A stretch of DNA of 64,000 nt from Myxococcota bacterium (lineage in GTDB: Bacteria; Myxococcota_A; Bradymonadia; UBA4248), in contig JAZRVP010000220.1 in NCBI GenBank assembly GCA_045599245.1, positions 590-64,589 of the forward strand, written 5' to 3'. Positions 1-64,000 of the stretch are shown in pieces. Positions within the stretch are counted from its first letter, which is position 1, and the number at the start of each line of letters is the position of its first letter. The notes under the pieces are model-generated. The model worked only from the letters and a program-made list of their open reading frames with translations. It ran no database searches and was not told where the DNA came from. A program made the position numbers and the translations under genes.

Positions 1-3000
1 AGACCGCACCGGATTCACCCTGGACGATCTGGTTGTTGGTATAGCACCAGGCAGGATAGGATCCATCAGCTTTTGATTTGCATACATAACGGTTGGCTGC
101 GAAAACTTCGCCCGTGTACGGATTTTCAAACGTAACCGTTTCATAGTCGGAAGAAGGCGTGTTCTCCTGCCCCGACCCCTTGCGATAAATATTGAACTGA
201 TCGTAGAAGGTCGGATCCATGCCGATAGGACCGGTCATGAGCATTCCATAAAGCGTCAGGTAATATTTCTGGGTGAGAGAGGTATCGGCTTCGACGCGAG
301 GAGCCTGGTTCTTGCAAACGCCCGTCACACAGACTTTGCCGGTACCGCAGTATCCGGAAGGATGGCTGTCCGAGCAGGGAACCGTCGTCAGAGCTTCCGC
401 AACCTCATTCCAGTTTGTACCGGAAGAGTTGAGATTGTTAGGAAGACAAGCGAATTCATCACCGGCACGAGAAATTGCCTCAACCGTCGAACCAGCCGGG
501 CAAGCCGCCTTGGCAGCCGATGAGAAGATAGGAACACAACGATCGTCATCATTGTCATTGAACAACTGACCGCAGTACATCCACGCATCATCATTCGGAA
601 CAGCACAGTCAGAGGCAGCCTTGCATTTTCCGAACATCGGAACGGAGGCGCCGAGTTTATCGAATTCAGCGACTTCGCGACCGGTCAGAGGATCGTATTC
701 AACCATCGCATCGTCGAAATCCGTGGCATAGAATCTCGATTTGACCATTGCCGGGTAAACGAGATCACCGGTAACGGTTTCCTCACCCTGATAGGTCGTC
801 GTCACGAGATTGCCATCGCCGTCATCGGAAACGAGACGCGGTGCATGAATCGTGTAATCTTCTGCGAGCATGCCGTTTGCAAGATTGATCATTTCCGTCG
901 AATAGTAATCATACATACCGAACGTGTAGGTGCCCATATCGCCGGAATCTGCGATAACGGTTGCTTCGTTGTCCAACAGTGCCAGAATGGCCCAGAGGGA
1001 CGTCATGTTATGTTCGAGTTCATATTCATACATACTGTAGTCGAAACCGGCGCTGACATCGTATTTCTGATAACGTCTGCGACCGTCGCCCTGACGAACG
1101 TAATAGTATTCAGCATTCTCGCCGCAGCGCGAACGGAGATAGAATTCAGACGTTTCCTGACGGGCTTCATCATCGGCTGAAAGGCCAAAGAGCTGACCAT
1201 TGTCAAAGCGTTTGCAATAGAGACCGTATTCAGGCGTGGCGAGAACACTGGCGAGGAAGTTGAAGGAAGCACCGGCTGCAGCTTCGCCGGTTTCATCGAT
1301 CAGGCTTGTCTCGTCACCGAGAACATCCTCAAGGACACTGCGGTTACCGATGTACCAGCTCTGGAACAGATCGGACAGGAAGAAGAATCTCCACTGATAG
1401 CCGCCGGATGCACCCCAGGAATCCCAGAATGCACGACCGCGAGCAAAGTTGGTGAACCAGTAGTTGACACGATAGGTTCTCACGACATCGGAAACCTGTT
1501 CGAAGTAGTCGGCACCGTGATCAAAGACGTGACAGCTGCGAAGTGCACCACGGTTGTCATCCGTGCAGAACAGATACGGGACGCGAACCCATTCGCCTTT
1601 GTGAGCGAGATAGTTCGGGAGACGTTCGAGCTTACGGTTGTGGATGAAGTCATAGTTGGCATTATCCATAGCCTTGAAGAAATCGCGGAAGTGAACGAGT
1701 TCGAGGTAAGGCTGGCCGACGGACGTCTGATCGTCGAACGTACTGACATCCGTCGTGTCTTTGTGCGTAAGGACATCGTATGGCATGTGCCCCATCTGAT
1801 CACGCGTAGCAGGCAACGTGCGGGAATTGTCGCTGAAGATTTCGACGAGACCGTTGGAGGAAGTCACCCCCGGTGTGCTCACTGAAGTACCGGCACTGTA
1901 GGCATACAGAATGGCTGCATGATCATATTTGCCGAGACCCTGGAGGTCGGTCAGGTTGCCCGAGCTGTAGTCCATGATCGAGGAATACATGTTGTTGAGC
2001 ATACCGCCGTTGAGCTGAGCATCGGTGTAATCATACAATGAATACAACTTGCCGACCGTGTCGATATTGCCCTCTCTCCAGAAATTCGGATCGAGAGAGT
2101 GATTCGTGCGGCCACGGAGTTCCCAGTATTTGTCGAAGTAGTTCATCGAGTCGAAAGACCCGGTGTGATTGTGGCGAAGACCAAAGCCGTGACCCATTTC
2201 ATGGAGTGCCGTCGAACGGAAGATCTGGGCACGAATCTCATTGAAAATGTTGTCATAATCGTCACGATTTCTGTAACGATTCAGCATTTCGGAAACAAAA
2301 AGATCATAGGATGCGGCGGTATCTTTGAAGCAATAGCCCTTTGCGCCCATGGCTTTCTGCATTTCGCGGAGAGTTGAACGATTCTTGAAGCTGAGCTGAT
2401 TGTACAGACTGGCTGCATCGCGAACCTGATCCGACAATGCTGCGACCGATTTGGCACCCGTCATTTTGGCCGCACTGTTGAGAATTGCGGAATCGATATC
2501 GGATGCGAGCAAGCCGGAATCAATGACGGCTTTCAACTTGCTGTCAGCCGAGGTGTAGTCAAATTTGCGAAGATTCTGAACTTTGAAATCGCGTTCGGCA
2601 TTTTTCTGCACGCGGGCTGATTTCGCTTTCGGGCTGTTGAGTGTCGCAACACGAACTTTATCCGACATCTTGGACATGTCGATGAAACGTTCTCGGGAAT
2701 GTCTTGCTCTCGCAATATTGGCGTCGTTGTCGCGAACGCCTTCCGGCGTCAACTCGCCTTTGGCGAATTTGATCTGATCGACGATTGAATTGGCAATTTC
2801 ATTCATCGGTGCCGTATAAACATGCGCCTGGGCAGAAATCGTCTGTCCCGTGAGAGGATCGGTCACGCTCGGGCAATATCCAAGCAAACCGACGTCCTGA
2901 CGCTGATTGACAAGCCACAGGAAGTTGCGGCGGAAATCGCCTTCTCGCGGTGAATACCCAACCGGACCACAGACATCAACATTGTCACCGGCACGAACAG

Positions 3001-4276
3001 GAACATGACACGCAACAAAAACGTCTGACATCGGCTGACCATTCGGATAGGTCGCAGAACTCAAAAGCGGTTTCAACGTTTCATACTGAATCGTCGTCGT
3101 CAAATTGATGCCGCCGATTTCCGTGTTGGTCGGATGCTGCATCAAATAAACCGCACGTTTGAACGCAACGTTCCATTCATCAATAACCTGTGCCGCCATG
3201 TTGCTCAAAAGCGGTTCCTTCACATCGTCAAAAATATAGTAAGGAATCGATCTGATTTCACGACTTTCAACAGGAATCACACTGCCATCGTCGTTGTAGG
3301 CTCTCTTCCAGATGTTATGACGGTTGGCCAGTTCGATACGGCCTGAATTCATGAAGCCAAGTCGCGGATCATACGTATAGCGTTCCGTACGGAAATAACC
3401 GAAACGGTTCATATCCTGGTTCGGATAGTCCAGCGGCTCATAGTTGAGGTTCATGACCGTCTTTTCTTCGGTATTCGCATACGCATTGGGAGCAGAACCG
3501 AGATCTTTTCCGAAGCTCGTCACAACCCGAACTTCAACCGCGCCTCTTCCATCTGCATATTCATAACCAAGCAGACTGTAGAACCAGTCCCAAACCGTCG
3601 TCTGAATGATATAGGTCGCCGGCGCATCAAAATACACCAGCTGTCCGTTGTTATCATATTCAAAATAGGCCGCTTTCTTCGGATCATCCTCGCCCTCGGA
3701 CTGGACATAACCCAACTCATAGCTCATGTCATTCCACAAGAACCATTCAAAATTCACAATCGGGTTCTCATGCCAGCTCACATGGATGAAATCACGATCA
3801 TACCACGGTCTATCCGACATATTTTCTGTAATCACGTTCGACTGTTCGCCCGTCGCAGGATCGTATTCACGCTGAACATCGAAATGTGATTTGATCGGGA
3901 AAATCGCAAGAACGTTTCCCCTATAATCTTCGCCATAGATCTCTTCATAATTGATCTGGCCGTCAACATTCAGATTCTGATCATCCGAACCAGGAAGAAT
4001 TGGATAGCTTCTGTATGCAATCAGATAGTTCTCTTCCGCAACAAACGTCACTTTCTCCGTATCCATCATCATGCCTTCAAAGGCTTCAAGCGATGACGAT
4101 CCAGGAACCTCCACAACTTTCTGATGCATCCACCACGAACCGGTTTCAAGATCCGACTTCTTAACACGATCCGGTGCCGTACGGTCAATATCTCCAATAT
4201 CCTGAGCACATCCCGCTGCAGCCGCAGATGCGAGCAACGCAACAAGGAGCGTTCCACGTTTCAAGTTCTTACTCAT
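1..4276 (-). CDS. Large secreted lipoprotein with a metzincin-type zinc-metalloprotease motif (partial; C-terminus off the left edge)
   Basis: The minus-strand frame starting at ATG 4274-4276 has no stop anywhere in the window. No complete ORF >=60 aa is listed in that frame, and all listed minus ORFs sit in one shadow frame. A strong SD (AAGGAGGA) lies 7 nt upstream. The N-terminus MSKNLKRGTLLVALLASAAAAGCAQD is a lipoprotein signal peptide with a lipobox. The in-frame motif LHEMGHGFGLRHNH (revcomp of 2165-2206) is an HExxHxxGxxH zincin/metzincin signature. Confidence 0.7.
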   Translation of the reverse strand, partial: MSKNLKRGTLLVALLASAAAAGCAQDIGDIDRTAPDRVKKSDLETGSWWMHQKVVEVPGSSSLEAFEGMMMDTEKVTFVAEENYLIAYRSYPILPGSDDQNLNVDGQINYEEIYGEDYRGNVLAIFPIKSHFDVQREYDPATGEQSNVITENMSDRPWYDRDFIHVSWHENPIVNFEWFLWNDMSYELGYVQSEGEDDPKKAAYFEYDNNGQLVYFDAPATYIIQTTVWDWFYSLLGYEYADGRGAVEVRVVTSFGKDLGSAPNAYANTEEKTVMNLNYEPLDYPNQDMNRFGYFRTERYTYDPRLGFMNSGRIELANRHNIWKRAYNDDGSVIPVESREIRSIPYYIFDDVKEPLLSNMAAQVIDEWNVAFKRAVYLMQHPTNTEIGGINLTTTIQYETLKPLLSSATYPNGQPMSDVFVACHVPVRAGDNVDVCGPVGYSPREGDFRRNFLWLVNQRQDVGLLGYCPSVTDPLTGQTISAQAHVYTAPMNEIANSIVDQIKFAKGELTPEGVRDNDANIARARHSRERFIDMSKMSDKVRVATLNSPKAKSARVQKNAERDFKVQNLRKFDYTSADSKLKAVIDSGLLASDIDSAILNSAAKMTGAKSVAALSDQVRDAASLYNQLSFKNRSTLREMQKAMGAKGYCFKDTAASYDLFVSEMLNRYRNRDDYDNIFNEIRAQIFRSTALHEMGHGFGLRHNHTGSFDSMNYFDKYWELRGRTNHSLDPNFWREGNIDTVGKLYSLYDYTDAQLNGGMLNNMYSSIMDYSSGNLTDLQGLGKYDHAAILYAYSAGTSVSTPGVTSSNGLVEIFSDNSRTLPATRDQMGHMPYDVLTHKDTTDVSTFDDQTSVGQPYLELVHFRDFFKAMDNANYDFIHNRKLERLPNYLAHKGEWVRVPYLFCTDDNRGALRSCHVFDHGADYFEQVSDVVRTYRVNYWFTNFARGRAFWDSWGASGGYQWRFFFLSDLFQSWYIGNRSVLEDVLGDETSLIDETGEAAAGASFNFLASVLATPEYGLYCKRFDNGQLFGLSADDEARQETSEFYLRSRCGENAEYYYVRQGDGRRRYQKYDVSAGFDYSMYEYELEHNMTSLWAILALLDNEATVIADSGDMGTYTFGMYDYYSTEMINLANGMLAEDYTIHAPRLVSDDGDGNLVTTTYQGEETVTGDLVYPAMVKSRFYATDFDDAMVEYDPLTGREVAEFDKLGASVPMFGKCKAASDCAVPNDDAWMYCGQLFNDNDDDRCVPIFSSAAKAACPAGSTVEAISRAGDEFACLPNNLNSSGTNWNEVAEALTTVPCSDSHPSGYCGTGKVCVTGVCKNQAPRVEADTSLTQKYYLTLYGMLMTGPIGMDPTFYDQFNIYRKGSGQENTPSSDYETVTFENPYTGEVFAANRYVCKSKADGSYPAWCYTNNQIVQGESGAV

Positions 4277-4691
4277 AATTTCCTCCTTAGGTTATTTCGC
4301 AACAGTGCCTGTGCGTTCAACAAGGTAAGTTCTGTTTCGTAAGTTCTGTTTCAAGAATGTCCACCAAATGGCGGACTGTATCCCATTCACACCTACCTAC
4401 AGAATTGCATTCCGCTTGTCGAGCTATTTTTTACAAAAAACCCGAATTTTATTTTTTGCCCGTTTTTTAACGCTTCTAAAATCTACTGGATTTATGCCGT
4501 TTTCCGAGCTCGTTCAAACTTCATCAAATTGTCTCTTTTGAATAAAATTTTTCAAATTCCACATTTAATGAATTTCTTGCAGTTTTCACTTTTGTTTCAT
4601 GTAGAAAAGTTGCACCGTTTACTACGACGTCCGTGTTTTCACGTCAAGTTCTTTCCCACCTCCGCCCACATTCCCCGTTACAACTTGCCCT

Positions 4692-4920
4692 GTTACTGCT
4701 CAGCCAGGGTTAATTCATATATCTATATGAATATGGCGTATTTCGCAATTTTCAGGCAGAAATTGATGAGAGCCGGGGGGGCCGAGAAGACAGGCGTCCG
4801 GTGGACGGCTGGCATCGCAGAGCCCAGTGAGCAAATGAAATGAACGAGTTGGAGAGCCGACAGGCTCGGGAAACGAAGTGCATTTCATATTGCGAACTGA
4901 GGACAGGGGCAAAGCCCCAG
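4692..4920 (-). repeat. Copy A of the mosaic intergenic repeat family (module 2, minus orientation); reverse complement of 25600-25843
   Basis: The reverse complement aligns almost base-for-base with 25600-25843 (..cctcagttcgcaatatgaaatgcac..aattgcgaaata..tatgaattaaccctggctgagcagtaac). The spurious ORFs 4715-4930(-) and 25593-25781(+) encode near-identical peptides because of this repeat. Confidence 0.8.
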
Positions 4921-4945
4921 AAAAAAACAATTAATCAGACCATCC

Positions 4946-5776
4946 CTAAGTGAGATTCATGAGAGGATGCTTTTTGGCGCTCATGGCATCGACGAGTTTT
5001 TTGTCATATCGAACGGCGATGAGTTCAGTGACGATGGAAATGGCGATTTCGTTGGCTGACTGGCCGCCGTGATCGATGCCAATCGGGGCATGAACGAACT
5101 CGAGAGCTTCGCGTGAGATGCCGTCTTCCATGAGTTTTTCAAAGGATTTGGCGAGTTTTTTCGATGAGCCGATGAGCCCGATGTATTTGGGATGAAGTTC
5201 GGGATGTTTGAGAAGACCGAGCAAACAGGTTCCATCGCCGATATGCTGATGGGTGACGATGACGAAGTAGGCATTTTGAGGAAAATCCAGTCTAAAGGCG
5301 TCCTCGTAGTCGCAGCAGTAGATGCGGTTGGCATCCGGATGCAGTTCACAAGACGCAAATTCGGGGCGATCATCGACGAGAGTGACATCGAAACCGACGT
5401 CATTGGCGTATCGAGTGAGGGCTGAACCGATGTGTCCTGCGCCAAAAATGACGAGTTGTTTTCGCGGCATGACGGTTTCGATAAAGACCTGGGCTTCGCC
5501 GCCGCAGGCCATGCCGATACCGCCCAGTTCCTGTTCTGTGAGGTGATAGGTGATGATCTTGGTGCGTTCACCGGTTCGAAGCATGTCGAGAGCCGTATTT
5601 CGTGCGCCGTATTCGAGGGCTCCGCCGCCGATGCTTCCAAAGACTTCGCCTTCTTCTGTCACGCACATCTTGAATGCCGTTCGTCCCGGGGAATTGTCGC
5701 TGGCATGAACAACGGTTGCAATCGCAAAAGGTTTTGTTTCGGCTTCGAGTTCGGCTAGTTTTTTATAGAAATTCAT
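4946..5776 (-). CDS. XdhC/CoxI-family protein (molybdenum cofactor insertion/accessory protein family)
   Basis: 276-aa ORF with N-terminal XdhC_CoxI-like region and Rossmann-like motif (VIFGAGHIGSAL..DVTLVDDRPEF) typical of the XdhC family. Confidence 0.8.
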   Translation of the reverse strand: MNFYKKLAELEAETKPFAIATVVHASDNSPGRTAFKMCVTEEGEVFGSIGGGALEYGARNTALDMLRTGERTKIITYHLTEQELGGIGMACGGEAQVFIETVMPRKQLVIFGAGHIGSALTRYANDVGFDVTLVDDRPEFASCELHPDANRIYCCDYEDAFRLDFPQNAYFVIVTHQHIGDGTCLLGLLKHPELHPKYIGLIGSSKKLAKSFEKLMEDGISREALEFVHAPIGIDHGGQSANEIAISIVTELIAVRYDKKLVDAMSAKKHPLMNLT

Positions 5777-5905
5777 GGCGTTCTCCGGACGTGATGGGGG
5801 GGGCGTAACACATCAAAAAAGCGGCTCGTATTGCCGCCGGCAATAGAGACGCGGCGCGATCGTATCGGGTTTCTGCCCGATAGTACGCGCCAGCATAACA
5901 AAATA

Positions 5906-7837
5906 TCAGGCTTGTTTCATGGCCTGATCGATCTGTTCAAGACGTGCAACGAAGTCGTTTTCGCGAAGGCCGGTCATCGAAAGGATATGTTCAAAACAAC
6001 GCGAAATGGGGATGAGTTCGGCCAAATCGATGGCGTAGGCGTCCTCGTCTTTTTCGATTCGCCACGGCATGCCTTGCGGTGAGGATTGCCAGATTTCAGC
6101 GACCTGGCTGCCCACGACGAGGACGATGGGAATGCGTGAGAGGGCACAAAGTGCGGCCAGATGCGGGCGCATGCATTCGAGGGCTTCAAAAGCAAGTTCC
6201 GACCAGTAGCTGATGAGTACGGGCAGGGAGTCTGCCGGGGCCTGATTGATCGATTCGACGAACTGGTGCGAGAGATATTCGGTGATAAAGATACTTTCGC
6301 CGCAGACGGGAAGGAGAAGGAGCGTTTCGCCGTTCAGACGGAGTTTTTCGAAGACGCGTTTATGGCCGAGTTCGGTTGACTGCTGTTTTGTCGTGACGCA
6401 CAAATTCATGCCGCGAACGGACAGTTCGATATCGGTATGATCGGCGGATTCTCCGAAAGTGATTTGTTTTTCAAAGAGGAGAAGGGTTCGGGGAGTGGGG
6501 GCCTGCCAGACGTTTTGATCGGGCCATGTCGTTCGTTCGTTGAGAAGGAGCTGTGCGTTTTGTGCGAGTGATTTTCGGTGGGCGTGGGCATCGACGAGGG
6601 CAATGTCGTCCTGTGTGATGTCGACGATCCAGGCGTCAGAAATGAGTCCGGCGGCTTCGGCGGCCGGAAGTGGGGCGGCACTGCCCGACATGATGATGAC
6701 ATGGGCCCCCAGATGTGCCGCGAGGCGCATCTGGTTGAGATCTCGCGATGAAGCCGGCGGCAGGATGGCCACTTTGGTTCCGTTGGCGGTCGCAAATATC
6801 GCCATGTCATTGGCAATTATCGTGAGGGTCACGCGGCCGGTTTCATCCGATTGTGCCGCCATAAGGCTGCCGTCGGACGAGAACGCACAAAATAGAATGT
6901 CTGGCTGTGCCGTGAAGACGTCAGATGTGCGCACCTCATAGGCGGAGGTCGAGAGCGTCAGCATGCCTGAAGTCGAGGTTTGAAGCGCATTTTTGAGTTT
7001 TTTGTCCCGGGCTGTCGATGGAAGACGAACGGCCGTCAGCCCGGAAAATGGCGTCTTGGGACAATGCCGGATGATTTCCGGAACCGGTATCGTATGGGGA
7101 ATGGTACACGGTTCCGGAAGGACTTGCGGCAACGCCGTGTGAGGCTCTTTGACGTGAAGAAGTGTTTGGATAAGGGGCCGTGATTCGATCGGCGGAAGCC
7201 TCGTTAGAAGTTCGGACAGAGCCTGAACAAGCGTCTCGGACGGCAGTTCGCGAAGGCATTCCATCAGTGAAAGCCGTCTGATTTCGTCCGCAGAATCGAA
7301 ATGACATACGATTTGACTGCCGATAACCAGCGTCGGAACATCGAAAATTCCGTCGTCAATGGCTTCTTTGAGACTCGCGTCCTGAATCTGAAAGTCGTCC
7401 CGTTGTGAGCTGGTTTTCATGAGATCGTCGCGGGAGATGTCGAGCATTGCGAAGATGGATTTGAGCGTTTCCGTGTCGATTGGAAGCCCCTTTCCCCACA
7501 TGAGATCGAGGACTTTTCGCGAGTATTCGCAAAACATCGGGTGTTTGGTTTTCATGAGGCGAATGCCGGCGCGAAGCGCCGCACCGCTGTGATATCTTTC
7601 CGATTGCCAGACAAATTCCAGATGCTCGCGCTGGCAGAAACGAATGGCTTCTTTTTGGAGATAACTTTGACGAGAACGACAGGTCGTGTCGAGCTGACAG
7701 CCACTCATGGCGCGAAGCGAATAGGCGTCAATCGCGATCCATTCGACGGTTACGGGGAGATCCTCGATCGATCGAAGCGAATGCATCATAAGATAAGAGC
7801 GGTAATCAGAATAGTCGAAGTAAAATCTGAATTTCAT
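5906..7837 (-). CDS. DsbA-like/2-hydroxychromene-2-carboxylate-isomerase-like thioredoxin-fold domain protein with a C-terminal carbon-nitrogen-hydrolase-like region
   Basis: Start ATG at 7835-7837 with SD AGGA 8 nt upstream. The track's longer ORF would run to within 8 nt of the tRNA. The N-terminus MKFRFYFDYSDYRSYL..VPTLVIGSQIV is HCCA-isomerase/DsbA-like. The C-terminal half carries nitrilase-like motifs AHRKSL and LLLPVCGESIF, with unusual spacing. The domain call for the C-terminal half is tentative. Confidence 0.6.
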   Translation of the reverse strand: MKFRFYFDYSDYRSYLMMHSLRSIEDLPVTVEWIAIDAYSLRAMSGCQLDTTCRSRQSYLQKEAIRFCQREHLEFVWQSERYHSGAALRAGIRLMKTKHPMFCEYSRKVLDLMWGKGLPIDTETLKSIFAMLDISRDDLMKTSSQRDDFQIQDASLKEAIDDGIFDVPTLVIGSQIVCHFDSADEIRRLSLMECLRELPSETLVQALSELLTRLPPIESRPLIQTLLHVKEPHTALPQVLPEPCTIPHTIPVPEIIRHCPKTPFSGLTAVRLPSTARDKKLKNALQTSTSGMLTLSTSAYEVRTSDVFTAQPDILFCAFSSDGSLMAAQSDETGRVTLTIIANDMAIFATANGTKVAILPPASSRDLNQMRLAAHLGAHVIIMSGSAAPLPAAEAAGLISDAWIVDITQDDIALVDAHAHRKSLAQNAQLLLNERTTWPDQNVWQAPTPRTLLLFEKQITFGESADHTDIELSVRGMNLCVTTKQQSTELGHKRVFEKLRLNGETLLLLPVCGESIFITEYLSHQFVESINQAPADSLPVLISYWSELAFEALECMRPHLAALCALSRIPIVLVVGSQVAEIWQSSPQGMPWRIEKDEDAYAIDLAELIPISRCFEHILSMTGLRENDFVARLEQIDQAMKQA

Positions 7838-8042
7838 AAATAATCCTGTTTCGGAGTCGGAACAAAAAGACTCGCTGTTTTGCATTATCCAATATCTTGG
7901 TTGTGACTCAAACATGATTTTTTCGTCATGACGGACGAGCGAAATGAGTGGATGCAAAAAAAATGAAAAAATAACTTGCACAAAAATCGAACTGCATATA
8001 TAAGCCGCCGCCGTTGCGATGGAATGTCGCGGCAAACTCCAT

Positions 8043-8115
8043 GGGGCTTTAGCTCAGCTGGGAGAGCGCATGACTGGCAGTCATGAGGTCACCGGTTCGA
8101 TCCCGATAAGCTCCA
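8043..8115 (+). tRNA. tRNA-Ala (anticodon GGC)
   Basis: 73-nt cloverleaf with acceptor GGGGCTT/AAGCTCC carrying the G3:U70 alanine identity pair. Also D-arm GCTCAGCTGGGAGAGC, anticodon stem CATGA/TCATG with loop CTGGCAG (anticodon GGC), T-loop GGTTCGATCC and discriminator A. CCA is not encoded. Confidence 0.85.
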
Positions 8116-8120
8116 TGTTT

Positions 8121-8193
8121 GGGGCTTTAGCTCAGCTGGGAGAGCGCATGACTGGCAGTCATGAGGTCACCGGTTCGATCCCGATAAGCTCCA
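8121..8193 (+). tRNA. tRNA-Ala (anticodon GGC), identical tandem copy
   Basis: Exact duplicate of 8043-8115, separated by a 5-nt spacer. Confidence 0.85.
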
Positions 8194-8198
8194 CTACA

Positions 8199-8230
8199 AA
8201 GCATCCGCAATTGCGGGTGCTTTTTTTTTG
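8199..8230 (+). terminator. Rho-independent terminator after the tRNA-Ala pair
   Basis: Hairpin GCATCCGC-AATT-GCGGGTGC followed by T9. Confidence 0.7.
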
Positions 8231-8409
8231 CCCAAAAACAGCTTTGACCCACGCTCTTGCCTTTGATGCTGCACTTTGGACGCCAAATATTGCTCGTTTT
8301 TTGATACAAAACTTCATTCAAATTCACGGATTCGTGATAAAAAGCCGCTTTGTTCAGGGACCATCATTTGATGGTTGAATTTAGGCTGTTTATCGAGTGG
8401 ATACAGGTT

Positions 8410-10029
8410 ATGGCTTCTGAAATAATGAGTGAATCAAACCAGCAGGAACGCATTCGTCAGGCGGTTCTCCGCCGGGGCGGTACGGTCACGGTTGGCGATG
8501 TAATGAGTGAAACCGGGCTCGGCATGGAGGAGGCCAAAGCCGGCCTCCGTACACTGATGTACACGCATGAAGGCATCATGCGCGTGAGCGCTCGCGGTGA
8601 AATCGAATACGCTTTCGCTCCGGGATGTATTCTTCGCGATGAACGTTCATGGTGGGAACGCAACCGTCAGACAGTCATTAAAATCATCAAGACGATATTC
8701 AAAGTCATTATCATGCTCGTCTTGATCATTTATTTTATCATTTATCTGCTCCTCCTTCTCGCCCTTATAAGCGGCAATCGAAACGGTCGATCGAACATCA
8801 ATATCGGCGGCGTTTTTTATTGGTTTTGGGGCTGGGGCGACAGCGATATTTCCGGAACGAAGAAAACGCCTCTCTATACCCGTGTTTATAACTTCGTGTT
8901 CGGTCCCGAAGAGGAAATCATCGATCCTCTGGCTGCAAAAACCAAATGTGCACAGCTCATTCGCGCCAAAAAAGGCGTGATCACGGTCGAAGACTGGATC
9001 ATGGTCTCGGGACAGTCGCGCGAAAAATGTGAGAGCGATCTGGCGCGTTTTACCGCCGAATTCGAGGGTAATGCCGAGATTTCCGACAACGGAACACTTC
9101 TTTATGTCTTCGAAGAGATGATGACTTCATCCAAGGATAAGTCAAAACCCGAACTCCCCGAATGCGCCTGGACTGATTTGGAATTTCCGCGTTCTCTGTC
9201 GGGTAACATCGGCGGCGGTGACGGTGCGGTTATCGGACTCAATGCCTTTAACCTCATCATGTCGTTCATTTGTATGTATGCGCTCTCCGATATGCTTGCG
9301 TCCCAGGGGGATGTTCCGATGTCGCCGGGGGAAGTCGCACAGCTTGAGAGCCTTTCATTTGGTCTCGGTATATTCCCGTTTATTTTCAGTGCCCTGATTT
9401 TCCTCGTTCCGCTTTTCCGCCTTCCCGGCAATATCAAGGAAAATCGTGCGCGCCGTAAACGGACGGTTCGAAAAGCTGTGCTTCAGTCGGTGTTTGCTCG
9501 CGGTCAGAAAGGCAATACGGCGGTTTCGACGATCGATGCCTGCAATGCGGCGTCTCGCATGATTTCGAGAGCGGCCGCTTCGGCTGCAATTTCGGCCGAT
9601 GAACCCAGTCTGGATGAAGTCACCGAGGCTCTCGACGACCTGAGCAATGAACTCGATGGCGTTTTGGAACAGGGGCCAAACGGTGCCGTTTACAAATTCC
9701 CGAACATGGATTCTCGCCTTGTGGAAGCGTCTAATGAGCGTCTCAATCGTCGTCTCGATGAGCAGAAATTTGGCGAAGCCGTTTATTCATCCAGCAATGA
9801 AGAGCAGGATAAGATCGACGAACGACAGAATCAGCAGGATCTCGATGAATTCGATCGCCTCTTGTGCGGCGGAGATTCGTCCGGTTCGTCGGTGCGCAAA
9901 GACTCGATTAAGGCAAACGGCGTCATGAGCAGTATGGACGGCTTTAGTCAGGCCGATTATGATGCGGCTTATTCTCCTGTAAAACAGGTCGAATCCTCCT
10001 GGAAAGGCAAGCGAACGTATCACGACTGA
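8410..10029 (+). CDS. Hypothetical integral membrane protein
   Basis: Long ORF with a hydrophobic segment (IIKTIFKVIIMLVLIIYFIIYLLLLLALI) and later TM helices. The start is uncertain (ATG 8410; the track ORF begins at 8350). A hairpin/T-run lies at 10045-10080. Confidence 0.55.
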   Translation: MASEIMSESNQQERIRQAVLRRGGTVTVGDVMSETGLGMEEAKAGLRTLMYTHEGIMRVSARGEIEYAFAPGCILRDERSWWERNRQTVIKIIKTIFKVIIMLVLIIYFIIYLLLLLALISGNRNGRSNINIGGVFYWFWGWGDSDISGTKKTPLYTRVYNFVFGPEEEIIDPLAAKTKCAQLIRAKKGVITVEDWIMVSGQSREKCESDLARFTAEFEGNAEISDNGTLLYVFEEMMTSSKDKSKPELPECAWTDLEFPRSLSGNIGGGDGAVIGLNAFNLIMSFICMYALSDMLASQGDVPMSPGEVAQLESLSFGLGIFPFIFSALIFLVPLFRLPGNIKENRARRKRTVRKAVLQSVFARGQKGNTAVSTIDACNAASRMISRAAASAAISADEPSLDEVTEALDDLSNELDGVLEQGPNGAVYKFPNMDSRLVEASNERLNRRLDEQKFGEAVYSSSNEEQDKIDERQNQQDLDEFDRLLCGGDSSGSSVRKDSIKANGVMSSMDGFSQADYDAAYSPVKQVESSWKGKRTYHD

Positions 10030-10165
10030 GTTTGATTTTGGGTGATTTTTTGGGGGGCCTGCTATGCCATGCGGCATACGCAGGCCTTTTTCTGCTATGC
10101 CTTTGGGCATACGCAGAAAAAACTGAACGCGCGCACTCGCGCATACCTCATAATAAGGATGCTGC

Positions 10166-11578
10166 ATGGTTAAAATATCGTTTGATGAACATCTCAAAAA
10201 AGTGTTCGGCAGTGAACTCGATGATTATCTCAACCACCCGCCTGTGGGTGAATTTGTACGCGTCAATACACTTCGTGCTACGCCGGAAGCCGTCATGGAA
10301 GTTCTGACGCGTCACGGTTTTGAGGTTGAACGCGTCGAGGGACTTTCCGATGCGCTTCGGCTCCACAATATGCCTTATGAACCGACGCAGTGCCTTCATC
10401 ATTTTGCCGGCTGGTTCGTCAAACAGAGCTTGAGTTCGCAGCTTCCCGTTCGTTTTCTCGATGCTCAACCCGGGCAGAATATCATTGATTTATGCGCGGC
10501 TCCCGGATCCAAGACGACCCAGATCGCTGCCGCCATGCATAACCAGGGCTGTCTTTATGCCAACGACCTCGCCGGAAAACGCATGACACCGCTCGCGGCT
10601 CGTCTCGATGCCATGATCGTCTCTCACGCCGTTCTCTACAACACGGCCGCTGAAAAACTCGTCCGCATTCTGCCGCCGATTTTCGATCGCGTACTCGCCG
10701 ATGTTCCGTGTACGGGGCTTGGACACGTCGATACGCTTGATGAATGCCGATATCGTTATGATCATTGCAAAAATCCAGAGTCCCAATACCAGCTCCAATA
10801 CTGCATTCTGATGGCCGGTGCCCGTCTTCTCAAACCCGGTGGACGAATTGTCTATTCGACGTGTTCTCTCAATCCCGATGAAAATGAAGCCGTCGTCAAT
10901 GAACTCATTCGCCGTTATCCGTTCAAACTTCTCGATATGGAGGACATTCCCGGCATTCATTTTCGCGAGGGCATGACGTCGTATAACGGCCGAACGTTTG
11001 ATGAAACGCTCAAAAAAAGCCGCCGTGTGACGCCGTGGGAAAACGATACACAAGGTTTTTATGTGGCTGTTCTCGAAAAGACAGAAGAGCTGGACAAATA
11101 TCACAGGCTCGTCGATCCGTGTGCTCCCAGGTCGGAAACCCGAGGTATGGAGGATCCGGAAATTGCGGCGATTCTCGAAAATATCGAGCGGTATTACGGG
11201 ATAGAGCCGGAGCATTTCAGACCGTACAGATTTTTGCTTTCACCGCGAGCGGTTTACTGCATTGATGCCCACTGGGAAAGCATTGTGAACGGGTATCAGA
11301 GGGCGGGAATATGTCTTGCGAAGCGCCGTGGCGGCATCTGGCGCCTGAGCCATTCAATGATTCAGCGGTTCACAGGGGGCATAACGCGCAATATGGTCAA
11401 GCTCAATGATGCGCAGATGTCGGCGATATGTGAAACTGGCGAGGTTGATGTGCCGATCGATGAGATCGAGTCGCCGTATCCTGTGATTTATTATGAGCCG
11501 ATGGGATGTCTGGCGACGACGTATGATTTGGGCGGCGGCCGTATTCGTTGGAAGCGTCCGTGCAGCTATAAATTATAA
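10166..11578 (+). CDS. rsmF: NOL1/NOP2/Sun-family rRNA (cytosine-C5) methyltransferase, RsmF-like
   Basis: SAM-binding motifs DLCAAPGSKT and DVPCTG, catalytic YSTCSL. 470 aa with an RsmF-type C-terminal extension. SD AAGGA lies 7 nt upstream of ATG 10166. Confidence 0.8.
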   Translation: MVKISFDEHLKKVFGSELDDYLNHPPVGEFVRVNTLRATPEAVMEVLTRHGFEVERVEGLSDALRLHNMPYEPTQCLHHFAGWFVKQSLSSQLPVRFLDAQPGQNIIDLCAAPGSKTTQIAAAMHNQGCLYANDLAGKRMTPLAARLDAMIVSHAVLYNTAAEKLVRILPPIFDRVLADVPCTGLGHVDTLDECRYRYDHCKNPESQYQLQYCILMAGARLLKPGGRIVYSTCSLNPDENEAVVNELIRRYPFKLLDMEDIPGIHFREGMTSYNGRTFDETLKKSRRVTPWENDTQGFYVAVLEKTEELDKYHRLVDPCAPRSETRGMEDPEIAAILENIERYYGIEPEHFRPYRFLLSPRAVYCIDAHWESIVNGYQRAGICLAKRRGGIWRLSHSMIQRFTGGITRNMVKLNDAQMSAICETGEVDVPIDEIESPYPVIYYEPMGCLATTYDLGGGRIRWKRPCSYKL

Positions 11579-11586
11579 AAAGTCCG

Positions 11587-11645
11587 GCGTATTGGCGAAG
11601 CCGATAGCCGGACTGCCCGTGGCGTATTGCGAAGCGATAGCCCGG
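11587..11645. repeat. Two tandem REP-like palindromic units (GCGTATTGGCGAAGCCGATAGCC)
   Basis: Imperfect palindromes TATTGGC-GAA-GCCGATA and TATTGCGAAGCGATAGCC immediately downstream of the rsmF stop. The same unit recurs at 19465-19522 and 34868-34943. Confidence 0.6.
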
Positions 11646-11717
11646 GCCAAAACAAGAAAGCACACGCATACAAGAAAGGCCGAAATCCTGAGGGAAATCG
11701 GCCTTTTTAGTGATTAA

Positions 11718-14700
11718 TTATTTTGCATCACGACGTCGACGCAGGCCGAGGAGGCCGGCACCGAGCAGAGCCATGAGGGAAGCGAGTGCCGGGAAGTGCG
11801 ATGTTTTCTGAGCCATGACGGATTGGCAGGCGCAGTCATCGTCGGCATAAGCATTTTGGTCCGTAATGAGGTTTCCGTTACCGTCGCCATCGGGATTGGA
11901 ACCGGCGCCGTTTCCATCGCCGTCACCGTTGTTTCCGTTTCCGAAGAAACCGGTTTTACCGCATGATTTGGTGTCATCGCAGGGTTCGAGCGGATCCATG
12001 CCGTGCTGAACTTCGTAGCCGTCGGGCACGCCGCCGTTGTCAGTGTCGGGGTTATTCGGGTCGGTTTCGCCGTCGTCGATGCGTCCGTTGTTGTTTTTGT
12101 CCTCGCCGGGCATACAGCGTTTTTCGACGTTGTTGTTGCCGTCGCAAAGGCCGTCGCCGTCGGTGTCAGGATTGAGCGGATTGGTTGGATTTTCGCCGAG
12201 GACTTCGGTTCCATCGGTGAGGCCGTCGCCATCGGTATCGGCTTTATTGGGGTTGGTTTCACCGGAATCGAGCTGACCGTTGTTATTTTTGTCTTCGCCG
12301 GAAACGCAGGCACCTTCGACGGAATTGCTGCCGTCGCAGAGGCCGTCTTTGTCGGTGTCAGGATTGAGCGGATTGGTTGGGTTGCTTCCGCGCACTTCGG
12401 TGCCGTCAGAGATACCGTCTTTGTCGGTGTCAGCGATATTTGGATCGGTTTCGCCGTCGTCGACGCGGCCGTTGCTGTTCTTGTCTTCACCGCCGTAGCA
12501 AACGCCTTCAATCGTGGTGGGACCATCGCAGAGGATGTCGCCGTCGGTATCGGGATTGAGGGGATTTGTTGGATTTTCGCCAAGGACTTCAATGCCGTCG
12601 GAGAGGCCGTCGCCATCGGAGTCAGCTTTGTTGGGGTCGGTTTCGCCGTCGTCAATGCGTCCGTTGTCGTTTTTGTCTTCGCCGCCGGTGCAGATGACGT
12701 TCCCCTGGTCACTCAGGACGGTTTTGGAACCATCGCAGAGGCCGTCGTTGTCGGTATCGGGATCGTTCGGGTCGGTCTTGTTTTCGCCGAAGAATTCGGT
12801 GCCGTCGGAAAGGCCGTCACCATCGGTATCGGCTTTGTTGGGGTCGGTGCCGGTGACGTCATTTTCAAAGTTGTTGGGCAGGCCGTCGCCATCGTCATCG
12901 TTGTCGCAGTACTGAATATCCTCATAAGTGATGCAGATGTAGCCCGGGGTGACGGTGCAGGCATTGGTGCATCCGTCGTTGTTGTTCAGGTTGCCATCGT
13001 CGCATTCTTCGTTGTTGCTGACTTTGCCGTCGCCGCAGGAGCCGATGCTCGAGTCGATGGAAACGGGAACAGGGGCTTCGGGATTGGCACTGCCATCGGG
13101 ATCGAAAGATGCTTCGAGTGTGTATTCGACGGGATCCGTACCAACTTTTTCGAGTTCGAAAGTGATGGTAACGGTTTCACCGGGAAGGAGTTTTCCGTCG
13201 CGAACATCATTTTCTTTGTCGAATTCCATTTCCGGACCGCCATCATGAACGTTTTCGCCGTTGATGGTGAGGGTATTTGGAACGTACTGAGCTTTATCGT
13301 CCGGGTAATTGAGGTCGAGGGTAAGGCCGTTGATGATGCTTTCACCGGTATTTGTAACGGTGAGAGTGTATTTGATTTTTCCGCCTTCGACGGGTTCCTG
13401 GCTGATGGTGGGTTCGATGAAGTCGTAAGTCCACTGACGTCTGAGGTTTGTGAGGCTGACGAAACCGCCGCCCATGTTCATGCCGCCGGTGCAGCTGGAG
13501 TATTCGTAGCTGATTTCGGCATAGACGACGAAGACACCGTTATTGTTCTTGTTGATACCGTTAACCGGGACCATGAGGTCGAGCGTGTATTTTTTGGAAG
13601 AAGTATAGGGGATGCTGTCGAGAGAGACCGAACAAGCCTTGAGAGAAGAGCTGTATGGGGCGCAGGAAACGGAGGGATCGATGACCTGAATTTCGGGCGT
13701 GAGATAGAATGTTGCGACGGTATTGTTGGCATCAGCGGTACCGTAAGCGTTGGAGAGATTGAGTGTTGCGGTAAAGGTTTGTCCCGGGACGGGCAGCCCC
13801 TTATTGAGCGTGATGCTGCTGCCCTCGAAGTTGGGGGCATTGACGTCGATCTGGAAAGCGACGAGAGTTGGAACGAGAGAGTCTTTTTTGGTGTTGACGC
13901 GGACGATGGCGGAGGACTGTTTGTTTCGAATGTTTCCTGATTTGAGAGGAAGCGTGGTGATATCCCAACCCTGACGGGCGCCGTCTGTGAGTGTGACGGT
14001 GCTTTCGGAAACTTTATGGGTTGAGGGGTCCTGTCGAAGGATATGGTTTTTGTTGCCGAACAAGCCGCGAGTATCGAGCGTGCCGTCAGATTTGTTGATC
14101 TGGGAGGCGAAGAAGTTGTTGACGGCATTGTTTGGGCCGTAAAGAGCCTGGAAAGTGGAGGTTGAAGACTGAGCGATCTGGAGGGAGTCGCCGATGTAAG
14201 CGGTGGTAGAAGTGGCGTCGCCTTCCATTGCGGAGACGAAAATTTTGCCGTTGATGGCACCGGAATCCGGGGCACAGAAGCCGCTGATATTGTAATCGAC
14301 GATTTTATCTTCTGCGACAAAGCGGTCGCCGATGAACATGGTGATATTACGTGTTGGGAGGACGTCGCCGATGGATTCGGGGATGGCGTAAACGACGGCG
14401 AGTGTCCATCCGCCGGCGTAAGTATTAGCGAGGTCCTGAACGGCTGGAATGCCGGTAACGGAATATGTGCCGCCGCCGTTTTTGTCGACGAAATCGGTGA
14501 CATCTGCGTGATTCAGATAGTAATAGGCGTTCCAGTTTGTGCCGTCATTTGCGCCGATGTAATCAATTTTTTTGCTTTTTTGAGGGGCAATTTGTTTTGA
14601 AGAAGCGGCACCGACGGAAGTGAAGGTAACGGGTGTATTGATATTGGAAGAGACATTTTCATTGCTTCCGGCATAATTGGCGGCCCATAAGAGTTCGGCG

Positions 14701-15008
14701 TGTTTGACGACGGCACCGGCCGGAAGATCGAGAACGGCACTGGAACCATTTTTAGTCCAGTCGGAAGTTGTGCCGAGACCCCAGTAAGCATTTTCCTGAT
14801 TTTTGGGGTCGAGAGAGGTAAACGTACCGATACCGTTCTGAGTACCGGGTTTGTCCTGGCCATTGATATCGTAGCTCAGGCCAATTGTATTGCCTGTGAT
14901 GATCATGTCGCCGGAGAGAGTGGCGTCATAAATAGGCTGAATGCTTTGTGCCTGTGCAGCTGTCGGGACTGCCATTGCAGCAAGGATAAAAGCGAGTTTT
15001 TTATTCAT
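11718..15008 (-). CDS. Large secreted protein with thrombospondin type-3-like Ca-binding repeats, a Cys-rich repeat and a C-terminal hydrophobic/basic tail
   Basis: Start ATG 15006-15008 with SD GGAGATAT. Signal peptide MNKKLAFILAAMAVPTAAQA. C-terminal half holds ~12 repeats of D-x-D-x-DG-x-x-D/C-x-x-E type (DTDGDGLSDGTE, NPDTDGDGLCDG). Cys-rich motif CGDGKVSNNEECDDGNLNNNDGCTNAC. Extreme C-terminus ALASLMALLGAGLLGLRRRRDAK. The antisense 645-aa GV-rich ORF 12003-13940 is a shadow. Confidence 0.8.
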   Translation of the reverse strand: MNKKLAFILAAMAVPTAAQAQSIQPIYDATLSGDMIITGNTIGLSYDINGQDKPGTQNGIGTFTSLDPKNQENAYWGLGTTSDWTKNGSSAVLDLPAGAVVKHAELLWAANYAGSNENVSSNINTPVTFTSVGAASSKQIAPQKSKKIDYIGANDGTNWNAYYYLNHADVTDFVDKNGGGTYSVTGIPAVQDLANTYAGGWTLAVVYAIPESIGDVLPTRNITMFIGDRFVAEDKIVDYNISGFCAPDSGAINGKIFVSAMEGDATSTTAYIGDSLQIAQSSTSTFQALYGPNNAVNNFFASQINKSDGTLDTRGLFGNKNHILRQDPSTHKVSESTVTLTDGARQGWDITTLPLKSGNIRNKQSSAIVRVNTKKDSLVPTLVAFQIDVNAPNFEGSSITLNKGLPVPGQTFTATLNLSNAYGTADANNTVATFYLTPEIQVIDPSVSCAPYSSSLKACSVSLDSIPYTSSKKYTLDLMVPVNGINKNNNGVFVVYAEISYEYSSCTGGMNMGGGFVSLTNLRRQWTYDFIEPTISQEPVEGGKIKYTLTVTNTGESIINGLTLDLNYPDDKAQYVPNTLTINGENVHDGGPEMEFDKENDVRDGKLLPGETVTITFELEKVGTDPVEYTLEASFDPDGSANPEAPVPVSIDSSIGSCGDGKVSNNEECDDGNLNNNDGCTNACTVTPGYICITYEDIQYCDNDDDGDGLPNNFENDVTGTDPNKADTDGDGLSDGTEFFGENKTDPNDPDTDNDGLCDGSKTVLSDQGNVICTGGEDKNDNGRIDDGETDPNKADSDGDGLSDGIEVLGENPTNPLNPDTDGDILCDGPTTIEGVCYGGEDKNSNGRVDDGETDPNIADTDKDGISDGTEVRGSNPTNPLNPDTDKDGLCDGSNSVEGACVSGEDKNNNGQLDSGETNPNKADTDGDGLTDGTEVLGENPTNPLNPDTDGDGLCDGNNNVEKRCMPGEDKNNNGRIDDGETDPNNPDTDNGGVPDGYEVQHGMDPLEPCDDTKSCGKTGFFGNGNNGDGDGNGAGSNPDGDGNGNLITDQNAYADDDCACQSVMAQKTSHFPALASLMALLGAGLLGLRRRRDAK

Positions 15009-15299
15009 ATCTATATCTCCTTCAGGAGGAATGATGTCCACTACCGGACGATGAAATCCTCATATTTTGAAATATTAAATGGTGCCAATAAAATGGCCTA
15101 TTAGTATAGCAGATATTTGTGCTGACATCAATATCTGTTGGGTGCGCTTTGTTTACGATGAGAACCAAAAGAATATAATACTATTCTAAAATACCGTGGT
15201 GTATTTGAATAAAATTCAAAATATTTTTGTCATTGTAAATAATAATTAGTTTGCAAAAAATTGTATCTGGTCCTGACGAATGGTTTATGTCTATTCGTC

Positions 15300-15341
15300 A
15301 GGTACAAAAAAACCGCCATACCAAACGTATGGCGGCTTCTT
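15300..15341 (-). terminator. Rho-independent terminator for the 15359-17389 gene
   Basis: On the minus strand: GCCGCCATAC-GTTTG-GTATGGCGG followed by T7. Confidence 0.7.
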
Positions 15342-15358
15342 TCATTCAGAGTGTTTGG

Positions 15359-17389
15359 TTATTTGCAGACAGCCTGGTATGTGGAGGCATTGTAAGTACA
15401 GGATGAGGAACAGACGGCAGAACCTTCTTCGTCATTTTGTGTGCATCCGAGCATATAGGTTGTGCCTTCGAAATCGTAGCAAATGGACAGTGCCACAGAC
15501 TGGATACCAACGAGTTCGCCGGATTTGTTTAACTTGCATCCGAGGTAGTAGTAAATGCCGTCATCACACGGGTCATCGAATGCAGGAACCTGTTCACCGT
15601 CTTTTGTGCAGAGGCTTTTGACGGTAGCATTGGTGTAAACGCAGTCCTGGGTGCCGTCGTTCAGCGTATCGCAAGCCATGCCGTTTTGGGCACTGCATGC
15701 ATAGGTGTCAACTTTATTGTCGTTGCCGCAATAATAGAGCGTTGAGCTGGTGCAAACATCCTTGAAGGAGGCGTCACAGGGATCGCCTGTCTTTGGTGTC
15801 GTGGGCTGTGTGGTGCCTGAGCTCTTGCAGACGCCGTTTTCGCAGGAAGTTCCCGATGTGCAGGGGGTCTGGGTTTGCCATTTGCCGCTCACGCATTTCT
15901 GGGGAACGCCGTATCCATTGCACTGAAGTGCGCCGTTTGTGCATTCGGATGGATTGGTTGAGCTTCCTGCGCAGGCAGTACCGGCGGCATTGCAGCCGTT
16001 GGGACATTCGTCGTAATCATCTGTCATCTGACTGAACAGGATGTTCCCGGCTTTTGTGCATTCGTAATAGAAGGTGTAGTAGTTGCCTTCGTATTCTTCA
16101 CATACGGTTGTGACGGCACCTTCTCTTGAGCAGGAATCGGCGCAGTATGAGTCGGCTCCATTTTCTGCGATGCAGAGAGCCATACCGTTGGATTTGCAGT
16201 AGGATTTGTTCTCGGCGCTGGAGCATTCGGAATATTCCACGGTGTCGGTGCAGCCTTCGGTTGGCGAGCAGTACGCATCGCACATCTCATAGCTGTTGTT
16301 GTCAACGAAGTAGCCGTAAGAACCGTCCTTGGCGGCAGAGCAAACGATCGGATATGCGACCATCATCATGCCGTAATAATCGTAGCAGAAATATGAACCG
16401 GTCTGACCATTTTGGTTTGCAGTGCAGGTGTTGACGCAGTCGGCGATGCCGCTTGCGCTGACTTTGCAGGATGTGCCATCCGTGCAGGCATAATCAGCGA
16501 CCGTATTATCAGAGCAGTAATATGCCGTGTTGTTGGCACAGGATTCGGAATAAGTTTTGGAATTGCAGGACGAACCGACGACCGGTTTGTCGGGATTGTC
16601 AGGTTTGTCGGGATTGTCGGGATTGTCAGGTTTGTCGGGATTGTCAGGAGTGTTGACGCATGCACCGTTTTGGCAGGTACCTGAACAGGTTTCGAGGTCA
16701 ACCCATGTGCTTCCGGCACAGAACTGAACTTTATTGCCGACGCACTGTTTTGAGCCTGCTGTGCAGACTGGTGAGTTGCATTGGCCGTTTACGCAGCCGT
16801 AATCGCAGGTATTGCCGTTGACCCAGGCGTTGTTAATACAGGTCTGAACGATAGGACCGTTGCACTGTGTTTGACCATTGGTGCAGAGTGTGGGGTCTTC
16901 TGTGCGAAGTTTGCACATGTTGTTTTCACAACCCCAGGGGCAAACAACGGGCTGCTGAATGCCGCCGACACAGGCCAGAAGGGTTGAGGCATCCTGGCAC
17001 AGGCTGACGGTGCATGTTGATTGAGGCTGCTGAGGCTGCTGAGGCTGCTGAGGCTGCTGCTGATAAGCCGACGGATTGCACTGGTCATTGGCACAGCCAA
17101 ATGGACAGGTAATGGGTTGGGCATTACCACCTGAACAGAACAGAAGCGTCTGGGAGTCCTGACATCTGTTGGCTGAACATGTGTTCGCCGTAATACACGC
17201 ATCACCGGAGCAACCATTCGGACACGTAATTTCCGATGCCTGCCCGTTCGTGCATGCCATCAATGTCGATGCATCTTTGCAGTAACTCGCTGAACATGGT
17301 GTCACCACCGGATCGTCTTTGCTTTCCGCACAACCGACTACCATACAAACAGCCGCAAGAATGCTCGCTTTTACCCACAAATTCTTCAT
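15359..17389 (-). CDS. Cys-rich repeat lipoprotein (paralogue family with 40973-, 44317-, 47710-genes)
   Basis: Lipoprotein signal MKNLWVKASILAAVCMVVGC. Tandem ~36-aa modules C-x3-C-x-D-x2-TLL-x-C-x(8-10)-C-x2-GC-x3-C (CKDASTLMACTNGQASEITCPNGCSGDAC). PQQ-rich and PDNPDK-rich linkers. Confidence 0.8.
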   Translation of the reverse strand: MKNLWVKASILAAVCMVVGCAESKDDPVVTPCSASYCKDASTLMACTNGQASEITCPNGCSGDACITANTCSANRCQDSQTLLFCSGGNAQPITCPFGCANDQCNPSAYQQQPQQPQQPQQPQSTCTVSLCQDASTLLACVGGIQQPVVCPWGCENNMCKLRTEDPTLCTNGQTQCNGPIVQTCINNAWVNGNTCDYGCVNGQCNSPVCTAGSKQCVGNKVQFCAGSTWVDLETCSGTCQNGACVNTPDNPDKPDNPDNPDKPDNPDKPVVGSSCNSKTYSESCANNTAYYCSDNTVADYACTDGTSCKVSASGIADCVNTCTANQNGQTGSYFCYDYYGMMMVAYPIVCSAAKDGSYGYFVDNNSYEMCDAYCSPTEGCTDTVEYSECSSAENKSYCKSNGMALCIAENGADSYCADSCSREGAVTTVCEEYEGNYYTFYYECTKAGNILFSQMTDDYDECPNGCNAAGTACAGSSTNPSECTNGALQCNGYGVPQKCVSGKWQTQTPCTSGTSCENGVCKSSGTTQPTTPKTGDPCDASFKDVCTSSTLYYCGNDNKVDTYACSAQNGMACDTLNDGTQDCVYTNATVKSLCTKDGEQVPAFDDPCDDGIYYYLGCKLNKSGELVGIQSVALSICYDFEGTTYMLGCTQNDEEGSAVCSSSCTYNASTYQAVCK

Positions 17390-17732
17390 AAATTTCCTCC
17401 GAAAAACTCACTTTTTTATTTTCGAATATTAATGATGACTGATTGCAAGACTGCGCAATTCAATTTTTGAGGGGCTAAAAAAAAGCTCTCATTGTGCATT
17501 ATATCCTAAATGCACACATAAAACTACACATAACCGCCAACTATTTTGTCAAAAATTCGGTGTGAGGGTGGGTTGTGGGGTGGAATTTGATTTTTCTGCA
17601 CACAATGTGGTTATTTTTGTTTTGATAGTGTGGTTTAAACGATTTTGATGTAGGAAATTCTACTCGAATGAGGTTTTGTTTGGGCACAGGGTGTGTGTCT
17701 TTCTTCATTTTAATTTACACAACGGAAACAGC

Positions 17733-18959
17733 ATGAATACCCCAAAAAGTCTGCGGCTTCATATTGCAGTGTTTGGCCGGCGCAATGTCGGCAAATCGAG
17801 TCTTCTCAATGCTTTGACACATCAAACGGTGTCGATCGTGTCAGAATATAAAGGCACAACAACGGATCCTGTGGAAAAGTCGATGGAACTTCCCGTGATA
17901 GGGCCGGTTGTACTGATTGATACGGCGGGTCTGGATGACGAAGGCGAACTTGGTGCGCTTCGCGTCGAGAGAACGCGTCGCGTTTATGACCGAACGGACC
18001 TTGGTCTGATTGTGACGGATGGCGTGTGGGGGGAATATGAACGATCGATTCGGGATGCACTCGAACATCGCAACATCCCGTGGATTGCGGTTTTGAACCA
18101 GTGTGATCGCGTCGAGTATGCTGAATTGGAACAGACACTTCTGGCGGAAAATGCGGTGTGTGTTCGGACGGATGCCGTGAACGGAACAGGGATGGACGGG
18201 CTTCTTCAGGCCATGATTCGAGTTGCGCCGTCTGATTTTCTCGAAACAACAGATCTGGTTGGGGATTTGGTGCCTGAGGATGGACATGTGGTACTCGTCA
18301 TTCCGATCGATCGCGAGGCACCGAAAGGGCGTTTAATTTTGCCGCAGGTTCAGACGATAAGAGATTTGCTCGATCATCGCGTTTCGTGTTCGATATGTCG
18401 CGAAGACCGAGTCGGCGCGATGCTCGAGATGCTTCGGTGTCCGCCGTCTCTGGTTGTGACAGATTCACAGGCGTTTGGAGAGGTGAGCCGGCAGGTGCCT
18501 CGCGATATCATGCTGACGGGATTTTCGGTGTTGTTTGCGCGATACAAAGGCGATTTGGCGAGTATGGCTGAGGGAGCGGCGATGATATCGCGGCTGAAGG
18601 CGAGGGATCGCGTTCTGATTGCCGAAGCATGTACGCATCATCCGATCCAGGATGACATTGGCCGCGTGAAGATTCCCGGCTGGCTTCAGAAACATGCCGA
18701 AGGCGGGGTTGAAGTCGATTTTGTGAGTGGTCAGGAATTTCCGGAGGATTTAAGCCGGTGGCGTCTCATTATTCATTGCGGGGCATGCATGTGGACGCGT
18801 CGTCAGATGCTCGAACGAATTCGTCAGGCAAGGGAGCAGGGGGTTGCGATAACGAATTACGGTCTTGCGATTGCGGGGCTTCACGGGATACTGGATCGGG
18901 CATTGGAGCCGTTTCCGGAGGCACTTCGCGTCTGGCAGGAGGCGATGAATAAAAGCTAG
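17733..18959 (+). CDS. hydF: [FeFe]-hydrogenase maturation GTPase HydF
   Basis: N-terminal GTPase motifs GRRNVGKSSLLNAL (P-loop), TTD, IDTAGLDD, NQCD. C-terminal FeS-binding CTHH...HCGAC (CxHx45HCxxC), which is diagnostic of HydF. Start ATG 17733 preferred over the track start 17676. Confidence 0.85.
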   Translation: MNTPKSLRLHIAVFGRRNVGKSSLLNALTHQTVSIVSEYKGTTTDPVEKSMELPVIGPVVLIDTAGLDDEGELGALRVERTRRVYDRTDLGLIVTDGVWGEYERSIRDALEHRNIPWIAVLNQCDRVEYAELEQTLLAENAVCVRTDAVNGTGMDGLLQAMIRVAPSDFLETTDLVGDLVPEDGHVVLVIPIDREAPKGRLILPQVQTIRDLLDHRVSCSICREDRVGAMLEMLRCPPSLVVTDSQAFGEVSRQVPRDIMLTGFSVLFARYKGDLASMAEGAAMISRLKARDRVLIAEACTHHPIQDDIGRVKIPGWLQKHAEGGVEVDFVSGQEFPEDLSRWRLIIHCGACMWTRRQMLERIRQAREQGVAITNYGLAIAGLHGILDRALEPFPEALRVWQEAMNKS

Positions 18960-18970
18960 AAACAAAAAAA

Positions 18971-18998
18971 GGCAGCTTCAAAAGAAGCTGCCTTCATT
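18971..18998 (+). terminator. Rho-independent terminator after hydF
   Basis: GGCAGCTTC-AAAA-GAAGCTGCC followed by TTCATTGATT. Confidence 0.65.
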
Positions 18999-19000
18999 GA

Positions 19001-19071
19001 TTCCGCGACCAGGATTCGAACCTAGATACTTGGCACCAAAAGCCAATGTCCTGCCATTAGACGATCACGGA
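19001..19071 (-). tRNA. tRNA-Gln (anticodon TTG)
   Basis: Minus-strand cloverleaf with acceptor TCCGTGA/TCGCGGA, i.e. the U1:A72 pair typical of tRNA-Gln. Anticodon stem TTGGC/GCCAA with loop TTTTGGT (anticodon UUG), T-arm CTAGG-TTCGAAT-CCTGG, 71 nt. Isotype assigned from the anticodon only. Confidence 0.7.
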
Positions 19072-19173
19072 ACATGGACAAACGCGCTGTCCGAGGAGGC
19101 GCATTTACATAAGAATGTTAAAAGAGTCAAGAAAAGAATTAAGCGGATGGCAAAAAGTGTTACAGCTCAGGCA

Positions 19174-19414
19174 GGGTTACTACTCACCGGGGTTCTGCCC
19201 CGAACCCCGCTGGGGCTTTGCCCCAGACTCCACCAAAGGACTGAGTCCTTTGGAATCCTCAATATTTTTAGGGGGAATAAGCATTTGGGGCTGCCTAACC
19301 ATTATTACTCCGCCGGGGCCCTACCCGGCTCTCTGCAATTTCTGCCTTATAGTTGCGAAATGCTCTGCTCATATTTCAGAAGATTTGTGAATTAACGCAG
19401 GGTGAGTAGTAACC
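19174..19414 (+). repeat. Copy B of the mosaic intergenic repeat family with terminal inverted repeats
   Basis: The left end GGTTACTACTCACC (19176-19188) and right end GGTGAGTAGTAACC (19401-19414) are perfect reverse complements. The interior holds GGGGCTTTGCCCCAG, the perfect palindrome CAAAGGACTGAGTCCTTTG, ..AGTTGCGAAATG.. and GATTTGTGAATTAAC. Track ORFs 18997-19395 and 19115-19390 lie inside it and are spurious. Confidence 0.8.
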
Positions 19415-19464
19415 AAAAAGAGGTTACTATTCTGTCGGGGACTCGTGCCAGAGGGGGTCATGCG

Positions 19465-19522
19465 GCGTATCGGCAAAGCCGATAGCAGCATGAGGCCGAG
19501 CGTATCGGCAAAGCCGATAGCC
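19465..19522. repeat. Two REP-like palindromic units GCGTATCGGCAAAGCCGATAGC
   Basis: Two near-identical 22-nt palindromes (TATCGGC-AAA-GCCGATA) at 19465-19486 and 19500-19522, at the 3' end of the convergent 19537 gene. Confidence 0.7.
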
Positions 19523-19536
19523 GGCCCCTTCAAAGA

Positions 19537-20055
19537 TTAGAACATGCCGGAGTTCCAGGTCAGGGAAAGGCCGACTGTCATGTAATCGGTATCGACGAAG
19601 ACGAGGTGATAGCTGAAGAAAAGGCCGATTCCGAGATGACGGATGCCTCTGTATTGAATGAAGAAGTCGAAATCGAGGGCCATTCCGTGACCATCTTTTT
19701 GGTATTTGTAGGTTTTGTCTTCGGAAAAGAGTGCCGAGAGGTTAAGTCCGACGCCGGGCACCCATTGCAGGACATCGAGGGAGTAGAAGATGCCGGTTCG
19801 CAGGGTATAGAGCCCGAGTGAGTATTTTGCATCGATTTGTTTGGCGCCGTAGAAGCCGGCGCCGAGATTGATGCTGAGGCCGTCGATGGCAAAATAGCGT
19901 GCGAATAGTTCAGCGCCGCCGCCGTATATGTTGCGATCGGGCATGAGGATCGCGCCGGGAGCGCCGCCGAGTTCCCAGTCGCCTTCAAGGGCCTGGGCAT
20001 TTATGGAGCAGAGAGCACAAAAAAGGCCGATCGCGACTGCTATTAAATGATGCAT
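19537..20055 (-). CDS. Small outer-membrane beta-barrel-like protein
   Basis: Start ATG 20053-20055 gives signal peptide MHHLIAVAIGLFCALCSINAQA. Alternating hydrophobic beta-strand pattern and C-terminal ...NSGMF (terminal Phe typical of OMPs). The start overlaps the stop of the upstream rsmD. Confidence 0.55.
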   Translation of the reverse strand: MHHLIAVAIGLFCALCSINAQALEGDWELGGAPGAILMPDRNIYGGGAELFARYFAIDGLSINLGAGFYGAKQIDAKYSLGLYTLRTGIFYSLDVLQWVPGVGLNLSALFSEDKTYKYQKDGHGMALDFDFFIQYRGIRHLGIGLFFSYHLVFVDTDYMTVGLSLTWNSGMF

Positions 20056-20642
20056 TATGCGGAGGTTTCCGGGGCGGATTGCGTTTTGTTCTGAAGCGTG
20101 ATGAGCTGGATTCTGCATTTGCCGTATGTTCGGTCTTTAATGATAGACCATTGTTCGGGAATATCGATGGGGGAAGCTGTATCGGATTCGATGGAAACGA
20201 GGGCGCCGGGACGGAGCAGGTTGTTTTGAATGAGTGCATCGAGTGTCGCGGGCATGAGGCCTTCGTGGTATGGGGGATCGCACAGGACGAGATCGTACTG
20301 TCGCGGGGAGAGTTTGCAGAAGTCGCGAGGCGACTGTCCGAGGATGGTCTGAACCTCGCTGGATGCTTTGAGTGTAAGGATGTTTTTATTAAGGATGGCG
20401 AAGTGTTTTTTTGAAAGTTCGATGAAATCGACGTGTTTTGCGCCCCGGCTCCAAGCTTCGAGGCCGAGCATTCCGGCGCCGGCAAATGGATCGAGAACGC
20501 AGAGGTGTTCGAAGGAACCGAATTCGCTAAAAAGCATGGAGAACAGGGCTTCGCGTACGCGCACGAGTGTGGGGCGAACGCCGTCGCCTTCGGGAACGAT
20601 GAGTTTTGCGCCTCTGCGTTTTCCTGCGATGATAACCGGCAT
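20055..20642 (-). CDS. rsmD: 16S rRNA (guanine966-N2)-methyltransferase RsmD
   Basis: 195 aa with motifs LDPFAGAGMLGLEA (SAM-binding) and DPPY, in the RsmD family architecture. Confidence 0.85.
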   Translation of the reverse strand: MPVIIAGKRRGAKLIVPEGDGVRPTLVRVREALFSMLFSEFGSFEHLCVLDPFAGAGMLGLEAWSRGAKHVDFIELSKKHFAILNKNILTLKASSEVQTILGQSPRDFCKLSPRQYDLVLCDPPYHEGLMPATLDALIQNNLLRPGALVSIESDTASPIDIPEQWSIIKDRTYGKCRIQLITLQNKTQSAPETSA

Positions 20643-20651
20643 TTGGGACTC

Positions 20652-22439
20652 CTATTCACCGAGTGGTGTAGGGCTGAGGGGAGAATAGCGCCGCCGGCTT
20701 GGTTTTAGAGGGTCGTGTCGATTGTCGGCGGAGCTGTTCATGGCATCTTCGAGATTTGCCTGATGGGCTTTGACTTTTCGTGGGACTCGCGTGACGTGAT
20801 TGCCATCGTGACGAGGTGGGATGGGTGCCGGATCGGGGCGTCTCTGGATGTTTTGAGGGGGATTTTCCGGCGCACTCGATTGAACCGGTGCCGATGCAGT
20901 TCTCGATGAAGCCGGAGGCTGTGTCGGGGCAGTATAGGCGGCTTGTCTTGGGGCATCTGCAGTCGATGGCGGTCGATGTCGGACGGGTTCCTGTGATGTC
21001 GGCCGATGTTTGGAGATTGGGGGCCGATGTCTCTGGTGCATTGGCCTGTCTTTTGTCGGGACGGGATTATCCGGTCTTCGAGTCTGTGCCGGGGCATCGG
21101 CGTTTCGGCCAGGAGCCGCCGGCTGAGGTGCGGAGGCTGCAGGCGTTGCATGTGTCTCGGACTGTGTGACTGAGACCTCCGGTGTATCGGCTGTTATGCG
21201 GCGTTTGATTCGGACGACGTGTTTTGGAGACGACTGTCTGAGGGATGAAGCCTTTTGAGTCTTTGTCTGGAGTTCCTGTTCGACGGCGGCACTCGGGTCT
21301 CGATTGAGAAAGAATTTTGCAGGTTCGAGAGGGAATTCGATTTCGCCGGCGTCAACTTTTGCCTGAATTTCGTCGGTTGCAGGGATGAAGTCGTGAGGTG
21401 TGAGGCGTCCTATTTCGCCATTTTCGTAAGCGACGACGACTTCTTCACGGAGCATGTCGATTTCGGAGACGCGACCGATGCCCCATCGCGAGAAGATTTT
21501 TCGTCCCTTTTTTGGGAGATTTCGACGTTCGCGCATGTAGTCGCAGTATTCGTAGCTCATGCAGCAGTAGAGACGGCCGCAGACGCCGCTGATACGTTTT
21601 GGATTTGTGGCAAGTCCCTGAGCGCGAAGCTGTTTGACGGCGATGGGGTCGAACTGGCCGAGGAAACGGCCGCAGCACAGGAGCTGTCCGCAGGCGCCGA
21701 GTCCGCAGATGATTCCGGTTCCGTTTCTCAGGCCGAGTTGATACATCTCGACGCGCAGCTTGAGCTGTCCTGCGAGGTAGGCGACCATGTCTCTGAAATC
21801 GACGCGGACATCGGAGGCAAAGTTGATTGTGATGTTTTTATGGTCGTGGCTCAGGTCAGCCGAGAGCACCTTCATTTGAAGGTTTTGTTCGATGGCGTAG
21901 GCAGAAGCGAGTTCTTGAGCATGTTTTTCGATGACCGCATTTTCGCGATCGATATCGCGGTCTTCCTGGGAAGCGATGCGAATGACGAAAGGCATGGAAT
22001 TGATTTCAGCGACGCGTCTGTATCTGACGCCGACGGTTACGGCGAGGAGAATATTTCTGTGAACTCGCACGAGGACGGACTCACCGGCGTTGAGATGAAG
22101 GCCGTTTGTATTCACTTCGATGAGTCTTTGCGTTCGAGTGAGTCTAGCCTGGATGACTTCGTACAGGTGAGCCTCGCCGTTGAAAGGCTGTCGAATGAGT
22201 CGGCCGTCGGGATGTTTCGGAGGCTCGCGTTCCGGCTGATTTCTGCGATTAAACCGAGGTGCGAGCCGTGGATCCTGCTTTAGAGTGGCGGGGGTGAGTT
22301 CCGGAGAGTTGCCTCTTTGAGGCCTGTGAGGAGGCTGGGAAGAGGACGGCGGACGACGATCGTGGTTCTGTCTGTTTGAGCCGGGTTTCGGAGCGTTTTC
22401 TGAAGGGGAAGCGAATTCGTTTGAAATTTCGTCGGACAT
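20652..22439 (-). CDS. PSP1 C-terminal domain protein (RicT/YaaT-like) with long Pro/Ala-rich C-terminal tail
   Basis: PSP1-domain signatures including cysteine motifs GQLLCCGRF and GRLYCCMSYEYC. The C-terminal ~250 aa are low-complexity P/A/R-rich. Start ATG 22439 (the track used TTG 22454). No clear SD. Confidence 0.7.
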   Translation of the reverse strand: MSDEISNEFASPSENAPKPGSNRQNHDRRPPSSSQPPHRPQRGNSPELTPATLKQDPRLAPRFNRRNQPEREPPKHPDGRLIRQPFNGEAHLYEVIQARLTRTQRLIEVNTNGLHLNAGESVLVRVHRNILLAVTVGVRYRRVAEINSMPFVIRIASQEDRDIDRENAVIEKHAQELASAYAIEQNLQMKVLSADLSHDHKNITINFASDVRVDFRDMVAYLAGQLKLRVEMYQLGLRNGTGIICGLGACGQLLCCGRFLGQFDPIAVKQLRAQGLATNPKRISGVCGRLYCCMSYEYCDYMRERRNLPKKGRKIFSRWGIGRVSEIDMLREEVVVAYENGEIGRLTPHDFIPATDEIQAKVDAGEIEFPLEPAKFFLNRDPSAAVEQELQTKTQKASSLRQSSPKHVVRIKRRITADTPEVSVTQSETHATPAASAPQPAAPGRNADAPAQTRRPDNPVPTKDRPMHQRHRPPISKHRPTSQEPVRHRPPSTADAPRQAAYTAPTQPPASSRTASAPVQSSAPENPPQNIQRRPDPAPIPPRHDGNHVTRVPRKVKAHQANLEDAMNSSADNRHDPLKPSRRRYSPLSPTPLGE

Positions 22440-22444
22440 GGAAA

Positions 22445-23419
22445 TCAGAGGCAAAGGAGGGCGGCACCGAGCGTGCCGGCGTCATCGTGAAGAGTGGGTT
22501 TAATGAACTGCAGGTGAGCGGTTGCGGCGTGAGGCGCGAGGTCCATGATGTGATCGATGACGATGGCGAGGAGCTGAGGGCAGCCTTCGAGGACGCCGCC
22601 GCCGAGGAGCAGGCCGTTTGGATTGAGAATGGCGATTGCGTTGGCGGCCAGGATGCCGAGTGCGAGTCCAGTTTCTTCCCAGAAATGGCGTGCGTATGGG
22701 AGATTGTTAGAGAAAGACCGTTCAATGCATCGTGCAGTTGGGTGTTCATTTTCATCGAGTCCGAGTTCCTGACGGGTGATAACGCCGTTCTGGATATCGT
22801 GAAGGATGCGGTATTCGATGGCTTTTCCGCCGGCGAAAGCCTCGATGCATCCATTTTGTCCGCAGCCACAGGGATAGTCTTTGAAATAAGGGAATTTGCA
22901 GTGACCGATTTCGCCGCTGACGTTGTCGGCTCCGAGCATGAGTTTTCCGTCGATGATGAGTCCGGCGCCGATGCCGGTACCGACGTAAATCGCGAGGAGA
23001 CCCGGAATGGCACGTGCTGCGCCAAAATTGTATTCACCCCATGCGATGGCGTTGAGATCGTTGGCGATTTTGATTTCTACACTGGGGGCTGTGTTGCCGA
23101 TGGCCTCGCGAATGGCGGCGTGGAAGTCGACGTTGTGCCAGTTGAGGTTAGGGGCGTTGAGGATGGTGTGTTCGTCGATGGCGATCTGACCTGCGATGGC
23201 GACGCCGATGCCGGAAAGAGAAGCGGGATCGACGCCGAATTCAGCGGGAACGGTTGAGACGACGTGTCGAATGACCTGTGCGACGTCGCGCGGCGTTTGA
23301 GAACCGCGAATGGAGTGTTTTTGAGAAGCGAGGATTTTGAATTGTCCGTTGTTATTTTCAATCATGGCGCAGCGAGCGTTTGTGCCGCCGATATCGAAGC
23401 CGAGGAAATATGTTTTCAT
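22445..23419 (-). CDS. ROK-family sugar kinase (glucokinase/N-acetylglucosamine kinase type)
   Basis: N-terminal FLGFDIGGTNAR ATPase motif and the ROK zinc motif HCKFPYFKDYPCGCGQNGCIE. Start ATG 23417-23419 (MKTYFLGFDIGGT). Confidence 0.85.
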   Translation of the reverse strand: MKTYFLGFDIGGTNARCAMIENNNGQFKILASQKHSIRGSQTPRDVAQVIRHVVSTVPAEFGVDPASLSGIGVAIAGQIAIDEHTILNAPNLNWHNVDFHAAIREAIGNTAPSVEIKIANDLNAIAWGEYNFGAARAIPGLLAIYVGTGIGAGLIIDGKLMLGADNVSGEIGHCKFPYFKDYPCGCGQNGCIEAFAGGKAIEYRILHDIQNGVITRQELGLDENEHPTARCIERSFSNNLPYARHFWEETGLALGILAANAIAILNPNGLLLGGGVLEGCPQLLAIVIDHIMDLAPHAATAHLQFIKPTLHDDAGTLGAALLCL

Positions 23420-23547
23420 GGTGTTTAACTTTGAAGGAAAGTGCGCGAAGCGCAAAAAAAAAAGAGGCGATGCGTATGGCGTGAGCCATAGCGGCGCCGC
23501 GCGCGGCGTATCCGGCGTGGATAGCCGCGCAAACCAAATATAATCAA

Positions 23548-25230
23548 TCAGAGCAGAGGAACGGGCTGGAGGTGCATGTCCTTGACACTGGGGTTGTTGA
23601 GGGAACCGCGAAGGGCGTCGAGAGTCAGCATGAAGATGCCGAAAGTGATATCGCCGTCGGGAGAGAGGCGGACGCTGGAGTTTGTGCTGGAACGGAGTTT
23701 GGAGAGTGCCGGCGAGATGTTCTGAAGGCGGACTTTATTAGAGATGATGTCGTCGCGGAGTTCGAGAACGGGTTCGCCATCCGGAGTGAGGATTAGGGGT
23801 TCTTCGCCGATGATTCTGCGCATGGTCATTTCGATGCGATTAATTTTGAGGTCGATAGTGACGAGATTGCATTCCGGGAAAGTGACCATTCCGTGATCCG
23901 GCCAGGCGCAAGGCATGACGTTGATCGTTGTGATGCCGTTATGGGTGACGCCTGCGATTTTGACGGGTCTTGAAGAGGTGCCGAAAGAGTACATGGTACG
24001 ATAAACGGCGGACATCGGGATGGTTTCATCGAAGAGGAAATAGATGGGTTTTCCCTGATTTTTTTCGTCGTTAAGAGCGGCTTTTTGCAGTTTTTCGATG
24101 AAAGCTGCGCCGGCGTTGATTTCGGCGAAGGATGCGATTTTCTTTTCGTCGTAGAAGACGCCGTCGGCTTTTGTGACGGCGACGATGGAACCGTCATGGA
24201 CGTTATCGCCGTCCAGAGGCATGAAGTTAGAGGAGAGGGCTTTGGAAGCGGCGACGATGTCGTCGAAAGTACGGACTTTTTCCGGAGTGTCCTCTGTGAT
24301 GATGTCACCATCTTCTGTGAACTGTGTTTCGGTTTTTTCGGGTTTATTGATGATATGAGCGGCGATGGGGGCTGCGATGATTGTGACGAGGAGGACCGAA
24401 CCGAGGATAATGAGATATCGGACGGGGATGGATTTAAAGAACTCGGTAACGGGATTGACTTTCTCGTGATAGAGGAGATGGATTTGTTTGATGTCGATTT
24501 CGCGAGTGATGCTTTCGTTATTTTCTGGAGCCATTGGATGGCCGATGACGACGGGATTTTGAGGGGCTCCCGGGCGTTTTGGAGCGGGAGAGGCGGGGGG
24601 CTGTTTTTGAGGAGCGCCGCCCCATGCGTTCCAGTCGTCGTCGGCTTGAGACTGAGTGTTTCGAGGGATTTGGGGAGGTCTTGAACCGGGTCGTTTCGGG
24701 ACGCCTGGTACGACGGATTGTTCGATGATGCCGGCACTTTCGTCATCCCAGGCCTGTCCGATGGCGATTGTTTTTTCACCGCTTTTTTCGTGATGAATGA
24801 CGGGTTCGTCCATTTCGAGAGGCTGGAGGAGGGCTTCAGTTTCCTTTGGTTTATCGGCGAGCTGGCTCCAGTCCTGGTTGGTTCCCCAACCGCCGGGCTG
24901 CTGTCCCCACTGGACGTCGTTTGGAGCTTGTCCCCACTGCTGGTTTTGAGCGGGCTGGTTCCACTGTTGGGCGTTCATGGCGGACTGATTCCACTGCGTT
25001 GGCGCAGGCTGCTGTCCCCACTGGGCGTCGTTTGGCTGCTGTCCCCACTGGGCATCGTTTGGCTGCTGTCCCCACTGGGCGTCAGGCTGTTGTCCCCATG
25101 CCTGAGGCGACTGATTTTGAGCGGGCACGAGTGGAATTTGGCACTGTTCGCAAACTCCGCCGCCGCTTTGGGCATAAATCTGGTCGTCCACAAAATATGT
25201 ACTTTGACACCGGCTGCACGTCAGAAACAT
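23548..25230 (-). CDS. Zinc-ribbon membrane protein with QW-rich tandem repeats
   Basis: N-terminal CxxC...CxxC zinc ribbon (CSRCQSTYFVDD...CEQCQ). Five QWGQQPNDA repeats. A single TM helix (YLIILGSVLLVTIIAAPIAAHII). C-terminal ~270-aa extracytoplasmic domain. Confidence 0.65.
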   Translation of the reverse strand: MFLTCSRCQSTYFVDDQIYAQSGGGVCEQCQIPLVPAQNQSPQAWGQQPDAQWGQQPNDAQWGQQPNDAQWGQQPAPTQWNQSAMNAQQWNQPAQNQQWGQAPNDVQWGQQPGGWGTNQDWSQLADKPKETEALLQPLEMDEPVIHHEKSGEKTIAIGQAWDDESAGIIEQSVVPGVPKRPGSRPPQIPRNTQSQADDDWNAWGGAPQKQPPASPAPKRPGAPQNPVVIGHPMAPENNESITREIDIKQIHLLYHEKVNPVTEFFKSIPVRYLIILGSVLLVTIIAAPIAAHIINKPEKTETQFTEDGDIITEDTPEKVRTFDDIVAASKALSSNFMPLDGDNVHDGSIVAVTKADGVFYDEKKIASFAEINAGAAFIEKLQKAALNDEKNQGKPIYFLFDETIPMSAVYRTMYSFGTSSRPVKIAGVTHNGITTINVMPCAWPDHGMVTFPECNLVTIDLKINRIEMTMRRIIGEEPLILTPDGEPVLELRDDIISNKVRLQNISPALSKLRSSTNSSVRLSPDGDITFGIFMLTLDALRGSLNNPSVKDMHLQPVPLL

Positions 25231-25361
25231 AGAACACTCGCAAAAAAAGACGAAACATCCCCTTGAAAAGCCAGAGGCTCAAAAGTCTGACTATATCACA
25301 TTCTTTATGATTCGCTTTTATAATTGTGACGGTGGGGGTGATAAAAAAAGATTTTTTGGGA

Positions 25362-25432
25362 GGCGTCTATCGCCCGGGAGTGCGATACGACGCCGGGTCT
25401 GCGTCTATCGCTCTGGGAGCGATACGCCGCGA
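25362..25432. repeat. Two degenerate REP-like hairpin units (GGCGTCTATCGC...GCGATACGACGCC)
   Basis: Imperfect palindromes sharing the TATCGC/GCGATA core with the GCGTATCGGC...GCCGATAGC family. Confidence 0.45.
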
Positions 25433-25481
25433 CCGGAATAATGTGGAGAGTGTGTGTCAAGGATGGAGGAGGGGGTGAAAA

Positions 25482-25843
25482 GTTACTGTTCACCCGGGGC
25501 TCTGCCCCGAACCCCGCTGGGGCTTTGCCCCAGACCCCACCAAAGGACTGAGTCCTTTGTAATCCTCAATATTTTTAGATAGTATAAGCCTTTTGGGCTG
25601 CCTATCCCTTGTTCCTCGCCGGGGCCCCTCCTCAGTTCGCAATATGAAATGCACTTTGTTTCCCGAGCCTGTCGGCTCTCCAACTCGTTCATTTCATTTG
25701 CTCACTGGGCTCTGCTATGCCAGCCGTCCACCGGACGCCTGCCTTCTCGGCCCCCCCCCGCTCTCGTCAATTTCTGCCTAAAAATTGCGAAATACTCTGC
25801 CATATTCAGTAGATATGTGAATTACCGTGGGTGAGTAGTAACG
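25482..25843 (+). repeat. Copy C (longest, composite) of the mosaic intergenic repeat family with terminal inverted repeats
   Basis: Left end GTTACTGTTCACCC, right end GGGTGAGTAGTAACGG. Module 1 (25482-25600) matches copy B (GGGGCTTTGCCCCAG, CAAAGGACTGAGTCCTTTG). Module 2 (25600-25843) is the reverse complement of copy A. Confidence 0.85.
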
Positions 25844-25995
25844 GTGAAAACGACAAAGTGGTATGAATATTGGCATAAAGCCGTGAAATGTGATAAGGAT
25901 GAAAAATTGAGTGCAAGTCACTCAATCGAAAAAGCAAGAGAGACACCTCTTTCCCAAATAGACCCCGGACTATCAGGAAGGTTAAGGAGATTGGC

Positions 25996-27465
25996 ATGGT
26001 TTTAAATAAGGCAAAGACGTTGGCGGCGATGATAGGGATGTGCGGAGCACTGGCAGCAGGCGAAGCGATTGCTGCCGATGTTACGGATGTATTGGATGCT
26101 GCCGATGAGGTTTATCTTGGAACGGAAAAAGTGAGTGATCCGTTTGATATTTCTCTGACGCCGAAATTTGTTCAGCGGATTGAGCAGGCGAAACTGAAAC
26201 GTGAGTTGAATTATGGTGGAAACATCCGTCTGCTGAATGAACTGGAATACGATCGGAAGATCAATGAGTTTGATATTGATCTGGAGATTGGTATGTTCCA
26301 CGATCTTTCGTTCAGAATGCACATGCCGATTATTATATCAGATCAGCAGACGTATAAATTTGATACGTCGAGCGACAATCCTGAGTATCAGATATCGCCG
26401 GAGAAGTCGTATCTTTCGCCGGGGATAATTGATGCGTCGCAGGGACGGGGCTATCGATTTTTTGAGCTTCAAAGCGGTGAGACGCTCAAAGGGCATAAGC
26501 GAAGCGGTTTTGGAGACATGAGCTTTGGAATTGCATGGAGTCCGTACAATACGGAGCGTCATTTTATTCCGGAGAGACCGTGGGAGCGCAATACGGGTCG
26601 TTCGACCATTACGCTTGCGTTTGATTACATTGCGCCGACGGGCAAAGGCATGGGAATAGACAATGATTATGTTGGCAAAAGTGCGCATGAATTCCTGTTT
26701 ACGGTAGCGGCATCTCATCGTTTCCCGGTTGTTGATCCGTACATCAGGTTGCAGTATGGACTTCCAGTCGGGATGGATGATGCGTATCCGGAATACAATG
26801 CGAACCAGAAGCGAGTGGATCCCGGGATGTGGGGCCGCATTGATCTTGGTATCGAATTTATCCCGTATGAGAGCATTGATGTGAAATTCCAGCGAAGTGT
26901 GAAGATCGATCTTCGCGGGTTCTTCAAATACACAGCGGAAGGCCGTGCCTACAGCGAGCTTTCCGATGCGTTGGGCACGAGTTCGTGCCGCAGTATGAGT
27001 GGATCGGAACTGGCGGCGCATCCGGAATGCGCCTGGGTTCAGGAAAAATGGTCGAATGCCGGGGCGAGCCACATCAATGAGATTGCAGAAGCAACGAAGA
27101 CTGCGTCACTGTACAACGGTGATCTTCATGAAGACGGCCTGTTTGATTACGAAGGATTTGCGACGGTCGGTGGAGCGATTAACCTTACGATTCAGCCCAT
27201 TCAGTATGTACAGATACTTGCGGGTGTTGCCGTGGATTATACCCAGAACCATTTCGTGACCTTTACGAAGATTGGTAAAGACCGTGTTAAATTTGATGAT
27301 AATACGGGCAGTATTACACAGGAAAAAGACAGACTTGTGACCGATACTCTTGTCGAGGAAAGAAACCCGACGTTCAGTGGAGCACTCGATCGCGTAGGCC
27401 AGCGCATCAAACGAACGGAATCGCTTGATATTGAGTGGTTTGTGGGCCTTCGTCTGATGTACTGA
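25996..27465 (+). CDS. Secreted hypothetical protein, possibly outer-membrane beta-barrel
   Basis: Signal peptide MVLNKAKTLAAMIGMCGALAAGEAIAADV. 489 aa, aromatic-rich, ends ...VGLRLMY (terminal aromatic). No recognised catalytic motifs. Confidence 0.65.
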   Translation: MVLNKAKTLAAMIGMCGALAAGEAIAADVTDVLDAADEVYLGTEKVSDPFDISLTPKFVQRIEQAKLKRELNYGGNIRLLNELEYDRKINEFDIDLEIGMFHDLSFRMHMPIIISDQQTYKFDTSSDNPEYQISPEKSYLSPGIIDASQGRGYRFFELQSGETLKGHKRSGFGDMSFGIAWSPYNTERHFIPERPWERNTGRSTITLAFDYIAPTGKGMGIDNDYVGKSAHEFLFTVAASHRFPVVDPYIRLQYGLPVGMDDAYPEYNANQKRVDPGMWGRIDLGIEFIPYESIDVKFQRSVKIDLRGFFKYTAEGRAYSELSDALGTSSCRSMSGSELAAHPECAWVQEKWSNAGASHINEIAEATKTASLYNGDLHEDGLFDYEGFATVGGAINLTIQPIQYVQILAGVAVDYTQNHFVTFTKIGKDRVKFDDNTGSITQEKDRLVTDTLVEERNPTFSGALDRVGQRIKRTESLDIEWFVGLRLMY

Positions 27466-27494
27466 TTCGGAGGGATATTCCCGGAATTTTCTAA

Positions 27495-27525
27495 TAAAAA
27501 AAGCGCCTTTTGGCGCTTTTTTTAT
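27495..27525 (+). terminator. Rho-independent terminator
   Basis: AGCGCC-TTTT-GGCGCT followed by T7. Confidence 0.75.
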
Positions 27526-27580
27526 ACATACAAAGTGTTTTTATTCTGTTTCAGAAACGAGCCATCATCCGGAAAAGACC

Positions 27581-29005
27581 ATGCATTCATCATCTTTGAT
27601 AAAAAACGTCATATTGTCAGCATCCTTGATGCTTTTTCCGAATCTTGCGAGTGCCCAGGAGGCAGCAGAATCGGGGGAAGCGGTGACGCGAGAAGCTCTG
27701 GCAGCTGCATTTCAAGCGTCAGAGTGGACTAAAAGCATCGATATGTCGCGTGCATTACTCAAAACGGAGCCGGAAAACACGGATTATATGAATATTCTGT
27801 CGGTTTCGCTTGGCCAGGTTGGGCAGTATGAGGAGGCTGAGAGCCTCATGCTTCGGATCAAGAAGCTTCGTCCGGAGGACAATCAGATAGATACGAATCT
27901 TTGTTTTGTGCAGTCGGAACTAAAGCGTGATGGAGCGTTGGAGACATGTCTTGAGGCGCTCAAGAGGAATCCGAACAAAGCCCTGCTGGAGTCGTTGACG
28001 GCGCGTCTTCTTGAAGAGCGCAGTCGTCTTGATGAAGCGCGTGAGCACTATGTCCGTGCGTTTGAACTGGACTCCACGGACATGATGAGTCTGACGGCTG
28101 CGACGTCGATAGATTTTAGACATGGGGCAAATGAAAAAGCGTTGGAACTGACGCAAAGGGCCATTGCAGCGAATCCGGACAAAGCGATTTTATATCTGAA
28201 TGCGTCGGTAGCAGCCTATCGGGCCGGACTGTATGAAAAAGGGATAGAAATTGCAGACGGTGGGTATGAGAAGTTCAAGGATAATGCGCTTTTGGTAACG
28301 AAAAGCGAGTGTTTGTATTCACTGGGGCGGTTTGAAGAGGCGGAGAAGCTGCTCAGAGAGCTGGTGGAAGTTGTGGATGAGGGCAATCTTCAGCGGTATC
28401 GAGTGGAATTTGCGCTGGGGAGAGTGCTGGTAGCGAATTCATGTTCGAAAGAGGAGAGCAAGAGCTGTGCGACAGAGACGCCCTCGGTGTGTTGTTCGAA
28501 AGAGCGTGAAGCGCTCTTGCAGTTGCAGTCTGCGCGCGAGAGACCGTTATTGAAGAAGGAGACGGGGGTTGATGTGTATGTGGGGCTGGCGCAGGTTCTG
28601 AACAATCAGCTCGAAGAGGCGGAGGCGACGCTGACGGCAGCGGTATCCGATTCGTCAATCAAGGACAAGGGGAATGCGTTGGCGGCTCTGGCTGCCGCAC
28701 TGTATCAATATAGCGATAAGAAGGATCGCGAGGCGGCGCTGGGGTATTATGTGCAGGCCAAAGGCGTGTCGGAGGATTTTTCGGATTCGAGTGTTGTTAG
28801 GTCAAAGTACGGCTGGGCGCCGCGTCTTGTCGAGACGCTTGAACAGATAAAGGCGGAGGATGCGGCGAAAAATGCGCCGAAAGCCAAGTCCGGATGTGGA
28901 TGTGATGTCATGGGCGTGGAGCAGAAACAGCCGATTTTGGCGATGATACTTAGTCTGCTTCTGGTTGGTTTGTGTGTTGTGACGATGAGACGGAAATCTG
29001 CATGA
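27581..29005 (+). CDS. Tetratricopeptide-repeat protein with signal peptide and C-terminal membrane anchor
   Basis: N-terminal signal (MHSSSLIKNVILSASLMLFPNLASA). Multiple TPR-like 34-aa helical repeats. C-terminal TM ILAMILSLLLVGLCVVTM. The stop overlaps the polA start (ATGA at 29002-29005). Confidence 0.75.
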   Translation: MHSSSLIKNVILSASLMLFPNLASAQEAAESGEAVTREALAAAFQASEWTKSIDMSRALLKTEPENTDYMNILSVSLGQVGQYEEAESLMLRIKKLRPEDNQIDTNLCFVQSELKRDGALETCLEALKRNPNKALLESLTARLLEERSRLDEAREHYVRAFELDSTDMMSLTAATSIDFRHGANEKALELTQRAIAANPDKAILYLNASVAAYRAGLYEKGIEIADGGYEKFKDNALLVTKSECLYSLGRFEEAEKLLRELVEVVDEGNLQRYRVEFALGRVLVANSCSKEESKSCATETPSVCCSKEREALLQLQSARERPLLKKETGVDVYVGLAQVLNNQLEEAEATLTAAVSDSSIKDKGNALAALAAALYQYSDKKDREAALGYYVQAKGVSEDFSDSSVVRSKYGWAPRLVETLEQIKAEDAAKNAPKAKSGCGCDVMGVEQKQPILAMILSLLLVGLCVVTMRRKSA

Positions 29006-31902
29006 AAAAGCTTCTGATATTTGACGCATCCAATTATATGTTCCGCGCATTTTTTGCGTCTCCCCCGATGAGCAACAGTGCGGGATTTCCGACGAATGCG
29101 CTTCATTTCTACACATCGATGATTTTATCGGTGATACGACGCGTGTCGCCGGATGCCATTGCGCTGGCGCATGACCGGAAGGGGCCGAAGTTCCGTCATG
29201 TGTTGTATCCGGAGTACAAGGGGCAGCGGACGGAGCCGCCGGAACTGCTGCAGCTGCAGTTTCCGTGGTTTCGTCAGATCACGGATGCAATGGGGATTCA
29301 TGCGTATGATGTGGAGTCGTATGAAGCGGACGATGTGATAGCGACGCTGACACGTCAGGCACGAGCGGCTGGATGGCATGTCGTCATTGCAAGCAGTGAC
29401 AAGGATTTGATGCAGCTTATCGAGCGAACGGACGGTGTGGACACGGTTGTGATGCTGGATGCGATGGCGAAAGCCGGTGATCAAAAGTATCGTGCCGTGA
29501 CGGTGGATGATGTCGTTGCACGGTTCAATGTGATGCCGGATAAAGTTGCAGACGTTCTGGCGTTATCCGGAGATACGATTGACAATATTCCCGGGTGCAA
29601 GGGGATTGGGGAGAAAACAGCGGGGAAACTCATCGCGGAATTTGGATCGCTAGAGAATTTGATGCAGAACCTGGATAAGATCAAGAAACCGGCGCAGCAT
29701 GCGAATCTCGAAGCATTTTCGACGTCGGCGGAACTGTCCAAGAAGCTGACGAGTCTCGTGAATGATTTGCCGATAGAGCTGGTTTATGAGGGGATGAAGC
29801 CGGATGCATCGAAAGTGACGGAGATATTTTCGGCACTCGAACTTCATAAATTGCTGATGGAGATACTGGGACCGGAGGCTCGTCCGGATGCGTCGGTACG
29901 GAGGATAAAAGTGCCCGGAGCGGAGGCAAAAGGTCAGGATGAAAAGCCTGGGGTTCCGGTTCAGAGAAGTCTTTTTCCGACAGAGGTTCATGAAGAAAAG
30001 GGGGGAAGTTCGGAGCGTGTCAAAGTCGGGATGCCGTCTGCTGCCGGTGCATCGCCGCATGGAAGTGTTGAATTGATTCGTCCGATAACGCGAGTGAGGA
30101 TATGTGAGACGGCGCAGGAATTAGGGGCGTTTTTAGAACGTGTATCCGGGCAGATGGTGGCGGTTGTTCCGTTGTGGCTGGAGGAATCTCGATCGCACAG
30201 GCAAATGCTTGGGTGTTCGTTTGCCGATGCCTCGGAAGCGGTTTATGTTCATCTCTATCACGAGCGTTCATTGTTTAATAATTCGGCGCAGGCAGAGGAT
30301 ATGGAGAGCCTGGTGAGGGCATGTCTCGAGGATGTCCGGCAGCCGAAAGCCGTGTATGGGATGAAGCCGATCGTTCAGTACGGACTGGTTTATGGGAAAT
30401 CGATCGATGTGTCTTCATATTTCGATGTGGAGATGGCGGCGTATCTCGTTCATCCGGAACGGACGGAATTTTCGCTATCGGTTTGTTCTGTGGAATATCT
30501 CGGAGAGCCGATGGAGATGACGCCGGAGAACTGGCTTGGCGTGGGGAAAAAGGCAGTCAAAGCGCAGACGGTAAGTGTGCAGACTGCGTCGGCGTGTGCA
30601 GGATTGTGGGCACAGATCATTCTTCAGCTTTCGGAGAAGCTGCCGCAGGAGTTGTCGTATTATGGGCTATCCCAGGTGTATAGCGAACTCGATCATCGAT
30701 TAAGTCCGATTTTGGCGAAGATGGAATACGACGGCGTGAAGATCGATACAGAGGCTCTTCACGAGATGAGTGAGGGTTTTGACAGCGAGCTGGAGCGCCT
30801 GAACGAGGAAGTACACGGATTTAGTGAAGAAGATTTCAACGTCAACAGTCCGAAGGATTTAGCGCGATTTTTGTTTGAAGTATTGAAGCTGGAACCGGCG
30901 ACGAAAAAGAATCGGAGTCATGGCTTGTCGACGGATCAGGACACGTTGGAGTCGATAGATCATCCGATTGCGGGGTTGATATTGGAATACCGGACGATCA
31001 GCAAACTCCGGTCGACGTATTCGGAGTCACTTGCGACGTTGGCGGACAGTCAGACGCATCGGATACATGGTCAGTTTAATGCGTGTGTAACGGCGACGAC
31101 GCGTTTATCGAGTTCGGATCCGAATTTACAGAATATTCCAGGACGAACGGAATTAGGACGCCGGATCAAGCGAACGTTTGTACCGGAGCCGGGGCATGTA
31201 TTTATCAGTGCGGACTACAGCCAGATCGAGCTTCGTTTGATGGCGGCATTTTCGAAGGAACCGAGTCTTTGTGAGGCGTATCATCGTGGGGAGGATGTTC
31301 ATGCGAGAACAGCGGCATCGTTGTTTGATAAGCCGATAGAGGATGTGACGAAGCAGGAGCGTCAGCTGGCGAAGACGATCAATTTTGGCCTGTTGTATGG
31401 GATGGGTGTTCAGAAACTGTCGCGGGAGACGGGGTATTCGAAGGCGGATGCGAAGAAGTTTCTGGAGAAATTTCATTCGCAGTTTCCGACGTTGTCAGAA
31501 TTTTTTACGGGTCAGGTTGAGAAAGCGCGTGAAAGCGGAGAGACGCGAACGGTGCTTGGGCATCGGCGTTCGATGCCGGAGTTGTACAGTGAGCGCGGGA
31601 TGATCAAGGCGTTTGGAGAGCGTGTGGCGTTGAATGCGCCGATACAGGGGTCTGCCTCGGATATAGTGAAGCGCGCGATGATAAGATTTGACGAAGCGAT
31701 AAGGCAAAAGGGGTGTCAAGCGCGGCTGTTGATTCAGGTGCACGATGAACTGTTGGTTGAGTGTCCGGAGGCTGAGGTCGAGGCAGTGAGCGAGATTTTG
31801 CGTGAATCGATGGAAGGTGCGGTGGAAATCGGAGTTCCGTTGAAAGTGGAGTTGAAAGTTGGGTGCAACTGGGCAGATATGAACAGTCCTGGGAGCCTCT
31901 GA
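29002..31902 (+). CDS. polA: DNA polymerase I
   Basis: N-terminal 5'-3' exonuclease/FEN domain (LLIFDASNYMFRAFFA). Polymerase motifs A (DYSQIELRLMA), B (RQLAKTINFGLLYGMG) and C (QVHDELL). The central 3'-5' exonuclease region appears to lack the canonical Exo I DxE motif and may be inactive, as in Taq-type enzymes. Confidence 0.9.
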   Translation: MKKLLIFDASNYMFRAFFASPPMSNSAGFPTNALHFYTSMILSVIRRVSPDAIALAHDRKGPKFRHVLYPEYKGQRTEPPELLQLQFPWFRQITDAMGIHAYDVESYEADDVIATLTRQARAAGWHVVIASSDKDLMQLIERTDGVDTVVMLDAMAKAGDQKYRAVTVDDVVARFNVMPDKVADVLALSGDTIDNIPGCKGIGEKTAGKLIAEFGSLENLMQNLDKIKKPAQHANLEAFSTSAELSKKLTSLVNDLPIELVYEGMKPDASKVTEIFSALELHKLLMEILGPEARPDASVRRIKVPGAEAKGQDEKPGVPVQRSLFPTEVHEEKGGSSERVKVGMPSAAGASPHGSVELIRPITRVRICETAQELGAFLERVSGQMVAVVPLWLEESRSHRQMLGCSFADASEAVYVHLYHERSLFNNSAQAEDMESLVRACLEDVRQPKAVYGMKPIVQYGLVYGKSIDVSSYFDVEMAAYLVHPERTEFSLSVCSVEYLGEPMEMTPENWLGVGKKAVKAQTVSVQTASACAGLWAQIILQLSEKLPQELSYYGLSQVYSELDHRLSPILAKMEYDGVKIDTEALHEMSEGFDSELERLNEEVHGFSEEDFNVNSPKDLARFLFEVLKLEPATKKNRSHGLSTDQDTLESIDHPIAGLILEYRTISKLRSTYSESLATLADSQTHRIHGQFNACVTATTRLSSSDPNLQNIPGRTELGRRIKRTFVPEPGHVFISADYSQIELRLMAAFSKEPSLCEAYHRGEDVHARTAASLFDKPIEDVTKQERQLAKTINFGLLYGMGVQKLSRETGYSKADAKKFLEKFHSQFPTLSEFFTGQVEKARESGETRTVLGHRRSMPELYSERGMIKAFGERVALNAPIQGSASDIVKRAMIRFDEAIRQKGCQARLLIQVHDELLVECPEAEVEAVSEILRESMEGAVEIGVPLKVELKVGCNWADMNSPGSL

Positions 31903-31904
31903 GC

Positions 31905-31970
31905 CTTTGCAGGGTTGAGTGTAAGGTTGAGTAGATTTGTGAATTTCCTCAGGCTGAGCTGTAACGAGGA
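31905..31970 (+). repeat. Partial copy H of the mosaic repeat (polar end only)
   Basis: GATTTGTGAATTTCCTCAGGCTGAGCTGTAACG is close to the right end of copy E (GATTTGTGAATTACCCCTGCTGAGCTGTAACGG). It ends 12 nt before the start of the PP2C gene. Confidence 0.55.
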
Positions 31971-31981
31971 AGGAGTGTGAG

Positions 31982-32797
31982 ATGCGAAAGCTAATTGGAA
32001 TGATATTAGGCTTGAGTGTATTGATGCCGGGATTTTGTTATGGAGAAACGGTATCGTCCTGGCGCACGGATCGAGGGGTTGTGAGGGATCACAACGAAGA
32101 CAGTGTAAAGGTATTTGGAGAGCATGAAGTATATGTTGTAGCGGACGGTATGGGAGGACATGCGGCGGGGGAGGTTGCGAGTGCGATAGCAGTAGAAACG
32201 GTAGAGGATTATGTGAAGTTTCCGGTCTGGGAAAAGGTGAAAAGGGTGTGGCCGCAGGCGGGTTTGATATTTATGGGGGCGTCATTTTTCGAGGCGAATC
32301 GGCGGATTTTAGAGGATGCGTCGTTGAATCCGGCAAGGCACGGGATGGGAACGACGATGGTATTGCTGGTGATGAGGAAAGGGTATGTGGATATCATCAA
32401 TGTTGGGGATTCGAGGGCGTATGTTCTGCACGACAAGAAGTTGATACGCGTGTCAGTGGATCAGTCGTTATTGACGGAATATATCAAGGCGGGTGTTATC
32501 AAGACGCAGGCGGAAGTGGATGCGTTTCCGTACAAGAATGTGATAACGCAGGCGTTGGGGACGCAGCCGCAGATAGTACCGGATGTGTATACGCGAGAGA
32601 AGGAAGCAGGGGATGTGTATTTATTGAGCAGTGACGGGTTATTTGATGAATTGAGGGATGAGGAGATAGAGGGGATTATTTTGAAACATGGGGAAGACTA
32701 TGAAGGAGCGAGTGAGGAGCTGGTAGAAAAGGCGAAATTGAGAGGAGGGCATGACAATATCACGGTAGTTCTTGTTAAAATGGGTTCAAGTATTTGA
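31982..32797 (+). CDS. PP2C-family Ser/Thr protein phosphatase
   Basis: PP2C motifs: DRGVVRDHNEDS, VVADGMGGHAAGEVAS, GTTMV, NVGDSRAYV, LLSSDGLFD, and a C-terminal GGHDNITVV. Confidence 0.85.
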   Translation: MRKLIGMILGLSVLMPGFCYGETVSSWRTDRGVVRDHNEDSVKVFGEHEVYVVADGMGGHAAGEVASAIAVETVEDYVKFPVWEKVKRVWPQAGLIFMGASFFEANRRILEDASLNPARHGMGTTMVLLVMRKGYVDIINVGDSRAYVLHDKKLIRVSVDQSLLTEYIKAGVIKTQAEVDAFPYKNVITQALGTQPQIVPDVYTREKEAGDVYLLSSDGLFDELRDEEIEGIILKHGEDYEGASEELVEKAKLRGGHDNITVVLVKMGSSI

Positions 32798-32881
32798 CCA
32801 GTTTTGAGTAGCCTGTTATAACGGCGAATTCTGAATAGGGGATAAACCTCTGTCGTAAGTTTGAAAGGAGCGCAAAGAACC

Positions 32882-33145
32882 GTGAAAATTCGCATGTTTT
32901 TTGTGACAGCATTAATATTAAGTACGAGCGTGAGTATTTCTGTTTATGGGGAAGAGAGCGCGGGTTCAGTAGAAGAGAAGCTGTACAATTTTGACGACAT
33001 GCTGATAGACGGAGCGTTTCGTGATCCTCAGGGGATGTTTGAACGAGCGCGAACGGAGGCAGAATTTGAAAGTGTATTGAAACTGGAGCGAAGTTTTATT
33101 CGCCGAATAGAAGACAATACACAAGAGTCATCAATGCGGCCGTAG
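32882..33145 (+). CDS. Small secreted hypothetical protein
   Basis: GTG start 32882 lies ~9 nt downstream of SD AAAGGAGCG. Signal peptide MKIRMFFVTALILSTSVSISVYG. No homology recognised. Confidence 0.4.
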   Translation: MKIRMFFVTALILSTSVSISVYGEESAGSVEEKLYNFDDMLIDGAFRDPQGMFERARTEAEFESVLKLERSFIRRIEDNTQESSMRP

Positions 33146-33179
33146 CGAGAAGCGTCGCGTCGGAAAAGGGAGTGGATAT

Positions 33180-34817
33180 ATGAAGATCATATGCAGTGGC
33201 TGTGGAGCAAAACATTGGCTTTCGGATATGCAACTGTCCGATGGAGGCTGCAATGTAGTATGTCCACACTGTCAGACGACGAATTTTGCGGATGCCTCGA
33301 TGGTGGATCCGGCCTCATTGGAACCGCGGTGGTATTATGCGGTGAATGAAGAGTCGGTAGGACCGCTTTCGACGCGAGATCTGGAATTTGCATTTCAGAA
33401 TGGCCAGCTGACGCTGGATTCGTATGTATGGTGTGATGGTTTATCAGACTGGATGGCGTTAGGAGCTGTACCGGAGTTTGACTATCTGGTATCGCCGGTT
33501 CAGGGGACGCCAGCGGGCCTGGATGAAGCGACGCGAGTTGCGGGCACGGGAGGACGAGGATTTGCGTCGTATCCTGGGCCGGGTTCGTTTGGACGAGGCG
33601 GGGATGAGACGTCAGCACTGGACATGAGCGGGAATGGATTTAGTCCGTTTGACAATGCGTCGTCCGGGATTGTTGGCATGGATGGTCAGGAAGCGAAAGA
33701 TGACGAGCCCATGTTCAACATGGGAATGTCGCAGCCTGCGTCGGCGGCGAACAATATGGTAGGTGGAGCGCGCAGTGAGAATTCGGTTTTGTTTTCGCTG
33801 AGCAGTCTTCAGGCCGTGAGTGCGGCGAGTGCGAGTCCGTCGGTACCGACGACGGCGGGAGGAGATGCGGGATTTGTGGATGTGAAGGCACTTGCCTCTG
33901 CATCGCCGGCGCCGCGCCGTCGCAACGAAGTGGTTGACAGCTTTGGCGGGAGTGCCGTTCCGATGGCGACCGTTCTTCCGTTGGGGAACAAGAAAGACAA
34001 CACGATGCTGGTCGCCATTCTGGTTGGCATTGGTGTTCTTGTTGTCGTTATGGGTGTGGTATTGGCGGTTGTTTTGACGAGGGATACGTCAGCGCCGGCT
34101 GCACAGCAGGCAGCGAACGTTGATACGGACAAAGCGCAGGCTGCAGCGAATGATTTAGGTGTTGCGCCGGCAGCGGTAGCGGACAACACGCAGATCGTGG
34201 ATAAGAATAAGCAGGCCGAAGAAGAAGCCGCGAAGAAGAAAGCGGAAGAAGAAGAAGCTGCGAAGAAGGCCGAGGAAGAGAAGCAGGCCGAAGAAGAAGC
34301 CGCGAAGAAGAAAGCGGAAGAAGAAGAAGCCGCGAAGAAGGCCGAAGAAGAAGAAGCTGCGAAGAAGGCCGAGGAAGAGAAGAAAGCCGCAGCCGACACG
34401 AAGAAAGCTGACACGAAGAAAGCTGACACGAAGACTGAGACGAAGACTGAGACGAAGAAAGCCGCAGCCGACACGAAGAAAGCCGACACGAAGAAAGCCG
34501 ACACGAAGAAGGCCGATGCAAAACCGGCGGCGGCAGCTGGCGGCGGTGCAAGCCTGAGCAAAGCCGAAGTTCAGGGTGTCATTCGTGGTATTGGAGCTCA
34601 GGTCAGAACCTGCAGCCGTACGTCGGCAACGAAGGGTACGATGAAAGTGTCGTTCAACATCAAGGGGGATGGCCGAGTGAGCAATGCTCGTGTCGTTTCG
34701 CCGGAATTTGCGAATACGCCGACGGCATCGTGTGTATTGAAAGTTGTCAACGGAATGAAATTCCGTGCGACAGGCGGAGCCGATGTTCCCATCACGTATC
34801 CGTTTGCAATCCAATAA
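33180..34817 (+). CDS. Zinc-ribbon / GYF-like domain membrane protein with K/E-rich coiled-coil repeats and a Cys-pair C-terminal beta-domain (AgmX/GltJ-like architecture)
   Basis: N-terminal CxxC..CxxC zinc ribbon (CSGCGAKHW...CPHCQ). GYF-like segment RWYYAVNEESVGPLSTRDLEFAFQNGQLTLDSYVWCDGLSDWMALGAVPEF. TM helix LVAILVGIGVLVVVMGVVLAVVL. (AEEEAAKKK)n and (DTKKA)n tandem repeats. A C-terminal ~95-aa domain with two conserved Cys. The architecture resembles myxobacterial AgmX/GltJ. This is a family-level inference only. Confidence 0.7.
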   Translation: MKIICSGCGAKHWLSDMQLSDGGCNVVCPHCQTTNFADASMVDPASLEPRWYYAVNEESVGPLSTRDLEFAFQNGQLTLDSYVWCDGLSDWMALGAVPEFDYLVSPVQGTPAGLDEATRVAGTGGRGFASYPGPGSFGRGGDETSALDMSGNGFSPFDNASSGIVGMDGQEAKDDEPMFNMGMSQPASAANNMVGGARSENSVLFSLSSLQAVSAASASPSVPTTAGGDAGFVDVKALASASPAPRRRNEVVDSFGGSAVPMATVLPLGNKKDNTMLVAILVGIGVLVVVMGVVLAVVLTRDTSAPAAQQAANVDTDKAQAAANDLGVAPAAVADNTQIVDKNKQAEEEAAKKKAEEEEAAKKAEEEKQAEEEAAKKKAEEEEAAKKAEEEEAAKKAEEEKKAAADTKKADTKKADTKTETKTETKKAAADTKKADTKKADTKKADAKPAAAAGGGASLSKAEVQGVIRGIGAQVRTCSRTSATKGTMKVSFNIKGDGRVSNARVVSPEFANTPTASCVLKVVNGMKFRATGGADVPITYPFAIQ

Positions 34818-34835
34818 TTGGATGCAGGAGATTTA

Positions 34836-34861
34836 CCCGGGCCTTTGGCCCGGTTTTTTTT
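34836..34861 (+). terminator. Rho-independent terminator
   Basis: CCCGGGCC-TTT-GGCCCGG followed by T8. Confidence 0.75.
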
Positions 34862-34867
34862 GCGCCG

Positions 34868-34943
34868 TGTCGGCGCATTCGATGCGTATTCCGAAGGAAT
34901 AGCGTCGAATCAATGCAGGCGTATTGGCCGAAGGCCGATAGCC
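34868..34943. repeat. Cluster of REP-like palindromes (GCGTATTCCGAAGGAATAGCG; GCGTATTGGCCGAAGGCCGATAGCC)
   Basis: Same GCGTATyGGC...GCCGATAGC family as 11587-11645 and 19465-19522. Confidence 0.6.
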
Positions 34944-35079
34944 TGTGCGGTTTTGGGGTGTATTCGGGGCATCGAGATGCGCCGAATAGCCCCATCATCA
35001 AACGTCTGTCATTTTGCCATTGTTCTCATTTGGTGATAGAGACCGGAAGCAGGATTGTTTCTTTGTCAGAGAGAAAGTG

Positions 35080-37446
35080 ATGGATACGTTTGAACAGGAA
35101 AAATACATATATCCGAACGGTACGATCATCGCGGATCGGTTTGAAATTTTGTCGTTTCTGGCGTCAGGGGGTATGGCGGATGTTTATATCGCGAAGCAGC
35201 TGACGATGGATCGCGAGGTGGCGTTGAAGGTATTGCTTCCGGCATTTTCGTGTAATCAGGATGTCAAGATGAGATTTCATCGCGAGGTGGAGGTAGTCTC
35301 GAAGCTGCAGCACCCGAATACGATACAATTTTTTGATCGTGGCGAGACGGCGGAGGAGCCGCCGCGTTTGTTTATCGCGATGGAGCTGTTAAGGGGAGAG
35401 GAGCTTGGGGAGCGGATCAAACGAGGGGTGATGAGTGCGCAGGAGGTTTTGCCGATTGTGAGGCAGGTTGCGGAGAGCCTTGCGGATGCGCATGCGCACG
35501 GGATAATTCATCGGGATTTGAAGCCGGACAACATCTATTTGACGACATATAACGGCGTGAAGGTGTTGGATTTCGGGATAGCGAAGGTATTGAATGGAGA
35601 AGAGACCCGGGAGGAGGGATCGGAACGAGGGCGTCGCCTGACGAAGGCGGGCACGGCGCCCGGGACGCCGGAGTATATGAGTCCGGAGCAGGCTCGCGGA
35701 AAAGATGTGGACGGCCGGAGCGATTTGTATTCGCTTGGTTGCGTGATGTACGAGATGCTTTGCGGGCGACCGCCGTTTGAGGAGTCGACGTATCTGGCGA
35801 CGATATTGATGCAGGTTCAGGCAGCGCCGCCGGCACTTCCCGCGACCGTTCCGGATTTTGTGAGCGAGTATGTGATCAAGAAGTTATTGGCGAAAGACCC
35901 GAGCCAGCGTCCGTCGAGTGCGCAGGAGTTTATCCGGGATGTGGATGAACTGATGAAGAGGCTGAAGCCGGGGAAGACGGCGGAGGAGATGCAGGCGGAA
36001 ATAGAGCAGCTAAGGAACAAGCTGGCGCAGGCGAATCTGGAGCTGATGCGTTCTGGGGATATGTCTGTATTGACGGACAATGAAGTGACGCGGATAAGGC
36101 CGGTTCCGAGTCGGGCGCCTGTTGGGAGCACGTGTGTAAGCGTGAACACGGGTGATGGCAGTGTAAATGTCGAGAATCCTGTGTGTCGAGGCGGGGGAGT
36201 GAATGCAGGAGGCGTGTGGCAGGGTGGCCAGACGGGGCCTGTACAGGTTCGTCAGCCGATGCGGGTGATGCCCGGCAGTCTGGACAATAGTGATTTGGAG
36301 CGCGTTCCTGTACGAGGACGAGGCGTGAAGCCTTCGATGCCTGGGGCGTCAGCAGGCAGTGAATATGAAGGGGAACGCATTCCGGTTCGGAGCCGCAATG
36401 GGATGTCGCTGGCTGGGATGCAGGCGATGTCGAATGGGTATGAGTCAGATGTTGTTTCCGGTCGAAGCCGCAGCATGATGTCGCCGGTTCCGTCGCAGGC
36501 GATACCGAATGGATATGATCCGGATGTTCCGGTCCGGAGCCGAAGTGTGATGCCATCGATGCCTGGAATGCAGGCGATATCGAATGGATATGAGCCGGAT
36601 GTTCCGGTTCGAGGCCGCAGTTCGATGCCATCAATGCCCGTGATGCAGCCGATGCCGAATGGATATGATGAGGAGCGGGTTCCGGGTCGGAGTCGGGGAA
36701 TGATGCCGTCAGTTCCGGTGCAGCCGATGCCGAATGGATATGAAGAGGAGCGAGTTCCTGTGCGGAGTCGGGGGATGATGCCGTCAGTTCCGGTGCAGCC
36801 GATGCCGAATGGATATGAGAAGGAGCGTATTTCGGGCCGGAGTCGCAGCTCGATGCCTGGGATGCCCGGGATGCCGTCGAAGGGCGGGATGGAATATGGA
36901 AGTGGTCAGGATGTGCGCGAGCGTGTATTGCCGACGATGGGATATTTTGAGTCGGAGGAGGAGGCGGTTCCTGCGCCGCGACATGGCCAGCGGTCGGCAA
37001 GTACGCGAGAGCGGTATGGTGCGGCGGCGGATCAGATCGAAGAGAACGGAGGCGTCCATGGGGGGCGTCCGAGGAATGTGTTGACGGGAACGCAGATGAG
37101 GAAGGGAGGCGGTCGTACGTTAGGCGTTGGGGGGCAGACGACGGCGACGCGAGAGTATATTTTTATGATGTTTTCGCAGTTAGTGACGAGTAAATTAGGG
37201 CCGGAGAAACTGACGGAGGCATTGGAGTTATCGAAGAGTGTATGGAATGCGGCCGTGATTGGGAAAGAAGCGACGGATGTGTTGTACCAGTCAGCGGGAG
37301 TGCAGACGAATTTGAGAAAGTTGATAGAGGCGATGGTAAACTGGAAGGAGAATTATTTCAGGGATGAGAAGTGGTCGATAGAGAGTGTGAAGAGTCGAGT
37401 GGATTCGTCAGGCCGAATGGAACTGACGTTGGAGACGAGTGAATAG
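35080..37446 (+). CDS. Ser/Thr protein kinase with C-terminal tandem-repeat region
   Basis: Hanks-type kinase motifs: GGMADVY (Gly loop), VALK, HRDLKPDNIYL, DFGIAKV, GTPEYMSPE. Start ATG 35080. Residues ~440-620 hold ~8 degenerate 25-28-aa repeats (MPNGYEEERVPVRSRGMMPSVPVQP), followed by a ~110-aa C-terminal domain. No TM segment. Confidence 0.85.
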   Translation: MDTFEQEKYIYPNGTIIADRFEILSFLASGGMADVYIAKQLTMDREVALKVLLPAFSCNQDVKMRFHREVEVVSKLQHPNTIQFFDRGETAEEPPRLFIAMELLRGEELGERIKRGVMSAQEVLPIVRQVAESLADAHAHGIIHRDLKPDNIYLTTYNGVKVLDFGIAKVLNGEETREEGSERGRRLTKAGTAPGTPEYMSPEQARGKDVDGRSDLYSLGCVMYEMLCGRPPFEESTYLATILMQVQAAPPALPATVPDFVSEYVIKKLLAKDPSQRPSSAQEFIRDVDELMKRLKPGKTAEEMQAEIEQLRNKLAQANLELMRSGDMSVLTDNEVTRIRPVPSRAPVGSTCVSVNTGDGSVNVENPVCRGGGVNAGGVWQGGQTGPVQVRQPMRVMPGSLDNSDLERVPVRGRGVKPSMPGASAGSEYEGERIPVRSRNGMSLAGMQAMSNGYESDVVSGRSRSMMSPVPSQAIPNGYDPDVPVRSRSVMPSMPGMQAISNGYEPDVPVRGRSSMPSMPVMQPMPNGYDEERVPGRSRGMMPSVPVQPMPNGYEEERVPVRSRGMMPSVPVQPMPNGYEKERISGRSRSSMPGMPGMPSKGGMEYGSGQDVRERVLPTMGYFESEEEAVPAPRHGQRSASTRERYGAAADQIEENGGVHGGRPRNVLTGTQMRKGGGRTLGVGGQTTATREYIFMMFSQLVTSKLGPEKLTEALELSKSVWNAAVIGKEATDVLYQSAGVQTNLRKLIEAMVNWKENYFRDEKWSIESVKSRVDSSGRMELTLETSE

Positions 37447-37448
37447 GG

Positions 37449-37585
37449 AGTTACTACATAGTTGGGGCTTTGCTCCGAAACTCGCCGGGGTCTCTCTCCC
37501 GGCTCTCATCAATCTCTGCCTAAAAATTGCGAAATACGCCCTATTCAATAGAGATATATGAATTAACCCTGGCTGAGCAGTAAAG
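37449..37585 (+). repeat. Copy D of the mosaic intergenic repeat (short form)
   Basis: GAGTTACTACATAG..GGGGCTTTGCTCC..CTCATCAATCTCTGCCTAAAAATTGCGAAATACGCCCTATTCAATAGAGATATATGAATTAACCCTGGCTGAGCAGTAAAG. It ends ~100 bp before the 37686 start. Confidence 0.75.
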
Positions 37586-37685
37586 TATTTGAGTAGAAAA
37601 AGGCAAGAATGGGTGGTAAAGAATTGGAGAAACATGTTAAAATTGATGTGCTGAAATTTTGACGCATCATGAGGAGGATAGAGCG

Positions 37686-38555
37686 ATGCCATCGAGTTTG
37701 AACGACTCATTTAATAATCTTTCAAGATCGAGCAGTGATGTAGCGAGAATCCGTCGAGGGGCGAAAGGGCGTCCGGGCGCGGAGAGTGCGAAGAATCTGT
37801 TGGGCAGTATTCTGGATGATACGACGGAAGCGGCGGAGACAGAGCGTGTAGTCCGCGAAGAGAACGCGAAGCGTGCGGAAGAGGAAGCGCAGCGCCAGAA
37901 AGAGATGGCGGAAGAAGATGCGCGACTTCAGGCGGAACGGGAAATTATTGCGGAGAAGCAGGCGCAGGAAGATTTGAAGCTTCATCAGGCGGAGATGCAG
38001 GCGCAGCTGCAGCGTGAAAAGGATATCGAAGCCGGGATAATCAATCTTGAGGAAGAGGCTCGTCAGAAGCGAGAAGAAGAAGAGCGTCAGAGAGCGAAAG
38101 AAGAGGCGATCAAGCGCAAGACGGAAGCGAAGCTGCAGGCGATTGAGTTCAAGAAGAACCAGGAAACGGAACTTGAAGCGTTGCGTCAGGAGCAGCTAGC
38201 GAAAGAGGCGCAGCCGAAGAAATCGAATATGCCGAAGATTATTGCGGCGGCGGCAGCAGTTGTCATAGCGGGCGTTGTGGGATTAGTTTTTGCGTTGAAT
38301 CAGGAAGTGATCGATCCGTATGCGATGGGTGACGAAAAGAGTTATGAGACGCAAAGCATATCGTTTGTGAATGAAGACAACGGGATGATGAGTATTGCGA
38401 GGAATCTGGTTGTTCAGGCGCCGCCACCCAAGCCTGTGGCGAAGAAGAGCGGAGGCGGGAAGAAGAAAGGCGGCGGTGCAGCGCCGGCGGCGCCGATGCC
38501 GAAGCCGAGTCTGACCGGTGGAAAAGGTGGACTTTTTGGCAAAGGTAAGCTGTAA
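37686..38555 (+). CDS. Coiled-coil (E/K/R/Q-rich) single-pass membrane protein, Gly/Lys-rich C-terminus
   Basis: ATG 37686 follows the strong SD GAGGAGGA. ~170 aa of charged heptad-like sequence, then TM IIAAAAAVVIAGVVGLVFAL, then a C-terminal KKSGGGKKKGGGAAPAAP tail. A hairpin terminator lies at 38585-38615. Confidence 0.6.
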   Translation: MPSSLNDSFNNLSRSSSDVARIRRGAKGRPGAESAKNLLGSILDDTTEAAETERVVREENAKRAEEEAQRQKEMAEEDARLQAEREIIAEKQAQEDLKLHQAEMQAQLQREKDIEAGIINLEEEARQKREEEERQRAKEEAIKRKTEAKLQAIEFKKNQETELEALRQEQLAKEAQPKKSNMPKIIAAAAAVVIAGVVGLVFALNQEVIDPYAMGDEKSYETQSISFVNEDNGMMSIARNLVVQAPPPKPVAKKSGGGKKKGGGAAPAAPMPKPSLTGGKGGLFGKGKL

Positions 38556-38627
38556 TATCAGTGCCGAGTTAGAATATTCAACGAATGCCCTCGAAGTCAG
38601 AGGGCATTTGTCTGTTAGGAAAAGAAG

Positions 38628-40790
38628 ATGAAGAAAAGGTTTTCGGCAATCGTCTTGTCGTTGATGTTGAGTGCGATGGGAGTATCGCAGATTGGGTGTG
38701 TTGAAGCGGATGAACTTCCGACGGAACCGAATCAGCCGGGTATTGTTTTGACGACGAATGTACAGGACTGGCGCGATGAAGTGATATACCAGCTGATCGT
38801 TGATCGATTTAACAACGGCGATATCAACAATGACTATAACGTCGATACGCGGTCGATGGCGCGTTATCACGGAGGTGACTGGCAGGGGATTATCGACAAA
38901 CTCGATTATCTTCAGGACTTGGGGGTGACGACGTTGTGGATTTCGCCGCCGGTCAAGAACGTCGAAGAAGATGCGGGATTTGCATCGTATCACGGTTACT
39001 GGACGGTGGATTTCATCAAGCATAATCCGCACTTTGGAGATTTGGCGACGTTGCGGCGTCTGTCGGATGAACTGCATAAACGCGGGATGAAACTGATTCT
39101 CGATATTGTGACGAATCACGTTGGTCAGGTGTTTTTCTATGACATCAACATGAACGGGAGTGTCGAGGACTGGCTTGCCGGACGCGGGGATATTGATCGA
39201 GGATCGAATCGTACGGAGGCAGGAGAACTGAGCCGGGTGACGGAATACGATCCGGATTTTGATGCCCACGGAATAGATGCGTACACGAGCATGGGTATAT
39301 CGGGACAGGCACCGGCGGTATTTTTTGATATGCCGAATATCAACCGTATGGCGCCGGGGCCGAAGAATCTCGATTTGGATGGCGATGGCAAGATCACGAC
39401 GCCGGTGGAGAAGATGGGATTTTCGAATCCGAATTGGTACCATCAGCGCGGACGAACGTATTTTTATGGGAATGCGGCGCAGTCGTGTACTGAATTTTCG
39501 ACGGATAGGGATAAGGTCAAAAATGGGTGTACGAACTACGGGTCTGGGACGCCGACGTGCGGTGTGACGCATCAGTTGACGAATTATGACGGCACATCGG
39601 GCGGTTATCTCGATGGGACGGCGCGTATGTATTGTCAGAATGATCAGACGTTGCTGGGCGATTTCCCGGGCGGTCTGAAAGACGTGGCGACCGAGCGCGA
39701 GGATGTCCGCAAGGCGATGATCGAGGTGTTTTCGTACTGGATCGATGTGACGGACTGCGATGGTTTCCGCATTGATACATTAAAACATGTGGAATACTCG
39801 TTCTGGGAAGTCTTTGCTGCAGGTATCCGTGAACATGCCGCGAAACGAGGGAAAAAGAATTTCCTGATGTTTGGAGAGGCGTTTGACGGAAGCGATATTT
39901 TGCTCAAGAGCTATGTCGAGGATCCGAATTCTGTGGATTCAGTATTTTTGTTCTCACAGAAGTACGCGATTGATCAGTCGATCAAGTGTCCGCCGGGCAA
40001 TAGTGCGCCGTACTGCAAGAGCATGGACAATTCAGAGAACGGGACGAGTCCGTTGTATGGCTGGGATTACACGTGGTCAACGGGAGGCCGTCATGCACTC
40101 TTTAGCAATGAACCGAGGATAAACGGTGTGACGGACAGCCAGGGCAAGGGGGTTGCACCGCGCGATCTTCTCGTGAACTTCCTGGACAATCACGACGTGG
40201 GTCGATACCTGTTCGATCGAAGCGATGCGAAGGGGGTTGATTCATTAAAGAATGCGTTGTCATTCCTGATTTTACAGCGTGGTATACCGTGTATTTATTA
40301 CGGTACGGAACAGGGATATATGGGCGGGAACGATCCCGGCAACCGTGAGGATATGTGGGATCGAACGGCATCGTATTTTGTGAAAAATCCCGGTGTATAT
40401 GACAACTATGAAGCCTGGGATACGGGCAATCCGTTATATACCCATATCAAGAATCTGCTTCGCGTGAGGAAAGCGGTACCGGCACTTCGCCGAGGTGCGG
40501 TGAATGATGCGGTATGGCATTCAGGTGAGACGTCGGGGACAGAAGCTGGTATCTATGCGTTTTCGCGGACGTATGAAAACAGTTCTGCACTTATCGTTGT
40601 GAATACGCACGAGAGTCAGACGAGCAGCGGAAACGGGATGCAGGTTCCGTGGAGCAGTTCAACGCTGGTTGATTTGCTCGATCCGACGTACACAGCAACG
40701 GTTTCGGGTGGTCAGGTGAGTTTCAGTGTACCGCCGATGACGACGAGAATTCTCGTTCCGCAGGAAGACAAGGCGTCATACGGATTGTAA
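38628..40790 (+). CDS. GH13 alpha-amylase-family lipoprotein
   Basis: Lipoprotein signal MKKRFSAIVLSLMLSAMGVSQIGC. GH13 conserved regions DIVTNHV, GFRIDTLKHV, GEAFDG and FLDNHDVGR, with the catalytic Asp/Glu/Asp in the expected motifs. Confidence 0.85.
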   Translation: MKKRFSAIVLSLMLSAMGVSQIGCVEADELPTEPNQPGIVLTTNVQDWRDEVIYQLIVDRFNNGDINNDYNVDTRSMARYHGGDWQGIIDKLDYLQDLGVTTLWISPPVKNVEEDAGFASYHGYWTVDFIKHNPHFGDLATLRRLSDELHKRGMKLILDIVTNHVGQVFFYDINMNGSVEDWLAGRGDIDRGSNRTEAGELSRVTEYDPDFDAHGIDAYTSMGISGQAPAVFFDMPNINRMAPGPKNLDLDGDGKITTPVEKMGFSNPNWYHQRGRTYFYGNAAQSCTEFSTDRDKVKNGCTNYGSGTPTCGVTHQLTNYDGTSGGYLDGTARMYCQNDQTLLGDFPGGLKDVATEREDVRKAMIEVFSYWIDVTDCDGFRIDTLKHVEYSFWEVFAAGIREHAAKRGKKNFLMFGEAFDGSDILLKSYVEDPNSVDSVFLFSQKYAIDQSIKCPPGNSAPYCKSMDNSENGTSPLYGWDYTWSTGGRHALFSNEPRINGVTDSQGKGVAPRDLLVNFLDNHDVGRYLFDRSDAKGVDSLKNALSFLILQRGIPCIYYGTEQGYMGGNDPGNREDMWDRTASYFVKNPGVYDNYEAWDTGNPLYTHIKNLLRVRKAVPALRRGAVNDAVWHSGETSGTEAGIYAFSRTYENSSALIVVNTHESQTSSGNGMQVPWSSSTLVDLLDPTYTATVSGGQVSFSVPPMTTRILVPQEDKASYGL

Positions 40791-40850
40791 TAATTTATAA
40801 ATATATTTATGAGGAAATGGCTATGCGTTTTGCGCATACGCCATGGATGG

Positions 40851-40888
40851 AGCCGGGCTATGCAGAGCATACGCCCGGCTTTTTTTTT
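40851..40888 (+). terminator. Rho-independent terminator (preceded by a GCATACGC-type hairpin)
   Basis: GCCGGGC...GCCCGGC stem followed by T9. An upstream hairpin GGCTATGCG-TTTT-GCGCATACGCC lies at 40819-40842. Confidence 0.75.
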
Positions 40889-40972
40889 GGTGATTTGGAA
40901 TAAAATCGCTAAAATGAAAGGGGCTGGGCTTGAGTTGTCCGGCCTTTTGAACAGCTAAAAAAGGATGATGAA

Positions 40973-43900
40973 ATGAGAAACGGGAAAGTAGCCATTATTT
41001 GTGTGATATCATCACTTTTTGCAATGCAGTGTACGTTGGAATATCACGATTTGGGGATTGATTGTGAAGGCGTTCAGAGCATTCAGCTTTCGAGTGGCGG
41101 TGTTTGTTTGCCGGATGTATGTACGGGCTGTTCAAAAGATGACGAACAAAGCTGCAGTTCCTATAAAACAGAGGGAGCGTTTGCCCAAAATCGTTGTCCG
41201 CATGATTTTATGTGTACGACACTCGCGAATGGTAATGGTGCAAACTTCTGTATGCATAAGACAAAAGAGAGAGCATGTGGTGTTGATTTGCCCTATTTGT
41301 GCGGTGATTCGAAGAAATGTGCTTCAAGTTGTTCAAAATGTGAGGATAACGAAGAGTGCTATCTCATTATTAATATAGGGAATGACAAGAAGTCAGGTGC
41401 GAAAGAAGGGGCAGAGCAGGAGTGCAATATTGGTCAGCGCGAATGCAGTGAAGCCGGGAAGCTTCGTTTGTGCACCGCAGGTTCCTGGGAGACGATTGAT
41501 TGCGAGTCGGGGTGCAGTGATGGGAAATGTTTAGATGTGAGTGAGAGTGAATGTGAAGACGGTAAGCGCCGTTGTGAAGGGGATAAAGAGACACAGGCGT
41601 GTCAGGATGGGGAATGGAAGACGACGGGAACATGTCAGCGCGGATGTCTGGATGGGGAATGTACAGAAGAAAGCGACCCGGGTAAAAGTGGAGACGAGAA
41701 AGACGATGGGGGCGAAGACGATGGGGGCGATGAGAAAGGGGATGGCGGTGACAGTGGCGAAAAAGGTGAGACGGGATGCGGTGAAGGGGATGTTGGGTGC
41801 AATGGAGAAACTGTTGTAGAAATATGTCAATCTAAAGAATGGAAGAAGTTGAGTGAATGTGGTGAAAATCAAATATGCAGTGAAGGAGAATGTGTATTAC
41901 GAGAGGAAGTTGAGGACGGGAAATGTGAGAATAAGTTGAGGAGATGTCAGAATGATGTACCCCAGGAATGTGTAGAGGAAACGTGGGTAAGTGAAACGAA
42001 GTGCATGTATGGATGTGAAGATGGGTTTTGCAACGAGGAATGGATAGGCAAGGCGTGTGAAGAGAGCAGCTATCAGCAGACATGTATTAATGGAGGCATT
42101 CATGCGTTGGTGTGTGAGAATGGCGTGATTCGGAAACACCGATGTGCAGATGGGAATTGTTCTGTCAATCCGTCGAATCCACTTGAAATGATATGTCAGG
42201 AAGGATGTACGGCGGATTCCAAAGGGGAATGTGCTCCGGCATGTAATGCGGATGGGACGAAAGGGTATTATTGGAATCATACCAAATCGCCTGCATCGTT
42301 TGATTGTCCGAATGCGGATTGCAGAGTTGTGGATGGATTTGTGAGCTGTGGCCAGGAAAGCTGCAGTGCCAAGAGTAAGAATCGATGTATTCCGGCGTGT
42401 AGTGCGGATAAGAAAACGGGCTACTACATGAACGGTTCAAATAATATCAAGGCGAAGTCATGTCCCAATGGCGATTGTGTGTCGTACAAGGGGAATATTT
42501 ATTGCGGTATGCCGGAGGCGTGCACACGAGAGACGTACGAGCCGGAATGTACAGAAGATGGTACCGGGACGTATTGTTCAGCCGATGAAATTGTGAAGAC
42601 GTGGGGTTGCGGTGGTGGAGAAAAATGCCAGCTTCGGTTTGATGGAAGCTGTGATTTGTCGAGCCGATGTATTGATGGAAAGTACAATGTATCGGAATAT
42701 CCGAAAGGATTTATCGATTGTGTGAAAAATGATGAGTCGAAGGTTCCGGAGACTTGTAATCCGGAGCAAGACAAAGCGATGTGTGAGAATGGTCATGTGT
42801 ATGTATGTGGACAAAATGGTCGATATTATTTGAAAGAAACATGCAGTGCAAATCAGCGGTGTGAAGAAGGCCAATGCATCTATGAGAGCGTCCCGGAAAG
42901 CTGTAAATACGGCGAATCGGAGGCGATATGTGCAGGAGAGAGCAAGAACGAGCTTTATGTATGCGGGAATGACAATAAATATTACAAGAAGGTCGTTTGT
43001 CCGGATAGTCAGCCATGCAGAGTGAATAAAGGGTGGGGGCAGTGCATTGATGAATCGATACCGAAGGCGTGTGTGAAAGGAGATCCGGCCAAATGTGTGG
43101 GTTTGGATTTATATGTATGTTCGAAAGATGGATATTATTATTTAAAAGAAACGTGCAGTGAAACGAATCCATGTTTTGAGTCGAACGGATATGGCGGGTG
43201 TGAAGGGGCAGTTCTTCCCAATGGAGCGTTGTCGGATTGTGTATATGAAGGTGAGGGGGCGTCACCGGCGTTGTGTCTTGGTGAAGATAATTTGGACTTA
43301 TATGTTTGTGGTCAGAGCAATCGATATTATAAGAAAGAGCGATGTCCTGAGGGGACGGTGTGTCGTGTGAGCAATGGGTTTGGTCAATGTATTCCGCCGG
43401 AAGTTCCGGAAAGCTGTAAATATGGCAATTCGAATGTTATTTGTGCGGGGAATGCTATCTATGAATGCGGCAGGAATAATTGGTATTTGAAACATGAAGT
43501 ATGTGATGAGGGTGAAACATGTACCATTCATTCAACGGGAAAATCGGCCAGTTGTTTGAAAGCCGGAGTTCCGGGAGAATGCACAAATAGTGTTCATGCG
43601 ATATGTCAGGGACAGGATGTGTATGTTTGCGGGAAAAATGGCTGGTATTATTTGAACAAAACCTGTGCAGAGGGGGCAACGTGCAGTATTTCGGCATCAG
43701 GATTTGGTGACTGTCGTCTGTTTCCGTCTGATGTCAGTGGAACGTGCAGTATAGCCAAGTGTTCAACTGTTGATAAGAATGCGTATTTTTGTGATACCGA
43801 ATCGCATACCTATTATTTTGATATAGCTCATGGCACATGCAGTGAGGACAAACCGTGCAAGGTTTGCGGGAACGGGTATGCGGGCTGTGGCATCACGTGT

Positions 43901-44287
43901 AAAGATGAATTTCCGTCGGATATCAGTGGAACGTGCAGTATAGCCAAGTGTTCGACTGTTGATAAGAATGCGTATTTTTGTGATGAAAAGACGCACACCT
44001 ATTATTTTGATGCGTCTCATGGCGCATGCAGTGCGGACAAGCCGTGTAAAGTTTGTTCAAATGGCTATGCGGGCTGTGGCATCACGTGTAACGGAGAATT
44101 ACCGTCGGATATCAGTGGTACATGCAGTGTCGCCAAATGTTCAAATGTCGACCATAATGCGTATTTTTGTGATACCGAATTGCATACCTATTATTTTGAC
44201 AAAGCCCATGGCACATGCAGTGCGGACAAGCCGTGTAAGGTTTGTTCAAATGGCTATGCGGGATGTGGTATAACTTGTAAAGAATAA
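40973..44287 (+). CDS. Large Cys-rich repeat lipoprotein (paralogue family)
   Basis: Lipoprotein signal MRNGKVAIICVISSLFAMQC. The N-terminal ~130 aa are homologous to the N-terminus of the 47710 gene. Multiple ~36-aa modules (CNIGQRECSEAGKLRLCTAGSWETIDCESGCSDGKC). ~45-aa modules of type C..G...C.G...YVCG.NG.YYLKETC......C. Three near-identical 63-aa C-terminal repeats. Acidic Gly-rich linker DDGGEDDGGDEKGDGGDSG. Confidence 0.8.
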   Translation: MRNGKVAIICVISSLFAMQCTLEYHDLGIDCEGVQSIQLSSGGVCLPDVCTGCSKDDEQSCSSYKTEGAFAQNRCPHDFMCTTLANGNGANFCMHKTKERACGVDLPYLCGDSKKCASSCSKCEDNEECYLIINIGNDKKSGAKEGAEQECNIGQRECSEAGKLRLCTAGSWETIDCESGCSDGKCLDVSESECEDGKRRCEGDKETQACQDGEWKTTGTCQRGCLDGECTEESDPGKSGDEKDDGGEDDGGDEKGDGGDSGEKGETGCGEGDVGCNGETVVEICQSKEWKKLSECGENQICSEGECVLREEVEDGKCENKLRRCQNDVPQECVEETWVSETKCMYGCEDGFCNEEWIGKACEESSYQQTCINGGIHALVCENGVIRKHRCADGNCSVNPSNPLEMICQEGCTADSKGECAPACNADGTKGYYWNHTKSPASFDCPNADCRVVDGFVSCGQESCSAKSKNRCIPACSADKKTGYYMNGSNNIKAKSCPNGDCVSYKGNIYCGMPEACTRETYEPECTEDGTGTYCSADEIVKTWGCGGGEKCQLRFDGSCDLSSRCIDGKYNVSEYPKGFIDCVKNDESKVPETCNPEQDKAMCENGHVYVCGQNGRYYLKETCSANQRCEEGQCIYESVPESCKYGESEAICAGESKNELYVCGNDNKYYKKVVCPDSQPCRVNKGWGQCIDESIPKACVKGDPAKCVGLDLYVCSKDGYYYLKETCSETNPCFESNGYGGCEGAVLPNGALSDCVYEGEGASPALCLGEDNLDLYVCGQSNRYYKKERCPEGTVCRVSNGFGQCIPPEVPESCKYGNSNVICAGNAIYECGRNNWYLKHEVCDEGETCTIHSTGKSASCLKAGVPGECTNSVHAICQGQDVYVCGKNGWYYLNKTCAEGATCSISASGFGDCRLFPSDVSGTCSIAKCSTVDKNAYFCDTESHTYYFDIAHGTCSEDKPCKVCGNGYAGCGITCKDEFPSDISGTCSIAKCSTVDKNAYFCDEKTHTYYFDASHGACSADKPCKVCSNGYAGCGITCNGELPSDISGTCSVAKCSNVDHNAYFCDTELHTYYFDKAHGTCSADKPCKVCSNGYAGCGITCKE
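43721..44284 (+). repeat. Three tandem 189-bp near-identical repeats inside the 40973 gene
   Basis: Units at 43721-43909, 43910-44098 and 44099-44284. Each encodes FPSDISGTCSIAKCSTVDKNAYFCDTESHTYYFDIAHGTCSEDKPCKVCGNGYAGCGITCKDE, with >90% nt identity. Confidence 0.85.
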
Positions 44288-44316
44288 TGAAAGAACGCAG
44301 ACAAGGGATAAATATA

Positions 44317-47300
44317 ATGAGAAATAAACGCATTTCGATTTTGTTGTGTGGAATTGTTGCGGTGGGTATGACTTTAGGTTGTGCCAGTGATGTGAAGAAA
44401 TCCTGCAAATGGGATGTGTGCAGGGATTCGCAGACTTTATTGAAATGTGATGTATCGACGGGAGTTCAGACTGAGGAGGCCTGTAAAAATGGCTGTGACG
44501 GAGGAAAGTGTTTGCCGTCCGATTTGGAAAAATGTCAGTCAGATGAATGTAAAGATGTGAATACATTACTTAAATGTAATATAGTGACAGGGATTCGGAC
44601 TGAAGAAGTGTGTACAAATGGCTGTGATGGCGGAAAATGTAAAGAAAGTGTGAATGAAAAATGTACATCAGATGTATGTGAAAATGAAAAGGTGCTGCTT
44701 AAATGTGATATTTTGACGGGTATGCAGGTAGAAGAAACGTGTGAGAATGGGTGTGAAACCAGCCGATGCAAGCCGGCGGAAAAGGAAAAATGTACAGTAG
44801 ATGTATGTAAAAATGTCAGTACATTATTAAAGTGTAATGTCGATACGGGCGTTCAGACGGAAGAGGCGTGCAAGTATGGCTGTGATGGCGGAAAATGTAA
44901 ATCGAGTGAGAGCGATAAATGTACATTGGATGTGTGTAAAGACGATCGTTCATTGTTGAAGTGTAATATTGAGACAGGCGTTCAGACGGAAGAGGCGTGC
45001 AGGTACGGATGTGAAAATGGACGATGCAAATCGGCTGAAAAAGAAAAGTGTAAAACAGATGTTTGTAAAGATGTTAATACGTTACAAAAGTGTGATGTAG
45101 AAACGGGAGTGCAAACGGAAGAAATGTGTCAATATGGGTGTGATGGGGGCAAATGCAAGGATAAGCCAAAAGATGAGAAACATGAGGTGATGGATATTGC
45201 ACCATCCTTGAGCGGAAAGACCGGGGATGCACTTTATGATTATTTAGGCGCCACCCTCATCGACGAAGGTGTTGTTTTTGCCGTTTATGCCAAACATGCC
45301 ACTCGCCTTGAATTGTTGATATTTGATGATCCCGAAAGTGATCCGATAGAACGAATACCGATGAAAAAGGATGAAAATAGCGGGATATGGACAGTTTATA
45401 TCAAGGGTGCAAGTGTTGGATTGATGTATGGATACATTGCCTTTGGTCCAAACTGGCCATTTGATAAAGACTACAAACCGGGGACATTGAAAGGCTATAT
45501 TTCGGACTGTGATGCCGAAGGAAATCGATATAATCCCAACAAATTGCTGATAGATCCTTATGCGCGCCGCCTTCATGGAGAGTTTAAGTTTGAACTGGGA
45601 AGTCCATTGAGCGGGAGCGGCCGTGAGGAATGTGACTGGAAAGCGGCGCCGAAATCGGTGGTGACAAAAAGTGAATATGTTTGGAGTAAATCCGAGACAA
45701 CATGGCGAGAAAACCGGAAGAAAGGTGACGGATTTTCGGGTCATGGCGCGAACAGCATGATTTTGTATGAAGTTCATCCCAAAGGTTTTACACAGAATGC
45801 GAATGACCTGGATGCATCATTGAGAGGAACGTGGCAGGGGATAGGCGAAAAGGCACAGTATCTGGCGGAACTTGGTGTTACAGCGGTTGAATTGTTGCCT
45901 GTGGCAGAGAAAAACGTGGATGGAACCTACTGGGGATATGATTCGATCGCGTATTTTGCCCCTGAAATGTCATATTCAATGAAAGATAATCAGAAAAAGG
46001 ACAGCGGTGTCATCGACGAATTTAAGGGAATGGTTGATAAACTGCATCAGGCAGGGATCGAAGTCATTCTCGATGTTGTGTATGGCCAGACGGGGGAAGG
46101 GGGATTTTGGCCCGATAAACTGCTTGGGAGCAATTATTCGTATCCAGCCATTGAGGGGGCATCGGACTACAGTGCATTGGCGCACTATTCCTTCCGTGGG
46201 CTGGACAATAAATCGTATTATCATCTGGTCAAAGGAGAACAGCAGGGAAGTGAGAATCGGTATTATCTGAACGAGACAGGGGTTGGCGTCCAGACGAGAG
46301 CCAATGCGATGCCGTTTCGACGGTTGATCATGGACAATCTTCATTATTGGTCTGAAGAAATGCATGTCGATGGCTTCAGGATTGATCTTGCCTCGGTATT
46401 GGGAGTGTTGGATGAACAGATTGATCAGAATGGAGACACGAAGAATTTTGATAATGGATACTGGATGTCGAATGTCGGCAAGACGGTGCTTCAGGATATG
46501 ATTGATGATAAGCGATTATCGGCTTATCATACGAGGATTATTGCGGAACCGTGGTCTGGGTCGCATTATGTCATCGGTGGATTTCCGAAGTCGAGTGATG
46601 GCAAGTCAGGCTGGTATGAATGGAATGGGCGGTTTCGCGACAGCGTGAAGGCATTTGTGAATGATGATGGATATACATTGTCGAAAACAGAGGCGGTACC
46701 TCCGAGTTGGAACGAGATGTATAATCTGGGCAATGCATTTTCGGGATCGTCGGTGTTGTTTGGAGATGATGGACGTAAGCCGTATCATTCGATAAATTAT
46801 ATTACATCACACGATGGATTTACGATGTATGACTTGATGTCATATTGGAATAAGCAGAATCATTGCAGCAAGCTCAATTCGTATTGTTGTGAACATTCGA
46901 GCCAGTTATTTTGCAGTTTAGACAGCGGATCAAATGATAATCGTTCGAGGAACTGGTGTCAGAAGGACTGTAATGATGATGGATGTAATGAGAATGTCGA
47001 TACCGATGGCAGATGTAAAGATAATGATCATGAGGCATTAAAGCGTCAGATGATAAGGAATGCGATGGCCGTGATGATGTTGAGTCAGGGGACGCCGATG
47101 TTGTTGGGCGGAGATGAATATATGAGGACGCAGTATGGCAATAATGATGCGTTTTCGAATGCTTCGGACAATGAATGGAACTGGTTTAGATGGGAAGATT
47201 GGGGCAAGAGTGCGGAACAAGTGCGAATGCATGATTATGTGAGGGATTTGATAAAGATAAGGAAACAATATCAGATGTATTTGGCGCCGACAGATTATAA

Positions 47301-47595
47301 TTCGCCGATACAGTGGTGGTTTCCGAAGGATGTTTCGGATAATAGCGGTTGGGAAGGGAAAGCTGTTGGTATGTATTATCCCGGAACAAATAATGCCAAA
47401 AACTTGTATATTTTGTTTAACATGGAGAGTGTTGACAAAACGTTTGCAGTACCTGAAGGGGAATATGAAGTATTGTTAGATACACAGTCATATTTTGAAC
47501 AGGAAAACGGCAGGAACACGTGGTTTGACGGAAGTCGCAAGACCAGTCAGGAATATACGGTTAAATCTCATTCGATTGTTGTCATGTCAAAATAA
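44317..47595 (+). CDS. GlgX/isoamylase-type GH13 debranching enzyme fused to eight N-terminal Cys-rich modules
   Basis: Start ATG 44317 (MRNKRISILLCGIVAVGMTLGCAS lipoprotein signal). Eight ~36-aa repeats CKWDVCRDSQTLLKCDVSTGVQTEEACKNGCDGGKC. Then GlgX-type motifs: VFAVYAKHATRLELLIF (N-domain), KLLIDPYARRLHG, GIEVILDVVY, MHVDGFRIDLASVLG, AEPW, YITSHDGFTMYD, GGDEYMRTQ. A Cys/Asp-rich insertion sits between the last two regions. A hairpin terminator lies at 47596-47650. Confidence 0.85.
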   Translation: MRNKRISILLCGIVAVGMTLGCASDVKKSCKWDVCRDSQTLLKCDVSTGVQTEEACKNGCDGGKCLPSDLEKCQSDECKDVNTLLKCNIVTGIRTEEVCTNGCDGGKCKESVNEKCTSDVCENEKVLLKCDILTGMQVEETCENGCETSRCKPAEKEKCTVDVCKNVSTLLKCNVDTGVQTEEACKYGCDGGKCKSSESDKCTLDVCKDDRSLLKCNIETGVQTEEACRYGCENGRCKSAEKEKCKTDVCKDVNTLQKCDVETGVQTEEMCQYGCDGGKCKDKPKDEKHEVMDIAPSLSGKTGDALYDYLGATLIDEGVVFAVYAKHATRLELLIFDDPESDPIERIPMKKDENSGIWTVYIKGASVGLMYGYIAFGPNWPFDKDYKPGTLKGYISDCDAEGNRYNPNKLLIDPYARRLHGEFKFELGSPLSGSGREECDWKAAPKSVVTKSEYVWSKSETTWRENRKKGDGFSGHGANSMILYEVHPKGFTQNANDLDASLRGTWQGIGEKAQYLAELGVTAVELLPVAEKNVDGTYWGYDSIAYFAPEMSYSMKDNQKKDSGVIDEFKGMVDKLHQAGIEVILDVVYGQTGEGGFWPDKLLGSNYSYPAIEGASDYSALAHYSFRGLDNKSYYHLVKGEQQGSENRYYLNETGVGVQTRANAMPFRRLIMDNLHYWSEEMHVDGFRIDLASVLGVLDEQIDQNGDTKNFDNGYWMSNVGKTVLQDMIDDKRLSAYHTRIIAEPWSGSHYVIGGFPKSSDGKSGWYEWNGRFRDSVKAFVNDDGYTLSKTEAVPPSWNEMYNLGNAFSGSSVLFGDDGRKPYHSINYITSHDGFTMYDLMSYWNKQNHCSKLNSYCCEHSSQLFCSLDSGSNDNRSRNWCQKDCNDDGCNENVDTDGRCKDNDHEALKRQMIRNAMAVMMLSQGTPMLLGGDEYMRTQYGNNDAFSNASDNEWNWFRWEDWGKSAEQVRMHDYVRDLIKIRKQYQMYLAPTDYNSPIQWWFPKDVSDNSGWEGKAVGMYYPGTNNAKNLYILFNMESVDKTFAVPEGEYEVLLDTQSYFEQENGRNTWFDGSRKTSQEYTVKSHSIVVMSK

Positions 47596-47709
47596 AAGTG
47601 CCGGTATTACTTGCGAATGCAAGTTATTTGGTACGGCACTGTGTCTTGAAGTGCCAATATAATAAAATTCATCACAATGGCTGTTTAACAAAACGAGGCA
47701 AAGGCGGAA

Positions 47710-49347
47710 ATGAGCGATAGAAGATCAATTGTTTTATGTGGAATGATGGCATCATTGGTCTTGACATCGAGTTGTACACTTGAATTTAATGATCTCGGAT
47801 ACGATTGTATTGGGGTAAAGAGTATTCAATTGGCGGATGGTGGGTTATGTACGGAGACGACATGTGAGGGATGCAAGAAAGGTGACCGAAACAGTTGTGA
47901 ATCGTACCGAAGTGAGGGCGCTTTTAAGCGTGGTCGATGTCCGCATGACTTTTCGTGTGCAATGAAAAAAGGAGAATTGTCAGAGAATATATGTCTTCAC
48001 ACGGCGGATATGAGTCGATGTGAACCAGAATATGAAGTGTTGTGCGATTTGCGATGTGCATCATCGTGCAGCAAGTGTGAAGACAAAGAAACATGTTATG
48101 TGAATTTAACGCAGGTTGAACCGAAACCGGTTGAAGAAAAGGAGTGTAGAACGGGTGAACGACAATGTGGTGAAAAAGAGAGTGTAGAAATATGTATCAA
48201 TGGAAAGTGGAAGGCGATGGCACAATGTGTTGGGGTGTGTGAGGAAGGAAGTTGTGTGATTCCGAATACGGTTGAACAGTGTGGTGAAAAAGTGACGAAT
48301 TGTACATCACAGTCCGGTTGGAAAGGAGGTGAATGTTTGGATGGAGTCTGTGTCGCGCAAAAGTGTAAGGCAGGTTATCATGTCGAAGAAGGAAAGTGTG
48401 TGGTTGACACGTTGACAAAGTGTGGGGAGAAAATAATAGATTGTACGAGTAATGACGGTTGGGAAGATGGGGAATGTGCGGAAGGCTCCTGTGTCGCGCA
48501 AAAGTGCCAGGTGTGGTATCATGTTGAAGACAATAAATGTATGGAAGATACAGTCATAAAGTGTGGAGAAGAATTAAAAGACTGCATGACACTGGCTGGC
48601 TGGGAAGATGGGGAATGTGTTGAAGGCTCCTGCATGGCAACGGCATGTGAAGCAGATTTTAAGTTAAAAGATGGTGTTTGTGAGGAAAATACAGTTAATA
48701 TGGTGGATGAAAACCATATAGAATTTGGTCGATATGAACAGGATAACAACCTGGAAAATGGCGCGGAGCCGATATTATGGCGTGTATTAAAACAGGAAGA
48801 AGATAGATATTTATTATTGAGTGAATATTCATTATTGGGAATGAGATTTTATGAAACGCATACGGATGTGACATGGGAAACGAGTACATTGCGTTCGTGG
48901 CTAAACGGCTATGATGGCAGTAAAAATGCGATGAATACGGATTATACGACGGATAATTTTATTCATTCGGCATTTAGCGAATCGGAATTGCAGATGGTTG
49001 AGGAAACGACGATGGAAAGTGAATGTAATGGAACCGTGGATAAAGTCTTTTTATTGAGCAGGTCACAGGTGGAAACATTAATTCCGAATGCAGCGGATCG
49101 AGTTTCAAAGGCGACGCCGTATGCGACAACGACGAAGGGCGGCAACGGGACGGCATGTGGTGAAGAACGATGCACATGGTGGTGGTTATGTTCTCCAGGT
49201 GAGGCACATTCATCAGGGCACGAAGTGGATGCAAGTTCGGGGGCAGTCAATACATGGCCATTTGTGAATGAACCAGATTATGTTCGTCCGGCAATATGGT
49301 TAAAGGCTGTTGTGAAGGCAAAGAGTGAAGTCGAAAGCGACACGTGA
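47710..49347 (+). CDS. Cys-rich lipoprotein with C-terminal conserved extracellular domain of unknown function
   Basis: Signal MSDRRSIVLCGMMASLVLTSSC. The N-terminal domain is paralogous to 40973 (LEFNDLGYDCIGVKSIQLADGGLC...RCPHDF...CASSCSKCEDKETCY). Cys-rich modules C.EG.C....C...YHVE..KC. The C-terminal ~200 aa carry motifs ILWRVL, WETSTLRSWLN, AFSESE and KVFLLS. I recall these from a widespread uncharacterised extracellular domain but cannot name it with certainty. Confidence 0.75.
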   Translation: MSDRRSIVLCGMMASLVLTSSCTLEFNDLGYDCIGVKSIQLADGGLCTETTCEGCKKGDRNSCESYRSEGAFKRGRCPHDFSCAMKKGELSENICLHTADMSRCEPEYEVLCDLRCASSCSKCEDKETCYVNLTQVEPKPVEEKECRTGERQCGEKESVEICINGKWKAMAQCVGVCEEGSCVIPNTVEQCGEKVTNCTSQSGWKGGECLDGVCVAQKCKAGYHVEEGKCVVDTLTKCGEKIIDCTSNDGWEDGECAEGSCVAQKCQVWYHVEDNKCMEDTVIKCGEELKDCMTLAGWEDGECVEGSCMATACEADFKLKDGVCEENTVNMVDENHIEFGRYEQDNNLENGAEPILWRVLKQEEDRYLLLSEYSLLGMRFYETHTDVTWETSTLRSWLNGYDGSKNAMNTDYTTDNFIHSAFSESELQMVEETTMESECNGTVDKVFLLSRSQVETLIPNAADRVSKATPYATTTKGGNGTACGEERCTWWWLCSPGEAHSSGHEVDASSGAVNTWPFVNEPDYVRPAIWLKAVVKAKSEVESDT

Positions 49348-49492
49348 TGTGAAGGATATTCAAAAAAGGAAGTGCCGCTGTATTGAGCGATAGCGAGATA
49401 GGCGGCACGGCACTGCGTATGCCAATAGCAGTGCTTTCCAGATATAAAAAAGGCCGCCACGAAGGCAGCCATAAAAAGTAAAAGAGAAAGAA

Positions 49493-49678
49493 TTAAGCCT
49501 GCTGACTATTTTTCTTCATATTTTCGAAAAAAGCGAGGGAACGAGTCCAGAGAGCTTCTTGTTCTTCGTGAGATTTCTTATCATCCCTGCTTTCTTTTTT
49601 AGGTGTAAGACTGAGAAGTGGTTGAAGTTCGTCTGTGGAGTATTTATTAGAAACTTTTTGAGTATCAAAATCTGCCAT
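49493..49678 (-). CDS. Small hypothetical protein (61 aa) downstream of the histidine kinase
   Basis: ATG 49676-49678 with a near-consensus SD AAGGAGAGG 6 nt upstream. Hydrophilic and charged (MADFDTQKVSNKYSTDELQPLLSLTPKKESRDDKKSHEEQEALWTRSLAFFENMKKNSQQA). No homology recognised. Confidence 0.45.
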   Translation of the reverse strand: MADFDTQKVSNKYSTDELQPLLSLTPKKESRDDKKSHEEQEALWTRSLAFFENMKKNSQQA

Positions 49679-49776
49679 GAATCCTCTCCTTGAGGTGTAT
49701 GATATACCCAACATCCCCCCCGGAACAAGCATAATACCTACATGTGGCTAGATGTCCAATTTTTTTTATAAAAAAA

Positions 49777-51615
49777 TCAATCCAAAGGCAGATGAATGAT
49801 AAACGAAGTGCCATGAGGGATGAGATTGATGCATTCGATCGTGGCGTGATGTTCATCCATGATTTTTTTAACAATGGCGAGTCCGAGTCCGGTTCCGCCG
49901 CGTTTACCATAAGTAACGAATTCATTAAAAAGCGTATTGGAAATGGCTTTAGGAATGCCCGGGCCATCATCACTAATGGTGAGAATGGCGGAAGTGTTAT
50001 TTGTATCCGTTGCAATAGTGATATTACCGTCGGTATCAATTGCTTCGATGGCATTTCTGATAAGATTGACACAAACTCTTAATAATTTATCAAAATCGTA
50101 TGGGATTTTAGATGTAAATTCGTCAGAAAATGATAATTTAATATTTCTTTTTTGAGCTTCCGGGGTGAGCAGGTCGATGGCTTGAATGATGACATCGTGC
50201 AAAGGTGCAGGTTTGAGTATGATTGCGGATTCGCCTTTTGCATATTGCATGATTTCAGAACTCATATTTTTAAGAGAATTGAGTTGTCGATCGATGACTT
50301 CGGCGAATTGAGCGCGTTTATCGGGGTCATCTTGAATGACCATCATTTCTGAATAACCGGAAATATTAGCCAGAGGCGTTTTCATATCGTGCATGAGATT
50401 TGAGAGCATTTTTCCGATCATTGAGAGGCGTTGTTTTTTCTCATTTTCATCGCGATTCATCTGGGTATGCAGAGCGGATGCGATATTTGCGGCGAAAAGA
50501 AGGGCAAGCTTTTTATTATTAAAGAAGAGAGATGGATTTGTAATTTGCGAACCAAGAATGAGAGAACCGATATGTGTATCATTATGAGAAAGCGGAATGA
50601 CGAGGAGTGCATTAAGTGGAATATTGAATGAATTTTCGGTGAGTTCAGGGAGCGTTTCGAGATCGCGAATAGAGAGAGACAGACCATCAATCGGTAGAAT
50701 TTTCGGGATAAATGAAGGCATATTATCGATCGATATCTTTTTACATTCATCGAGCGTTGTCATATTGAAGCGAACAATTTCGGATTCATTATATATAAGA
50801 ATGGCTGCAAATTGTGTATTAAATGCACTGAAACAATGATTAAGCATTCGTTTGATGAGCGTGTCGAGGTTCATGGCGACAGCGGCATCGCGTTCGAGTG
50901 CATAGAGGCGATCGAGTTCTTCATTTTTTTGTTGAAGCAGATGTCTTGCCTCAAGGAGTTCTTCGTTTTTATCATTTAGAGAGGCAATAAAAGCGTGCTG
51001 AGTGAGGCTGACGCCGATTTGAGAGCTGATTGAAGCGATCATTCCTTCGTCATTTACGTCGAAGGGACCGTTGATTTTATTGATAACCTGAACGACGCCG
51101 AGCAGTTCATTTTGAATATTCAGAATGGGCATGGCGAGGCAGGAGCGCGTGACGAAACCGCTTTTCTTATCGAAAGATGGGTCGAAAAGACTGCATTGAT
51201 AGACGTTTTCGATATTGAGGAGTTGTCTTTTTTGTGCGACGGTTCCTGCGATTCCCTGGCCAAATTTGAGTCGAATGCCGTCGGATTTTTCGGCGATAAA
51301 TGAAGAGAGTGTTGGTTCGTCCGAGTTGTCGTGATCGACGAGAAAAATGGTGGAACGTTCGGCTCTCATGAGCTGTGTCGTTTTGTCGCAGATTGTGCTG
51401 AGGACTGTGTCGAGACTGGCATTTGACCCGATGAGAGACGCAATTTTGAGAAAAGCGGAGAGCTGTTCCTGCATTCTGGCAAAGCGTTCGAAGTCTCCGG
51501 AATGATTGACTGCATTGAGTGAAATCCAGGAATCACGTTGAGTGACAGCGGACATTTCACCGGAATCATCGCGAGTAAGAAGCTGTCGAAAAATAAAAGT
51601 CGAATCGGATGTCAT
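49777..51615 (-). CDS. Cytoplasmic GAF-domain sensor histidine kinase
   Basis: ATG 51613-51615 follows SD GGAGGTGA. No TM segments. Two GAF-like regions. HisKA H-box LSNLMHDMKTPLANISGYSEMM. HATPase_c N/G1/G2 boxes IRNAIEAI, DDGPGI, GGTGLGLAIV. No response regulator lies adjacent. Confidence 0.85.
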   Translation of the reverse strand: MTSDSTFIFRQLLTRDDSGEMSAVTQRDSWISLNAVNHSGDFERFARMQEQLSAFLKIASLIGSNASLDTVLSTICDKTTQLMRAERSTIFLVDHDNSDEPTLSSFIAEKSDGIRLKFGQGIAGTVAQKRQLLNIENVYQCSLFDPSFDKKSGFVTRSCLAMPILNIQNELLGVVQVINKINGPFDVNDEGMIASISSQIGVSLTQHAFIASLNDKNEELLEARHLLQQKNEELDRLYALERDAAVAMNLDTLIKRMLNHCFSAFNTQFAAILIYNESEIVRFNMTTLDECKKISIDNMPSFIPKILPIDGLSLSIRDLETLPELTENSFNIPLNALLVIPLSHNDTHIGSLILGSQITNPSLFFNNKKLALLFAANIASALHTQMNRDENEKKQRLSMIGKMLSNLMHDMKTPLANISGYSEMMVIQDDPDKRAQFAEVIDRQLNSLKNMSSEIMQYAKGESAIILKPAPLHDVIIQAIDLLTPEAQKRNIKLSFSDEFTSKIPYDFDKLLRVCVNLIRNAIEAIDTDGNITIATDTNNTSAILTISDDGPGIPKAISNTLFNEFVTYGKRGGTGLGLAIVKKIMDEHHATIECINLIPHGTSFIIHLPLD

Positions 51616-51769
51616 AATGCTCACCTCCAGTCTGAATGTAGAGTATCTGAAAAAGTGAGAAAAAGGAATTGTATAGTCGTTAGTGAAGAACTGTTTATTT
51701 GTTTTTTCCGGGGCTCTGCCTCAATTCCCACCCCGTTTTTCCTCATTTGTTGGTTTCAATTATTGTTTT

Positions 51770-51910
51770 GTTTAGAGCTTTCTCAGGGAAGGTCTGAATA
51801 AAACGATATTTTTAGGCAGAAATAAAAGAGAGCCGGGGATGAGGCCCCGGCTGGGAATCATGGTTAGGCAGCCCAAAAGGCTTATATCACCTTAGGAATC
51901 CTCACCGGAG
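51770..51910 (-). repeat. Partial copy F of the mosaic repeat (minus orientation)
   Basis: The reverse complement reads GATTCCTAAGGTGATATAAGCCTTTTGGGCTGCCTAACCATGATTCCCAGCCGGGGCCTCATCCCCGGCTCTCTTTTATTTCTGCCTAAAAATATCGTTTTATTCAGACCTTCCC. This is homologous to the middle of copy B and to the tail of copy G. Confidence 0.6.
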
Positions 51911-51940
51911 CATGAATAAGGTGAGAGGTTGCTTGCGATA

Positions 51941-54900
51941 TTATTTCACGTCAATTGAACCAATTTTGACCTTGTCTTTTGCTTTTTCAAGGCGAAGTGA
52001 CATGGTCTGAGACTCTTCATTTTCGCGTCCCCAATTGGTGAAGACTGTGGCAGTTACGGTGACGGGGCCGGTGAGTTTTTGTTGATGTGAAGAGTAATAA
52101 TTGGACATGATTTTATAAGTTCCGGCTGGGGCGGTTTTGTGAAGGAATTCTTCGGGGCCATATCCTGTTCTGACATCATAACTGATCATGCCGCCGGTAA
52201 GAGAAAGCTGATGCCCGTAGAAAATTTCTTCACCGGAAGGTTCCAGAACATGGAGATCGATATCGGTGTTGTCAGCGTCCCACATGAGGACGATTCGCAG
52301 GTCGGTATCGAGTAATTTTTGGAATTTATCATCAATTTGGGGAATGACCGGGGCTTTGTCGTTCCATTTTTGCCGGCCGCACCATGCAGCGAGTGCATTG
52401 AATTCTTCGATTGATACGAGAGAAGTCCAGAGTGCATCGGTACGTTTCCATGGTGTAAAAGCGGCTTTTTTGAAAAGTTCGAGTGCTTCTTCAGCATCGT
52501 TGGAAGACATATTCTGTTTTGCACGAAGTGTGAGTGTGAGGGCCAAATCGCGCCAGGAAACGGCTTCATCGGCGCGCATTTTGGCGACTTTTCTGAGAAT
52601 TGTGACGGCGGCGTCGAATGCATTGGCTTCTCGAAGTCTCCATGCGTAGACGCGGAGAAGGGACTCGTCTTCGAGTTTGATTTCGACGAGATTCGATAGA
52701 ATACGAATGGCAATTTTGGTGAGATTTTCCTTGAAGAAGAAGTTGGCACAGTCGAGGAAGAATGCGGGACTGGAGGCGTATTTGGCGCGTTGTTTGATGT
52801 ATTCTCTGTAGTAAGTGTCGTTGCCGGAGAAGATTTTTTTGGCGTCTTTGATGGCGTTTAGATAGGGGGTGTTGGGATCCCATTCTTTAATGGTCATGGA
52901 GGCGTCAGCGGATGGGGCATGATGGGGAGACGTGTTTTCGGTCATATTGGGTGTGCTCATTGCCGGGTTTGGCATTCCCAAAACGGGCATGCCGCCTGCG
53001 CCCATTGCCGGGTTCGGCATTCCCAGACCAGGCATGCCGCCTGCGGGCATTGGCGCTGAGCAGGCGTAGCAAGTCTCTGTTTGAGGTTCCATATCGTCGC
53101 AACAATCCATGTCGCAACACTCTTCAGATATGCGTTCTTCTCTTATGATGTTCTCATTTTCGGGCATTCTTCGAGCGCGAGCGGCAGGTGTGCCTCCGGC
53201 GGCATTTCGAGCACGATTGGGTGATGTGCCCCCCATGAGATTGCTTGCGGCTTCCATGACTCTTTCTGCGGTTCTTCGGACGGCGGCACCGAAGCTATGG
53301 TTTTCTTCTTCATCGAAGACGCCACTCGTTTGAAATTTTGGCTTTGGAATCGGTTCGTTCCACCATTTGATACGTTTTTCCCATTCGTTTTCGAGGTTGA
53401 TGATCCAGGATTTGGCTTCACGGTCTTCTTCTTGTTTGATTTGTGCATCGGATTTGTGAGTTTTCATCCATTGGTCGTGAATGAGTTTAAGAGAGGTTGG
53501 CGGTTCGATGTTGTATTTAATCCATTGATCGAGTCGTTCAAAAACGATCATGCTGGAGACGGGACTGACGATAGAGAAGTGACGGCCGATAGCGAGTAGT
53601 TCATCGCGGCAGTCGTTGGCTCGCGGAGAGAGTTCATCGACACGTTTTGCGGCCCAGGCAGTTGAGAGAATGCGGCCGTCGGTGGCGTCTGAACGATCGA
53701 GTGTGAACGGGAATTTCTGGCCGTTAGAGAGAACGATGGAGGCAGATGCTGTTCTGGCGGTGAGTCGTCCGATGATAGAAACACGTCCAACAGCGGGGGT
53801 TCCGATGCCCTGGATATCGGAGATGCCGCAGCCTTCGACGGAGGCCACAACGGGAGAAGGCGTCAGGATTTCGTGAAGTGCGGCATCGGGTGACAGAACG
53901 GTGAGATCGAGGACATGGCCGCCGCAGACACGTCTGAGAAATGCCGAATCGCGGTTTAATCCGGAGACAAGGCCGACGGTATTTGCACCGAATTCAGGGA
54001 TGGTGCCTGTGAATGTGTCCATGCCGTCAGAAAAGAGGAGTGTCATGCCATCGAATTTTTCAGCCGCGAGTGATTGAAGCGGGAGAAAATCGGTGCCGCC
54101 GTCGTAAATGATGTCATCGATTTCTGAGAGTAGTTTGTCGCGATTGTCGCATGAAATGGGCGCTTCAAGGACGTTTCTAAAGACGTGAAGCTGATAGAAC
54201 GCGTCTTTTGGGAGAATGGCAAGGAGCTTTCTTGCGGCAGAAATATCGAGCTCGTTTCGGCTTCCCGATGCGTCCCAAATGATGCGCCATGCTTTTGTCG
54301 AGACGGACGATTGGACTTGATCAGCTGGGGTGAGTTTGAGATTGGCGGCAAAGTAGAAATCGCCGTTGTCGTTTTCCAGGGCAGTAGAGAGCGCGGGGAG
54401 TTCCGGCATGGACACAATGATGTGATCGAAGGGCTTAATGTCGGTTTCGTGGGATTCTACGTGCCATACGGCTTGAGCCATCGCAAAACGTTTGTCGCCG
54501 AGCCCGGAGAGTTTGGGTTGAGGCGCATTCGGCATATCGACATCGATTTCGACCTCTCTTGATGTAAGTTTTTCATTGGGCATCGGGAGATAGAGTGCGG
54601 CATCCCCTGTTTCATCGAAGATGAGCGAGGTTAAATAATCGACGCGAATGCGTCTTGTGCCCTTGGACGGGAGTGGGTAAATACGCGTGCGATAGGCATT
54701 TCCTGCGACTTTTTCGACGATCCCCGGATCGATGCCGAGTTTGACTTCTGCTTCAAAGGCAATGCGAGCCTTTTCTTTTTCAACGACTGCGGCATCGACA
54801 ATTTGTCCATCGATATCGATGGCATAACCACATACGACGGCACTGTCGGGAAGCGGAAATACCAATTCTCCTTCCATATCTCTGGCGTTGTCATTATGAA

Positions 54901-55036
54901 TTATGAATTCCGTAGAAATGCAAGCAAACATTCCTTTGACGCGCGCTTTGATGTTGTACATGCCGATAAATGGGGCTGTTTCATTTTCGTGCAGATTGGA
55001 TGTATGGATAGAGAGGATTTCGATTATCGTTTCCAT
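51941..55036 (-). CDS. VIT-domain / von Willebrand factor type A domain protein
   Basis: N-terminal VIT-like region (LVFPLPDSAVVCGYAIDIDGQIVDAAVVEKEKARIAFEAE...GNAYRTRIYPLPSKGTRRIRVDY). A vWA-like region (IIWDASGSRN...). The central segment has a Met/Gly/Pro-rich repeat (GMPGLGMPNPAMGAGGMPVLGMPNPAM) and TPR-like helices. C-terminal conserved ~150-aa domain. 1031 aa. Confidence 0.75.
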   Translation of the reverse strand: METIIEILSIHTSNLHENETAPFIGMYNIKARVKGMFACISTEFIIHNDNARDMEGELVFPLPDSAVVCGYAIDIDGQIVDAAVVEKEKARIAFEAEVKLGIDPGIVEKVAGNAYRTRIYPLPSKGTRRIRVDYLTSLIFDETGDAALYLPMPNEKLTSREVEIDVDMPNAPQPKLSGLGDKRFAMAQAVWHVESHETDIKPFDHIIVSMPELPALSTALENDNGDFYFAANLKLTPADQVQSSVSTKAWRIIWDASGSRNELDISAARKLLAILPKDAFYQLHVFRNVLEAPISCDNRDKLLSEIDDIIYDGGTDFLPLQSLAAEKFDGMTLLFSDGMDTFTGTIPEFGANTVGLVSGLNRDSAFLRRVCGGHVLDLTVLSPDAALHEILTPSPVVASVEGCGISDIQGIGTPAVGRVSIIGRLTARTASASIVLSNGQKFPFTLDRSDATDGRILSTAWAAKRVDELSPRANDCRDELLAIGRHFSIVSPVSSMIVFERLDQWIKYNIEPPTSLKLIHDQWMKTHKSDAQIKQEEDREAKSWIINLENEWEKRIKWWNEPIPKPKFQTSGVFDEEENHSFGAAVRRTAERVMEAASNLMGGTSPNRARNAAGGTPAARARRMPENENIIREERISEECCDMDCCDDMEPQTETCYACSAPMPAGGMPGLGMPNPAMGAGGMPVLGMPNPAMSTPNMTENTSPHHAPSADASMTIKEWDPNTPYLNAIKDAKKIFSGNDTYYREYIKQRAKYASSPAFFLDCANFFFKENLTKIAIRILSNLVEIKLEDESLLRVYAWRLREANAFDAAVTILRKVAKMRADEAVSWRDLALTLTLRAKQNMSSNDAEEALELFKKAAFTPWKRTDALWTSLVSIEEFNALAAWCGRQKWNDKAPVIPQIDDKFQKLLDTDLRIVLMWDADNTDIDLHVLEPSGEEIFYGHQLSLTGGMISYDVRTGYGPEEFLHKTAPAGTYKIMSNYYSSHQQKLTGPVTVTATVFTNWGRENEESQTMSLRLEKAKDKVKIGSIDVK

Positions 55037-55100
55037 AAGGATGCTCCTGGTTGTGTGAAAAACAAAGGGGGATGAAGGTACAGGGATGCGCGATTATGCA

Positions 55101-55229
55101 TTAATTTTGTGTACTTGAACCAATGATTTCATGGAAATTTTCGACATCATTGATGAGGAAAAAGGAACGGCCATCAATATATTCTTGAATAATAATAACT
55201 CGTGGTTCGGGAATGTTGAGAAATTTCAT
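55101..55229 (-). CDS. Possible small ORF (42 aa), ATP-grasp-like fragment
   Basis: ATG 55227-55229 with SD AGGAGT 6 nt upstream. Peptide MKFLNIPEPRVIIIQEYIDGRSFFLINDVENFHEIIGSSTQN. The xxIIQEYIDG motif resembles the ATP-grasp 'QE(Y/F)I' segment. It may be a gene remnant, or a leader peptide for the VIT-vWA gene 60 bp downstream. Confidence 0.3.
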   Translation of the reverse strand: MKFLNIPEPRVIIIQEYIDGRSFFLINDVENFHEIIGSSTQN

Positions 55230-55254
55230 GGTCAAACTCCTGTTTACGATGTAG

Positions 55255-55340
55255 GTATGTGAATTAACCCTGGCTGAATAGTAACCCTCATTTGTTACCT
55301 TAATATTGTGTTTTATTCAGACCTTCCCAGGGGGAGTAGA
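55255..55340 (+). repeat. Partial copy G of the mosaic repeat
   Basis: GTATGTGAATTAACCCTGGCTGAATAGTAACC followed by GTTTTATTCAGACCTTCCCAG (shared with copy F). It lies ~170 bp upstream of ftsK. Confidence 0.6.
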
Positions 55341-55503
55341 TAACTGAGGTATCTCGCCAATTTTGACGAAAACGCATTGTATCTTAACATAAATGAAGAA
55401 ATGGCGTTTCAAAACGTGGATGCAAGACGGGAAAATTTGGTTCTCAATCAAAGCATGATACAACACAGGCCGCGAATGGATTCGCTCATGAGGTTATGCA
55501 AGG

Positions 55504-58500
55504 ATGGCTGAGAATAAGAAAAACCAGAAAACATCTGGGGCTGATAAAACAAAAAAACGCAAGCAGCAGTCGGTTCAAAAGAGAGCGATTGAGTCATCTG
55601 CTGCCAGAACACGGGGTTCACGTGAGAGAAAGTCTGTCAGTAATGGCAGAAATGTTAAACGGGATGCAAACCCGCGAATAGTGCAGCCGAATCCGAGAAG
55701 GATTCAGAAGAATTCGAAGCTGTACAATGGTTTTATTGCCGCGATTTTTATTCTGATAGGCATCGTATTATTTTTGATGCTGTTTTCGTATTCGGCACCG
55801 GAAGTGGCCGGAGACATGGAAACAGCCGGAAATCTTTTTGGCGTGCTGGGGGCCTGGATTGCCAATATCATGCTGACACTGTTCGGCATCGGGGCTTTTG
55901 TCTTTTCAGCTGTGTCGTTATTTATGGGCGTACGAACGGCCTGCGGAAAGCAGTTTGAGATCAGTTCGACTCAAATCATTGGGCTCATTTTGTTGATTTT
56001 TGGCGTGTCTCCACTAGCTCAGATGGGGTTTGACGGCAATCTTCTCGATAATGCTCCCGGCGGTGCACTGGGCAAATGGCTCGTCGAATTTGGTTCAGAA
56101 AAGATGCCGTCAGCCGGCTTTGCCGCTATCTGTTCTGCTCTGACACTCTTCGGCGGCCTTCTCGTCACGGATACTCGTTTTAAAACCTTCTTCTGGGGCG
56201 TGTGGCATGTCTTGAGCTGGTGCTTTAAGACGATATTTGGCGCTCTTTCGGCCCCTTTCCGGCAGACAGCTCCTGCTGATGGCGATTCTCACGTCCTCGA
56301 GGATGACGATGACAACTTATCCGATCTTTCATCCGGTCATGGGACACAAAACGATGATAGCAGCGACTACATCGAAGATGAAGCCGATGAAATCGAAGAA
56401 ATGAAGGTCCTGTCCCGTATCGTCGCTCCACAGGATGTCGTGCCTGAAAAACTGGAAGCTCCGGTGGAACTCAATGACGATGTTCCGGCTCAAAACCTCG
56501 TGGATGAATCGGATGTTTCTGATGAACAGGTTATTTCCGATTCAGAAGAAATTTATCGCGATGATTCCGGTGAACTTGATGACCCAGATAATTTGTGCAA
56601 TGGCCTGAACTCTCACAAAGATTATGATGACGCTGAAGATGAAGACGAAGAACCGTCCTCTGATGCCGTCGATGAAATAGAACCAGAAAAGAAACCGCTC
56701 GATAAGTCGGAAGTCGTCGAAGATATTGTGGCCAGAATTAGAAAATCGGCGGTTCCAAAAGGTCGTTCCATTAAACGATCTCACTCCGTTCCGGCCGTTG
56801 AACCCGATTTCGAGTTTGAATCAATCCTGGAACCTGAACAGCTCGGACAGGTTCAGAAATCTGATGAAACCCAGTCTCAGACTAAAACTTCCGTCCTTGG
56901 AAACTGGAAACCAAGGTCAATCGCCGGTAAAAACAAGTCGGATAACGGGGCAAATAATCAAAAAACTGTCTCCAAAGGTGTTGAAAACGAAGGTGTTGCG
57001 TCAGAAAAACAAATTCCTGTACCGGAAATGCCCGTCAATGTGACCAAAGACCTCCTTGCACAACTGGCCTCTGAAGAAATTTCTCTGTCCGCTGCTGAGC
57101 CACTCTCAAAACCTGCAACTGCCGTGACTCGACTCGCTCCTGACAAGCTCGATACACGTAAAATTGATTCAGAAAAAATCAATCTTGGAATGGCAGATAC
57201 GGCTGATTTCAAATTAAATCGTCGTTTAATTCCGGCCTCCGAGACATCCTCCGATAAAGTGACCCTTGAGGCAGCCGCGAATAACGACGCCGCCAACGAT
57301 GTGACGTTGGAAAAAAAAGTTAAGCCCGGCAAAAATACGGCCCTTGAAGCTATCCGAAAAGCCCTCGAGGAAGAAAATGATGGCTGGGACGTTCCTTCTG
57401 ATTTCACACCTCGTGAAACAGAAAAAAAACAACCCGCCAATGAAACTGTTTCGCCATCGAATAATCAGACGGTGGTCCCTGTTTCTGCGGAACTCCGTTC
57501 CTTGATGGAAGAAGCCGGTTTTCATGCACCTAAAAAAAAATGGAGCCGTGAGCCAATCTCTGACGAGGACGACGATAGCATAGATTTTGACAGCGACTTT
57601 ATCGACAGTGAGGACGCTCTTTTGGGCATCAGCCGTCAGACTGTCGCCCCAAAACATGGCTCTTTTGTCGTGGCTGAAGAAAAAAAACGCGCCAGTGACG
57701 ACGAGCTCATGGAGGCCGACAAAGCACGCCTCGAAAAACTCGCTCAGGCCGAATACCAGTTTCCGCCTCTTTCCCTGCTTCATTACGATCCGGCAACTCA
57801 AAAAGGTCTCGATAACACCGCTCTTCGTCTTTATGCCGATAAAATCGAAGAAAAACTCGCCGAATATCACATCCACGGTCAGGTCGTTCAGATTTGTCCG
57901 GGGCCGATCATTACTCGCTTTGAATTTCAGCCGGCTCCTGGCACAAAAGTCTCCAAAATTGCCAGCCTGACTGACGATTTGATGATGGCTCTCGAAATCG
58001 CATCGGTGCGAATTCTGGCTCCTATCCCCGGAAAAGGCGTTGTCGGTATCGAGATTCCGAATGAAAAACGAAATACGATTTACCTTAAAGAAATACTTGC
58101 ATCCAAAGCATTTACTGATGCCAAAAGTATCTTGACGATTGCCCTGGGAAAAGACCCGGAAGGTGAACCGGTCGTGAGCGATCTGGCCAAAATGCCGCAT
58201 CTTCTCGTCGCCGGATCGACGGGCAGCGGTAAATCCGTCGGCATTAACACGATGATTTGCAGCCTTCTCTATAATGCAAGTCCCGATGACGTTAAACTCA
58301 TTCTCGTGGATCCAAAATGTCTCGAACTGAGCATATATGAAGGCATTCCGCATCTTCTCGTCCCGCCGATTACGACCCCGCAGGAAACCGCAGCTGCGCT
58401 GGACTGGGCTTGTGATGAGATGGATGACCGCTATCGCAAACTGTCCGCACTCGGCGTTCGCAACATTCAGGGCTATAATGAACAGGTCAAAAATCCGACA

Positions 58501-59223
58501 CTGCCAAAGGCCATTGAGGCCGTTCGTGAAACCGATGACGACGGAAATCCAAAATATCAGCACATGCCTTATATCGTGATCGTCGTCGATGAATTTGCTG
58601 ACCTCATGATGACGGCCGGTAAAGAAATCGAGCGATCGATTGCCCGCCTTGCTCAAAAAGCCAGAGCTGCAGGCATTCACATCATACTCGCGACACAGCG
58701 TCCTTCGACGAATGTCATTACGGGCGTTATCAAGGCCAATTTCCCGACACGACTTGCATTCCGCGTGTTCAGCTATGTCGATTCGCGAACAATTCTCGAT
58801 ACGAAAGGTGCCGAGTGCCTTCTCGGTATGGGCGACAGTTTGTTCCTGCCTCCAAATACCGCTGTGCTTCAGCGCGTTCACGGCGCGTTCGTTTCGGATG
58901 ACGAGGTTCAGGCAATCGTTGGCTTTTTGTCGAGTCAGCGTGCGCCAGAATACAATCTCGATATCACAACTCCAAAAGATGAGGAAGGCGACGGCGACAA
59001 CGATGAATCAATGGCCGGCAGCTCGTCCGAATTCGATCCCCTTTATGACAAGGCGGTTCAGATCGTGGCTGAGACGCGCCAGGCATCGGCATCATTCCTT
59101 CAGAGACGCATGAGCATTGGGTTTAATCGTGCTGCTCGCATTATTGAACAGATGGAACGCGAAGGCGTGATCGGTCCGCAGCGTGGCCAGAAACCCCGTG
59201 AAGTATTTATTCAGCCTGTATAA
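55504..59223 (+). CDS. ftsK: DNA translocase FtsK
   Basis: A basic N-terminal extension precedes the 4-5 TM helices. A long acidic linker follows. The C-terminal motor has Walker A GSTGSGKS and Walker B IVIVVDEFADLMM, plus ILATQRPS and a gamma/winged-helix domain (SASFLQRRMSIGFNRAARIIEQME). Confidence 0.9.
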   Translation: MAENKKNQKTSGADKTKKRKQQSVQKRAIESSAARTRGSRERKSVSNGRNVKRDANPRIVQPNPRRIQKNSKLYNGFIAAIFILIGIVLFLMLFSYSAPEVAGDMETAGNLFGVLGAWIANIMLTLFGIGAFVFSAVSLFMGVRTACGKQFEISSTQIIGLILLIFGVSPLAQMGFDGNLLDNAPGGALGKWLVEFGSEKMPSAGFAAICSALTLFGGLLVTDTRFKTFFWGVWHVLSWCFKTIFGALSAPFRQTAPADGDSHVLEDDDDNLSDLSSGHGTQNDDSSDYIEDEADEIEEMKVLSRIVAPQDVVPEKLEAPVELNDDVPAQNLVDESDVSDEQVISDSEEIYRDDSGELDDPDNLCNGLNSHKDYDDAEDEDEEPSSDAVDEIEPEKKPLDKSEVVEDIVARIRKSAVPKGRSIKRSHSVPAVEPDFEFESILEPEQLGQVQKSDETQSQTKTSVLGNWKPRSIAGKNKSDNGANNQKTVSKGVENEGVASEKQIPVPEMPVNVTKDLLAQLASEEISLSAAEPLSKPATAVTRLAPDKLDTRKIDSEKINLGMADTADFKLNRRLIPASETSSDKVTLEAAANNDAANDVTLEKKVKPGKNTALEAIRKALEEENDGWDVPSDFTPRETEKKQPANETVSPSNNQTVVPVSAELRSLMEEAGFHAPKKKWSREPISDEDDDSIDFDSDFIDSEDALLGISRQTVAPKHGSFVVAEEKKRASDDELMEADKARLEKLAQAEYQFPPLSLLHYDPATQKGLDNTALRLYADKIEEKLAEYHIHGQVVQICPGPIITRFEFQPAPGTKVSKIASLTDDLMMALEIASVRILAPIPGKGVVGIEIPNEKRNTIYLKEILASKAFTDAKSILTIALGKDPEGEPVVSDLAKMPHLLVAGSTGSGKSVGINTMICSLLYNASPDDVKLILVDPKCLELSIYEGIPHLLVPPITTPQETAAALDWACDEMDDRYRKLSALGVRNIQGYNEQVKNPTLPKAIEAVRETDDDGNPKYQHMPYIVIVVDEFADLMMTAGKEIERSIARLAQKARAAGIHIILATQRPSTNVITGVIKANFPTRLAFRVFSYVDSRTILDTKGAECLLGMGDSLFLPPNTAVLQRVHGAFVSDDEVQAIVGFLSSQRAPEYNLDITTPKDEEGDGDNDESMAGSSSEFDPLYDKAVQIVAETRQASASFLQRRMSIGFNRAARIIEQMEREGVIGPQRGQKPREVFIQPV

Positions 59224-59232
59224 AAAACGAAC

Positions 59233-59853
59233 ATGATTAAAACATATATTTTTGATATCGATGACACGCTTTATCTCGAAAGAGATTATGTAAAATCCGG
59301 TTTTGGTGCTGTCGGGGAGGCCGTAAACTGTCCATTATTCGGTGAAAAATGCTGGGCCATGTTTGAAGCCGGTGTGCGCGGCAATACATTTGATTTGGCC
59401 AAAGCGGAATATCCTGAAATCGTGCAGGATACGCGGGAACTGGTCAATATATATCGATGTCATTATCCGAAAATTAGTCTGTGTCCGGATGCAAAACAGT
59501 ATATCTATAAACTTCGTGGCAGAACCGGTGTGATATCGGATGGCCCTGTCGATTCGCAGCGCGCAAAATTCCGTGCACTTGGCCTTCTTCCATGGATCGA
59601 ATGCCCCATATTTACGCAGGAATGCTGTGCATCTAAACCTGCTCCGGCTTCGTTTCAGCTCGCGGCATATACTCTCAATACGCCGTATGAAGAATGTGTA
59701 TATATTGCCGATAATCCAAAAAAAGATTTTGCCGGGCCGAAATCTCTCGGAATGAAAACTATTAGAATTCGTCGTCCGTTGTCGCTTCATTACGATGAGC
59801 CATCGACAGCCGATGTCGATGAGGAATATGAATCATTTGAGGCAATGATGTGA
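59233..59853 (+). CDS. HAD-superfamily hydrolase
   Basis: N-terminal motif I FDIDDTLY (DxD nucleophile), consistent with HAD subfamily IA. 206 aa. Confidence 0.75.
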   Translation: MIKTYIFDIDDTLYLERDYVKSGFGAVGEAVNCPLFGEKCWAMFEAGVRGNTFDLAKAEYPEIVQDTRELVNIYRCHYPKISLCPDAKQYIYKLRGRTGVISDGPVDSQRAKFRALGLLPWIECPIFTQECCASKPAPASFQLAAYTLNTPYEECVYIADNPKKDFAGPKSLGMKTIRIRRPLSLHYDEPSTADVDEEYESFEAMM

Positions 59854-60090
59854 TGTATATATGGAACGCGTCTATGCGCTCTGGCGCATACGACGCGTAT
59901 TGTGCCGGTCTATCGGCGTCGCCGATACGCCCGGCATTCTATGGAGTTTTTGTTTGCAACACCTCGGGATGGGTTGCAAATAATAAAAAATGATATAAAT
60001 GGCTCAATCATCAGCCTGATGATTTGGGTTGAATAAATATATATAAATGTTGAATAAATATATATAAATTATGATATTACAGGGGCCGCT

Positions 60091-60795
60091 ATGAAGAAAA
60101 TACATATCCGAACTTTAGGATTCACATTGCTTTTGGTCTTATTCGGGGCTTGTAATATCTGCTATGCCGATTTGGGACCGACTTGCGGTAGCGGCGGAAG
60201 TAGCGCATATCCGTGCTCCGAAAGCGCTGGAATAGAATGTTATGGTTATTTTTGCAGAGTCGGTAAAGATGATTTTGGAAAATATAACGTACTTGGCGGC
60301 GTCGGTTGGGATAGAAGAGATACTTTTTTTATTACAAATATATTGAACTTTATGATCTATGATAGAGGACAGACTGTCGCTGATTATTGCAAACAATATT
60401 GCAGAAATATGGAAGCAGCTTGTGATACCGATGAATGTCATGCCCGGTTTCAGCCTGTTAATGTTGAGTGTTCTTTGATTGAAGATGAGGATCAACGCAG
60501 GGAATGTGAATATCGATGTAATGATACTATTCTTAGCTCATCCTGTGGCTTGGATTGTATCTTGAATGGCGTTTCTGATGATGATGCTTATAATGGTTGC
60601 GAATGGGCTTCCGGTGTTATGATTGATGAGTGTTATGCTGCCGAAAATAATGATGAAGACTGCGCAACTCTGCCGCTCAAACAGACAAATCACTGGAGTC
60701 TTTTGTCCATTTTATTGACATTACTCGTCGTGGTAACGTCTGGCTTGATTGTCGTCGTGAATCGTAAAAATGAAAAGCAGAACAAGGCTGAATAA
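60091..60795 (+). CDS. Cys-rich exported protein with C-terminal membrane anchor
   Basis: Signal MKKIHIRTLGFTLLLVLFGACNICYA. 26 Cys in ~190 aa. C-terminal TM WSLLSILLTLLVVVTSGLIVVV followed by NRKNEKQNKAE. A hairpin TTCGCCAT..ATGGCGAA follows at 60796-60825. Confidence 0.65.
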   Translation: MKKIHIRTLGFTLLLVLFGACNICYADLGPTCGSGGSSAYPCSESAGIECYGYFCRVGKDDFGKYNVLGGVGWDRRDTFFITNILNFMIYDRGQTVADYCKQYCRNMEAACDTDECHARFQPVNVECSLIEDEDQRRECEYRCNDTILSSSCGLDCILNGVSDDDAYNGCEWASGVMIDECYAAENNDEDCATLPLKQTNHWSLLSILLTLLVVVTSGLIVVVNRKNEKQNKAE

Positions 60796-60835
60796 TGATT
60801 TTCGCCATTCACAGGATGGCGAAAATCCTCGCCCC

Positions 60836-61040
60836 CCCATCAAAGGACTGAGTCCTTTGGAATCCTCAATGTTTTTAGGTGGTATAAGCTTTTTGAGCTG
60901 CCTGACTATTGATTCCTCGTAGGGACCCCATTCACCGGCTTTTCTCTGCATTTGCCTTATAATTGCGAAATAATCCATCTTTCGCCAATCTCTGATCATA
61001 TTTCAGAAGATTTGTGAATTACCCCTGCTGAGCTGTAACG
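60836..61040 (+). repeat. Copy E of the mosaic intergenic repeat
   Basis: CAAAGGACTGAGTCCTTTGGAATCCTCAATGTTTTTAGG...TATAATTGCGAAATAATCC...CATATTTCAGAAGATTTGTGAATTACCCCTGCTGAGCTGTAACGG. It ends ~105 bp before the DsbA-family gene start. Confidence 0.75.
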
Positions 61041-61144
61041 GTTTGTCTGTTTATTTTCAAAAGGCATATTCAGATTGAAATAGATTGATGTTACAATATC
61101 GTTTCATGATAGGCACTGTATAGTGGCCGGAAAAAGTCATAAAG

Positions 61145-61993
61145 ATGAGGTGCATGATGATGAAACGCGTTGTCTCGGTTTTGTTTGGAATTTTGGGAAC
61201 ATTTTGGGGGGTCAATGCTTTGGCTGAAACGCCGGTTTGTGACGGGCTGATGGATAGTGCCAAAAAAGCGTTTGATGAAGTCGTTTCGACATCACATGCC
61301 TACGGATGCTGCACGGATACGATACAAAACTGTTTGAATGAGAAACCGGAATGCAAATCAGCGCGTTATTTATTTGAGGATGCCTGCAATGCGGCGAAAA
61401 CCGGAAAAAAAGATGGGATTGCCAAGGCGGTTGACGAACGCAGGAAGGCGATGGATCCAGCCATTGAGCCGGTACCGATCGTGATGATCCCTCGATATGT
61501 CTGGGGAAATCCAGAATCTAAGACCGTTCTCACGGTTTATTTGTGCGGCCGATGTCCGTACTGTTCACGCCATGTGCCTAAGCTCGTGGCCGAGCTTGAA
61601 AATCAACAGCTCAAAGATAAAATCGCTCTGAATTTGCGGTATTTTCCAATCAAATCACACGATAAATCGACGCCGGCTGCCATGGCAATCGAAGCAGCGG
61701 CTCAAATGGGAAATGCATGGCCGTATCTCATCAAATCGTATGAAAAGTTTGATGACTTTTCCCTCAATCAAATCTCGATTTGGGCAGGAGAACTTGGACT
61801 TGATGTCGATAAACATGCCGAATGGATGATAAATAAAGAGGCAAGAACATTTGTCTCCGAATCCAAAAAAGAAGGTCTGAAGAATGGGGTGACGACAACG
61901 CCGACTTTCTTTATCAATGGCCGTCGTATTTATCACGAATACGATACCGAATATTTCATTAGTCTGCTTCGTGAAAGCCTTGAAAATCAATGA
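61145..61993 (+). CDS. DsbA-family thiol:disulfide oxidoreductase
   Basis: Signal peptide. Thioredoxin-fold CxxC active site in LCGRCPYCSRH. The cis-Pro region TPTFFINGRR is typical of DsbA. Four alternative ATGs lie at 61145-61160. SD GAGG at 61147-61150 favours 61157 or 61160. Confidence 0.8.
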   Translation: MRCMMMKRVVSVLFGILGTFWGVNALAETPVCDGLMDSAKKAFDEVVSTSHAYGCCTDTIQNCLNEKPECKSARYLFEDACNAAKTGKKDGIAKAVDERRKAMDPAIEPVPIVMIPRYVWGNPESKTVLTVYLCGRCPYCSRHVPKLVAELENQQLKDKIALNLRYFPIKSHDKSTPAAMAIEAAAQMGNAWPYLIKSYEKFDDFSLNQISIWAGELGLDVDKHAEWMINKEARTFVSESKKEGLKNGVTTTPTFFINGRRIYHEYDTEYFISLLRESLENQ

Positions 61994-62063
61994 TTTGAGA
62001 GATTGATAAGTTTGGCTTTGGCTTCGGTTTGCACACTCACTTCAAAATATAAAGGAACAATAT

Positions 62064-64000
62064 ATGAATAAACTTCGATGGCTTTCTTCGGTATTAATTG
62101 TCGCTTTTGTTATGTCATGCAGCAGTTCTCAAAAAGATATACAGTCTGTCGCGGAAACAAGCGTACAACAGAGTGAAGAAACGGCTTCGGAACAAGATAA
62201 GAACGTGCAAGAGAATAACAAGCTGATGCTTACGCCGGTTGTGTTCAATTCTCAAATGCCGGATGCGGATGCACTGATATTAGCCAGTGAAATGAAGAAG
62301 GTCGCAGGTAAGAAAAAAATCGATGACAAACCGGCGAAGCTGGCAATATCTGATGAAACAACCCTAAAATGGATAAATGCAGCGTTAAATGGGGATGAAA
62401 CGGGCATGTTCATCCTCGCCATGATGTACCGAATTAATAGCAGAATAAAAGATGATGCAATATTTAAATTATCGGGTGAACGAACTGTGAAAAAAGAATG
62501 CGCTTTTAGGGATGATTACGAACAGGTCGTACATGAAGACCATGACAGTTTTCACGAAATGCTTCGATGGATTATCAAACTTGAGGATGAGAGTTCGGCT
62601 TTTTCAGAGCTTCTCAAATCGCCGACATTGATCTACCACTTGCCTAAAAGTTTGAATGTTCCAAAGGATGGCGGAGCGGAAGCCTTTAAGTGGTTAGAGA
62701 ATATGGCTAGTCACGAGTTCGCGGATGCAGAATATTTATTGGCGATTTTATATCTTAATGGCGTTATGACAGATGTTGATATTGAAAAAGGTGTTTTAAT
62801 GATGCGGCGTGCGGCCATTCATGGGCTTGATGTCGCTCAATATAACCTCGCCATGATGTATAAATTCGGAATTCATATTCCTGAAATAAGTCCTGATTCT
62901 CCAGATTGGATGACGTTTGAACCGGGAGCTGATGAATACTGGTTGAAACAGGCGGCTGCAAGTCATCCGAGTGCAATGCTCTATACAAAAATAGAAAAAA
63001 TTGAACAGACATATAAAAATGGTGAGAATGTTAATGATATATTGCGGGATGGTAGATATACCCTGAAAAAACATGCCTGGTATTATTTATTGGTAAAGGG
63101 CAATTTTTCGGAAACGTGTAAATATAATTATGATGAAGGGAACATTGGACAAAAGATGAGCGGATATTATCTTGATGATTTAAAATTAAATGAGTGCTTT
63201 AGTAATTATTGGAATGATGAAATTATACCTGGTATTGAGGATTCGGATTATGAAGAAGAAGGTTGTAATGACGAAGACAGGGAATATGAGTCTGATGATA
63301 TGGATGATCCGGAATGCGTTGCCGCCTATGAGATTTACCAGCAGATTAATGAACGAGAGTATGTTTCAATGCACTATAGCATTGACTATGCACTGGATAA
63401 TGCGTGGTTGACCAAAGAGGCTGAGAATGAGAATAAGGTATATTTTCGTCAATTAAGAGCATTGACTTTGGCTGGAAAGGGATGCCGCGGCGTGGATGAG
63501 AGCGGCAATCCTCTGGAAACGGCCAAGTCTTTGATTTTGTCCGGGATGAATGAAAATAATGCGTCTGAAAAATATTTTCAGATCGGTAACTTGTATTATG
63601 TCGATGAAGGAAATTATGAAAAAGCCTTTGAATATTATAAAAAATCATCAAATGAAGGTAACTTGAATGGTAAAAAAATGTTTTATCTGGTGCTGAGTCG
63701 TCGTGATCCTGAAGAGATATTGTATAAGATTAATTTGGAAAATCCGGATGTTCTGGCTTATGATAGTCTTGTCAATGATATCGGTGAAAGTTGTGGGATG
63801 GAATACGCTTCCCTGTTTGCCGGTAATATCGTACAGAAAGTTTTAAAGAATAAATCGTCGTCTAAAAATGTAGAAATTGCATTGAAATGGTTTTATCGAT
63901 TTGTCGAACACCGTTTTGGGGATTACGAGTTTTATGAAAGGTCTGATTTAGGAATGTTGCTTAATCAGATGCTTGAATTGTTAGTCAAAAACGATGGAAA
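62064..64000 (+). CDS. Sel1-like repeat lipoprotein (partial; continues past the right edge)
   Basis: ATG 62064 lies after SD AAAGGAAC. Lipoprotein signal MNKLRWLSSVLIVAFVMSCSS. The frame is open to the window end; it is absent from the track because it runs off the edge. Sel1-like repeats (AEYLLAILYLNGVMTDVDIEKGVLMMRRAAIHGLDVAQYNLAMMYKFG). Confidence 0.7.
   Translation, partial: MNKLRWLSSVLIVAFVMSCSSSQKDIQSVAETSVQQSEETASEQDKNVQENNKLMLTPVVFNSQMPDADALILASEMKKVAGKKKIDDKPAKLAISDETTLKWINAALNGDETGMFILAMMYRINSRIKDDAIFKLSGERTVKKECAFRDDYEQVVHEDHDSFHEMLRWIIKLEDESSAFSELLKSPTLIYHLPKSLNVPKDGGAEAFKWLENMASHEFADAEYLLAILYLNGVMTDVDIEKGVLMMRRAAIHGLDVAQYNLAMMYKFGIHIPEISPDSPDWMTFEPGADEYWLKQAAASHPSAMLYTKIEKIEQTYKNGENVNDILRDGRYTLKKHAWYYLLVKGNFSETCKYNYDEGNIGQKMSGYYLDDLKLNECFSNYWNDEIIPGIEDSDYEEEGCNDEDREYESDDMDDPECVAAYEIYQQINEREYVSMHYSIDYALDNAWLTKEAENENKVYFRQLRALTLAGKGCRGVDESGNPLETAKSLILSGMNENNASEKYFQIGNLYYVDEGNYEKAFEYYKKSSNEGNLNGKKMFYLVLSRRDPEEILYKINLENPDVLAYDSLVNDIGESCGMEYASLFAGNIVQKVLKNKSSSKNVEIALKWFYRFVEHRFGDYEFYERSDLGMLLNQMLELLVKNDG

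Follow-up and report, generated by a model that had tools for sequence, protein, structure and literature searches.

The window, as we call the whole 64-kb stretch of DNA analysed here, contains eight loci of one repeat family, which probably represent a non-coding, MITE-like mobile element of ~135-360 bp that is specific to its lineage, some of them as copies and others as fragments left by decay or recombination. The family has exact boundaries, one member is flanked by a target-site duplication, members differ in presence or absence from related genomes, and modules have been exchanged between copies.

The loci, 42-361 bp in size, share modules far above chance. They were recovered by blastn of three copies against the window and by profile HMMs of four modules; blastn self-comparison and the module HMMs detected no further copies in the 64 kb. 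All eight full or partial copies listed in a preliminary description of this DNA were present, at or near the positions given for them, and were also recovered when its proposed self-BLAST was run within the window. All are members of the family, but the loci at 31.9 and 55.2 kb retain no more than the final ~40 nt of the element, and the 51.8-kb locus lacks the right end entirely. The sequence CAAAGGACTGAGTCCTTTG occurs exactly three times in the window (0.01 expected), GGGGCTTTGCCCCAG occurs three times with up to two mismatches (0.08 expected), and the right-end pattern AGATWTRTGAATTN{8,9}TGAGYWGTAA occurs six times (0 expected). These counts far exceed expectation and agree with the earlier statement that the repeats are not inert, in the sense that the family is no inert chance repeat. 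A palindrome that had been called perfect does have 9-nt arms, but one central base is unpaired.

All eight loci are intergenic, although non-coding DNA makes up just 10.3% of the first 62 kb (chance ~1e-8), and they occupy most of the largest spacers of the window. ORFs overlapping the copies are short (25-91 aa), apart from an open frame of 132 aa that crosses the tRNA-Gln gene in antisense, and none had a match among predicted proteins. A six-frame chimera of the copies at 25.5 and 19.2 kb (hereafter c25 and c19; other copies are named likewise), used as a protein query, returned no matches, and a search of 1.84 billion representative proteins with the 69-aa ORF across c25 returned only three chance matches, in repetitive proteins.

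The full-length copy c19 (19175-19414, plus strand) displays the order of an intact element: left inverted terminus, hpA1, hpA2, hpB, middle module, hpC, right module and right terminus, with hpA1, hpA2 and hpB being GC-rich hairpins. Its left terminus, GTTACTACTCACC, is followed by two occurrences of GGGGCTYTGCCCC, a C-rich linker and the hairpin CCAAAGGAC-TGA-GTCCTTTGG, beyond which an AT-rich stretch leads into the middle module TATAAGC…GGGCTGCCTAACC. The hairpin GCCGGG…CCCGGC comes after the middle module, and the right module, TCAATTTCTGCCTAAAAATTGCGAAATAC…CATATTCAGTAGATATGTGAATTAAC, ends in the right terminus CCTGGCTGAGCAGTAAC. In general terms, perfect GC-rich palindromes of REP type, with 3-nt loops, are stacked in the left half of the element, and the right half is a conserved, unstructured subterminal stretch of 40-80 nt.

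Alignment of the copies defined the ends of the element. The right boundary is identical in seven copies, whose mutual similarity is gone directly after GTAAC, and the left boundary lies at GTTAC in three (19.2, 25.5 and 37.5 kb); in c19, homology to c25 spans GTTAC to GTAAC. The terminal inverted repeats are imperfect and 13-20 nt long (GTTACTnCTCAnCC … GGnTGAGnAGTAAC). They match at 14 of 14 positions in c19 (GGTTACTACTCACC / GGTGAGTAGTAACC), at 12 of 14 in c25 and more weakly in c37, and ~17 of the first 20 positions of the left end of c19 equal the inverted right-end consensus when compared by eye. The limits of homology coincide with the inverted termini attributed earlier to full copies. 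Five of the eight loci have one terminus or none, and copies other than the intact ones show left truncation at varying points or internal deletion.

The second full-length copy, c25 (25482-25842, plus strand; termini GTTACTGTTCACCC / GGGTGAGTAGTAAC), contains a nested 129-nt module at 25629-25757 and is identical to c19 at 88.4% of positions in its left part and 81.8% in its right part. The short copy c37 (37450-37584, plus strand) starts 4 nt past the stop codon of a Ser/Thr kinase gene and consists of the left end GTTACTACATAG, one hpA, hpC, the right module and the terminus …GCAGTAAA. On the minus strand, c4 (4692-4918) has no left terminus and comprises hpA2 (4904-4918), the 129-nt module (4775-4903) and the right module with its terminus (4692-4774). 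The 5'-truncated copy c60 (60835-61040, plus strand) extends from hpB to the right terminus, with ~19 extra bases within the right module. In c51 (51786-51892, minus strand), the middle module and hpC are followed by a different 3' module, …TTTTATTCAGACCTTCCC, which replaces the right end; the composite c55 (55247-55341, plus strand) begins with the final ~40 nt of a right end (55247-55286) and continues into this TTTTATTCAGACCTTCCC module. A solo right end of 42 nt, c31 (31924-31965, plus strand; HMM E = 1e-9), lies between polA and a PP2C gene, 16 nt before the start codon of the latter. Two further end fragments adjoin c19. One, a solo right end in inverted orientation at about 19159-19179 (minus strand, on which it reads GCCTGAGCTGTAAC), overlaps the left terminus of c19, and blastn aligned ~19158-19179 with 4691-4712 at 91% identity. 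The other, a left-end-like fragment, GGTTACTATTCTGTCGGGGACTCGTGCC, at 19422-19449 (plus strand), 7 nt past c19, is a weak assignment (3 mismatches over 19423-19436).

The copies are mosaics of one another. The 129-nt module of c4 is 97.7% identical to that of c25, whereas the adjoining right parts of the two copies are only 83.9% identical (Fisher p = 4e-4); the right part of c4 is closer to that of c37 (91.8% identity). A near-identical module next to divergent right parts argues for its recent insertion into, or conversion between, two backbones. The longest copy is accordingly a composite, as had been proposed, of an element of the 19.2-kb type and the module that recurs at 4775-4903, and the earlier characterization of the family as mosaic and recombining fits the clear exchange of modules between copies.

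Evidence for movement came from the flanks of c25 and from related genomes. A perfect 8-bp direct repeat, GGTGAAAA, abuts both termini of c25 (25474-25481 and 25843-25850), an arrangement with a chance of ~1e-3 when three copies and ±2 nt per boundary are allowed for. No target-site duplication was seen at c19 (4 of 8 matches between the flanks caggcagg and caaaaaga) or at c37 (2 of 8 matches), so that the check for such duplications, suggested in the preliminary description, gave 8 bp at c25 and nothing at the other two of the three two-ended copies. This proportion of one in three counts against the MITE-like reading, as does the small sample of eight loci plus one in a relative, although three two-ended copies are too few for a rule on duplications.

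A 90%-identical homologue of the ftsK product is encoded on the Logan contig L001, the DNA of which is 86.6% identical to the window over 4.6 kb. Upstream of ftsK, the alignment showed that L001 lacks c55 as a clean 95-nt block with both flanks conserved; this insertion has neither inverted termini nor a duplication. L001 itself ends inside a c4-type copy downstream of a HAD gene; the sequence at that place in the window is unrelated. In a syntenic relative, L017 (~70% amino-acid identity), a 334-nt spacer devoid of any module corresponds to the 765 nt that hold c25 in the window. None of the differences from L001 or L017 is a precise empty site, that is, one differing by the element plus one duplication. 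The left flanks of c4 and of the L001 copy have no significant similarity (1173 of 2000 shuffles score as high), and c4-type copies, with the left terminus missing, are found at two unrelated loci in two genomes. Such dispersal without a left terminus indicates that classical two-ended transposition is not the sole process and that recombination or one-ended events contribute.

The family modules had no matches in the loci of other relatives. The right-end pattern was found in none of 185,579 species-representative genomes and not in JGI metagenomes, the pattern of the 129-nt module had no matches in metagenomes and that of hpB none in viral contigs, and blastn of both element halves against plasmids returned nothing. 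Taken with the copy differences from L001 and L017, this suggests that the family is young, confined to its lineage and changing between close relatives. The sharp inverted ends, the 8-bp duplication at c25 and the copies that differ between two related genomes support the earlier view of the elements as MITE-like and mobile or recombining.

We infer that a transposase encoded elsewhere in the genome would bind the termini, and that the element would insert into intergenic DNA and generate an 8-bp target duplication; the timing of such insertions, like any effect on neighbouring genes, is part of the same inference. Genes for a transposase, integrase, RAYT or autonomous partner were not found within the 64-kb window. 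Left parts may have been lost from copies after insertion, copies may insert beside or into each other, and internal modules may be swapped by recombination or gene conversion, which would produce the mosaic. Under transposition, the empty c25 site is expected to read …GGGGGTGAAAACGACAAAG… with a single GGTGAAAA. Less probably, a one-ended or copy-out mechanism, and not mere decay, would lie behind the pairing of a constant right end with left truncations of variable extent.

Several known types of site were considered and set aside. An integron attC site is at odds with the termini GTTACTA / TAGTAAC, which do not fit GTTRRRY, with the position of the elements upstream rather than downstream of genes, and with the absence of an integrase from the window. 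A dif/Xer site would have its arms 6 nt apart, not 17-20 nt as here, and a sigma54 promoter would have the GG-N10-GC spacing, which is absent. An IHF consensus and a CRP half-site were dismissed on inspection, a group II intron remnant had no Rfam match, and both the inverted termini and the 8-bp duplication contradict an IS200/IS605-type end.

On a functional reading, the right module would be a sigma70-type promoter and/or a 5' leader delivered to downstream genes, and its preservation by selection would account for the constancy of the right end. We regard this as improbable. The right end is indeed retained in all seven copies that possess one, including two 40-nt remnants, its TTGCGA and TAGAT(T/A) resemble -35 and -10 hexamers, and promoters within MITEs are established and well documented in other bacteria (Correia, MITEAba12 and QMITE1; PMC10969869). 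One difficulty is the spacing between the two hexamers. The block TTGCGA-N16/17-TAGAxAT, noted earlier as common to the elements, holds for c4 and c37 only: the spacers between TTGCGA and the homologous TAGAT hexamer are 17, 18, 19, 21 and 38 nt, and TTGCGA is missing from three loci. Copies with a usable spacing read TAGATA or GAGATA, with no T at position 6, and those reading (T/A)AGATT have the wrong spacing or no -35, so that in no copy does a good -35 precede, at a distance compatible with sigma70, a -10 whose sixth base is T. A consensus scan of 19.0-26.1 kb found no promoter-like or terminator-like site inside c19 or c25. Canonical-looking promoters are visible by eye elsewhere in the window (TTGACT before tRNA-Gln and TTGACG before ftsK), and the organism appears to use canonical promoters. 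Downstream of c55, ftsK has a promoter-like site of its own, TTGACG-N16-TAACAT, which is conserved in L001, where c55 is lacking.

Positions relative to genes do not favour promoter delivery either. The right end does face a gene start at seven of the eight loci by coordinates, as had been stated, but two of these loci lie between divergent genes and are uninformative because either orientation points at a start, and c19 points toward the 3' end of a convergent gene. Between co-directional genes, the element follows the gene direction at five of six loci (one-sided p = 0.11), and this bias is confounded both with the leading strand and with the direction of the upstream gene. The next start codon lies anywhere between 12 and 415 nt away. 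Several copies begin 4-40 nt past the stop codon of the upstream gene, and the downstream genes (PP2C, GAF-histidine kinase, FtsK, DsbA-like protein and others) are functionally unrelated. The variable spacers, the scan, the orientation, the unrelated downstream functions and the structural and Rfam results given below make the case for a promoter or leader weak, and the earlier notion of promoter- or leader-bearing cassettes is not upheld. Regulatory effects, such as read-out transcription, cutting of the terminal stem by RNase III or stabilization of the upstream gene by 3' hairpins, are possible, and the sequence gives no indication of them.

The predicted structure of the element likewise points to DNA repeats. 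The plus strand of c19 folds at -104 kcal/mol (z = -7.5), as expected of inverted termini and hairpins, and the opposite strand folds almost equally well (z = -5.4). Strong folding of both strands is what DNA palindromes, rather than a strand-specific RNA, would give. A check for covariation, suggested earlier for the aligned copies, showed no compensatory change in any of 18 pairs of the right half, where the consensus fold reaches only -4.3 kcal/mol. Only the tRNAs of the window reached the gathering score in Rfam, and a permissive Rfam search with c25 and the foreign hairpin arrays described below gave noise (best Clostridiales-2, 21-25 bits against a threshold of 58.6). We consider it very improbable that the whole element, closed by a 14-bp terminal stem, is a functional multi-copy RNA gene. 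Its very stable fold with a closing stem, and the compensatory changes that keep the hairpins of the cross-phylum unit (see below), would suit such a gene; the folding of the opposite strand, the truncation or rearrangement of most copies at differing points, the lack of an evident promoter/terminator pair, the unstructured right half and the absence of an Rfam family would not.

The left half of the element has relatives in distant bacteria. A scan of species-representative genomes with an exact 19-mer matched ten loci, and at seven of these the similarity, 76-88% over 45-73 nt, also covers the flanking hairpin and linkers. The hosts of the extended unit are Methylobacterium aerolatum (three loci), a Rhodospirillales MAG and two Ruminococcus MAGs (three loci); one Methylobacterium unit lacks the seed 19-mer. 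In all hosts, the layout is hpA-ACYCC-CCAAAGGACTSAGTCCTTTGG-RAWCC, the unit that forms the left half of the window element. The unit arrays are intergenic, forming inverted doublets in Alphaproteobacteria, as judged by eye, and a 205-nt six-hairpin element in Ruminococcus. In an alignment of 13 units, 97.8% of cells were paired, compared with 30-62% in slid controls, and 7 of 14 pairs had double compensatory changes; none of 500 shuffles attained these values. The loops flip between copies (CTGAG/CTCAG and AAA/TTT). The two-hairpin unit belongs to no Rfam family, had no matches in viral contigs and is nearly absent from plasmids, and the literature on the palindrome sequence and on cross-phylum REPs contained no description of it that we found.

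These palindromes raise the alternative that the loci are REP/BIME-like mosaics, spread and maintained by a hairpin-recognising RAYT/IS200-like single-strand transposase or by recombination and serving as 3' hairpins that protect or terminate upstream transcripts, with incidental inverted termini. We think this unlikely, though it accounts for several features: the stacked perfect palindromes with 3-nt loops in the left half, the recurrence of the two-hairpin unit as inverted doublets or arrays in Methylobacterium, the Rhodospirillales MAG and the Ruminococcus MAGs, with compensatory changes in the stems, the copies located just past upstream stop codons, and the dispersal of copies that have lost the left terminus. 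The window has another REP-like family, TATCGGC-NNN-GCCGATA, at gene 3' ends, and phylum-spanning REP super-families are known, being defined by GTAG or CGTC tags (PMC3733652). The hairpin feet of the window elements, however, have no GTAG or CGTC tag and adjoin ACYCC / RAWCC linkers instead, and what seven copies have in common is their non-palindromic right end rather than the hairpins. IS200/RAYT-type movement would not be expected to yield an 8-bp duplication or inverted termini, and no RAYT gene was seen in the 64-kb window. Service as a 3' hairpin is also at variance with the absence of a terminator-like site from c19 and c25, in both of which the T-run sits 12 nt past hpB.

A different combination, which we rate as a rather remote prospect, is that the hpA-ACYCC-CCAAAGGACTSAGTCCTTTGG-RAWCC unit is the recognition module of a hairpin-repeat system that moves horizontally and has yet to be described, and that the window elements are local MITE chimeras that have captured it. 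If confirmed, the cross-phylum unit would show unusually strong conservation for a non-coding module shared by distant bacteria and would provide a handle on the spread of REP-like hairpins.

The MITE-like family resides in an ordinary chromosome, as judged from the gene content of the window (polA, ftsK, rsmB, hydF, a ROK kinase gene and tRNAs). Named homologues of the window proteins come from MAGs labelled 'Bradymonadales bacterium' or 'Proteobacteria bacterium', and the family is apparently undescribed, as repeat families in general appear to be for this uncultured, probably gut-associated Bradymonadales-like lineage. At one copy per 8 kb, the elements shape the length of spacers. They also break metagenome assemblies, as in L001, whose contig stops inside a copy, and they mark synteny breakpoints. 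In annotation, the blocks should be masked as repeats and should be called promoters or RNA genes only on the basis of transcript data.

Among known systems, the family is one of MITE/REP-type intergenic repeats, and its behaviour is closest to that of Correia elements and the pneumococcal BOX/RUP/SPRITE mosaics. Like the window elements, the Correia elements (CREE/NEMIS) of Neisseria are small (~100-200 bp), non-coding, intergenic and of high copy number, with terminal inverted repeats that form a long RNA stem; their size classes include full elements and ones with internal deletions, they are often found directly upstream of genes, and their positions vary between relatives (PMC10969869). 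They share no sequence similarity with the window elements and have 26-bp termini and a TA duplication, in place of termini of 13-20 nt and an 8-bp duplication. Promoters and RNase III cleavage have been demonstrated experimentally for Correia, whereas the promoter-like block of the window elements, known from sequence alone, fails in its spacing.

The pneumococcal BOX/RUP/SPRITE repeats resemble the window elements as mosaics of short hairpin units with terminator-like hairpin modules, and their clustering and mutual insertion are reminiscent of the nested or adjacent end fragments around c19 (PMC10969869). Their modules and host are different, and BOX has no inverted termini or duplication; nearly all window copies have a defined right terminus in common. 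The enterobacterial repeats ERIC/IRU and RU-1/2/3 are similar in that they lie in transcribed intergenic regions as imperfect palindromes, 100-170 bp long, and vary in size through internal insertions at fixed sites. Their sequences are unrelated to those of the window, and ERIC has TA duplications and consists of one long imperfect palindrome, unlike the window elements, in which a hairpin stack is joined to an unstructured right module.

Short GC-rich extragenic palindromes are a feature that the left half of the window element shares with REP/BIME/REPIN sequences, families of which exist in several phyla (PMC3733652, PMC3116915), and the inverted doublets of related units in Alphaproteobacteria are a further REP-like trait. 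The window unit differs from the REP super-families in combining perfect stems and 3-nt loops with the lack of either tag, in a cross-phylum similarity that amounts to 80-88% over ~50 nt and is not merely a shared tag, and in being embedded in a larger element with inverted termini and a duplication.

A comparison of the window with L001, a related contig of ~87% nucleotide identity, revealed a synteny break that coincides exactly with a copy of the element (window 55037-55345; L001 1-725). The gene upstream of ftsK encodes a VIT-domain protein in the window, whereas its counterpart in this 87%-identical relative is Ser/Thr-kinase-like, and to the left of the composite copy's insert the two sequences have only ~19 nt in common (CATGGTYAWACTCCTGTTT). 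Comparison with L017, a syntenic locus from a relative at ~70% protein identity, showed two further stretches restricted to the window, both bordered by copies of the element. PP2C+GYF (31982-34817) is apparently missing from L017, in which a distant Ser/Thr-kinase homologue comes directly after polA, and the 289-aa gene (37686-38555) has no match on that locus.

The full-length copy at 25482-25842 carries a 129-nt module (25629-25757) that also occurs at 4775-4903, with a corresponding stretch at L001 5397-5437. The module has an internal inverted repeat, GCAATATGAAATG … CATTTCATTTGC, flanking a GAGCC-TGTC-GGCTC hairpin, and in the full-length copy GGCCCC repeats lie on both sides of it. The module is possibly an independent element, nested within the larger one, whose target is the hpC hairpin loop.

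A second REP-like family in the window consists of perfect TATCGGC-NNN-GCCGATA hairpins enclosed by an outer CCGG stem and positioned directly past gene 3′ ends (11590-11606, 19468-19484, 19503-19519 and 59911-59927; also 59868-59900). In L001 (5245-5315), the orthologous site reads TATTGGCTTTGCCAATA, a double compensatory change relative to the window hairpin that leaves the palindrome perfect. Elsewhere, two identical tRNA-Ala(GGC) genes (8042-8116 and 8121-8194) stand in tandem, 4 nt apart, followed by a canonical terminator (hairpin + T9) at ~8203-8230. Large genes contain many in-frame tandem repeats, with periods of 192, 75, 189, 129, 15, 9 and 27 nt (12010-12891, 36410-36857, 43721-44287, 44385-45074, 34205-34524, 16584-16655 and 24896-25104), including the Lys/Glu/Ala-rich stretch of the GYF-domain protein and the repeats of the 1107-aa protein containing DUF4215. 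The plus strand shows a very strong, persistent GC skew over 5000-56000 (0.1-0.46 per kb; cumulative 11.5), far higher than typical bacterial values and independent of gene orientation, persisting, for instance, over the minus-strand genes at 11.7-25.2 kb.

The left half of the element is a two-hairpin unit, hpA-ACYCC-CCAAAGGACTSAGTCCTTTGG-RAWCC (19187-19258, 25494-25565 and 60841-60865), for which Rfam has no entry and the literature searched gave no description. Its stems show compensatory changes between copies, and the orientation of its loops is flipped from copy to copy. The unit shares 76-88% identity with intergenic hairpin arrays of Methylobacterium aerolatum, a Rhodospirillales MAG and Ruminococcus MAGs (L008 3004-3113; L009 2968-3176; L010 145-280; L011 417-560; L012 4888-5097; L013 4609-4818; L015 2315-2431 and 6815-6923).

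Follow-up and report, generated by a model that had tools for sequence, protein, structure and literature searches.

The window, the whole 64,000-nucleotide stretch of DNA analyzed here, comes from an uncultured gut/rumen member of the Myxococcota, the phylum to which GltJ belongs. A preliminary description of this DNA had placed five co-directional genes in a single module, and all five forward-strand open reading frames (5/5) were confirmed at their coordinates, with domains assigned by profile matches. As that description had also noted, none of the five proteins carries an FHA or receiver domain in searches with Pfam and NCBIfam profiles. The genes and features of the locus are as follows:

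31982..32797, forward strand: PP2C (Stp1-like) Ser/Thr phosphatase (Pfam PP2C_2 and PP2C, NCBIfam Stp1)
32861..33145, forward strand: F, small exported GltF/CglF-like protein (NCBIfam CglF match)
33180..34817, forward strand: J, GltJ/AgmX-family bitopic inner-membrane protein of 545 aa (profile, PDB and fold matches)
34837..34861, forward strand: intrinsic terminator-like hairpin, CCGGGCC-TTT-GGCCCGG followed by T8 (terminator scan)
35014..37446, forward strand: soluble Hanks-type Ser/Thr kinase (Pkinase and PknB-type profiles)
37659..38555, forward strand: CC298, bitopic coiled-coil membrane protein with one TM (residues 194–212)
23548..25230, reverse strand: second protein, with CxxC...CxxC at the N-terminus, repeats rich in Q/W, one TM and a C-terminal domain of 265 aa

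J and F Form a Diverged GltJ-GltF Pair

J belongs to the GltJ/AgmX family, and its architecture holds at the level of sequence, profile and fold. From the N-terminus to the C-terminus, its parts are as follows:

Residues 1–34: zinc ribbon (ZnR), followed by a fixed 19-aa spacer and then GYF
Residues 51–100: GYF domain
Residues 121–271: disordered region with the invariant motif G-x-R-x-ENSVLFSLS-x-x-L and GLIDVKAL
Residues 275–300 (280–298 by TM prediction): single TM helix
Residues 342–399: K/E helix, plus T/K repeats
Residues 456–545: TonB-C-like domain with a conserved Cys pair

J scored 55 bits against GYF_2 (cut-off 25.8), 52 bits against the AgmX/PglI C-terminal domain NF033768 (cut-off 40), and 29.3 bits against Zn_ribbon_4, slightly below the cut-off of 30.3; tandem K/E repeats were also found. 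The GltJ model, which has a cut-off of 450, reached 84 bits but was still the best named model. The two best PDB matches of the J family profile were both GltJ domains: 7z3c, the GYF domain (E = 1e-6 when J alone was the query, 1e-15 for the family profile), and 7zok, the ZnR (E = 5e-11 with the family profile). An AF2 model of J displays three confident folded domains, with pLDDT values of 85–96 for residues 1–115 and 93–96 for residues 456–545, and Foldseek ranked the GYF domain of GltJ and C-terminal domains of TonB highest. These profile, PDB and fold matches bear out the GYF assignment and the AgmX/GltJ-like architecture first proposed for the central protein. Across 106 homologues, the Cys pair (C478 and C518) is invariant, and W51, G61, P62, W84 and W91 of the GYF domain are among the other invariant residues; in bacterial GYF domains, the most conserved residues lie on the PRS-binding beta-sheet (PMC11135422).

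The nearest known protein is GltJ (AgmX, MXAN_4862) of the Myxococcus xanthus Agl-Glt gliding, or bacterial focal-adhesion, machinery. Both proteins have an N-terminal MJ0042-type zinc ribbon, a GYF domain, a disordered region and a single TM, followed in the periplasm by a long unstructured or helical spacer and a TonB-C-like C-terminal domain, and both are encoded next to a GltF-like gene. J differs in length (545 versus 674 aa), in its diverged ZnR, where the basic KVFKIRCKKC surface of GltJ is replaced by GGCNVVCPHC, and in the linker between ZnR and GYF, which is 19 aa rather than the ∼95 aa of M. xanthus GltJ (PMC11135422), so that J lacks an equivalent of the MglA-GTP/ZnR-binding linker motif (L86-T107). 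Elsewhere in the J family this spacer ranges from 23 to 158 aa. The ZnR-GYF “switch” modules likewise place contiguous ZnR and GYF domains at the N-terminus of a membrane protein, in the cytoplasm, but their linker is flexible and variable, whereas the spacer of J is short and of fixed length; such modules are predicted to have ligands beyond MglA and AglZ and to pass signals from one side of the membrane to the other (Attia et al. 2024, PMC11135422). Like TonB and TolA, J is bitopic, and its extended spacer in the periplasm precedes a C-terminal domain of TonB-C-like fold. Unlike them, it has no His in the TM helix (no motif of the SHLS type) and carries a large ZnR-GYF domain on the cytoplasmic side, and genes for ExbBD, TolQR or AglRQS are missing from its vicinity. 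In published modeling, GltJ made no contact with the AglRQS motor (PMC11761067).

F is a 94-aa open reading frame with a likely start at GTG 32882, and it comprises a signal peptide, the invariant motif K-x-Y-x-F-x-D-M-L-I-D-G and a C-terminal helix. The copy in the window matched the NCBIfam CglF model weakly (E = 1.6e-4), and two copies scanned singly scored 22–30 bits, far under the equivalog cut-off of 90. Among F-family members, 15 of 16 matched this model (best E = 8.4e-10), which was the sole family match save for the match of one member to a pentapeptide-repeat model. CglF is GltF (PMC4488436; PMC3169522), and F and GltF (CglF, MXAN_4868) are both small secreted proteins encoded in the same cluster as J or GltJ, respectively. 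F always lies directly 5′ of J, Bradymonadales-type glt clusters included; unlike GltF, it is found here immediately 5′ of J with no GltG or GltC nearby.

The Phosphatase Is Probably Periplasmic and the Kinase Is Soluble

The PP2C protein matched PF13672 at 52 bits and the NCBIfam Stp1/IreP model at 224 bits (cut-off 230), and its catalytic motifs are intact. Its N-terminus has the form of a Sec-type signal peptide that looks cleavable, MRKLIGMILGLSVLMPGFCYG|E, with a hydrophobic h-region of only 13 aa. In all 11 aligned orthologues (11/11), the features of the signal peptide, namely an M-[KR]-rich n-region, a hydrophobic core of 12–16 aa and small residues at −3/−1, are kept while the underlying sequence varies. 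A strong SD sequence, AGGAAGGAG, sits 6 nt before the upstream ATG, and no alternative start codon occurs between this ATG and the catalytic motif. A search of 1.84 billion representative proteins found signal peptides only in the three closest PP2C clusters and one more, and the nearest cytoplasmic PP2Cs have no N-terminal extension. Judged by sequence rules together with this conservation, the phosphatase is probably exported, and its predicted location is the periplasm.

The likely start of the kinase is ATG 35080, although the open reading frame begins at TTG 35014. The kinase scored 158 bits against Pkinase and 279 bits against a PknB-type kinase domain, and all catalytic motifs are present. 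Numbered from TTG 35014, the kinase domain spans residues 45–304 and is followed by a short coiled coil, ∼330 aa of tandem repeats rich in Pro, Met and Gly, whose unit is 25 aa long (75-nt repeats in the DNA), and an orphan C-terminal domain of ∼105 aa. The model of this last domain (four helices and a beta hairpin, pLDDT 78–95) had no fold match in the PDB. The tail evolves fast: all kinase orthologues have a tail of 280–560 aa with 10–19% Pro and the conserved proline motifs E-x-[IV]-[VP]-P-x-P-R-[HRF] and [SG]-[RQ]-P-[RK]-x-x-[LMI]-T-G, and the repeat unit R-x-x-MP-x-x-P varies, occurring in only 3–4 of 7 orthologues. One word-index search with the tail, of limited sensitivity, returned just two fragments from close relatives.

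The kinase contains no signal peptide, TM or hydrophobic segment. The phosphatase and the kinase are thus predicted to lie across the inner membrane from each other, and, because the Sec-type signal peptide is present in the PP2C and in all of its orthologues, the phosphatase is probably not the cytoplasmic partner of the kinase, contrary to the initial proposal that the two form a pair. Gene pairs of the stp-stk type are common in bacteria, and Stp1/Stk1 pairs (PrpC/PrkC, PstP/PknB) are the closest families to the two catalytic domains. Here, however, the phosphatase has a signal peptide, the kinase lacks TM and PASTA domains and is soluble, and their genes are split by two genes and a terminator.

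A Conserved Terminator Separates PP2C-F-J from the Kinase

The terminator-like hairpin lies 20 nt past the stop codon of J and consists of a 7-bp all-GC stem followed by T8. A GC-rich hairpin with a T-run occurs at the same position after J in all 11 close relatives (L001, L003, L005, L006, L007, L009, L010, L011, L012 and L028 among them), with a stem sequence that differs in each. The hairpin is predicted to close a PP2C-F-J transcription unit in which PP2C is the first gene, and the kinase is a separate transcription unit. The short gaps originally reported need qualification: counted from the start codons that are probably the true ones, neighboring genes lie 84 nt (PP2C-F), 34 nt (F-J), 262 nt (J-kinase) and 239 nt (kinase-CC298) apart. 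Because a terminator of conserved position divides J from the kinase, the five genes are not one operon; together with the restriction of CC298 to three loci, this argues against the single five-gene module.

The order PP2C-F-J is kept in 13/13 related loci, and the kinase follows J in 11 of the 12 that could be evaluated; synteny is thus conserved in related genomes. The sublineage L001/L002 has PP2C-F-J with no adjacent kinase. In the J tree, the PP2C-F-J-kinase loci are monophyletic, with loci containing F-J only as sister groups. The genes 5′ of PP2C differ among loci (polA, ATP synthase genes, BamD and Sua5; the ATP synthase genes were assigned by reading ORF N-termini), which indicates that it is the block that has been kept. 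Loci of Bradymonadales type, L004 and others like it, show the order OMP-OMP-GltC-TPR1144-GltE-F-J, and this is the ancestral context. F-J lies outside a gltC/D/E context and is co-transcribed behind PP2C in the window clade only; J is thus found outside a gltD-I cluster, unlike GltJ, with a PP2C that is predicted to be exported in its unit and a Hanks kinase next to it.

At its core, the locus encodes a diverged GltF-GltJ (CglF-AgmX) pair from an uncultured lineage of host-gut Myxococcota, and PP2C-F-J with its predicted exported PP2C is a variation on the known GltF-GltJ system and no novel type of system. The earlier suggestion of a complex not described for this lineage does not stand, since GltJ and GltF are native to the Myxococcota (PMC3169522) and 431 stretches in a collection of 185,579 species genomes encode relatives. 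GltJ and GltF have been listed as confined to Myxococcales and Bdellovibrionales (Luciano et al. 2011, PMC3169522).

A Proposed Model for J as an Adaptor

The best explanation of the locus as a whole, which we favor by somewhat more than an even chance, is a diverged F-J pair with an exported PP2C, in which J acts as an adaptor that recruits the separately transcribed kinase. J would serve as a trans-envelope adaptor or signal relay, with its periplasmic TonB-C-like domain and F contacting an envelope partner. F may join the C-terminal domain of J, possibly via beta-strand addition, by analogy with published models in which M. xanthus GltF adds a beta-strand to the TonB-C-like domain of GltG (PMC11761067). 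On the cytoplasmic side, the GYF domain could dock the proline-rich tail of the kinase, much as the GYF domain of M. xanthus GltJ recruits a proline-rich segment in AglZ; a kinase with such a tail is absent as a candidate ZnR-GYF ligand from Attia et al. 2024 (PMC11135422). Once recruited, the kinase might phosphorylate cytoplasmic targets, such as the Ser/Thr-rich invariant motif of J, while the exported PP2C would work on the periplasmic side as more than a plain kinase antagonist. Since the ZnR has diverged and the long linker is missing, kinase-based input may have replaced the MglA/MglB switch of M. xanthus GltJ. Weighing against the model are the varying repeat unit of the kinase tail, the lack of an adjacent kinase in L001/L002, and the terminator, which keeps the kinase out of the transcription unit of J.

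Three alternatives were weighed against this adaptor model. The one that survives best, though we consider it unlikely, holds that PP2C-F-J is the sole functional unit and that the kinase, CC298 and the amylase gene are neighbors by descent in related genomes. The terminator and the 262-nt and 239-nt gaps, separate ribosome-binding sites, the presence of CC298 and amylase in three loci only, and the missing kinase in L001/L002 all favor it, and Hanks kinases are very numerous in the Myxococcota (PMC2887360), which makes chance adjacency easier. Yet the kinase stays directly 3′ of J even though J orthologues are 43–70% identical and the outer flanks differ, and its orthologues share the PRS tail, the two proline motifs and the orphan C-terminal domain.

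Rather improbable is a complete Agl-Glt gliding machine whose remainder is encoded elsewhere in the genome and whose gliding is regulated by the kinase and phosphatase. The family membership of J and F, the gltB/A-gltC-gltD-like-gltE-F-J clusters of relatives in Bradymonadales-type MAGs, and the partial CglD and weak GltE matches in the window are consistent with it. Against it, no homologue of GltA/B/C/D/E/G/H/I/K, AglRQS, MglA/B or AglZ was detected in the 64-kb window, and tblastn searches with Bradymonadales-type cluster proteins as queries were negative in 284 kb (window plus related loci); a motility or secretion context, as first proposed, thus finds no other glt, agl or mgl gene in this sequence. 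The strongly diverged ZnR, the reduction of the ∼95-aa MglA-GTP-binding linker of M. xanthus to a fixed 19 aa (PMC11135422), and the wide miss of the GltJ equivalog cut-off also speak against it. So do HydF, which we take to be the [FeFe]-hydrogenase maturase, and starch-degrading genes, which suggest an anaerobic gut lifestyle.

Least probable of all is a single operon encoding a classical Stp1/Stk1-type pair, in which a cytoplasmic PP2C and the kinase reversibly phosphorylate J or its partners: the scores on the Stp1/IreP and Stk1/PknB-type models, the PP2C and kinase genes flanking F-J in 11/12 related loci, and the Ser/Thr-rich cytoplasmic motif of J are countered by signal-peptide features kept in every aligned PP2C orthologue despite an unconserved sequence, an upstream ATG with a strong SD and no later start before the catalytic motif, closest cytoplasmic PP2Cs without the extension, a kinase without an export signal, and the conserved terminator.

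Other Genes of the Window

CC298 has a likely start at ATG 37686, preceded by the SD sequence AGGAGG, and the 239-nt gap before it is AT-rich. Its only matches were below cut-off (NCBIfam TolA, 23.9 bits; Pfam ATAD3_N, 16.4 bits). Only L005, L011 and L012 have it after the kinase, always together with the amylase, and it is absent in L003 and L085–L087; its association with the locus is loose, and it probably forms a transcription unit of its own with the gene for the lipoprotein alpha-amylase downstream. The reverse-strand protein at 23548–25230 had been described as a second ZnR-TM-periplasmic protein. The CxxC...CxxC N-terminus and single TM are present, but profile searches gave no family match, and the similarity to the J zinc ribbon is weak and confined to the first 37 residues. 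Elsewhere in the window, one protein gave a partial CglD match (128 bits, cut-off 400) and a TPR protein a weak GltE match.

A GltJ-like and GltF-like protein pair in a phosphatase-kinase locus

The five plus-strand ORFs placed between 31982 and 38555 by the preliminary description are present as described, and their domains were confirmed by Pfam and NCBIfam scans and by hydropathy analysis. The gaps between them are less short than stated there, measuring 84, 34, 262, and 239 nt when the likely true starts are used. The genes are as follows:

31982–32797, + strand: PP2C phosphatase
32861–33145, + strand: F, a small GltF/CglF-like ORF
33180–34817, + strand: J, a 545-aa GltJ/AgmX-like protein
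35014–37446, + strand: Hanks kinase
37659–38555, + strand: CC298, a coiled-coil protein with one TM helix (residues 194–212 by hydropathy)

Neither an FHA nor a receiver domain occurs in the module, as initially noted, and an Rfam scan of the window returned three tRNAs only; neither a riboswitch nor a leader was detected around the module. The K/E region of J and the kinase tail are both built on tandem repeats.

At the level of architecture, J is a member of the GltJ/AgmX family, with a zinc ribbon (ZnR), a GYF domain, a TM helix followed by a spacer, and a C-terminal domain. The four ZnR cysteines (C5, C8, C28, and C31, in a CxxC...CxxC arrangement) are nearly invariant across the family, and the ribbon scores just below the Pfam Zn_ribbon_4 cut-off (29.3 versus 30.3 bits). 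The GYF and AgmX-like assignments of the preliminary description hold up in profile searches: the GYF domain matches PF14237 (GYF_2) with 55 bits, and the C-terminal domain matches NF033768 (AgmX/PglI) with 52.2 bits against a cut-off of 40. Residues W51, G61, P62, W84, and W91 of the GYF domain are invariant in 106 sequences. In the PDB, the single J sequence is closest to an NMR structure, 7z3c, determined for the GYF domain of M. xanthus GltJ (E = 1e-6), and a family profile of 16 sequences ranks the GltJ GYF domain (1e-15) and the GltJ ZnR (7zok, 5e-11) ahead of TonB C-terminal domains. The GltJ model (NF033761) outscores every other named NCBIfam model on J, with 84.2 bits over model positions 148–670, a value far short of the equivalog cut-off of 450.

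The AF2 model of J, built on 106 homologues, comprises a ZnR+GYF region (residues 1–115, pLDDT 85–96), a disordered stretch (121–271), a TM helix (275–300), a long helix (342–399), and the C-terminal domain (456–545, pLDDT 93–96). A Foldseek search with this model returned 7z3c first and then TonB/FusB C-terminal domains, including 6sly, which has also been published as a structural match for GltJ (PMC11761067). From the sequence, in which hydropathy reveals a single hydrophobic segment (residues 280–298), we infer an N-in topology with a long periplasmic spacer.

The juxtamembrane residues 196–240 of J (33765–33900 of the window) include two sequences, G-x-R-x-E-N-S-V-L-F-S-L-S-x-x-L and, about 25 residues further on, G-L-I-D-[VI]-[KR]-A-L, that are invariant or nearly so in 106 GltJ-family proteins with 25% identity otherwise. 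The GltJ literature examined gives this segment no function. Because it falls in the region modeled as disordered, it is a candidate short linear motif, possibly a partner-binding site or a phospho-acceptor.

F, which adjoins J, consists of a signal peptide, an invariant K-x-Y-x-F-x-D-M-L-I-D-G, and a conserved helix. The CglF model (NF033764) is matched by 15 of 16 F family members (best E = 8.4e-10), the sole other family match in the set being that of one member to a pentapeptide-repeat model; the scores of F on NF033764 (21.7 and 30.5 bits, in two copies) are far under the equivalog cut-off of 90. CglF is the same protein as GltF (PMC4488436; PMC3169522). Taken together, the profile, PDB, and fold matches of J and the CglF matches of F indicate a GltJ-like/GltF-like pair.

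The association with PP2C and kinase is specific to a gut clade

J homologues come from metagenome-assembled genomes (MAGs). The closest, with 50–70% identity, derive from samples of the gut or rumen of goat, buffalo, roe deer, and cattle and from “Myxococcales bacterium UBA4248”; the next is from a Bradymonadales MAG (41% identity), and remoter ones (∼25–30%) occur in Bradymonadales, Polyangia, and other Myxococcota. Relatives of J are encoded in 431 stretches of a collection of 185,579 species genomes, and Luciano et al. 2011 (PMC3169522) count gltF and gltJ among those genes that occur only in Myxococcales and Bdellovibrionales. GltJ/AgmX proteins are therefore native to the Myxococcota, contrary to the earlier suggestion that such a complex is not described for this lineage.

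The window also encodes several starch-degrading enzymes and HydF (17676–18959, + strand), the [FeFe]-hydrogenase maturation GTPase. Together with the gut or rumen origin of the relatives, these genes suggest that the source organism is an anaerobic, host-associated member of the Myxococcota. A search of the literature on gut and rumen Myxococcota found nothing specific; the locus adds functional detail on this uncultured, apparently anaerobic branch.

Related genomes preserve the gene order, which in the gut clade is PP2C-F-J-kinase: PP2C is found in 13/13 distinct loci with enough upstream sequence, and the kinase in 11 of 12 evaluable loci, missing only in L001/L002. CC298 and a lipoprotein amylase follow the kinase only in L005, L011, and L012, and the genes 5′ of PP2C vary (polA in the window; apparent ATP synthase genes, BamD, or Sua5 elsewhere). 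Four Bradymonadales-type MAG loci (L004, L017, L019, and L042) carry the order OMP-OMP-GltC-(1144-aa TPR)-GltE-F-J, a compact glt cluster, and three others (L013, L016, and L018) carry the F-J pair alone. In a neighbour-joining tree of J, the PP2C/kinase loci are monophyletic and the F-J-only loci form successive sister groups. This monophyly, and the retention of PP2C and kinase while the flanks differ, identify the association as a clade-specific acquisition that was kept as J diverged to ∼43% identity.

Neither the 64-kb window nor 284 kb of related loci yielded a gene for GltA-E, GltG-I, GltK, AglRQS, MglA/B, or AglZ, the only related signals in the window being the weak GltE-like TPR match and the partial CglD-like match described below, and tblastn searches of the window and 17 related loci with the Bradymonadales-type OMPs, GltC, the 1144-aa TPR protein, and GltE found only F. 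A complete gliding machine may be encoded elsewhere in the genome. The TM segment of J, ILVGIGVLVVVMGVVLAVV, differs from those of TonB and TolA in having no SHLS-type histidine, and no window ORF scanned matches the MotA/TolQ/ExbB or ExbD/TolR families. A TM helix without histidine and the absence of motor genes nearby agree with published modelling, in which GltJ makes no contact with AglRQS (PMC11761067).

The ZnR-GYF region of J is altered at the site of the Myxococcus switch

Recent work showed that the ZnR-linker-GYF module of GltJ ties the Myxococcus gliding motor to the cytoplasmic polarity switch, and its authors predicted other ligands for ZnR-GYF modules elsewhere. In M. xanthus GltJ, the ZnR (residues 1–42) and the GYF domain (138–222) are joined by a linker of ∼95 residues that holds an MglA-GTP/ZnR-binding motif; the linker binds MglA-GTP, while the GYF domain binds a proline-rich segment of AglZ via a conserved beta-sheet (PMC11135422). 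J has no long flexible linker with such a motif. Of the 25 clade members aligned, 24 have 19 aa between C31 and W51 and one (P0022) has 10 aa, compared to a ZnR-GYF spacer of 23–158 aa elsewhere in the family. The clade ZnR itself has diverged (CSGCGAKHWLSDMQLSDGGCNVVCPHC versus the family-typical C-x-SCGAKYSIADEKV-x-GKVFKIRCKKC). Judged from these alignments, J of the gut clade is altered at the very site where the M. xanthus switch operates. The clade thereby offers a natural experiment, in which the scaffold and its GltF-like partner persist outside the glt cluster and without the MglA-binding linker. This scaffold now adjoins a Hanks kinase with a proline-rich tail behind a PP2C predicted to be exported, which provides testable candidates for an alternative ligand of the GYF domain.

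The kinase is probably transcribed separately and carries a proline-rich tail

A terminator scan located a 7-bp all-GC hairpin followed by T8 at 20 nt past the J stop codon. A GC-rich hairpin and T-run occupy the same place in 10/10 close relatives examined, with a different stem sequence each time. Because this terminator-like hairpin follows J and is kept in the relatives, PP2C, F, and J appear to form one transcription unit and the kinase to belong to another, rather than all being part of the single operon originally envisaged.

The kinase is a soluble enzyme, with matches to Pkinase (158 bits) and to a PknB/Stk1-like kinase domain (279 bits), all catalytic motifs present, and no TM helix. 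Each orthologue carries a tail of 280–560 aa that is rich in proline (10–19%) and methionine (6–13%) and is composed of tandem repeats whose unit varies between species. Two short motifs that contain proline are conserved in 8/8 orthologues just before the C-terminal domain, E-x-[IV]-[VP]-P-x-P-R-[HRF] and [SG]-[RQ]-P-[RK]-x-x-[LMI]-T-G. The C-terminal domain (∼105 aa) is also conserved; its model, based on a thin alignment of three sequences, shows four helices and a beta hairpin (pLDDT 78–95) with no significant Foldseek match in the PDB (best E = 0.16), and a homologue search with this region retrieved two fragments only. A small gene after J in L001, which has no kinase, and in L087 was considered as a free-standing version of this domain and was rejected when neither BLASTP nor an HMM of seven orthologues gave a match. 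Nor is L087 kinase-less, as the kinase is present there and was simply not called as a gene.

PP2C carries a predicted signal peptide

PP2C matches PF13672 (52 bits) and approaches the cut-off of the Stp1/IreP model (224 versus 230 bits), with all metal-binding motifs intact. Upstream of its ATG (31982) stands AGGAAGGAG, and the stretch from this ATG to the first catalytic motif contains no other start codon. In 11/11 aligned orthologues, the N terminus consists of a basic n-region, a hydrophobic core of 12–16 residues, and small residues at −3/−1 (cleavage sites such as CYG|E, ALA|Q, AMA|A, CFA|Q, and AAA|K). The signal region is itself unconserved in sequence, low-complexity linkers precede the catalytic domain in some orthologues, and hydropathy gives a hydrophobic stretch shorter than a TM helix requires. 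Based on these sequence rules and their conservation, PP2C is predicted to be exported to the periplasm. A search of 1.84 billion representative proteins showed the signal only in the three closest clusters and one other, the next matches being ordinary Stp1-like enzymes that start 5–10 residues before the catalytic domain; one signal-bearing representative again lies in the order Sua5|PP2C-F-J.

The predicted location sets the pair apart from Stp1/Stk1, in which phosphatase and kinase share a compartment: the Sec-type signal peptide is conserved on PP2C, and none is found on the kinase, which argues against the cytoplasmic pairing first put forward. Co-transcription, the other hallmark of Stp1/Stk1, is also not expected here given the predicted terminator between J and the kinase. 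No description of periplasmic PP2Cs was found in the literature searched; such an enzyme, if confirmed, would be unusual for diderm bacteria.

A proposed model for J as a trans-envelope adaptor

The initial interpretation of the module is sustained in its GltJ-like call and its conserved synteny, and is replaced with respect to novelty for the lineage, a cytoplasmic phosphatase-kinase pair, and a single operon. What makes the locus interesting is its rewired ZnR-GYF adaptor, the candidate for a new GYF ligand, and a PP2C of a rare kind, predicted to be periplasmic. We propose that J would act as a trans-envelope adaptor. With the GYF surface kept, the linker lost, and a proline-tailed kinase as the conserved neighbour, it is most economical to propose that the kinase tail would serve as the GYF ligand and that J would bring the kinase to the membrane. 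In the periplasm, the TonB-C-like domain of J may receive an additional strand from F; strand addition has been modelled for GltF-GltG (PMC11761067). The exported PP2C would likewise act in the periplasm.

A further-reaching version, which we regard as rather unlikely, holds that PP2C is a true periplasmic Ser/Thr phosphatase acting on periplasmic parts of J or F or on a partner, with the kinase docked on the GYF domain, such that the J relay would be phospho-controlled on the cytoplasmic as well as the periplasmic face of the inner membrane. A candidate target of the phosphatase is the J spacer with its Thr/Lys-rich repeats. If true, this would amount to extracytoplasmic PP2C signalling in a diderm combined with a kinase-based replacement of the MglA/MglB/AglZ switch of myxobacterial focal adhesions.

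Other features of the window

Outside the module, we noted the following:

2–4276, − strand: protein of >1425 aa, truncated, with a Met-zincin (DUF4953) signature
8042–8194, + strand: tRNA-Ala(GGC), two tandem copies 4 nt apart
11718–15041, − strand: 1107-aa protein with a partial CglD match
23548–25230, − strand: ZnR-TM protein
25996–29005, + strand: 489-aa signal-peptide protein, followed by a 474-aa TPR protein
38628–49347, + strand: starch/glycogen-related gene run

The ZnR-TM protein at 23548–25230 has the architecture assigned to it by the preliminary description, and we do not count it as part of the module: it has no family match, its ZnR alignment is weak (37 columns, probability 30%), and its gene shows no synteny with that of J elsewhere. 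About six copies of a Trp/Gln-rich repeat, WGQQPNDAQ, lie between its zinc ribbon and TM helix (residues 40–120), and its periplasmic domain of 265 aa has no family match.

The 1107-aa protein matches the gliding adhesin CglD in five stretches (128 bits versus a cut-off of 400); it also contains DUF11, a TSP3 repeat, and Cys-rich acidic repeats of the myxobacterial type. This protein may be an adhesin like CglD, or it may have no more than the repeats in common with it. The 489-aa protein ends in ...LRLMY, as is typical of outer-membrane beta-barrels; the 474-aa TPR protein, just 5′ of polA, has a signal peptide, a C-terminal TM helix, and a weak GltE match (22.8 bits). Neither gene adjoins F-J in relatives.

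The starch/glycogen-related run encodes a lipoprotein alpha-amylase (720 aa), a 1104-aa protein without known function, a CBM48 and alpha-amylase protein (1102 aa), and a DUF6273 protein; in L005, L011, and L012 the first of these amylases occurs in synteny with CC298. The protein at 2–4276 is 44% identical to a 1580-aa protein of L003 (15345–20087) encoded directly 3′ of the kinase, and thus the same gene lies 31 kb away here and adjoins the module in L003. Finally, the plus-strand GC skew, (G−C)/(G+C), reaches 0.25–0.36 over more than 20 kb and is strongest at 26000–50000 (profile over 1–64000); nearly all genes of the high-skew region are on the plus strand, and the skew is unusually high for a bacterial chromosome.

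Follow-up and report, generated by a model that had tools for sequence, protein, structure and literature searches.

Two GH13 enzymes and two Cys-rich putative lipoproteins are encoded side by side in the window, a 64,000-nucleotide stretch of Myxococcota DNA, which raises the question of whether the four genes form a dedicated alpha-glucan locus and whether the Cys-rich module among their products binds alpha-glucans. The genes lie on the forward strand in the order GH13 alpha-amylase (38628 to 40790; 720 amino acids [aa]), 1104-aa Cys-rich putative lipoprotein (40973 to 44287; 11.4% Cys), isoamylase/GlgX-type GH13 debranching lipoprotein (44287 to 47595; 1102 aa from the first ATG), and 545-aa Cys-rich lipoprotein (47710 to 49347; 8.1% Cys). 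The intergenic gaps are 182 nt, -1 nt (29 nt if the isoamylase starts at 44317), and 114 nt, and the four same-strand reading frames with short gaps described in the original prediction matched exactly in their coordinates. The gene identities were likewise borne out, by Pfam and NCBIfam matches and by Cys content. A gene for a 676-aa Cys-rich lipoprotein (10.9% Cys) is located elsewhere in the window on the reverse strand (15359 to 17389). All five proteins have a signal peptide with a terminal Cys. Three of the lipoboxes are canonical, namely MTLGC in the isoamylase, VVGC in the 676-aa protein, and TSSC in the 545-aa protein, whereas those of the amylase (QIGC) and the 1104-aa protein (AMQC) are atypical. 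The window also encodes HydF, which hints at an anaerobic lifestyle.

The amylase matched PF00128 (E = 3.4e-55), its best PDB matches were Anoxybacillus-type and TAKA alpha-amylases (E = 1.7e-57), and GH13 regions I to IV were legible in its translation as LDIVTNHVG, GFRIDTLKH, FGEAF, and FLDNHD. No Cys-rich modules were found in the amylase, the signal peptide of which ends in SQIGC. Directly 3′ of the gene, an intrinsic-terminator-like hairpin followed by T9 was present on the forward strand (40849 to 40889), with an RNA folding energy of -30.5 kcal/mol (z = -5.9) that was equalled by 0 of 200 shuffles. The hairpin and T tract suggest that the amylase gene is separated from the next gene.

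The isoamylase matched TIGR02100 (glgX_debranch) with an E value of 4.8e-126 and a score of 421 bits, under the 640.9-bit equivalog cut-off. Its best PDB match was the Pseudomonas isoamylase 1BF2 (E = 2.8e-87, full-length alignment), and E. coli GlgX also aligned full-length (E = 1e-58). A start at 44317 (MRNKRIS…MTLGC, 1092 aa) seems likelier than one at 44287, and 44317 corresponds to the start of the gene in the closest relative, L008. On the forward strand, six tandem type-A modules (44404 to 45156) separate the lipid-anchor Cys from the catalytic core and are followed by a CBM48 isoamylase N-terminal domain (45244 to 45564; PF02922, E = 2.6e-12), GH13 region I (46069 to 46092), and GH13 regions II to IV (GFRIDLA, AEPW, and TSHD; 46372 to 46815) with an intact catalytic Asp/Glu/Asp. 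Region I reads LDVVYGQT instead of the family LDVVYNHT, as indicated by the 1BF2 alignment and a motif table. A Cys-rich insert containing 8 Cys follows region IV (46864 to 47022) and is a family-wide feature, as an insert with 4 to 14 Cys was found in every relative for which the flanking motifs were located (47 of 73). Thus, the enzyme has CBM48 and a GH13 core with the Asp/Glu/Asp triad in common with the secreted Pseudomonas amyloderamosa isoamylase (1BF2) and GlgX/TreX but differs from them in its predicted lipid anchor, its six-module N-terminal array, its Cys-rich insert, and its region I Gly-Gln. A Cys-rich insert in the catalytic domain across the family fits an oxidising, extracytoplasmic location. 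We conclude that an extracytoplasmic location of both GH13 enzymes is supported by signal peptides that finish in a lipobox-like motif and by the conserved Cys-rich inserts of the isoamylase family.

The claimed fusion of modules to a debranching enzyme is real and is retained across a whole isoamylase clade. All 11 module-bearing isoamylases fell in one clade, and all 11 replace the region I Asn-His with Gly-Gln, whereas 62 of 62 module-less relatives keep Asn-His. The module-less Myxococcota lipoprotein isoamylases (~800 to 900 aa; P0194-P0261, "glycogen debranching protein"), with catalytic regions 43 to 58% identical among listed relatives, resemble the window enzyme in having a signal peptide that ends in Cys and the Cys-rich insert, but N-terminal modules are absent, including from the sister clades. 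Within the module-bearing clade, the N-terminal extension varies: at one extreme, a single module sits behind a long Pro/Gln/Asp-rich linker, and at the other there are seven modules. Close relatives differ in carrying 6, 5, and 4 copies. Such varying module number is the pattern expected of tethers. We conclude that the module-bearing isoamylases are a single, newly recognized clade defined throughout by Gly-Gln in place of Asn-His in region I.

The isoamylase array spans aa 40 to 290 with a period of 43 aa (129 nt at the DNA level), in which modules of 36 aa from Cys to Cys are joined by 7-aa Lys/Glu/Ser linkers. Each module was matched by HMM at an E value of 1e-17 to 1e-19, far above chance, and the count was six rather than the eight originally proposed. 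The motif as first written, C-x3-4-C-x-D-x2-TLLKC-x9-10-C-x2-GC-x3-C, gave zero matches, the true spacing being C-x4-C-x8-C-x9-11-C-x3-C-x4-C. Within the window proteins, this TLLKC form (type A) is limited to the isoamylase (six copies) and the 676-aa protein, where its predicted presence was confirmed as three copies (16913 to 17296, reverse strand; A1 matches, E = 1e-17 to 1e-18). Type B has an invariant Trp and the spacing C-x6-C-x7-8-C-x4-W-x5-6-C-x3-C-x4-C and was found four times in the 1104-aa protein, once in the 545-aa protein, and two to three times in the 676-aa protein, all of which contain further Cys-rich module types. Comparison of the two profiles with hhalign showed that types A and B are homologous (probability 94.8%, E = 5e-8). 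The proposal that one module is common to all of the Cys-rich proteins was therefore correct in that related forms occur across them but not in that the TLLKC form is confined to two. The module superfamily has three or more types, among them A, B, and a Tyr-rich form. Between the isoamylase array and that of L008, dN/dS was 0.18, or 0.21 when Cys codons were excluded, indicating purifying selection at non-Cys positions. A TG-x-x-T-E-type hairpin motif is kept in most A modules of the closest module-bearing homologues; an aromatic residue ahead of the GC motif (Y/F/W-G-C) is common, and aromatic residues are entirely missing from several type-A copies.

The 1104-aa protein had no Pfam or NCBIfam match and is built wholly of modules as judged by translation and HMM matches. 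On the forward strand, its N-terminal 112-aa Cys-rich head (41030 to 41365) has a paralogue in the head of the 545-aa protein (47773 to 48108; BLASTP 51% identity, E = 3e-38). The head is followed by four type-B modules interrupted by an acidic Gly/Asp/Glu linker (41423 to 42031; A4 profile, E = 2.5e-18 and 4.1e-16), approximately seven Tyr-rich modules of the third type (…YVCG-x4-YY-x-K-x2-C…; 42755 to 43717; translation and weak A4 matches), and, at the C terminus, a Cys/Tyr-rich unit of 63 aa repeated three times in tandem (43721 to 44287; Tandem Repeats Finder period 189, 3.0 copies, 83% matches). The 545-aa protein continues, also on the forward strand, with a single type-B module (48145 to 48255; A4 match, E = 1.3e-6), 47-aa CGEK…GW…GYH repeats (48271 to 48684; tandem period 141), and a C-terminal DUF6273 (48802 to 49305; PF19789, E = 3.2e-16). 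The 676-aa protein has two type-B modules on the reverse strand (16658 to 16885; A4 match, E = 1.8e-21), one more type-B module, and Tyr-rich modules. The Tyr-rich type is also found in homologues of the 676-aa protein, and the homologues P0002-P0008 have the identical order of A-array then B-array. We infer that the module lipoproteins are located in the envelope and are disulfide bonded.

An HMM search of Pfam and NCBIfam, proposed with the original prediction, returned no known domain and a real family, and the module had no match to Pfam, NCBIfam, or PDB sequences even at E ≤ 10. An exhaustive module-profile search found 143 matching clusters among 1.84 billion cluster representatives. The matches were mostly Cys-rich lipoproteins, most at 10 to 13% Cys; ~60% satisfied a strict pattern for an N-terminal lipobox, and in most others the signal peptide likewise ended in Cys. 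The few that were named were hypothetical proteins of Bradymonadia, Myxococcales, or unclassified "Proteobacteria" MAGs. EGF-like domains, fibronectin type I spacer arrays, and the Myxococcus cysteine-rich repeat (DUF4215) differ from the module in Cys pattern, and none had a Pfam match in the module proteins. AlphaFold2 modeling, likewise proposed, gave confident models, in which each module is predicted to be a five-strand all-beta knot (type A, mean pLDDT 85.7, five short strands; type B, pLDDT 88.3, topology in common with type A). A Foldseek search with the module model found nothing, and the sole structural neighbors, from both independent models, were sub-threshold chitin binders of the CBM14/peritrophin-A/tachycitin type (Der p 23, Blo t 12, chitotriosidase CBM14, Avr4, and EHEP). 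CBM14 modules are mainly eukaryotic. CBM14 is unlike the module in Cys spacing, and its profile, PF01607, gave no match at E ≤ 10; the original view that the module resembles no classical CBM thus stood at the sequence level but not entirely at the fold level. We conclude from these searches that the module family is novel and lineage restricted.

One way in which the four genes could be related is as a dedicated surface apparatus for capturing starch or glycogen, in which the amylase and isoamylase would assemble with the 1104-aa and 545-aa proteins as scaffolds or receptors. The genes are indeed close and on the same strand, the flanking proteins have heads that are 51% identical, and at most 29 nt separate the 1104-aa gene from the isoamylase gene. 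Moreover, L008 (87% nucleotide identity) keeps the end of the 1104-aa gene, the isoamylase gene, and the 545-aa gene, but it alone does so. L002, with an amylase 70% identical to that of the window, keeps the upstream genes for a GYF protein, a kinase, and a 298-aa protein in conserved synteny with the amylase but lacks the three-gene block, and the more distant module-bearing isoamylases on contigs L001, L004, L005, and L007 have unrelated neighbors. GC content drops from ~0.52 to ~0.43-0.46 across the block, suggesting a separate history, and a strong terminator precedes it. The logic of lipid-anchored glycoside hydrolases with noncatalytic, repeat-built envelope proteins is similar to that of Sus in Bacteroidota and of cellulosome scaffoldins, but SusC/SusD, cohesin, and dockerin were absent among the 25 window proteins scanned, the gene set is unconserved, and the module extends beyond carbohydrate-active enzymes. 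The claimed four-gene locus is neither conserved nor a single transcription unit, and we consider an apparatus of this kind very improbable. The 1104-aa/isoamylase/545-aa block is best explained as a young, lineage-specific cluster adjoining a separately terminated amylase gene, and at least its first two genes are probably cotranscribed.

A second way to account for the array is as a new CBM family for alpha-glucans, six copies of which would provide multivalent glycogen or starch binding beside CBM48. Consistent with glucan binding, the isoamylase fusion is kept clade-wide (1 to 7 or more copies per enzyme), module gain coincides with the region I change, selection extends beyond Cys, the aromatic residue ahead of the GC motif is common, and the weak fold neighbors bind chitin. 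Strong profile matches, however, carry a peptidoglycan hydrolase domain (Peptidase_M23 in P0039 and Amidase_2 in P0050), an EEP nuclease (P0041 and P0067), F5/8C (P0026), or DUF6273 (P0017), and whole lipoproteins without any enzyme domain, some of them large, are made of the superfamily. Such diverse partners indicate that the module is not tied to alpha-glucan. Moreover, the adjoining amylase is free of modules, several type-A copies lack an aromatic, we know of no starch-binding CBM among the CAZy families that resembles the module, and none of the 143 matches had a GH13 domain, although the representative library hides fusions when a cluster representative lacks modules, such that GH13 fusions were missed and the partner census is incomplete. 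The alpha-glucan CBM is distinctly unlikely, and dedicated glucan binding is less likely than a generic role. As a further candidate, the module could be a general adhesin for glycans or cell surfaces, with peptidoglycan, chitin-like glycans, or mucin as example ligands. It would attach secreted hydrolases, and lipoproteins made of modules alone, to prey cells or to host/dietary particles, the isoamylase being one cargo enzyme among several in a predatory or scavenging lifestyle. Cultured members of the Bradymonadia/Myxococcota are predators, the named matches come from MAGs of these groups, and the partner domains mostly attack bacterial cells, with SpoIID and CHAP among the weaker matches. 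The enzyme-free proteins and the CBM14-like neighbors also fit, but the structural similarity is sub-threshold, the module is unrelated in sequence to CBM14, LysM, PG_binding, and other known binders, and predation by this uncultured lineage is an assumption. We regard the adhesin as unlikely.

The best explanation overall, which we give an even chance of being right, is that of two extracytoplasmic GH13 enzymes, a module array serving as a generic stalk or scaffold, and a young block beside a terminated amylase gene. A pure spacer would not obviously explain why an entire isoamylase clade retains modules that its sister clades lack, nor the selection at non-Cys positions, the kept hairpin motif, the carbohydrate-binding CBM14 neighbors, or the richness of the flanking 1104-aa protein in Tyr-containing modules. 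In addition, a run of three module proteins exceeds chance expectation; no unqueried ORF with a module was found in 97 kb of relatives' loci. Nonetheless, the module looks more like a general-purpose envelope stalk or adhesin than a starch-specific domain. On the stalk reading, an uncultured Bradymonadia-like Myxococcota bacterium would produce an extracytoplasmic alpha-amylase and an isoamylase-type debranching lipoprotein. The isoamylase modules, each all-beta in fold and with six Cys that presumably pair into three disulfides, may form a stiff, disulfide-stabilized beads-on-a-string stalk or a presentation/adhesion scaffold. Such a stalk would hold the hydrolase domain off the membrane, in the periplasm, at the cell surface, or on vesicles.

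The four same-strand open reading frames of the original prediction were recovered with exactly the coordinates that it gave and encode a GH13 alpha-amylase (38628-40790, plus strand), a 1104-amino-acid (aa) protein (40973-44287), a debranching enzyme here called the isoamylase (44287-47595) and a 545-aa protein (47710-49347); a 676-aa protein is encoded on the minus strand at 15359-17389. The amylase matched PF00128 (E 3.4e-55), its best solved relatives were the Anoxybacillus-type and TAKA amylases (PDB match E 1.7e-57), and its translation contained DIVTNH, GFRIDTLKH, GEAF and NHD, which supply GH13 regions I to IV and the Asp/Glu/Asp triad. The isoamylase contained a CBM48 domain (PF02922, E 2.6e-12) followed by a GH13 domain (PF00128, E 1e-16), kept the catalytic Asp of region II, Glu of region III and Asp of region IV (GFRIDLA, AEPW and SHD) and aligned over its full length with the secreted isoamylase of Pseudomonas amyloderamosa (1BF2, E 2.8e-87), better than with TreX or GlgX. 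It scored 421.5 bits against the glgX_debranch model TIGR02100, the curated cut-off of which is 640.9, and is thus a relative within the family and not an equivalog of the cytoplasmic GlgX. We conclude that both enzymes belong to known families.

The 1104-aa, 545-aa and 676-aa proteins contain 8 to 11% Cys, and their only Pfam or NCBIfam match was to DUF6273, at the C terminus of the 545-aa protein. An N-terminal Cys-rich head of 112 aa is shared by the 1104-aa and 545-aa proteins and is 51% identical between them. All five proteins begin with a signal peptide ending in Cys. When a lipobox was defined as a signal peptide ending in [LVI][ASTVI][GAS]C, canonical forms were found in the isoamylase (MTLGC), the 676-aa protein (VVGC) and the 545-aa protein (TSSC; ITSGC in L008, a relative's contig with 87% nucleotide identity), and those of the amylase (QIGC) and the 1104-aa protein (AMQC) were atypical. 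The first ATG of the isoamylase frame (44287) shares 1 nt with the stop codon of the gene before it. The L008 isoamylase begins at the position equivalent to 44317, and a start there gives an ordinary lipoprotein signal peptide (MRNKRIS…MTLGC). Two DsbA/thioredoxin-fold proteins are encoded in the same 64 kb (5906-8035, minus strand; 61145-61993, plus strand) and fit a high need for disulfide formation; a tandem pair of tRNA-Ala(GGC) genes, separated by 4 nt, lies at 8042-8194. Near the gene for the 676-aa protein are a tRNA-Gln(TTG) gene (18999-19072) and a gene for HydF, the [FeFe]-hydrogenase maturation GTPase (17676-18959, plus strand), which hints at an anaerobic lifestyle.

The isoamylase carries six N-terminal modules (aa 40 to 290), not the eight first counted, each 36 aa from Cys to Cys with a period of 43 aa, or 129 nt in the DNA. 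The module motif as originally written matched nothing as a regular expression, because two of its spacings were off by one. Nor is one module common to all of the Cys-rich proteins in the form proposed. The "TLLKC" form, type A, occurs only in the isoamylase (six copies) and the 676-aa protein (three copies), and the 1104-aa and 545-aa proteins contain type B, which is marked by an invariant Trp (four copies and one copy, respectively, with two to three more in the 676-aa protein). Profile-profile comparison indicated that types A and B are homologous (probability 94.8%). A third, Tyr-rich type (…YVCG-x4-YY…) is present in about seven copies in the C-terminal half of the 1104-aa protein (42755-44287), together with three 63-aa repeats that are 83% identical at the DNA level, and the aromatic-rich surfaces of these modules might bind glycans.

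AlphaFold2 models built from array alignments were confident for the individual modules (pLDDT of 85.7 for type A and 88.3 for type B) and predicted a common five-strand, all-beta topology; their low pTM is as expected for beads on a string. Between the window and L008, which has lost exactly one module, dN/dS was 0.18 over the modules, 0.21 when Cys codons were left out and 0.13 over the catalytic part, which indicates purifying selection on the modules. The HMM E-values, the confident models and the purifying selection ruled out the repeats being a compositional artefact. Another Cys-containing repeat protein of the window, a secreted 1107-aa protein (11718-15041, minus strand), combines DUF11 with a Myxococcus cysteine-rich repeat (DUF4215) and numerous calcium-binding repeats of the bacterial TSP3 type. 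A hydrophobic stretch and an Arg-rich tail close the protein at its C terminus, and its Cys repeats are of another family than the modules studied here.

The claim that the module resembles neither a classical carbohydrate-binding module (CBM) nor an EGF domain held up in the sequence libraries, as Pfam (2025 copy), NCBIfam (2026) and PDB sequences returned nothing meaningful. Isolated arrays searched against Pfam at E ≤ 10 gave only noise (BRCT, GILT and a below-cut-off CBM_19 at E 0.09) and no match to the CBM14/peritrophin-A profile PF01607, the six-Cys spacing of which also differs from that of the module, a phmmer search of the array against the PDB found no match, and Foldseek found nothing significant for the module models in the PDB. 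JGI metagenome scans with the isoamylase and with the shared head domain were likewise without a match. A word-seeded search with the six-module array, in a database lacking the window's own proteins, yielded one weak match (P0001). An exhaustive HMMER search of 1.84 billion cluster representatives with the type-A profile yielded only 143 proteins at E ≤ 1e-3, of which 56 reached E ≤ 1e-10. Most of the 143 contain 10 to 13% Cys, about 60% match a strict pattern for an N-terminal lipobox, and the majority of the others also have a signal peptide ending in Cys. Those that carry a name are all "hypothetical protein" save an Amidase_2 fusion called after its amidase, and the labeled sources are metagenome-assembled genomes (MAGs) assigned to Bradymonadia, Myxococcales or unclassified "Proteobacteria"; the closest genome match of the isoamylase was also a Myxococcota MAG. 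Literature on Cys-rich proteins and lipoproteins of Bradymonadia and on disulfide-rich CBMs of isoamylases did not describe the module. The characterized Myxococcus isoamylase MIsA was rejected as a member of the same family, as this 712-aa enzyme clusters with GlgX/TreX and has no reported Cys-rich module array (PMC11544908). The arrangement, in which small, disulfide-rich repeat modules of extracellular type are attached to a known enzyme, is known in kind. As far as the searched libraries and literature show, the module superfamily itself is undescribed.

The partners of the module did not bear out a tie to alpha-glucan enzymes. Many of the 143 proteins consist of modules only, in a stereotyped order of A array, B array and Tyr-rich modules. 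Strong matches with a region that is not Cys-rich contained Peptidase_M23 (P0039), Amidase_2 (P0050), F5/8 type C (P0026), DUF6273 (P0017) or endonuclease/exonuclease/phosphatase domains (P0041 and P0067), and weaker matches added SpoIID, CHAP and PG_binding_1. A GH13 domain was found in none of the 143, because a library of representatives hides any fusion whose 50% cluster has a representative without modules. Given such varied partners, we conclude that the module is not specific to alpha-glucan enzymes.

Searching with the catalytic region of the isoamylase retrieved many Myxococcota lipoprotein isoamylases of about 800 to 900 aa and fewer with N-terminal extensions. Region I of GH13 enzymes normally contains Asn-His (DVVYNHT), the His of which contacts the −1 glucose. 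The window isoamylase reads LDVVYGQT in place of LDVVYNHT (46069-46092, aa 595 to 602) and so lacks the Asn-His pair. DVVYGQT or a close variant was present in all 11 module-bearing sequences (including the window protein and database matches P0190 to P0193, P0224, P0226, P0227, P0232 and P0233) and in none of 62 module-less relatives, all of which had Asn-His. The 11 formed one clade in a neighbor-joining tree, in which region II tends to FR[IV]D, not FRFD, and the catalytic Asp/Glu/Asp is retained. Their N-terminal extensions vary between a single module set behind a long linker rich in Pro, Gln and Asp and as many as seven modules, with six, five and four copies among close relatives. Wherever the flanking motifs could be located (47 of 73 relatives), region IV is followed by a Cys-rich insert with 4 to 14 Cys, which fits an oxidizing, extracytoplasmic location. 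The coupling of module gain with the change from Asn-His to Gly-Gln is new.

The four genes did not behave as the single locus that had been proposed, or as an operon, as a strong terminator lies within them and their order is kept only in L008. The gaps are short as claimed between the 1104-aa and isoamylase genes (at most 29 nt), but a strong hairpin resembling an intrinsic terminator (40849-40889; −30.5 kcal/mol, z = −5.9, with nine T after it), although not called by a consensus terminator scanner, lies directly behind the amylase gene and separates it from the 1104-aa gene. A hairpin 3′ of the isoamylase gene is weaker and has no T tract, and an Rfam scan of 37000-50500 gave no match. Gene order in the window from 33180 to 40790 is kept in relative L002 (15276-21792), where a GYF/zinc-ribbon protein, a Ser/Thr kinase, a 298-aa Glu/Lys-rich membrane protein and the amylase are 57 to 75% identical to their counterparts (the amylase 70%) and the genes beyond the amylase differ. 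The amylase is therefore part of the kinase-side block and not of the Cys-rich block. Module-bearing isoamylases on contigs L001, L004, L005/L006 and L007 have unrelated neighbors and no adjoining amylase or module protein; only L008 retains the end of the 1104-aa gene, the isoamylase gene and the 545-aa gene. Over the block, GC content drops to 0.43-0.46 from a level of about 0.52. From the terminator, the relatives' synteny and the fall in GC, we conclude that the three-gene block is real but young and that the amylase belongs to a different, older neighborhood.

Several further features were observed around these genes. GC content is 0.42 to 0.46 over 42000-52000 and 0.51 to 0.55 on the flanks, and is already about 0.48 at the start of the 1104-aa gene (40973); the low-GC stretch spans most of the Cys-rich/isoamylase block and a convergent gene for a GAF histidine kinase (49777-51624). 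Over 26000-56000, GC skew has very high positive values (0.17 to 0.36 per 2 kb), on genes of both strands alike, and suggests an unusually strong replication-strand asymmetry. At 51941-55036 (minus strand), a 1031-aa protein has an N-terminal VIT domain, a central Met/Pro/Gly-rich repeat and a C-terminal DUF2135. The Ser/Thr kinase (35014-37446) carries a C-terminal array of 25-aa repeats (36380-36845, 75-nt period, MPNGYE…RVPVRSR…MPS). A 429-aa antisense frame within the amylase gene (38283-39572, minus strand) matches L002 opposite the conserved amylase gene and is thus most likely no gene; a 356-aa antisense frame within the kinase gene (35930-37000, minus strand) has no L002 match and was judged non-coding by position and composition alone. 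In L002, just 2.3 kb separates the gene for a homolog of the 676-aa lipoprotein (10001-12970) from the amylase gene (15276-17438); the two are convergent, with an M24 peptidase gene and a 208-aa frame between them. The window genes are 21 kb apart.

The best-supported reading, to which we give about an even chance, is that the modules are a lineage-specific, disulfide-stabilized building block of envelope lipoproteins, which in the isoamylase would act as a stalk or presentation scaffold between lipid anchor and catalytic core. Some binding role is favored by the retention of modules throughout the clade, by selection on positions other than Cys, by a hairpin motif (TG-x-x-T-E) that recurs in most A modules of the closest homologs, by the Tyr-rich modules of the adjoining protein and by a predicted fold with sub-threshold structural resemblance to CBM14. 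That role might be that of a general glycan or cell-surface adhesin, which we consider somewhat unlikely. An alpha-glucan-specific CBM draws on the same observations and is unlikely, as the partner domains are diverse, the amylase is without modules and synteny is not conserved.

The four proteins were originally likened to a Sus- or cellulosome-type system, and a dedicated capture apparatus of this kind is very doubtful; the analogy failed in that no SusC (TonB-dependent transporter)/SusD pair was present among 25 window proteins scanned with Pfam, and none of the five proteins had a Pfam match to cohesin or dockerin. That the module proteins adjoin by chance, as members of a large paralogous family, is only partly tenable, as no unqueried frame with a module was found in 97 kb of relatives' loci. 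Combining several of these ideas, the modules might form a new disulfide-knotted fold of bacteria that binds carbohydrates and is either convergent with CBM14 or a very distant relative of it. The type-A array would then provide multivalent attachment to glycogen or starch, module gain would accompany a remodeled −1 subsite and the flanking head-domain lipoproteins would be co-receptors, in a Myxococcota-specific envelope system harvesting alpha-glucans such as glycogen of lysed prey or dietary starch. This joint proposal is quite unlikely.

The finding changes no major paradigm, and the proposed function of the module remains putative. The module defines an unannotated domain superfamily, a family model of which would name proteins that are now all "hypothetical", and which accounts for a visible part of the envelope lipoproteins observed on contigs from an uncultured, Bradymonadia-like lineage. 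The analysis also identifies a distinct clade of predicted lipid-anchored isoamylases, in which acquisition of the module array and replacement of a near-invariant Asn-His by Gly-Gln go together without exception, a clean natural experiment on the role of the region I His and on the effect of appended modules on debranching-enzyme behavior. If the modules bind glycans, they would constitute a new CBM family, usable as small disulfide-stabilized affinity tags; if they are stalks, they would be a bacterial counterpart of EGF-like spacer arrays.
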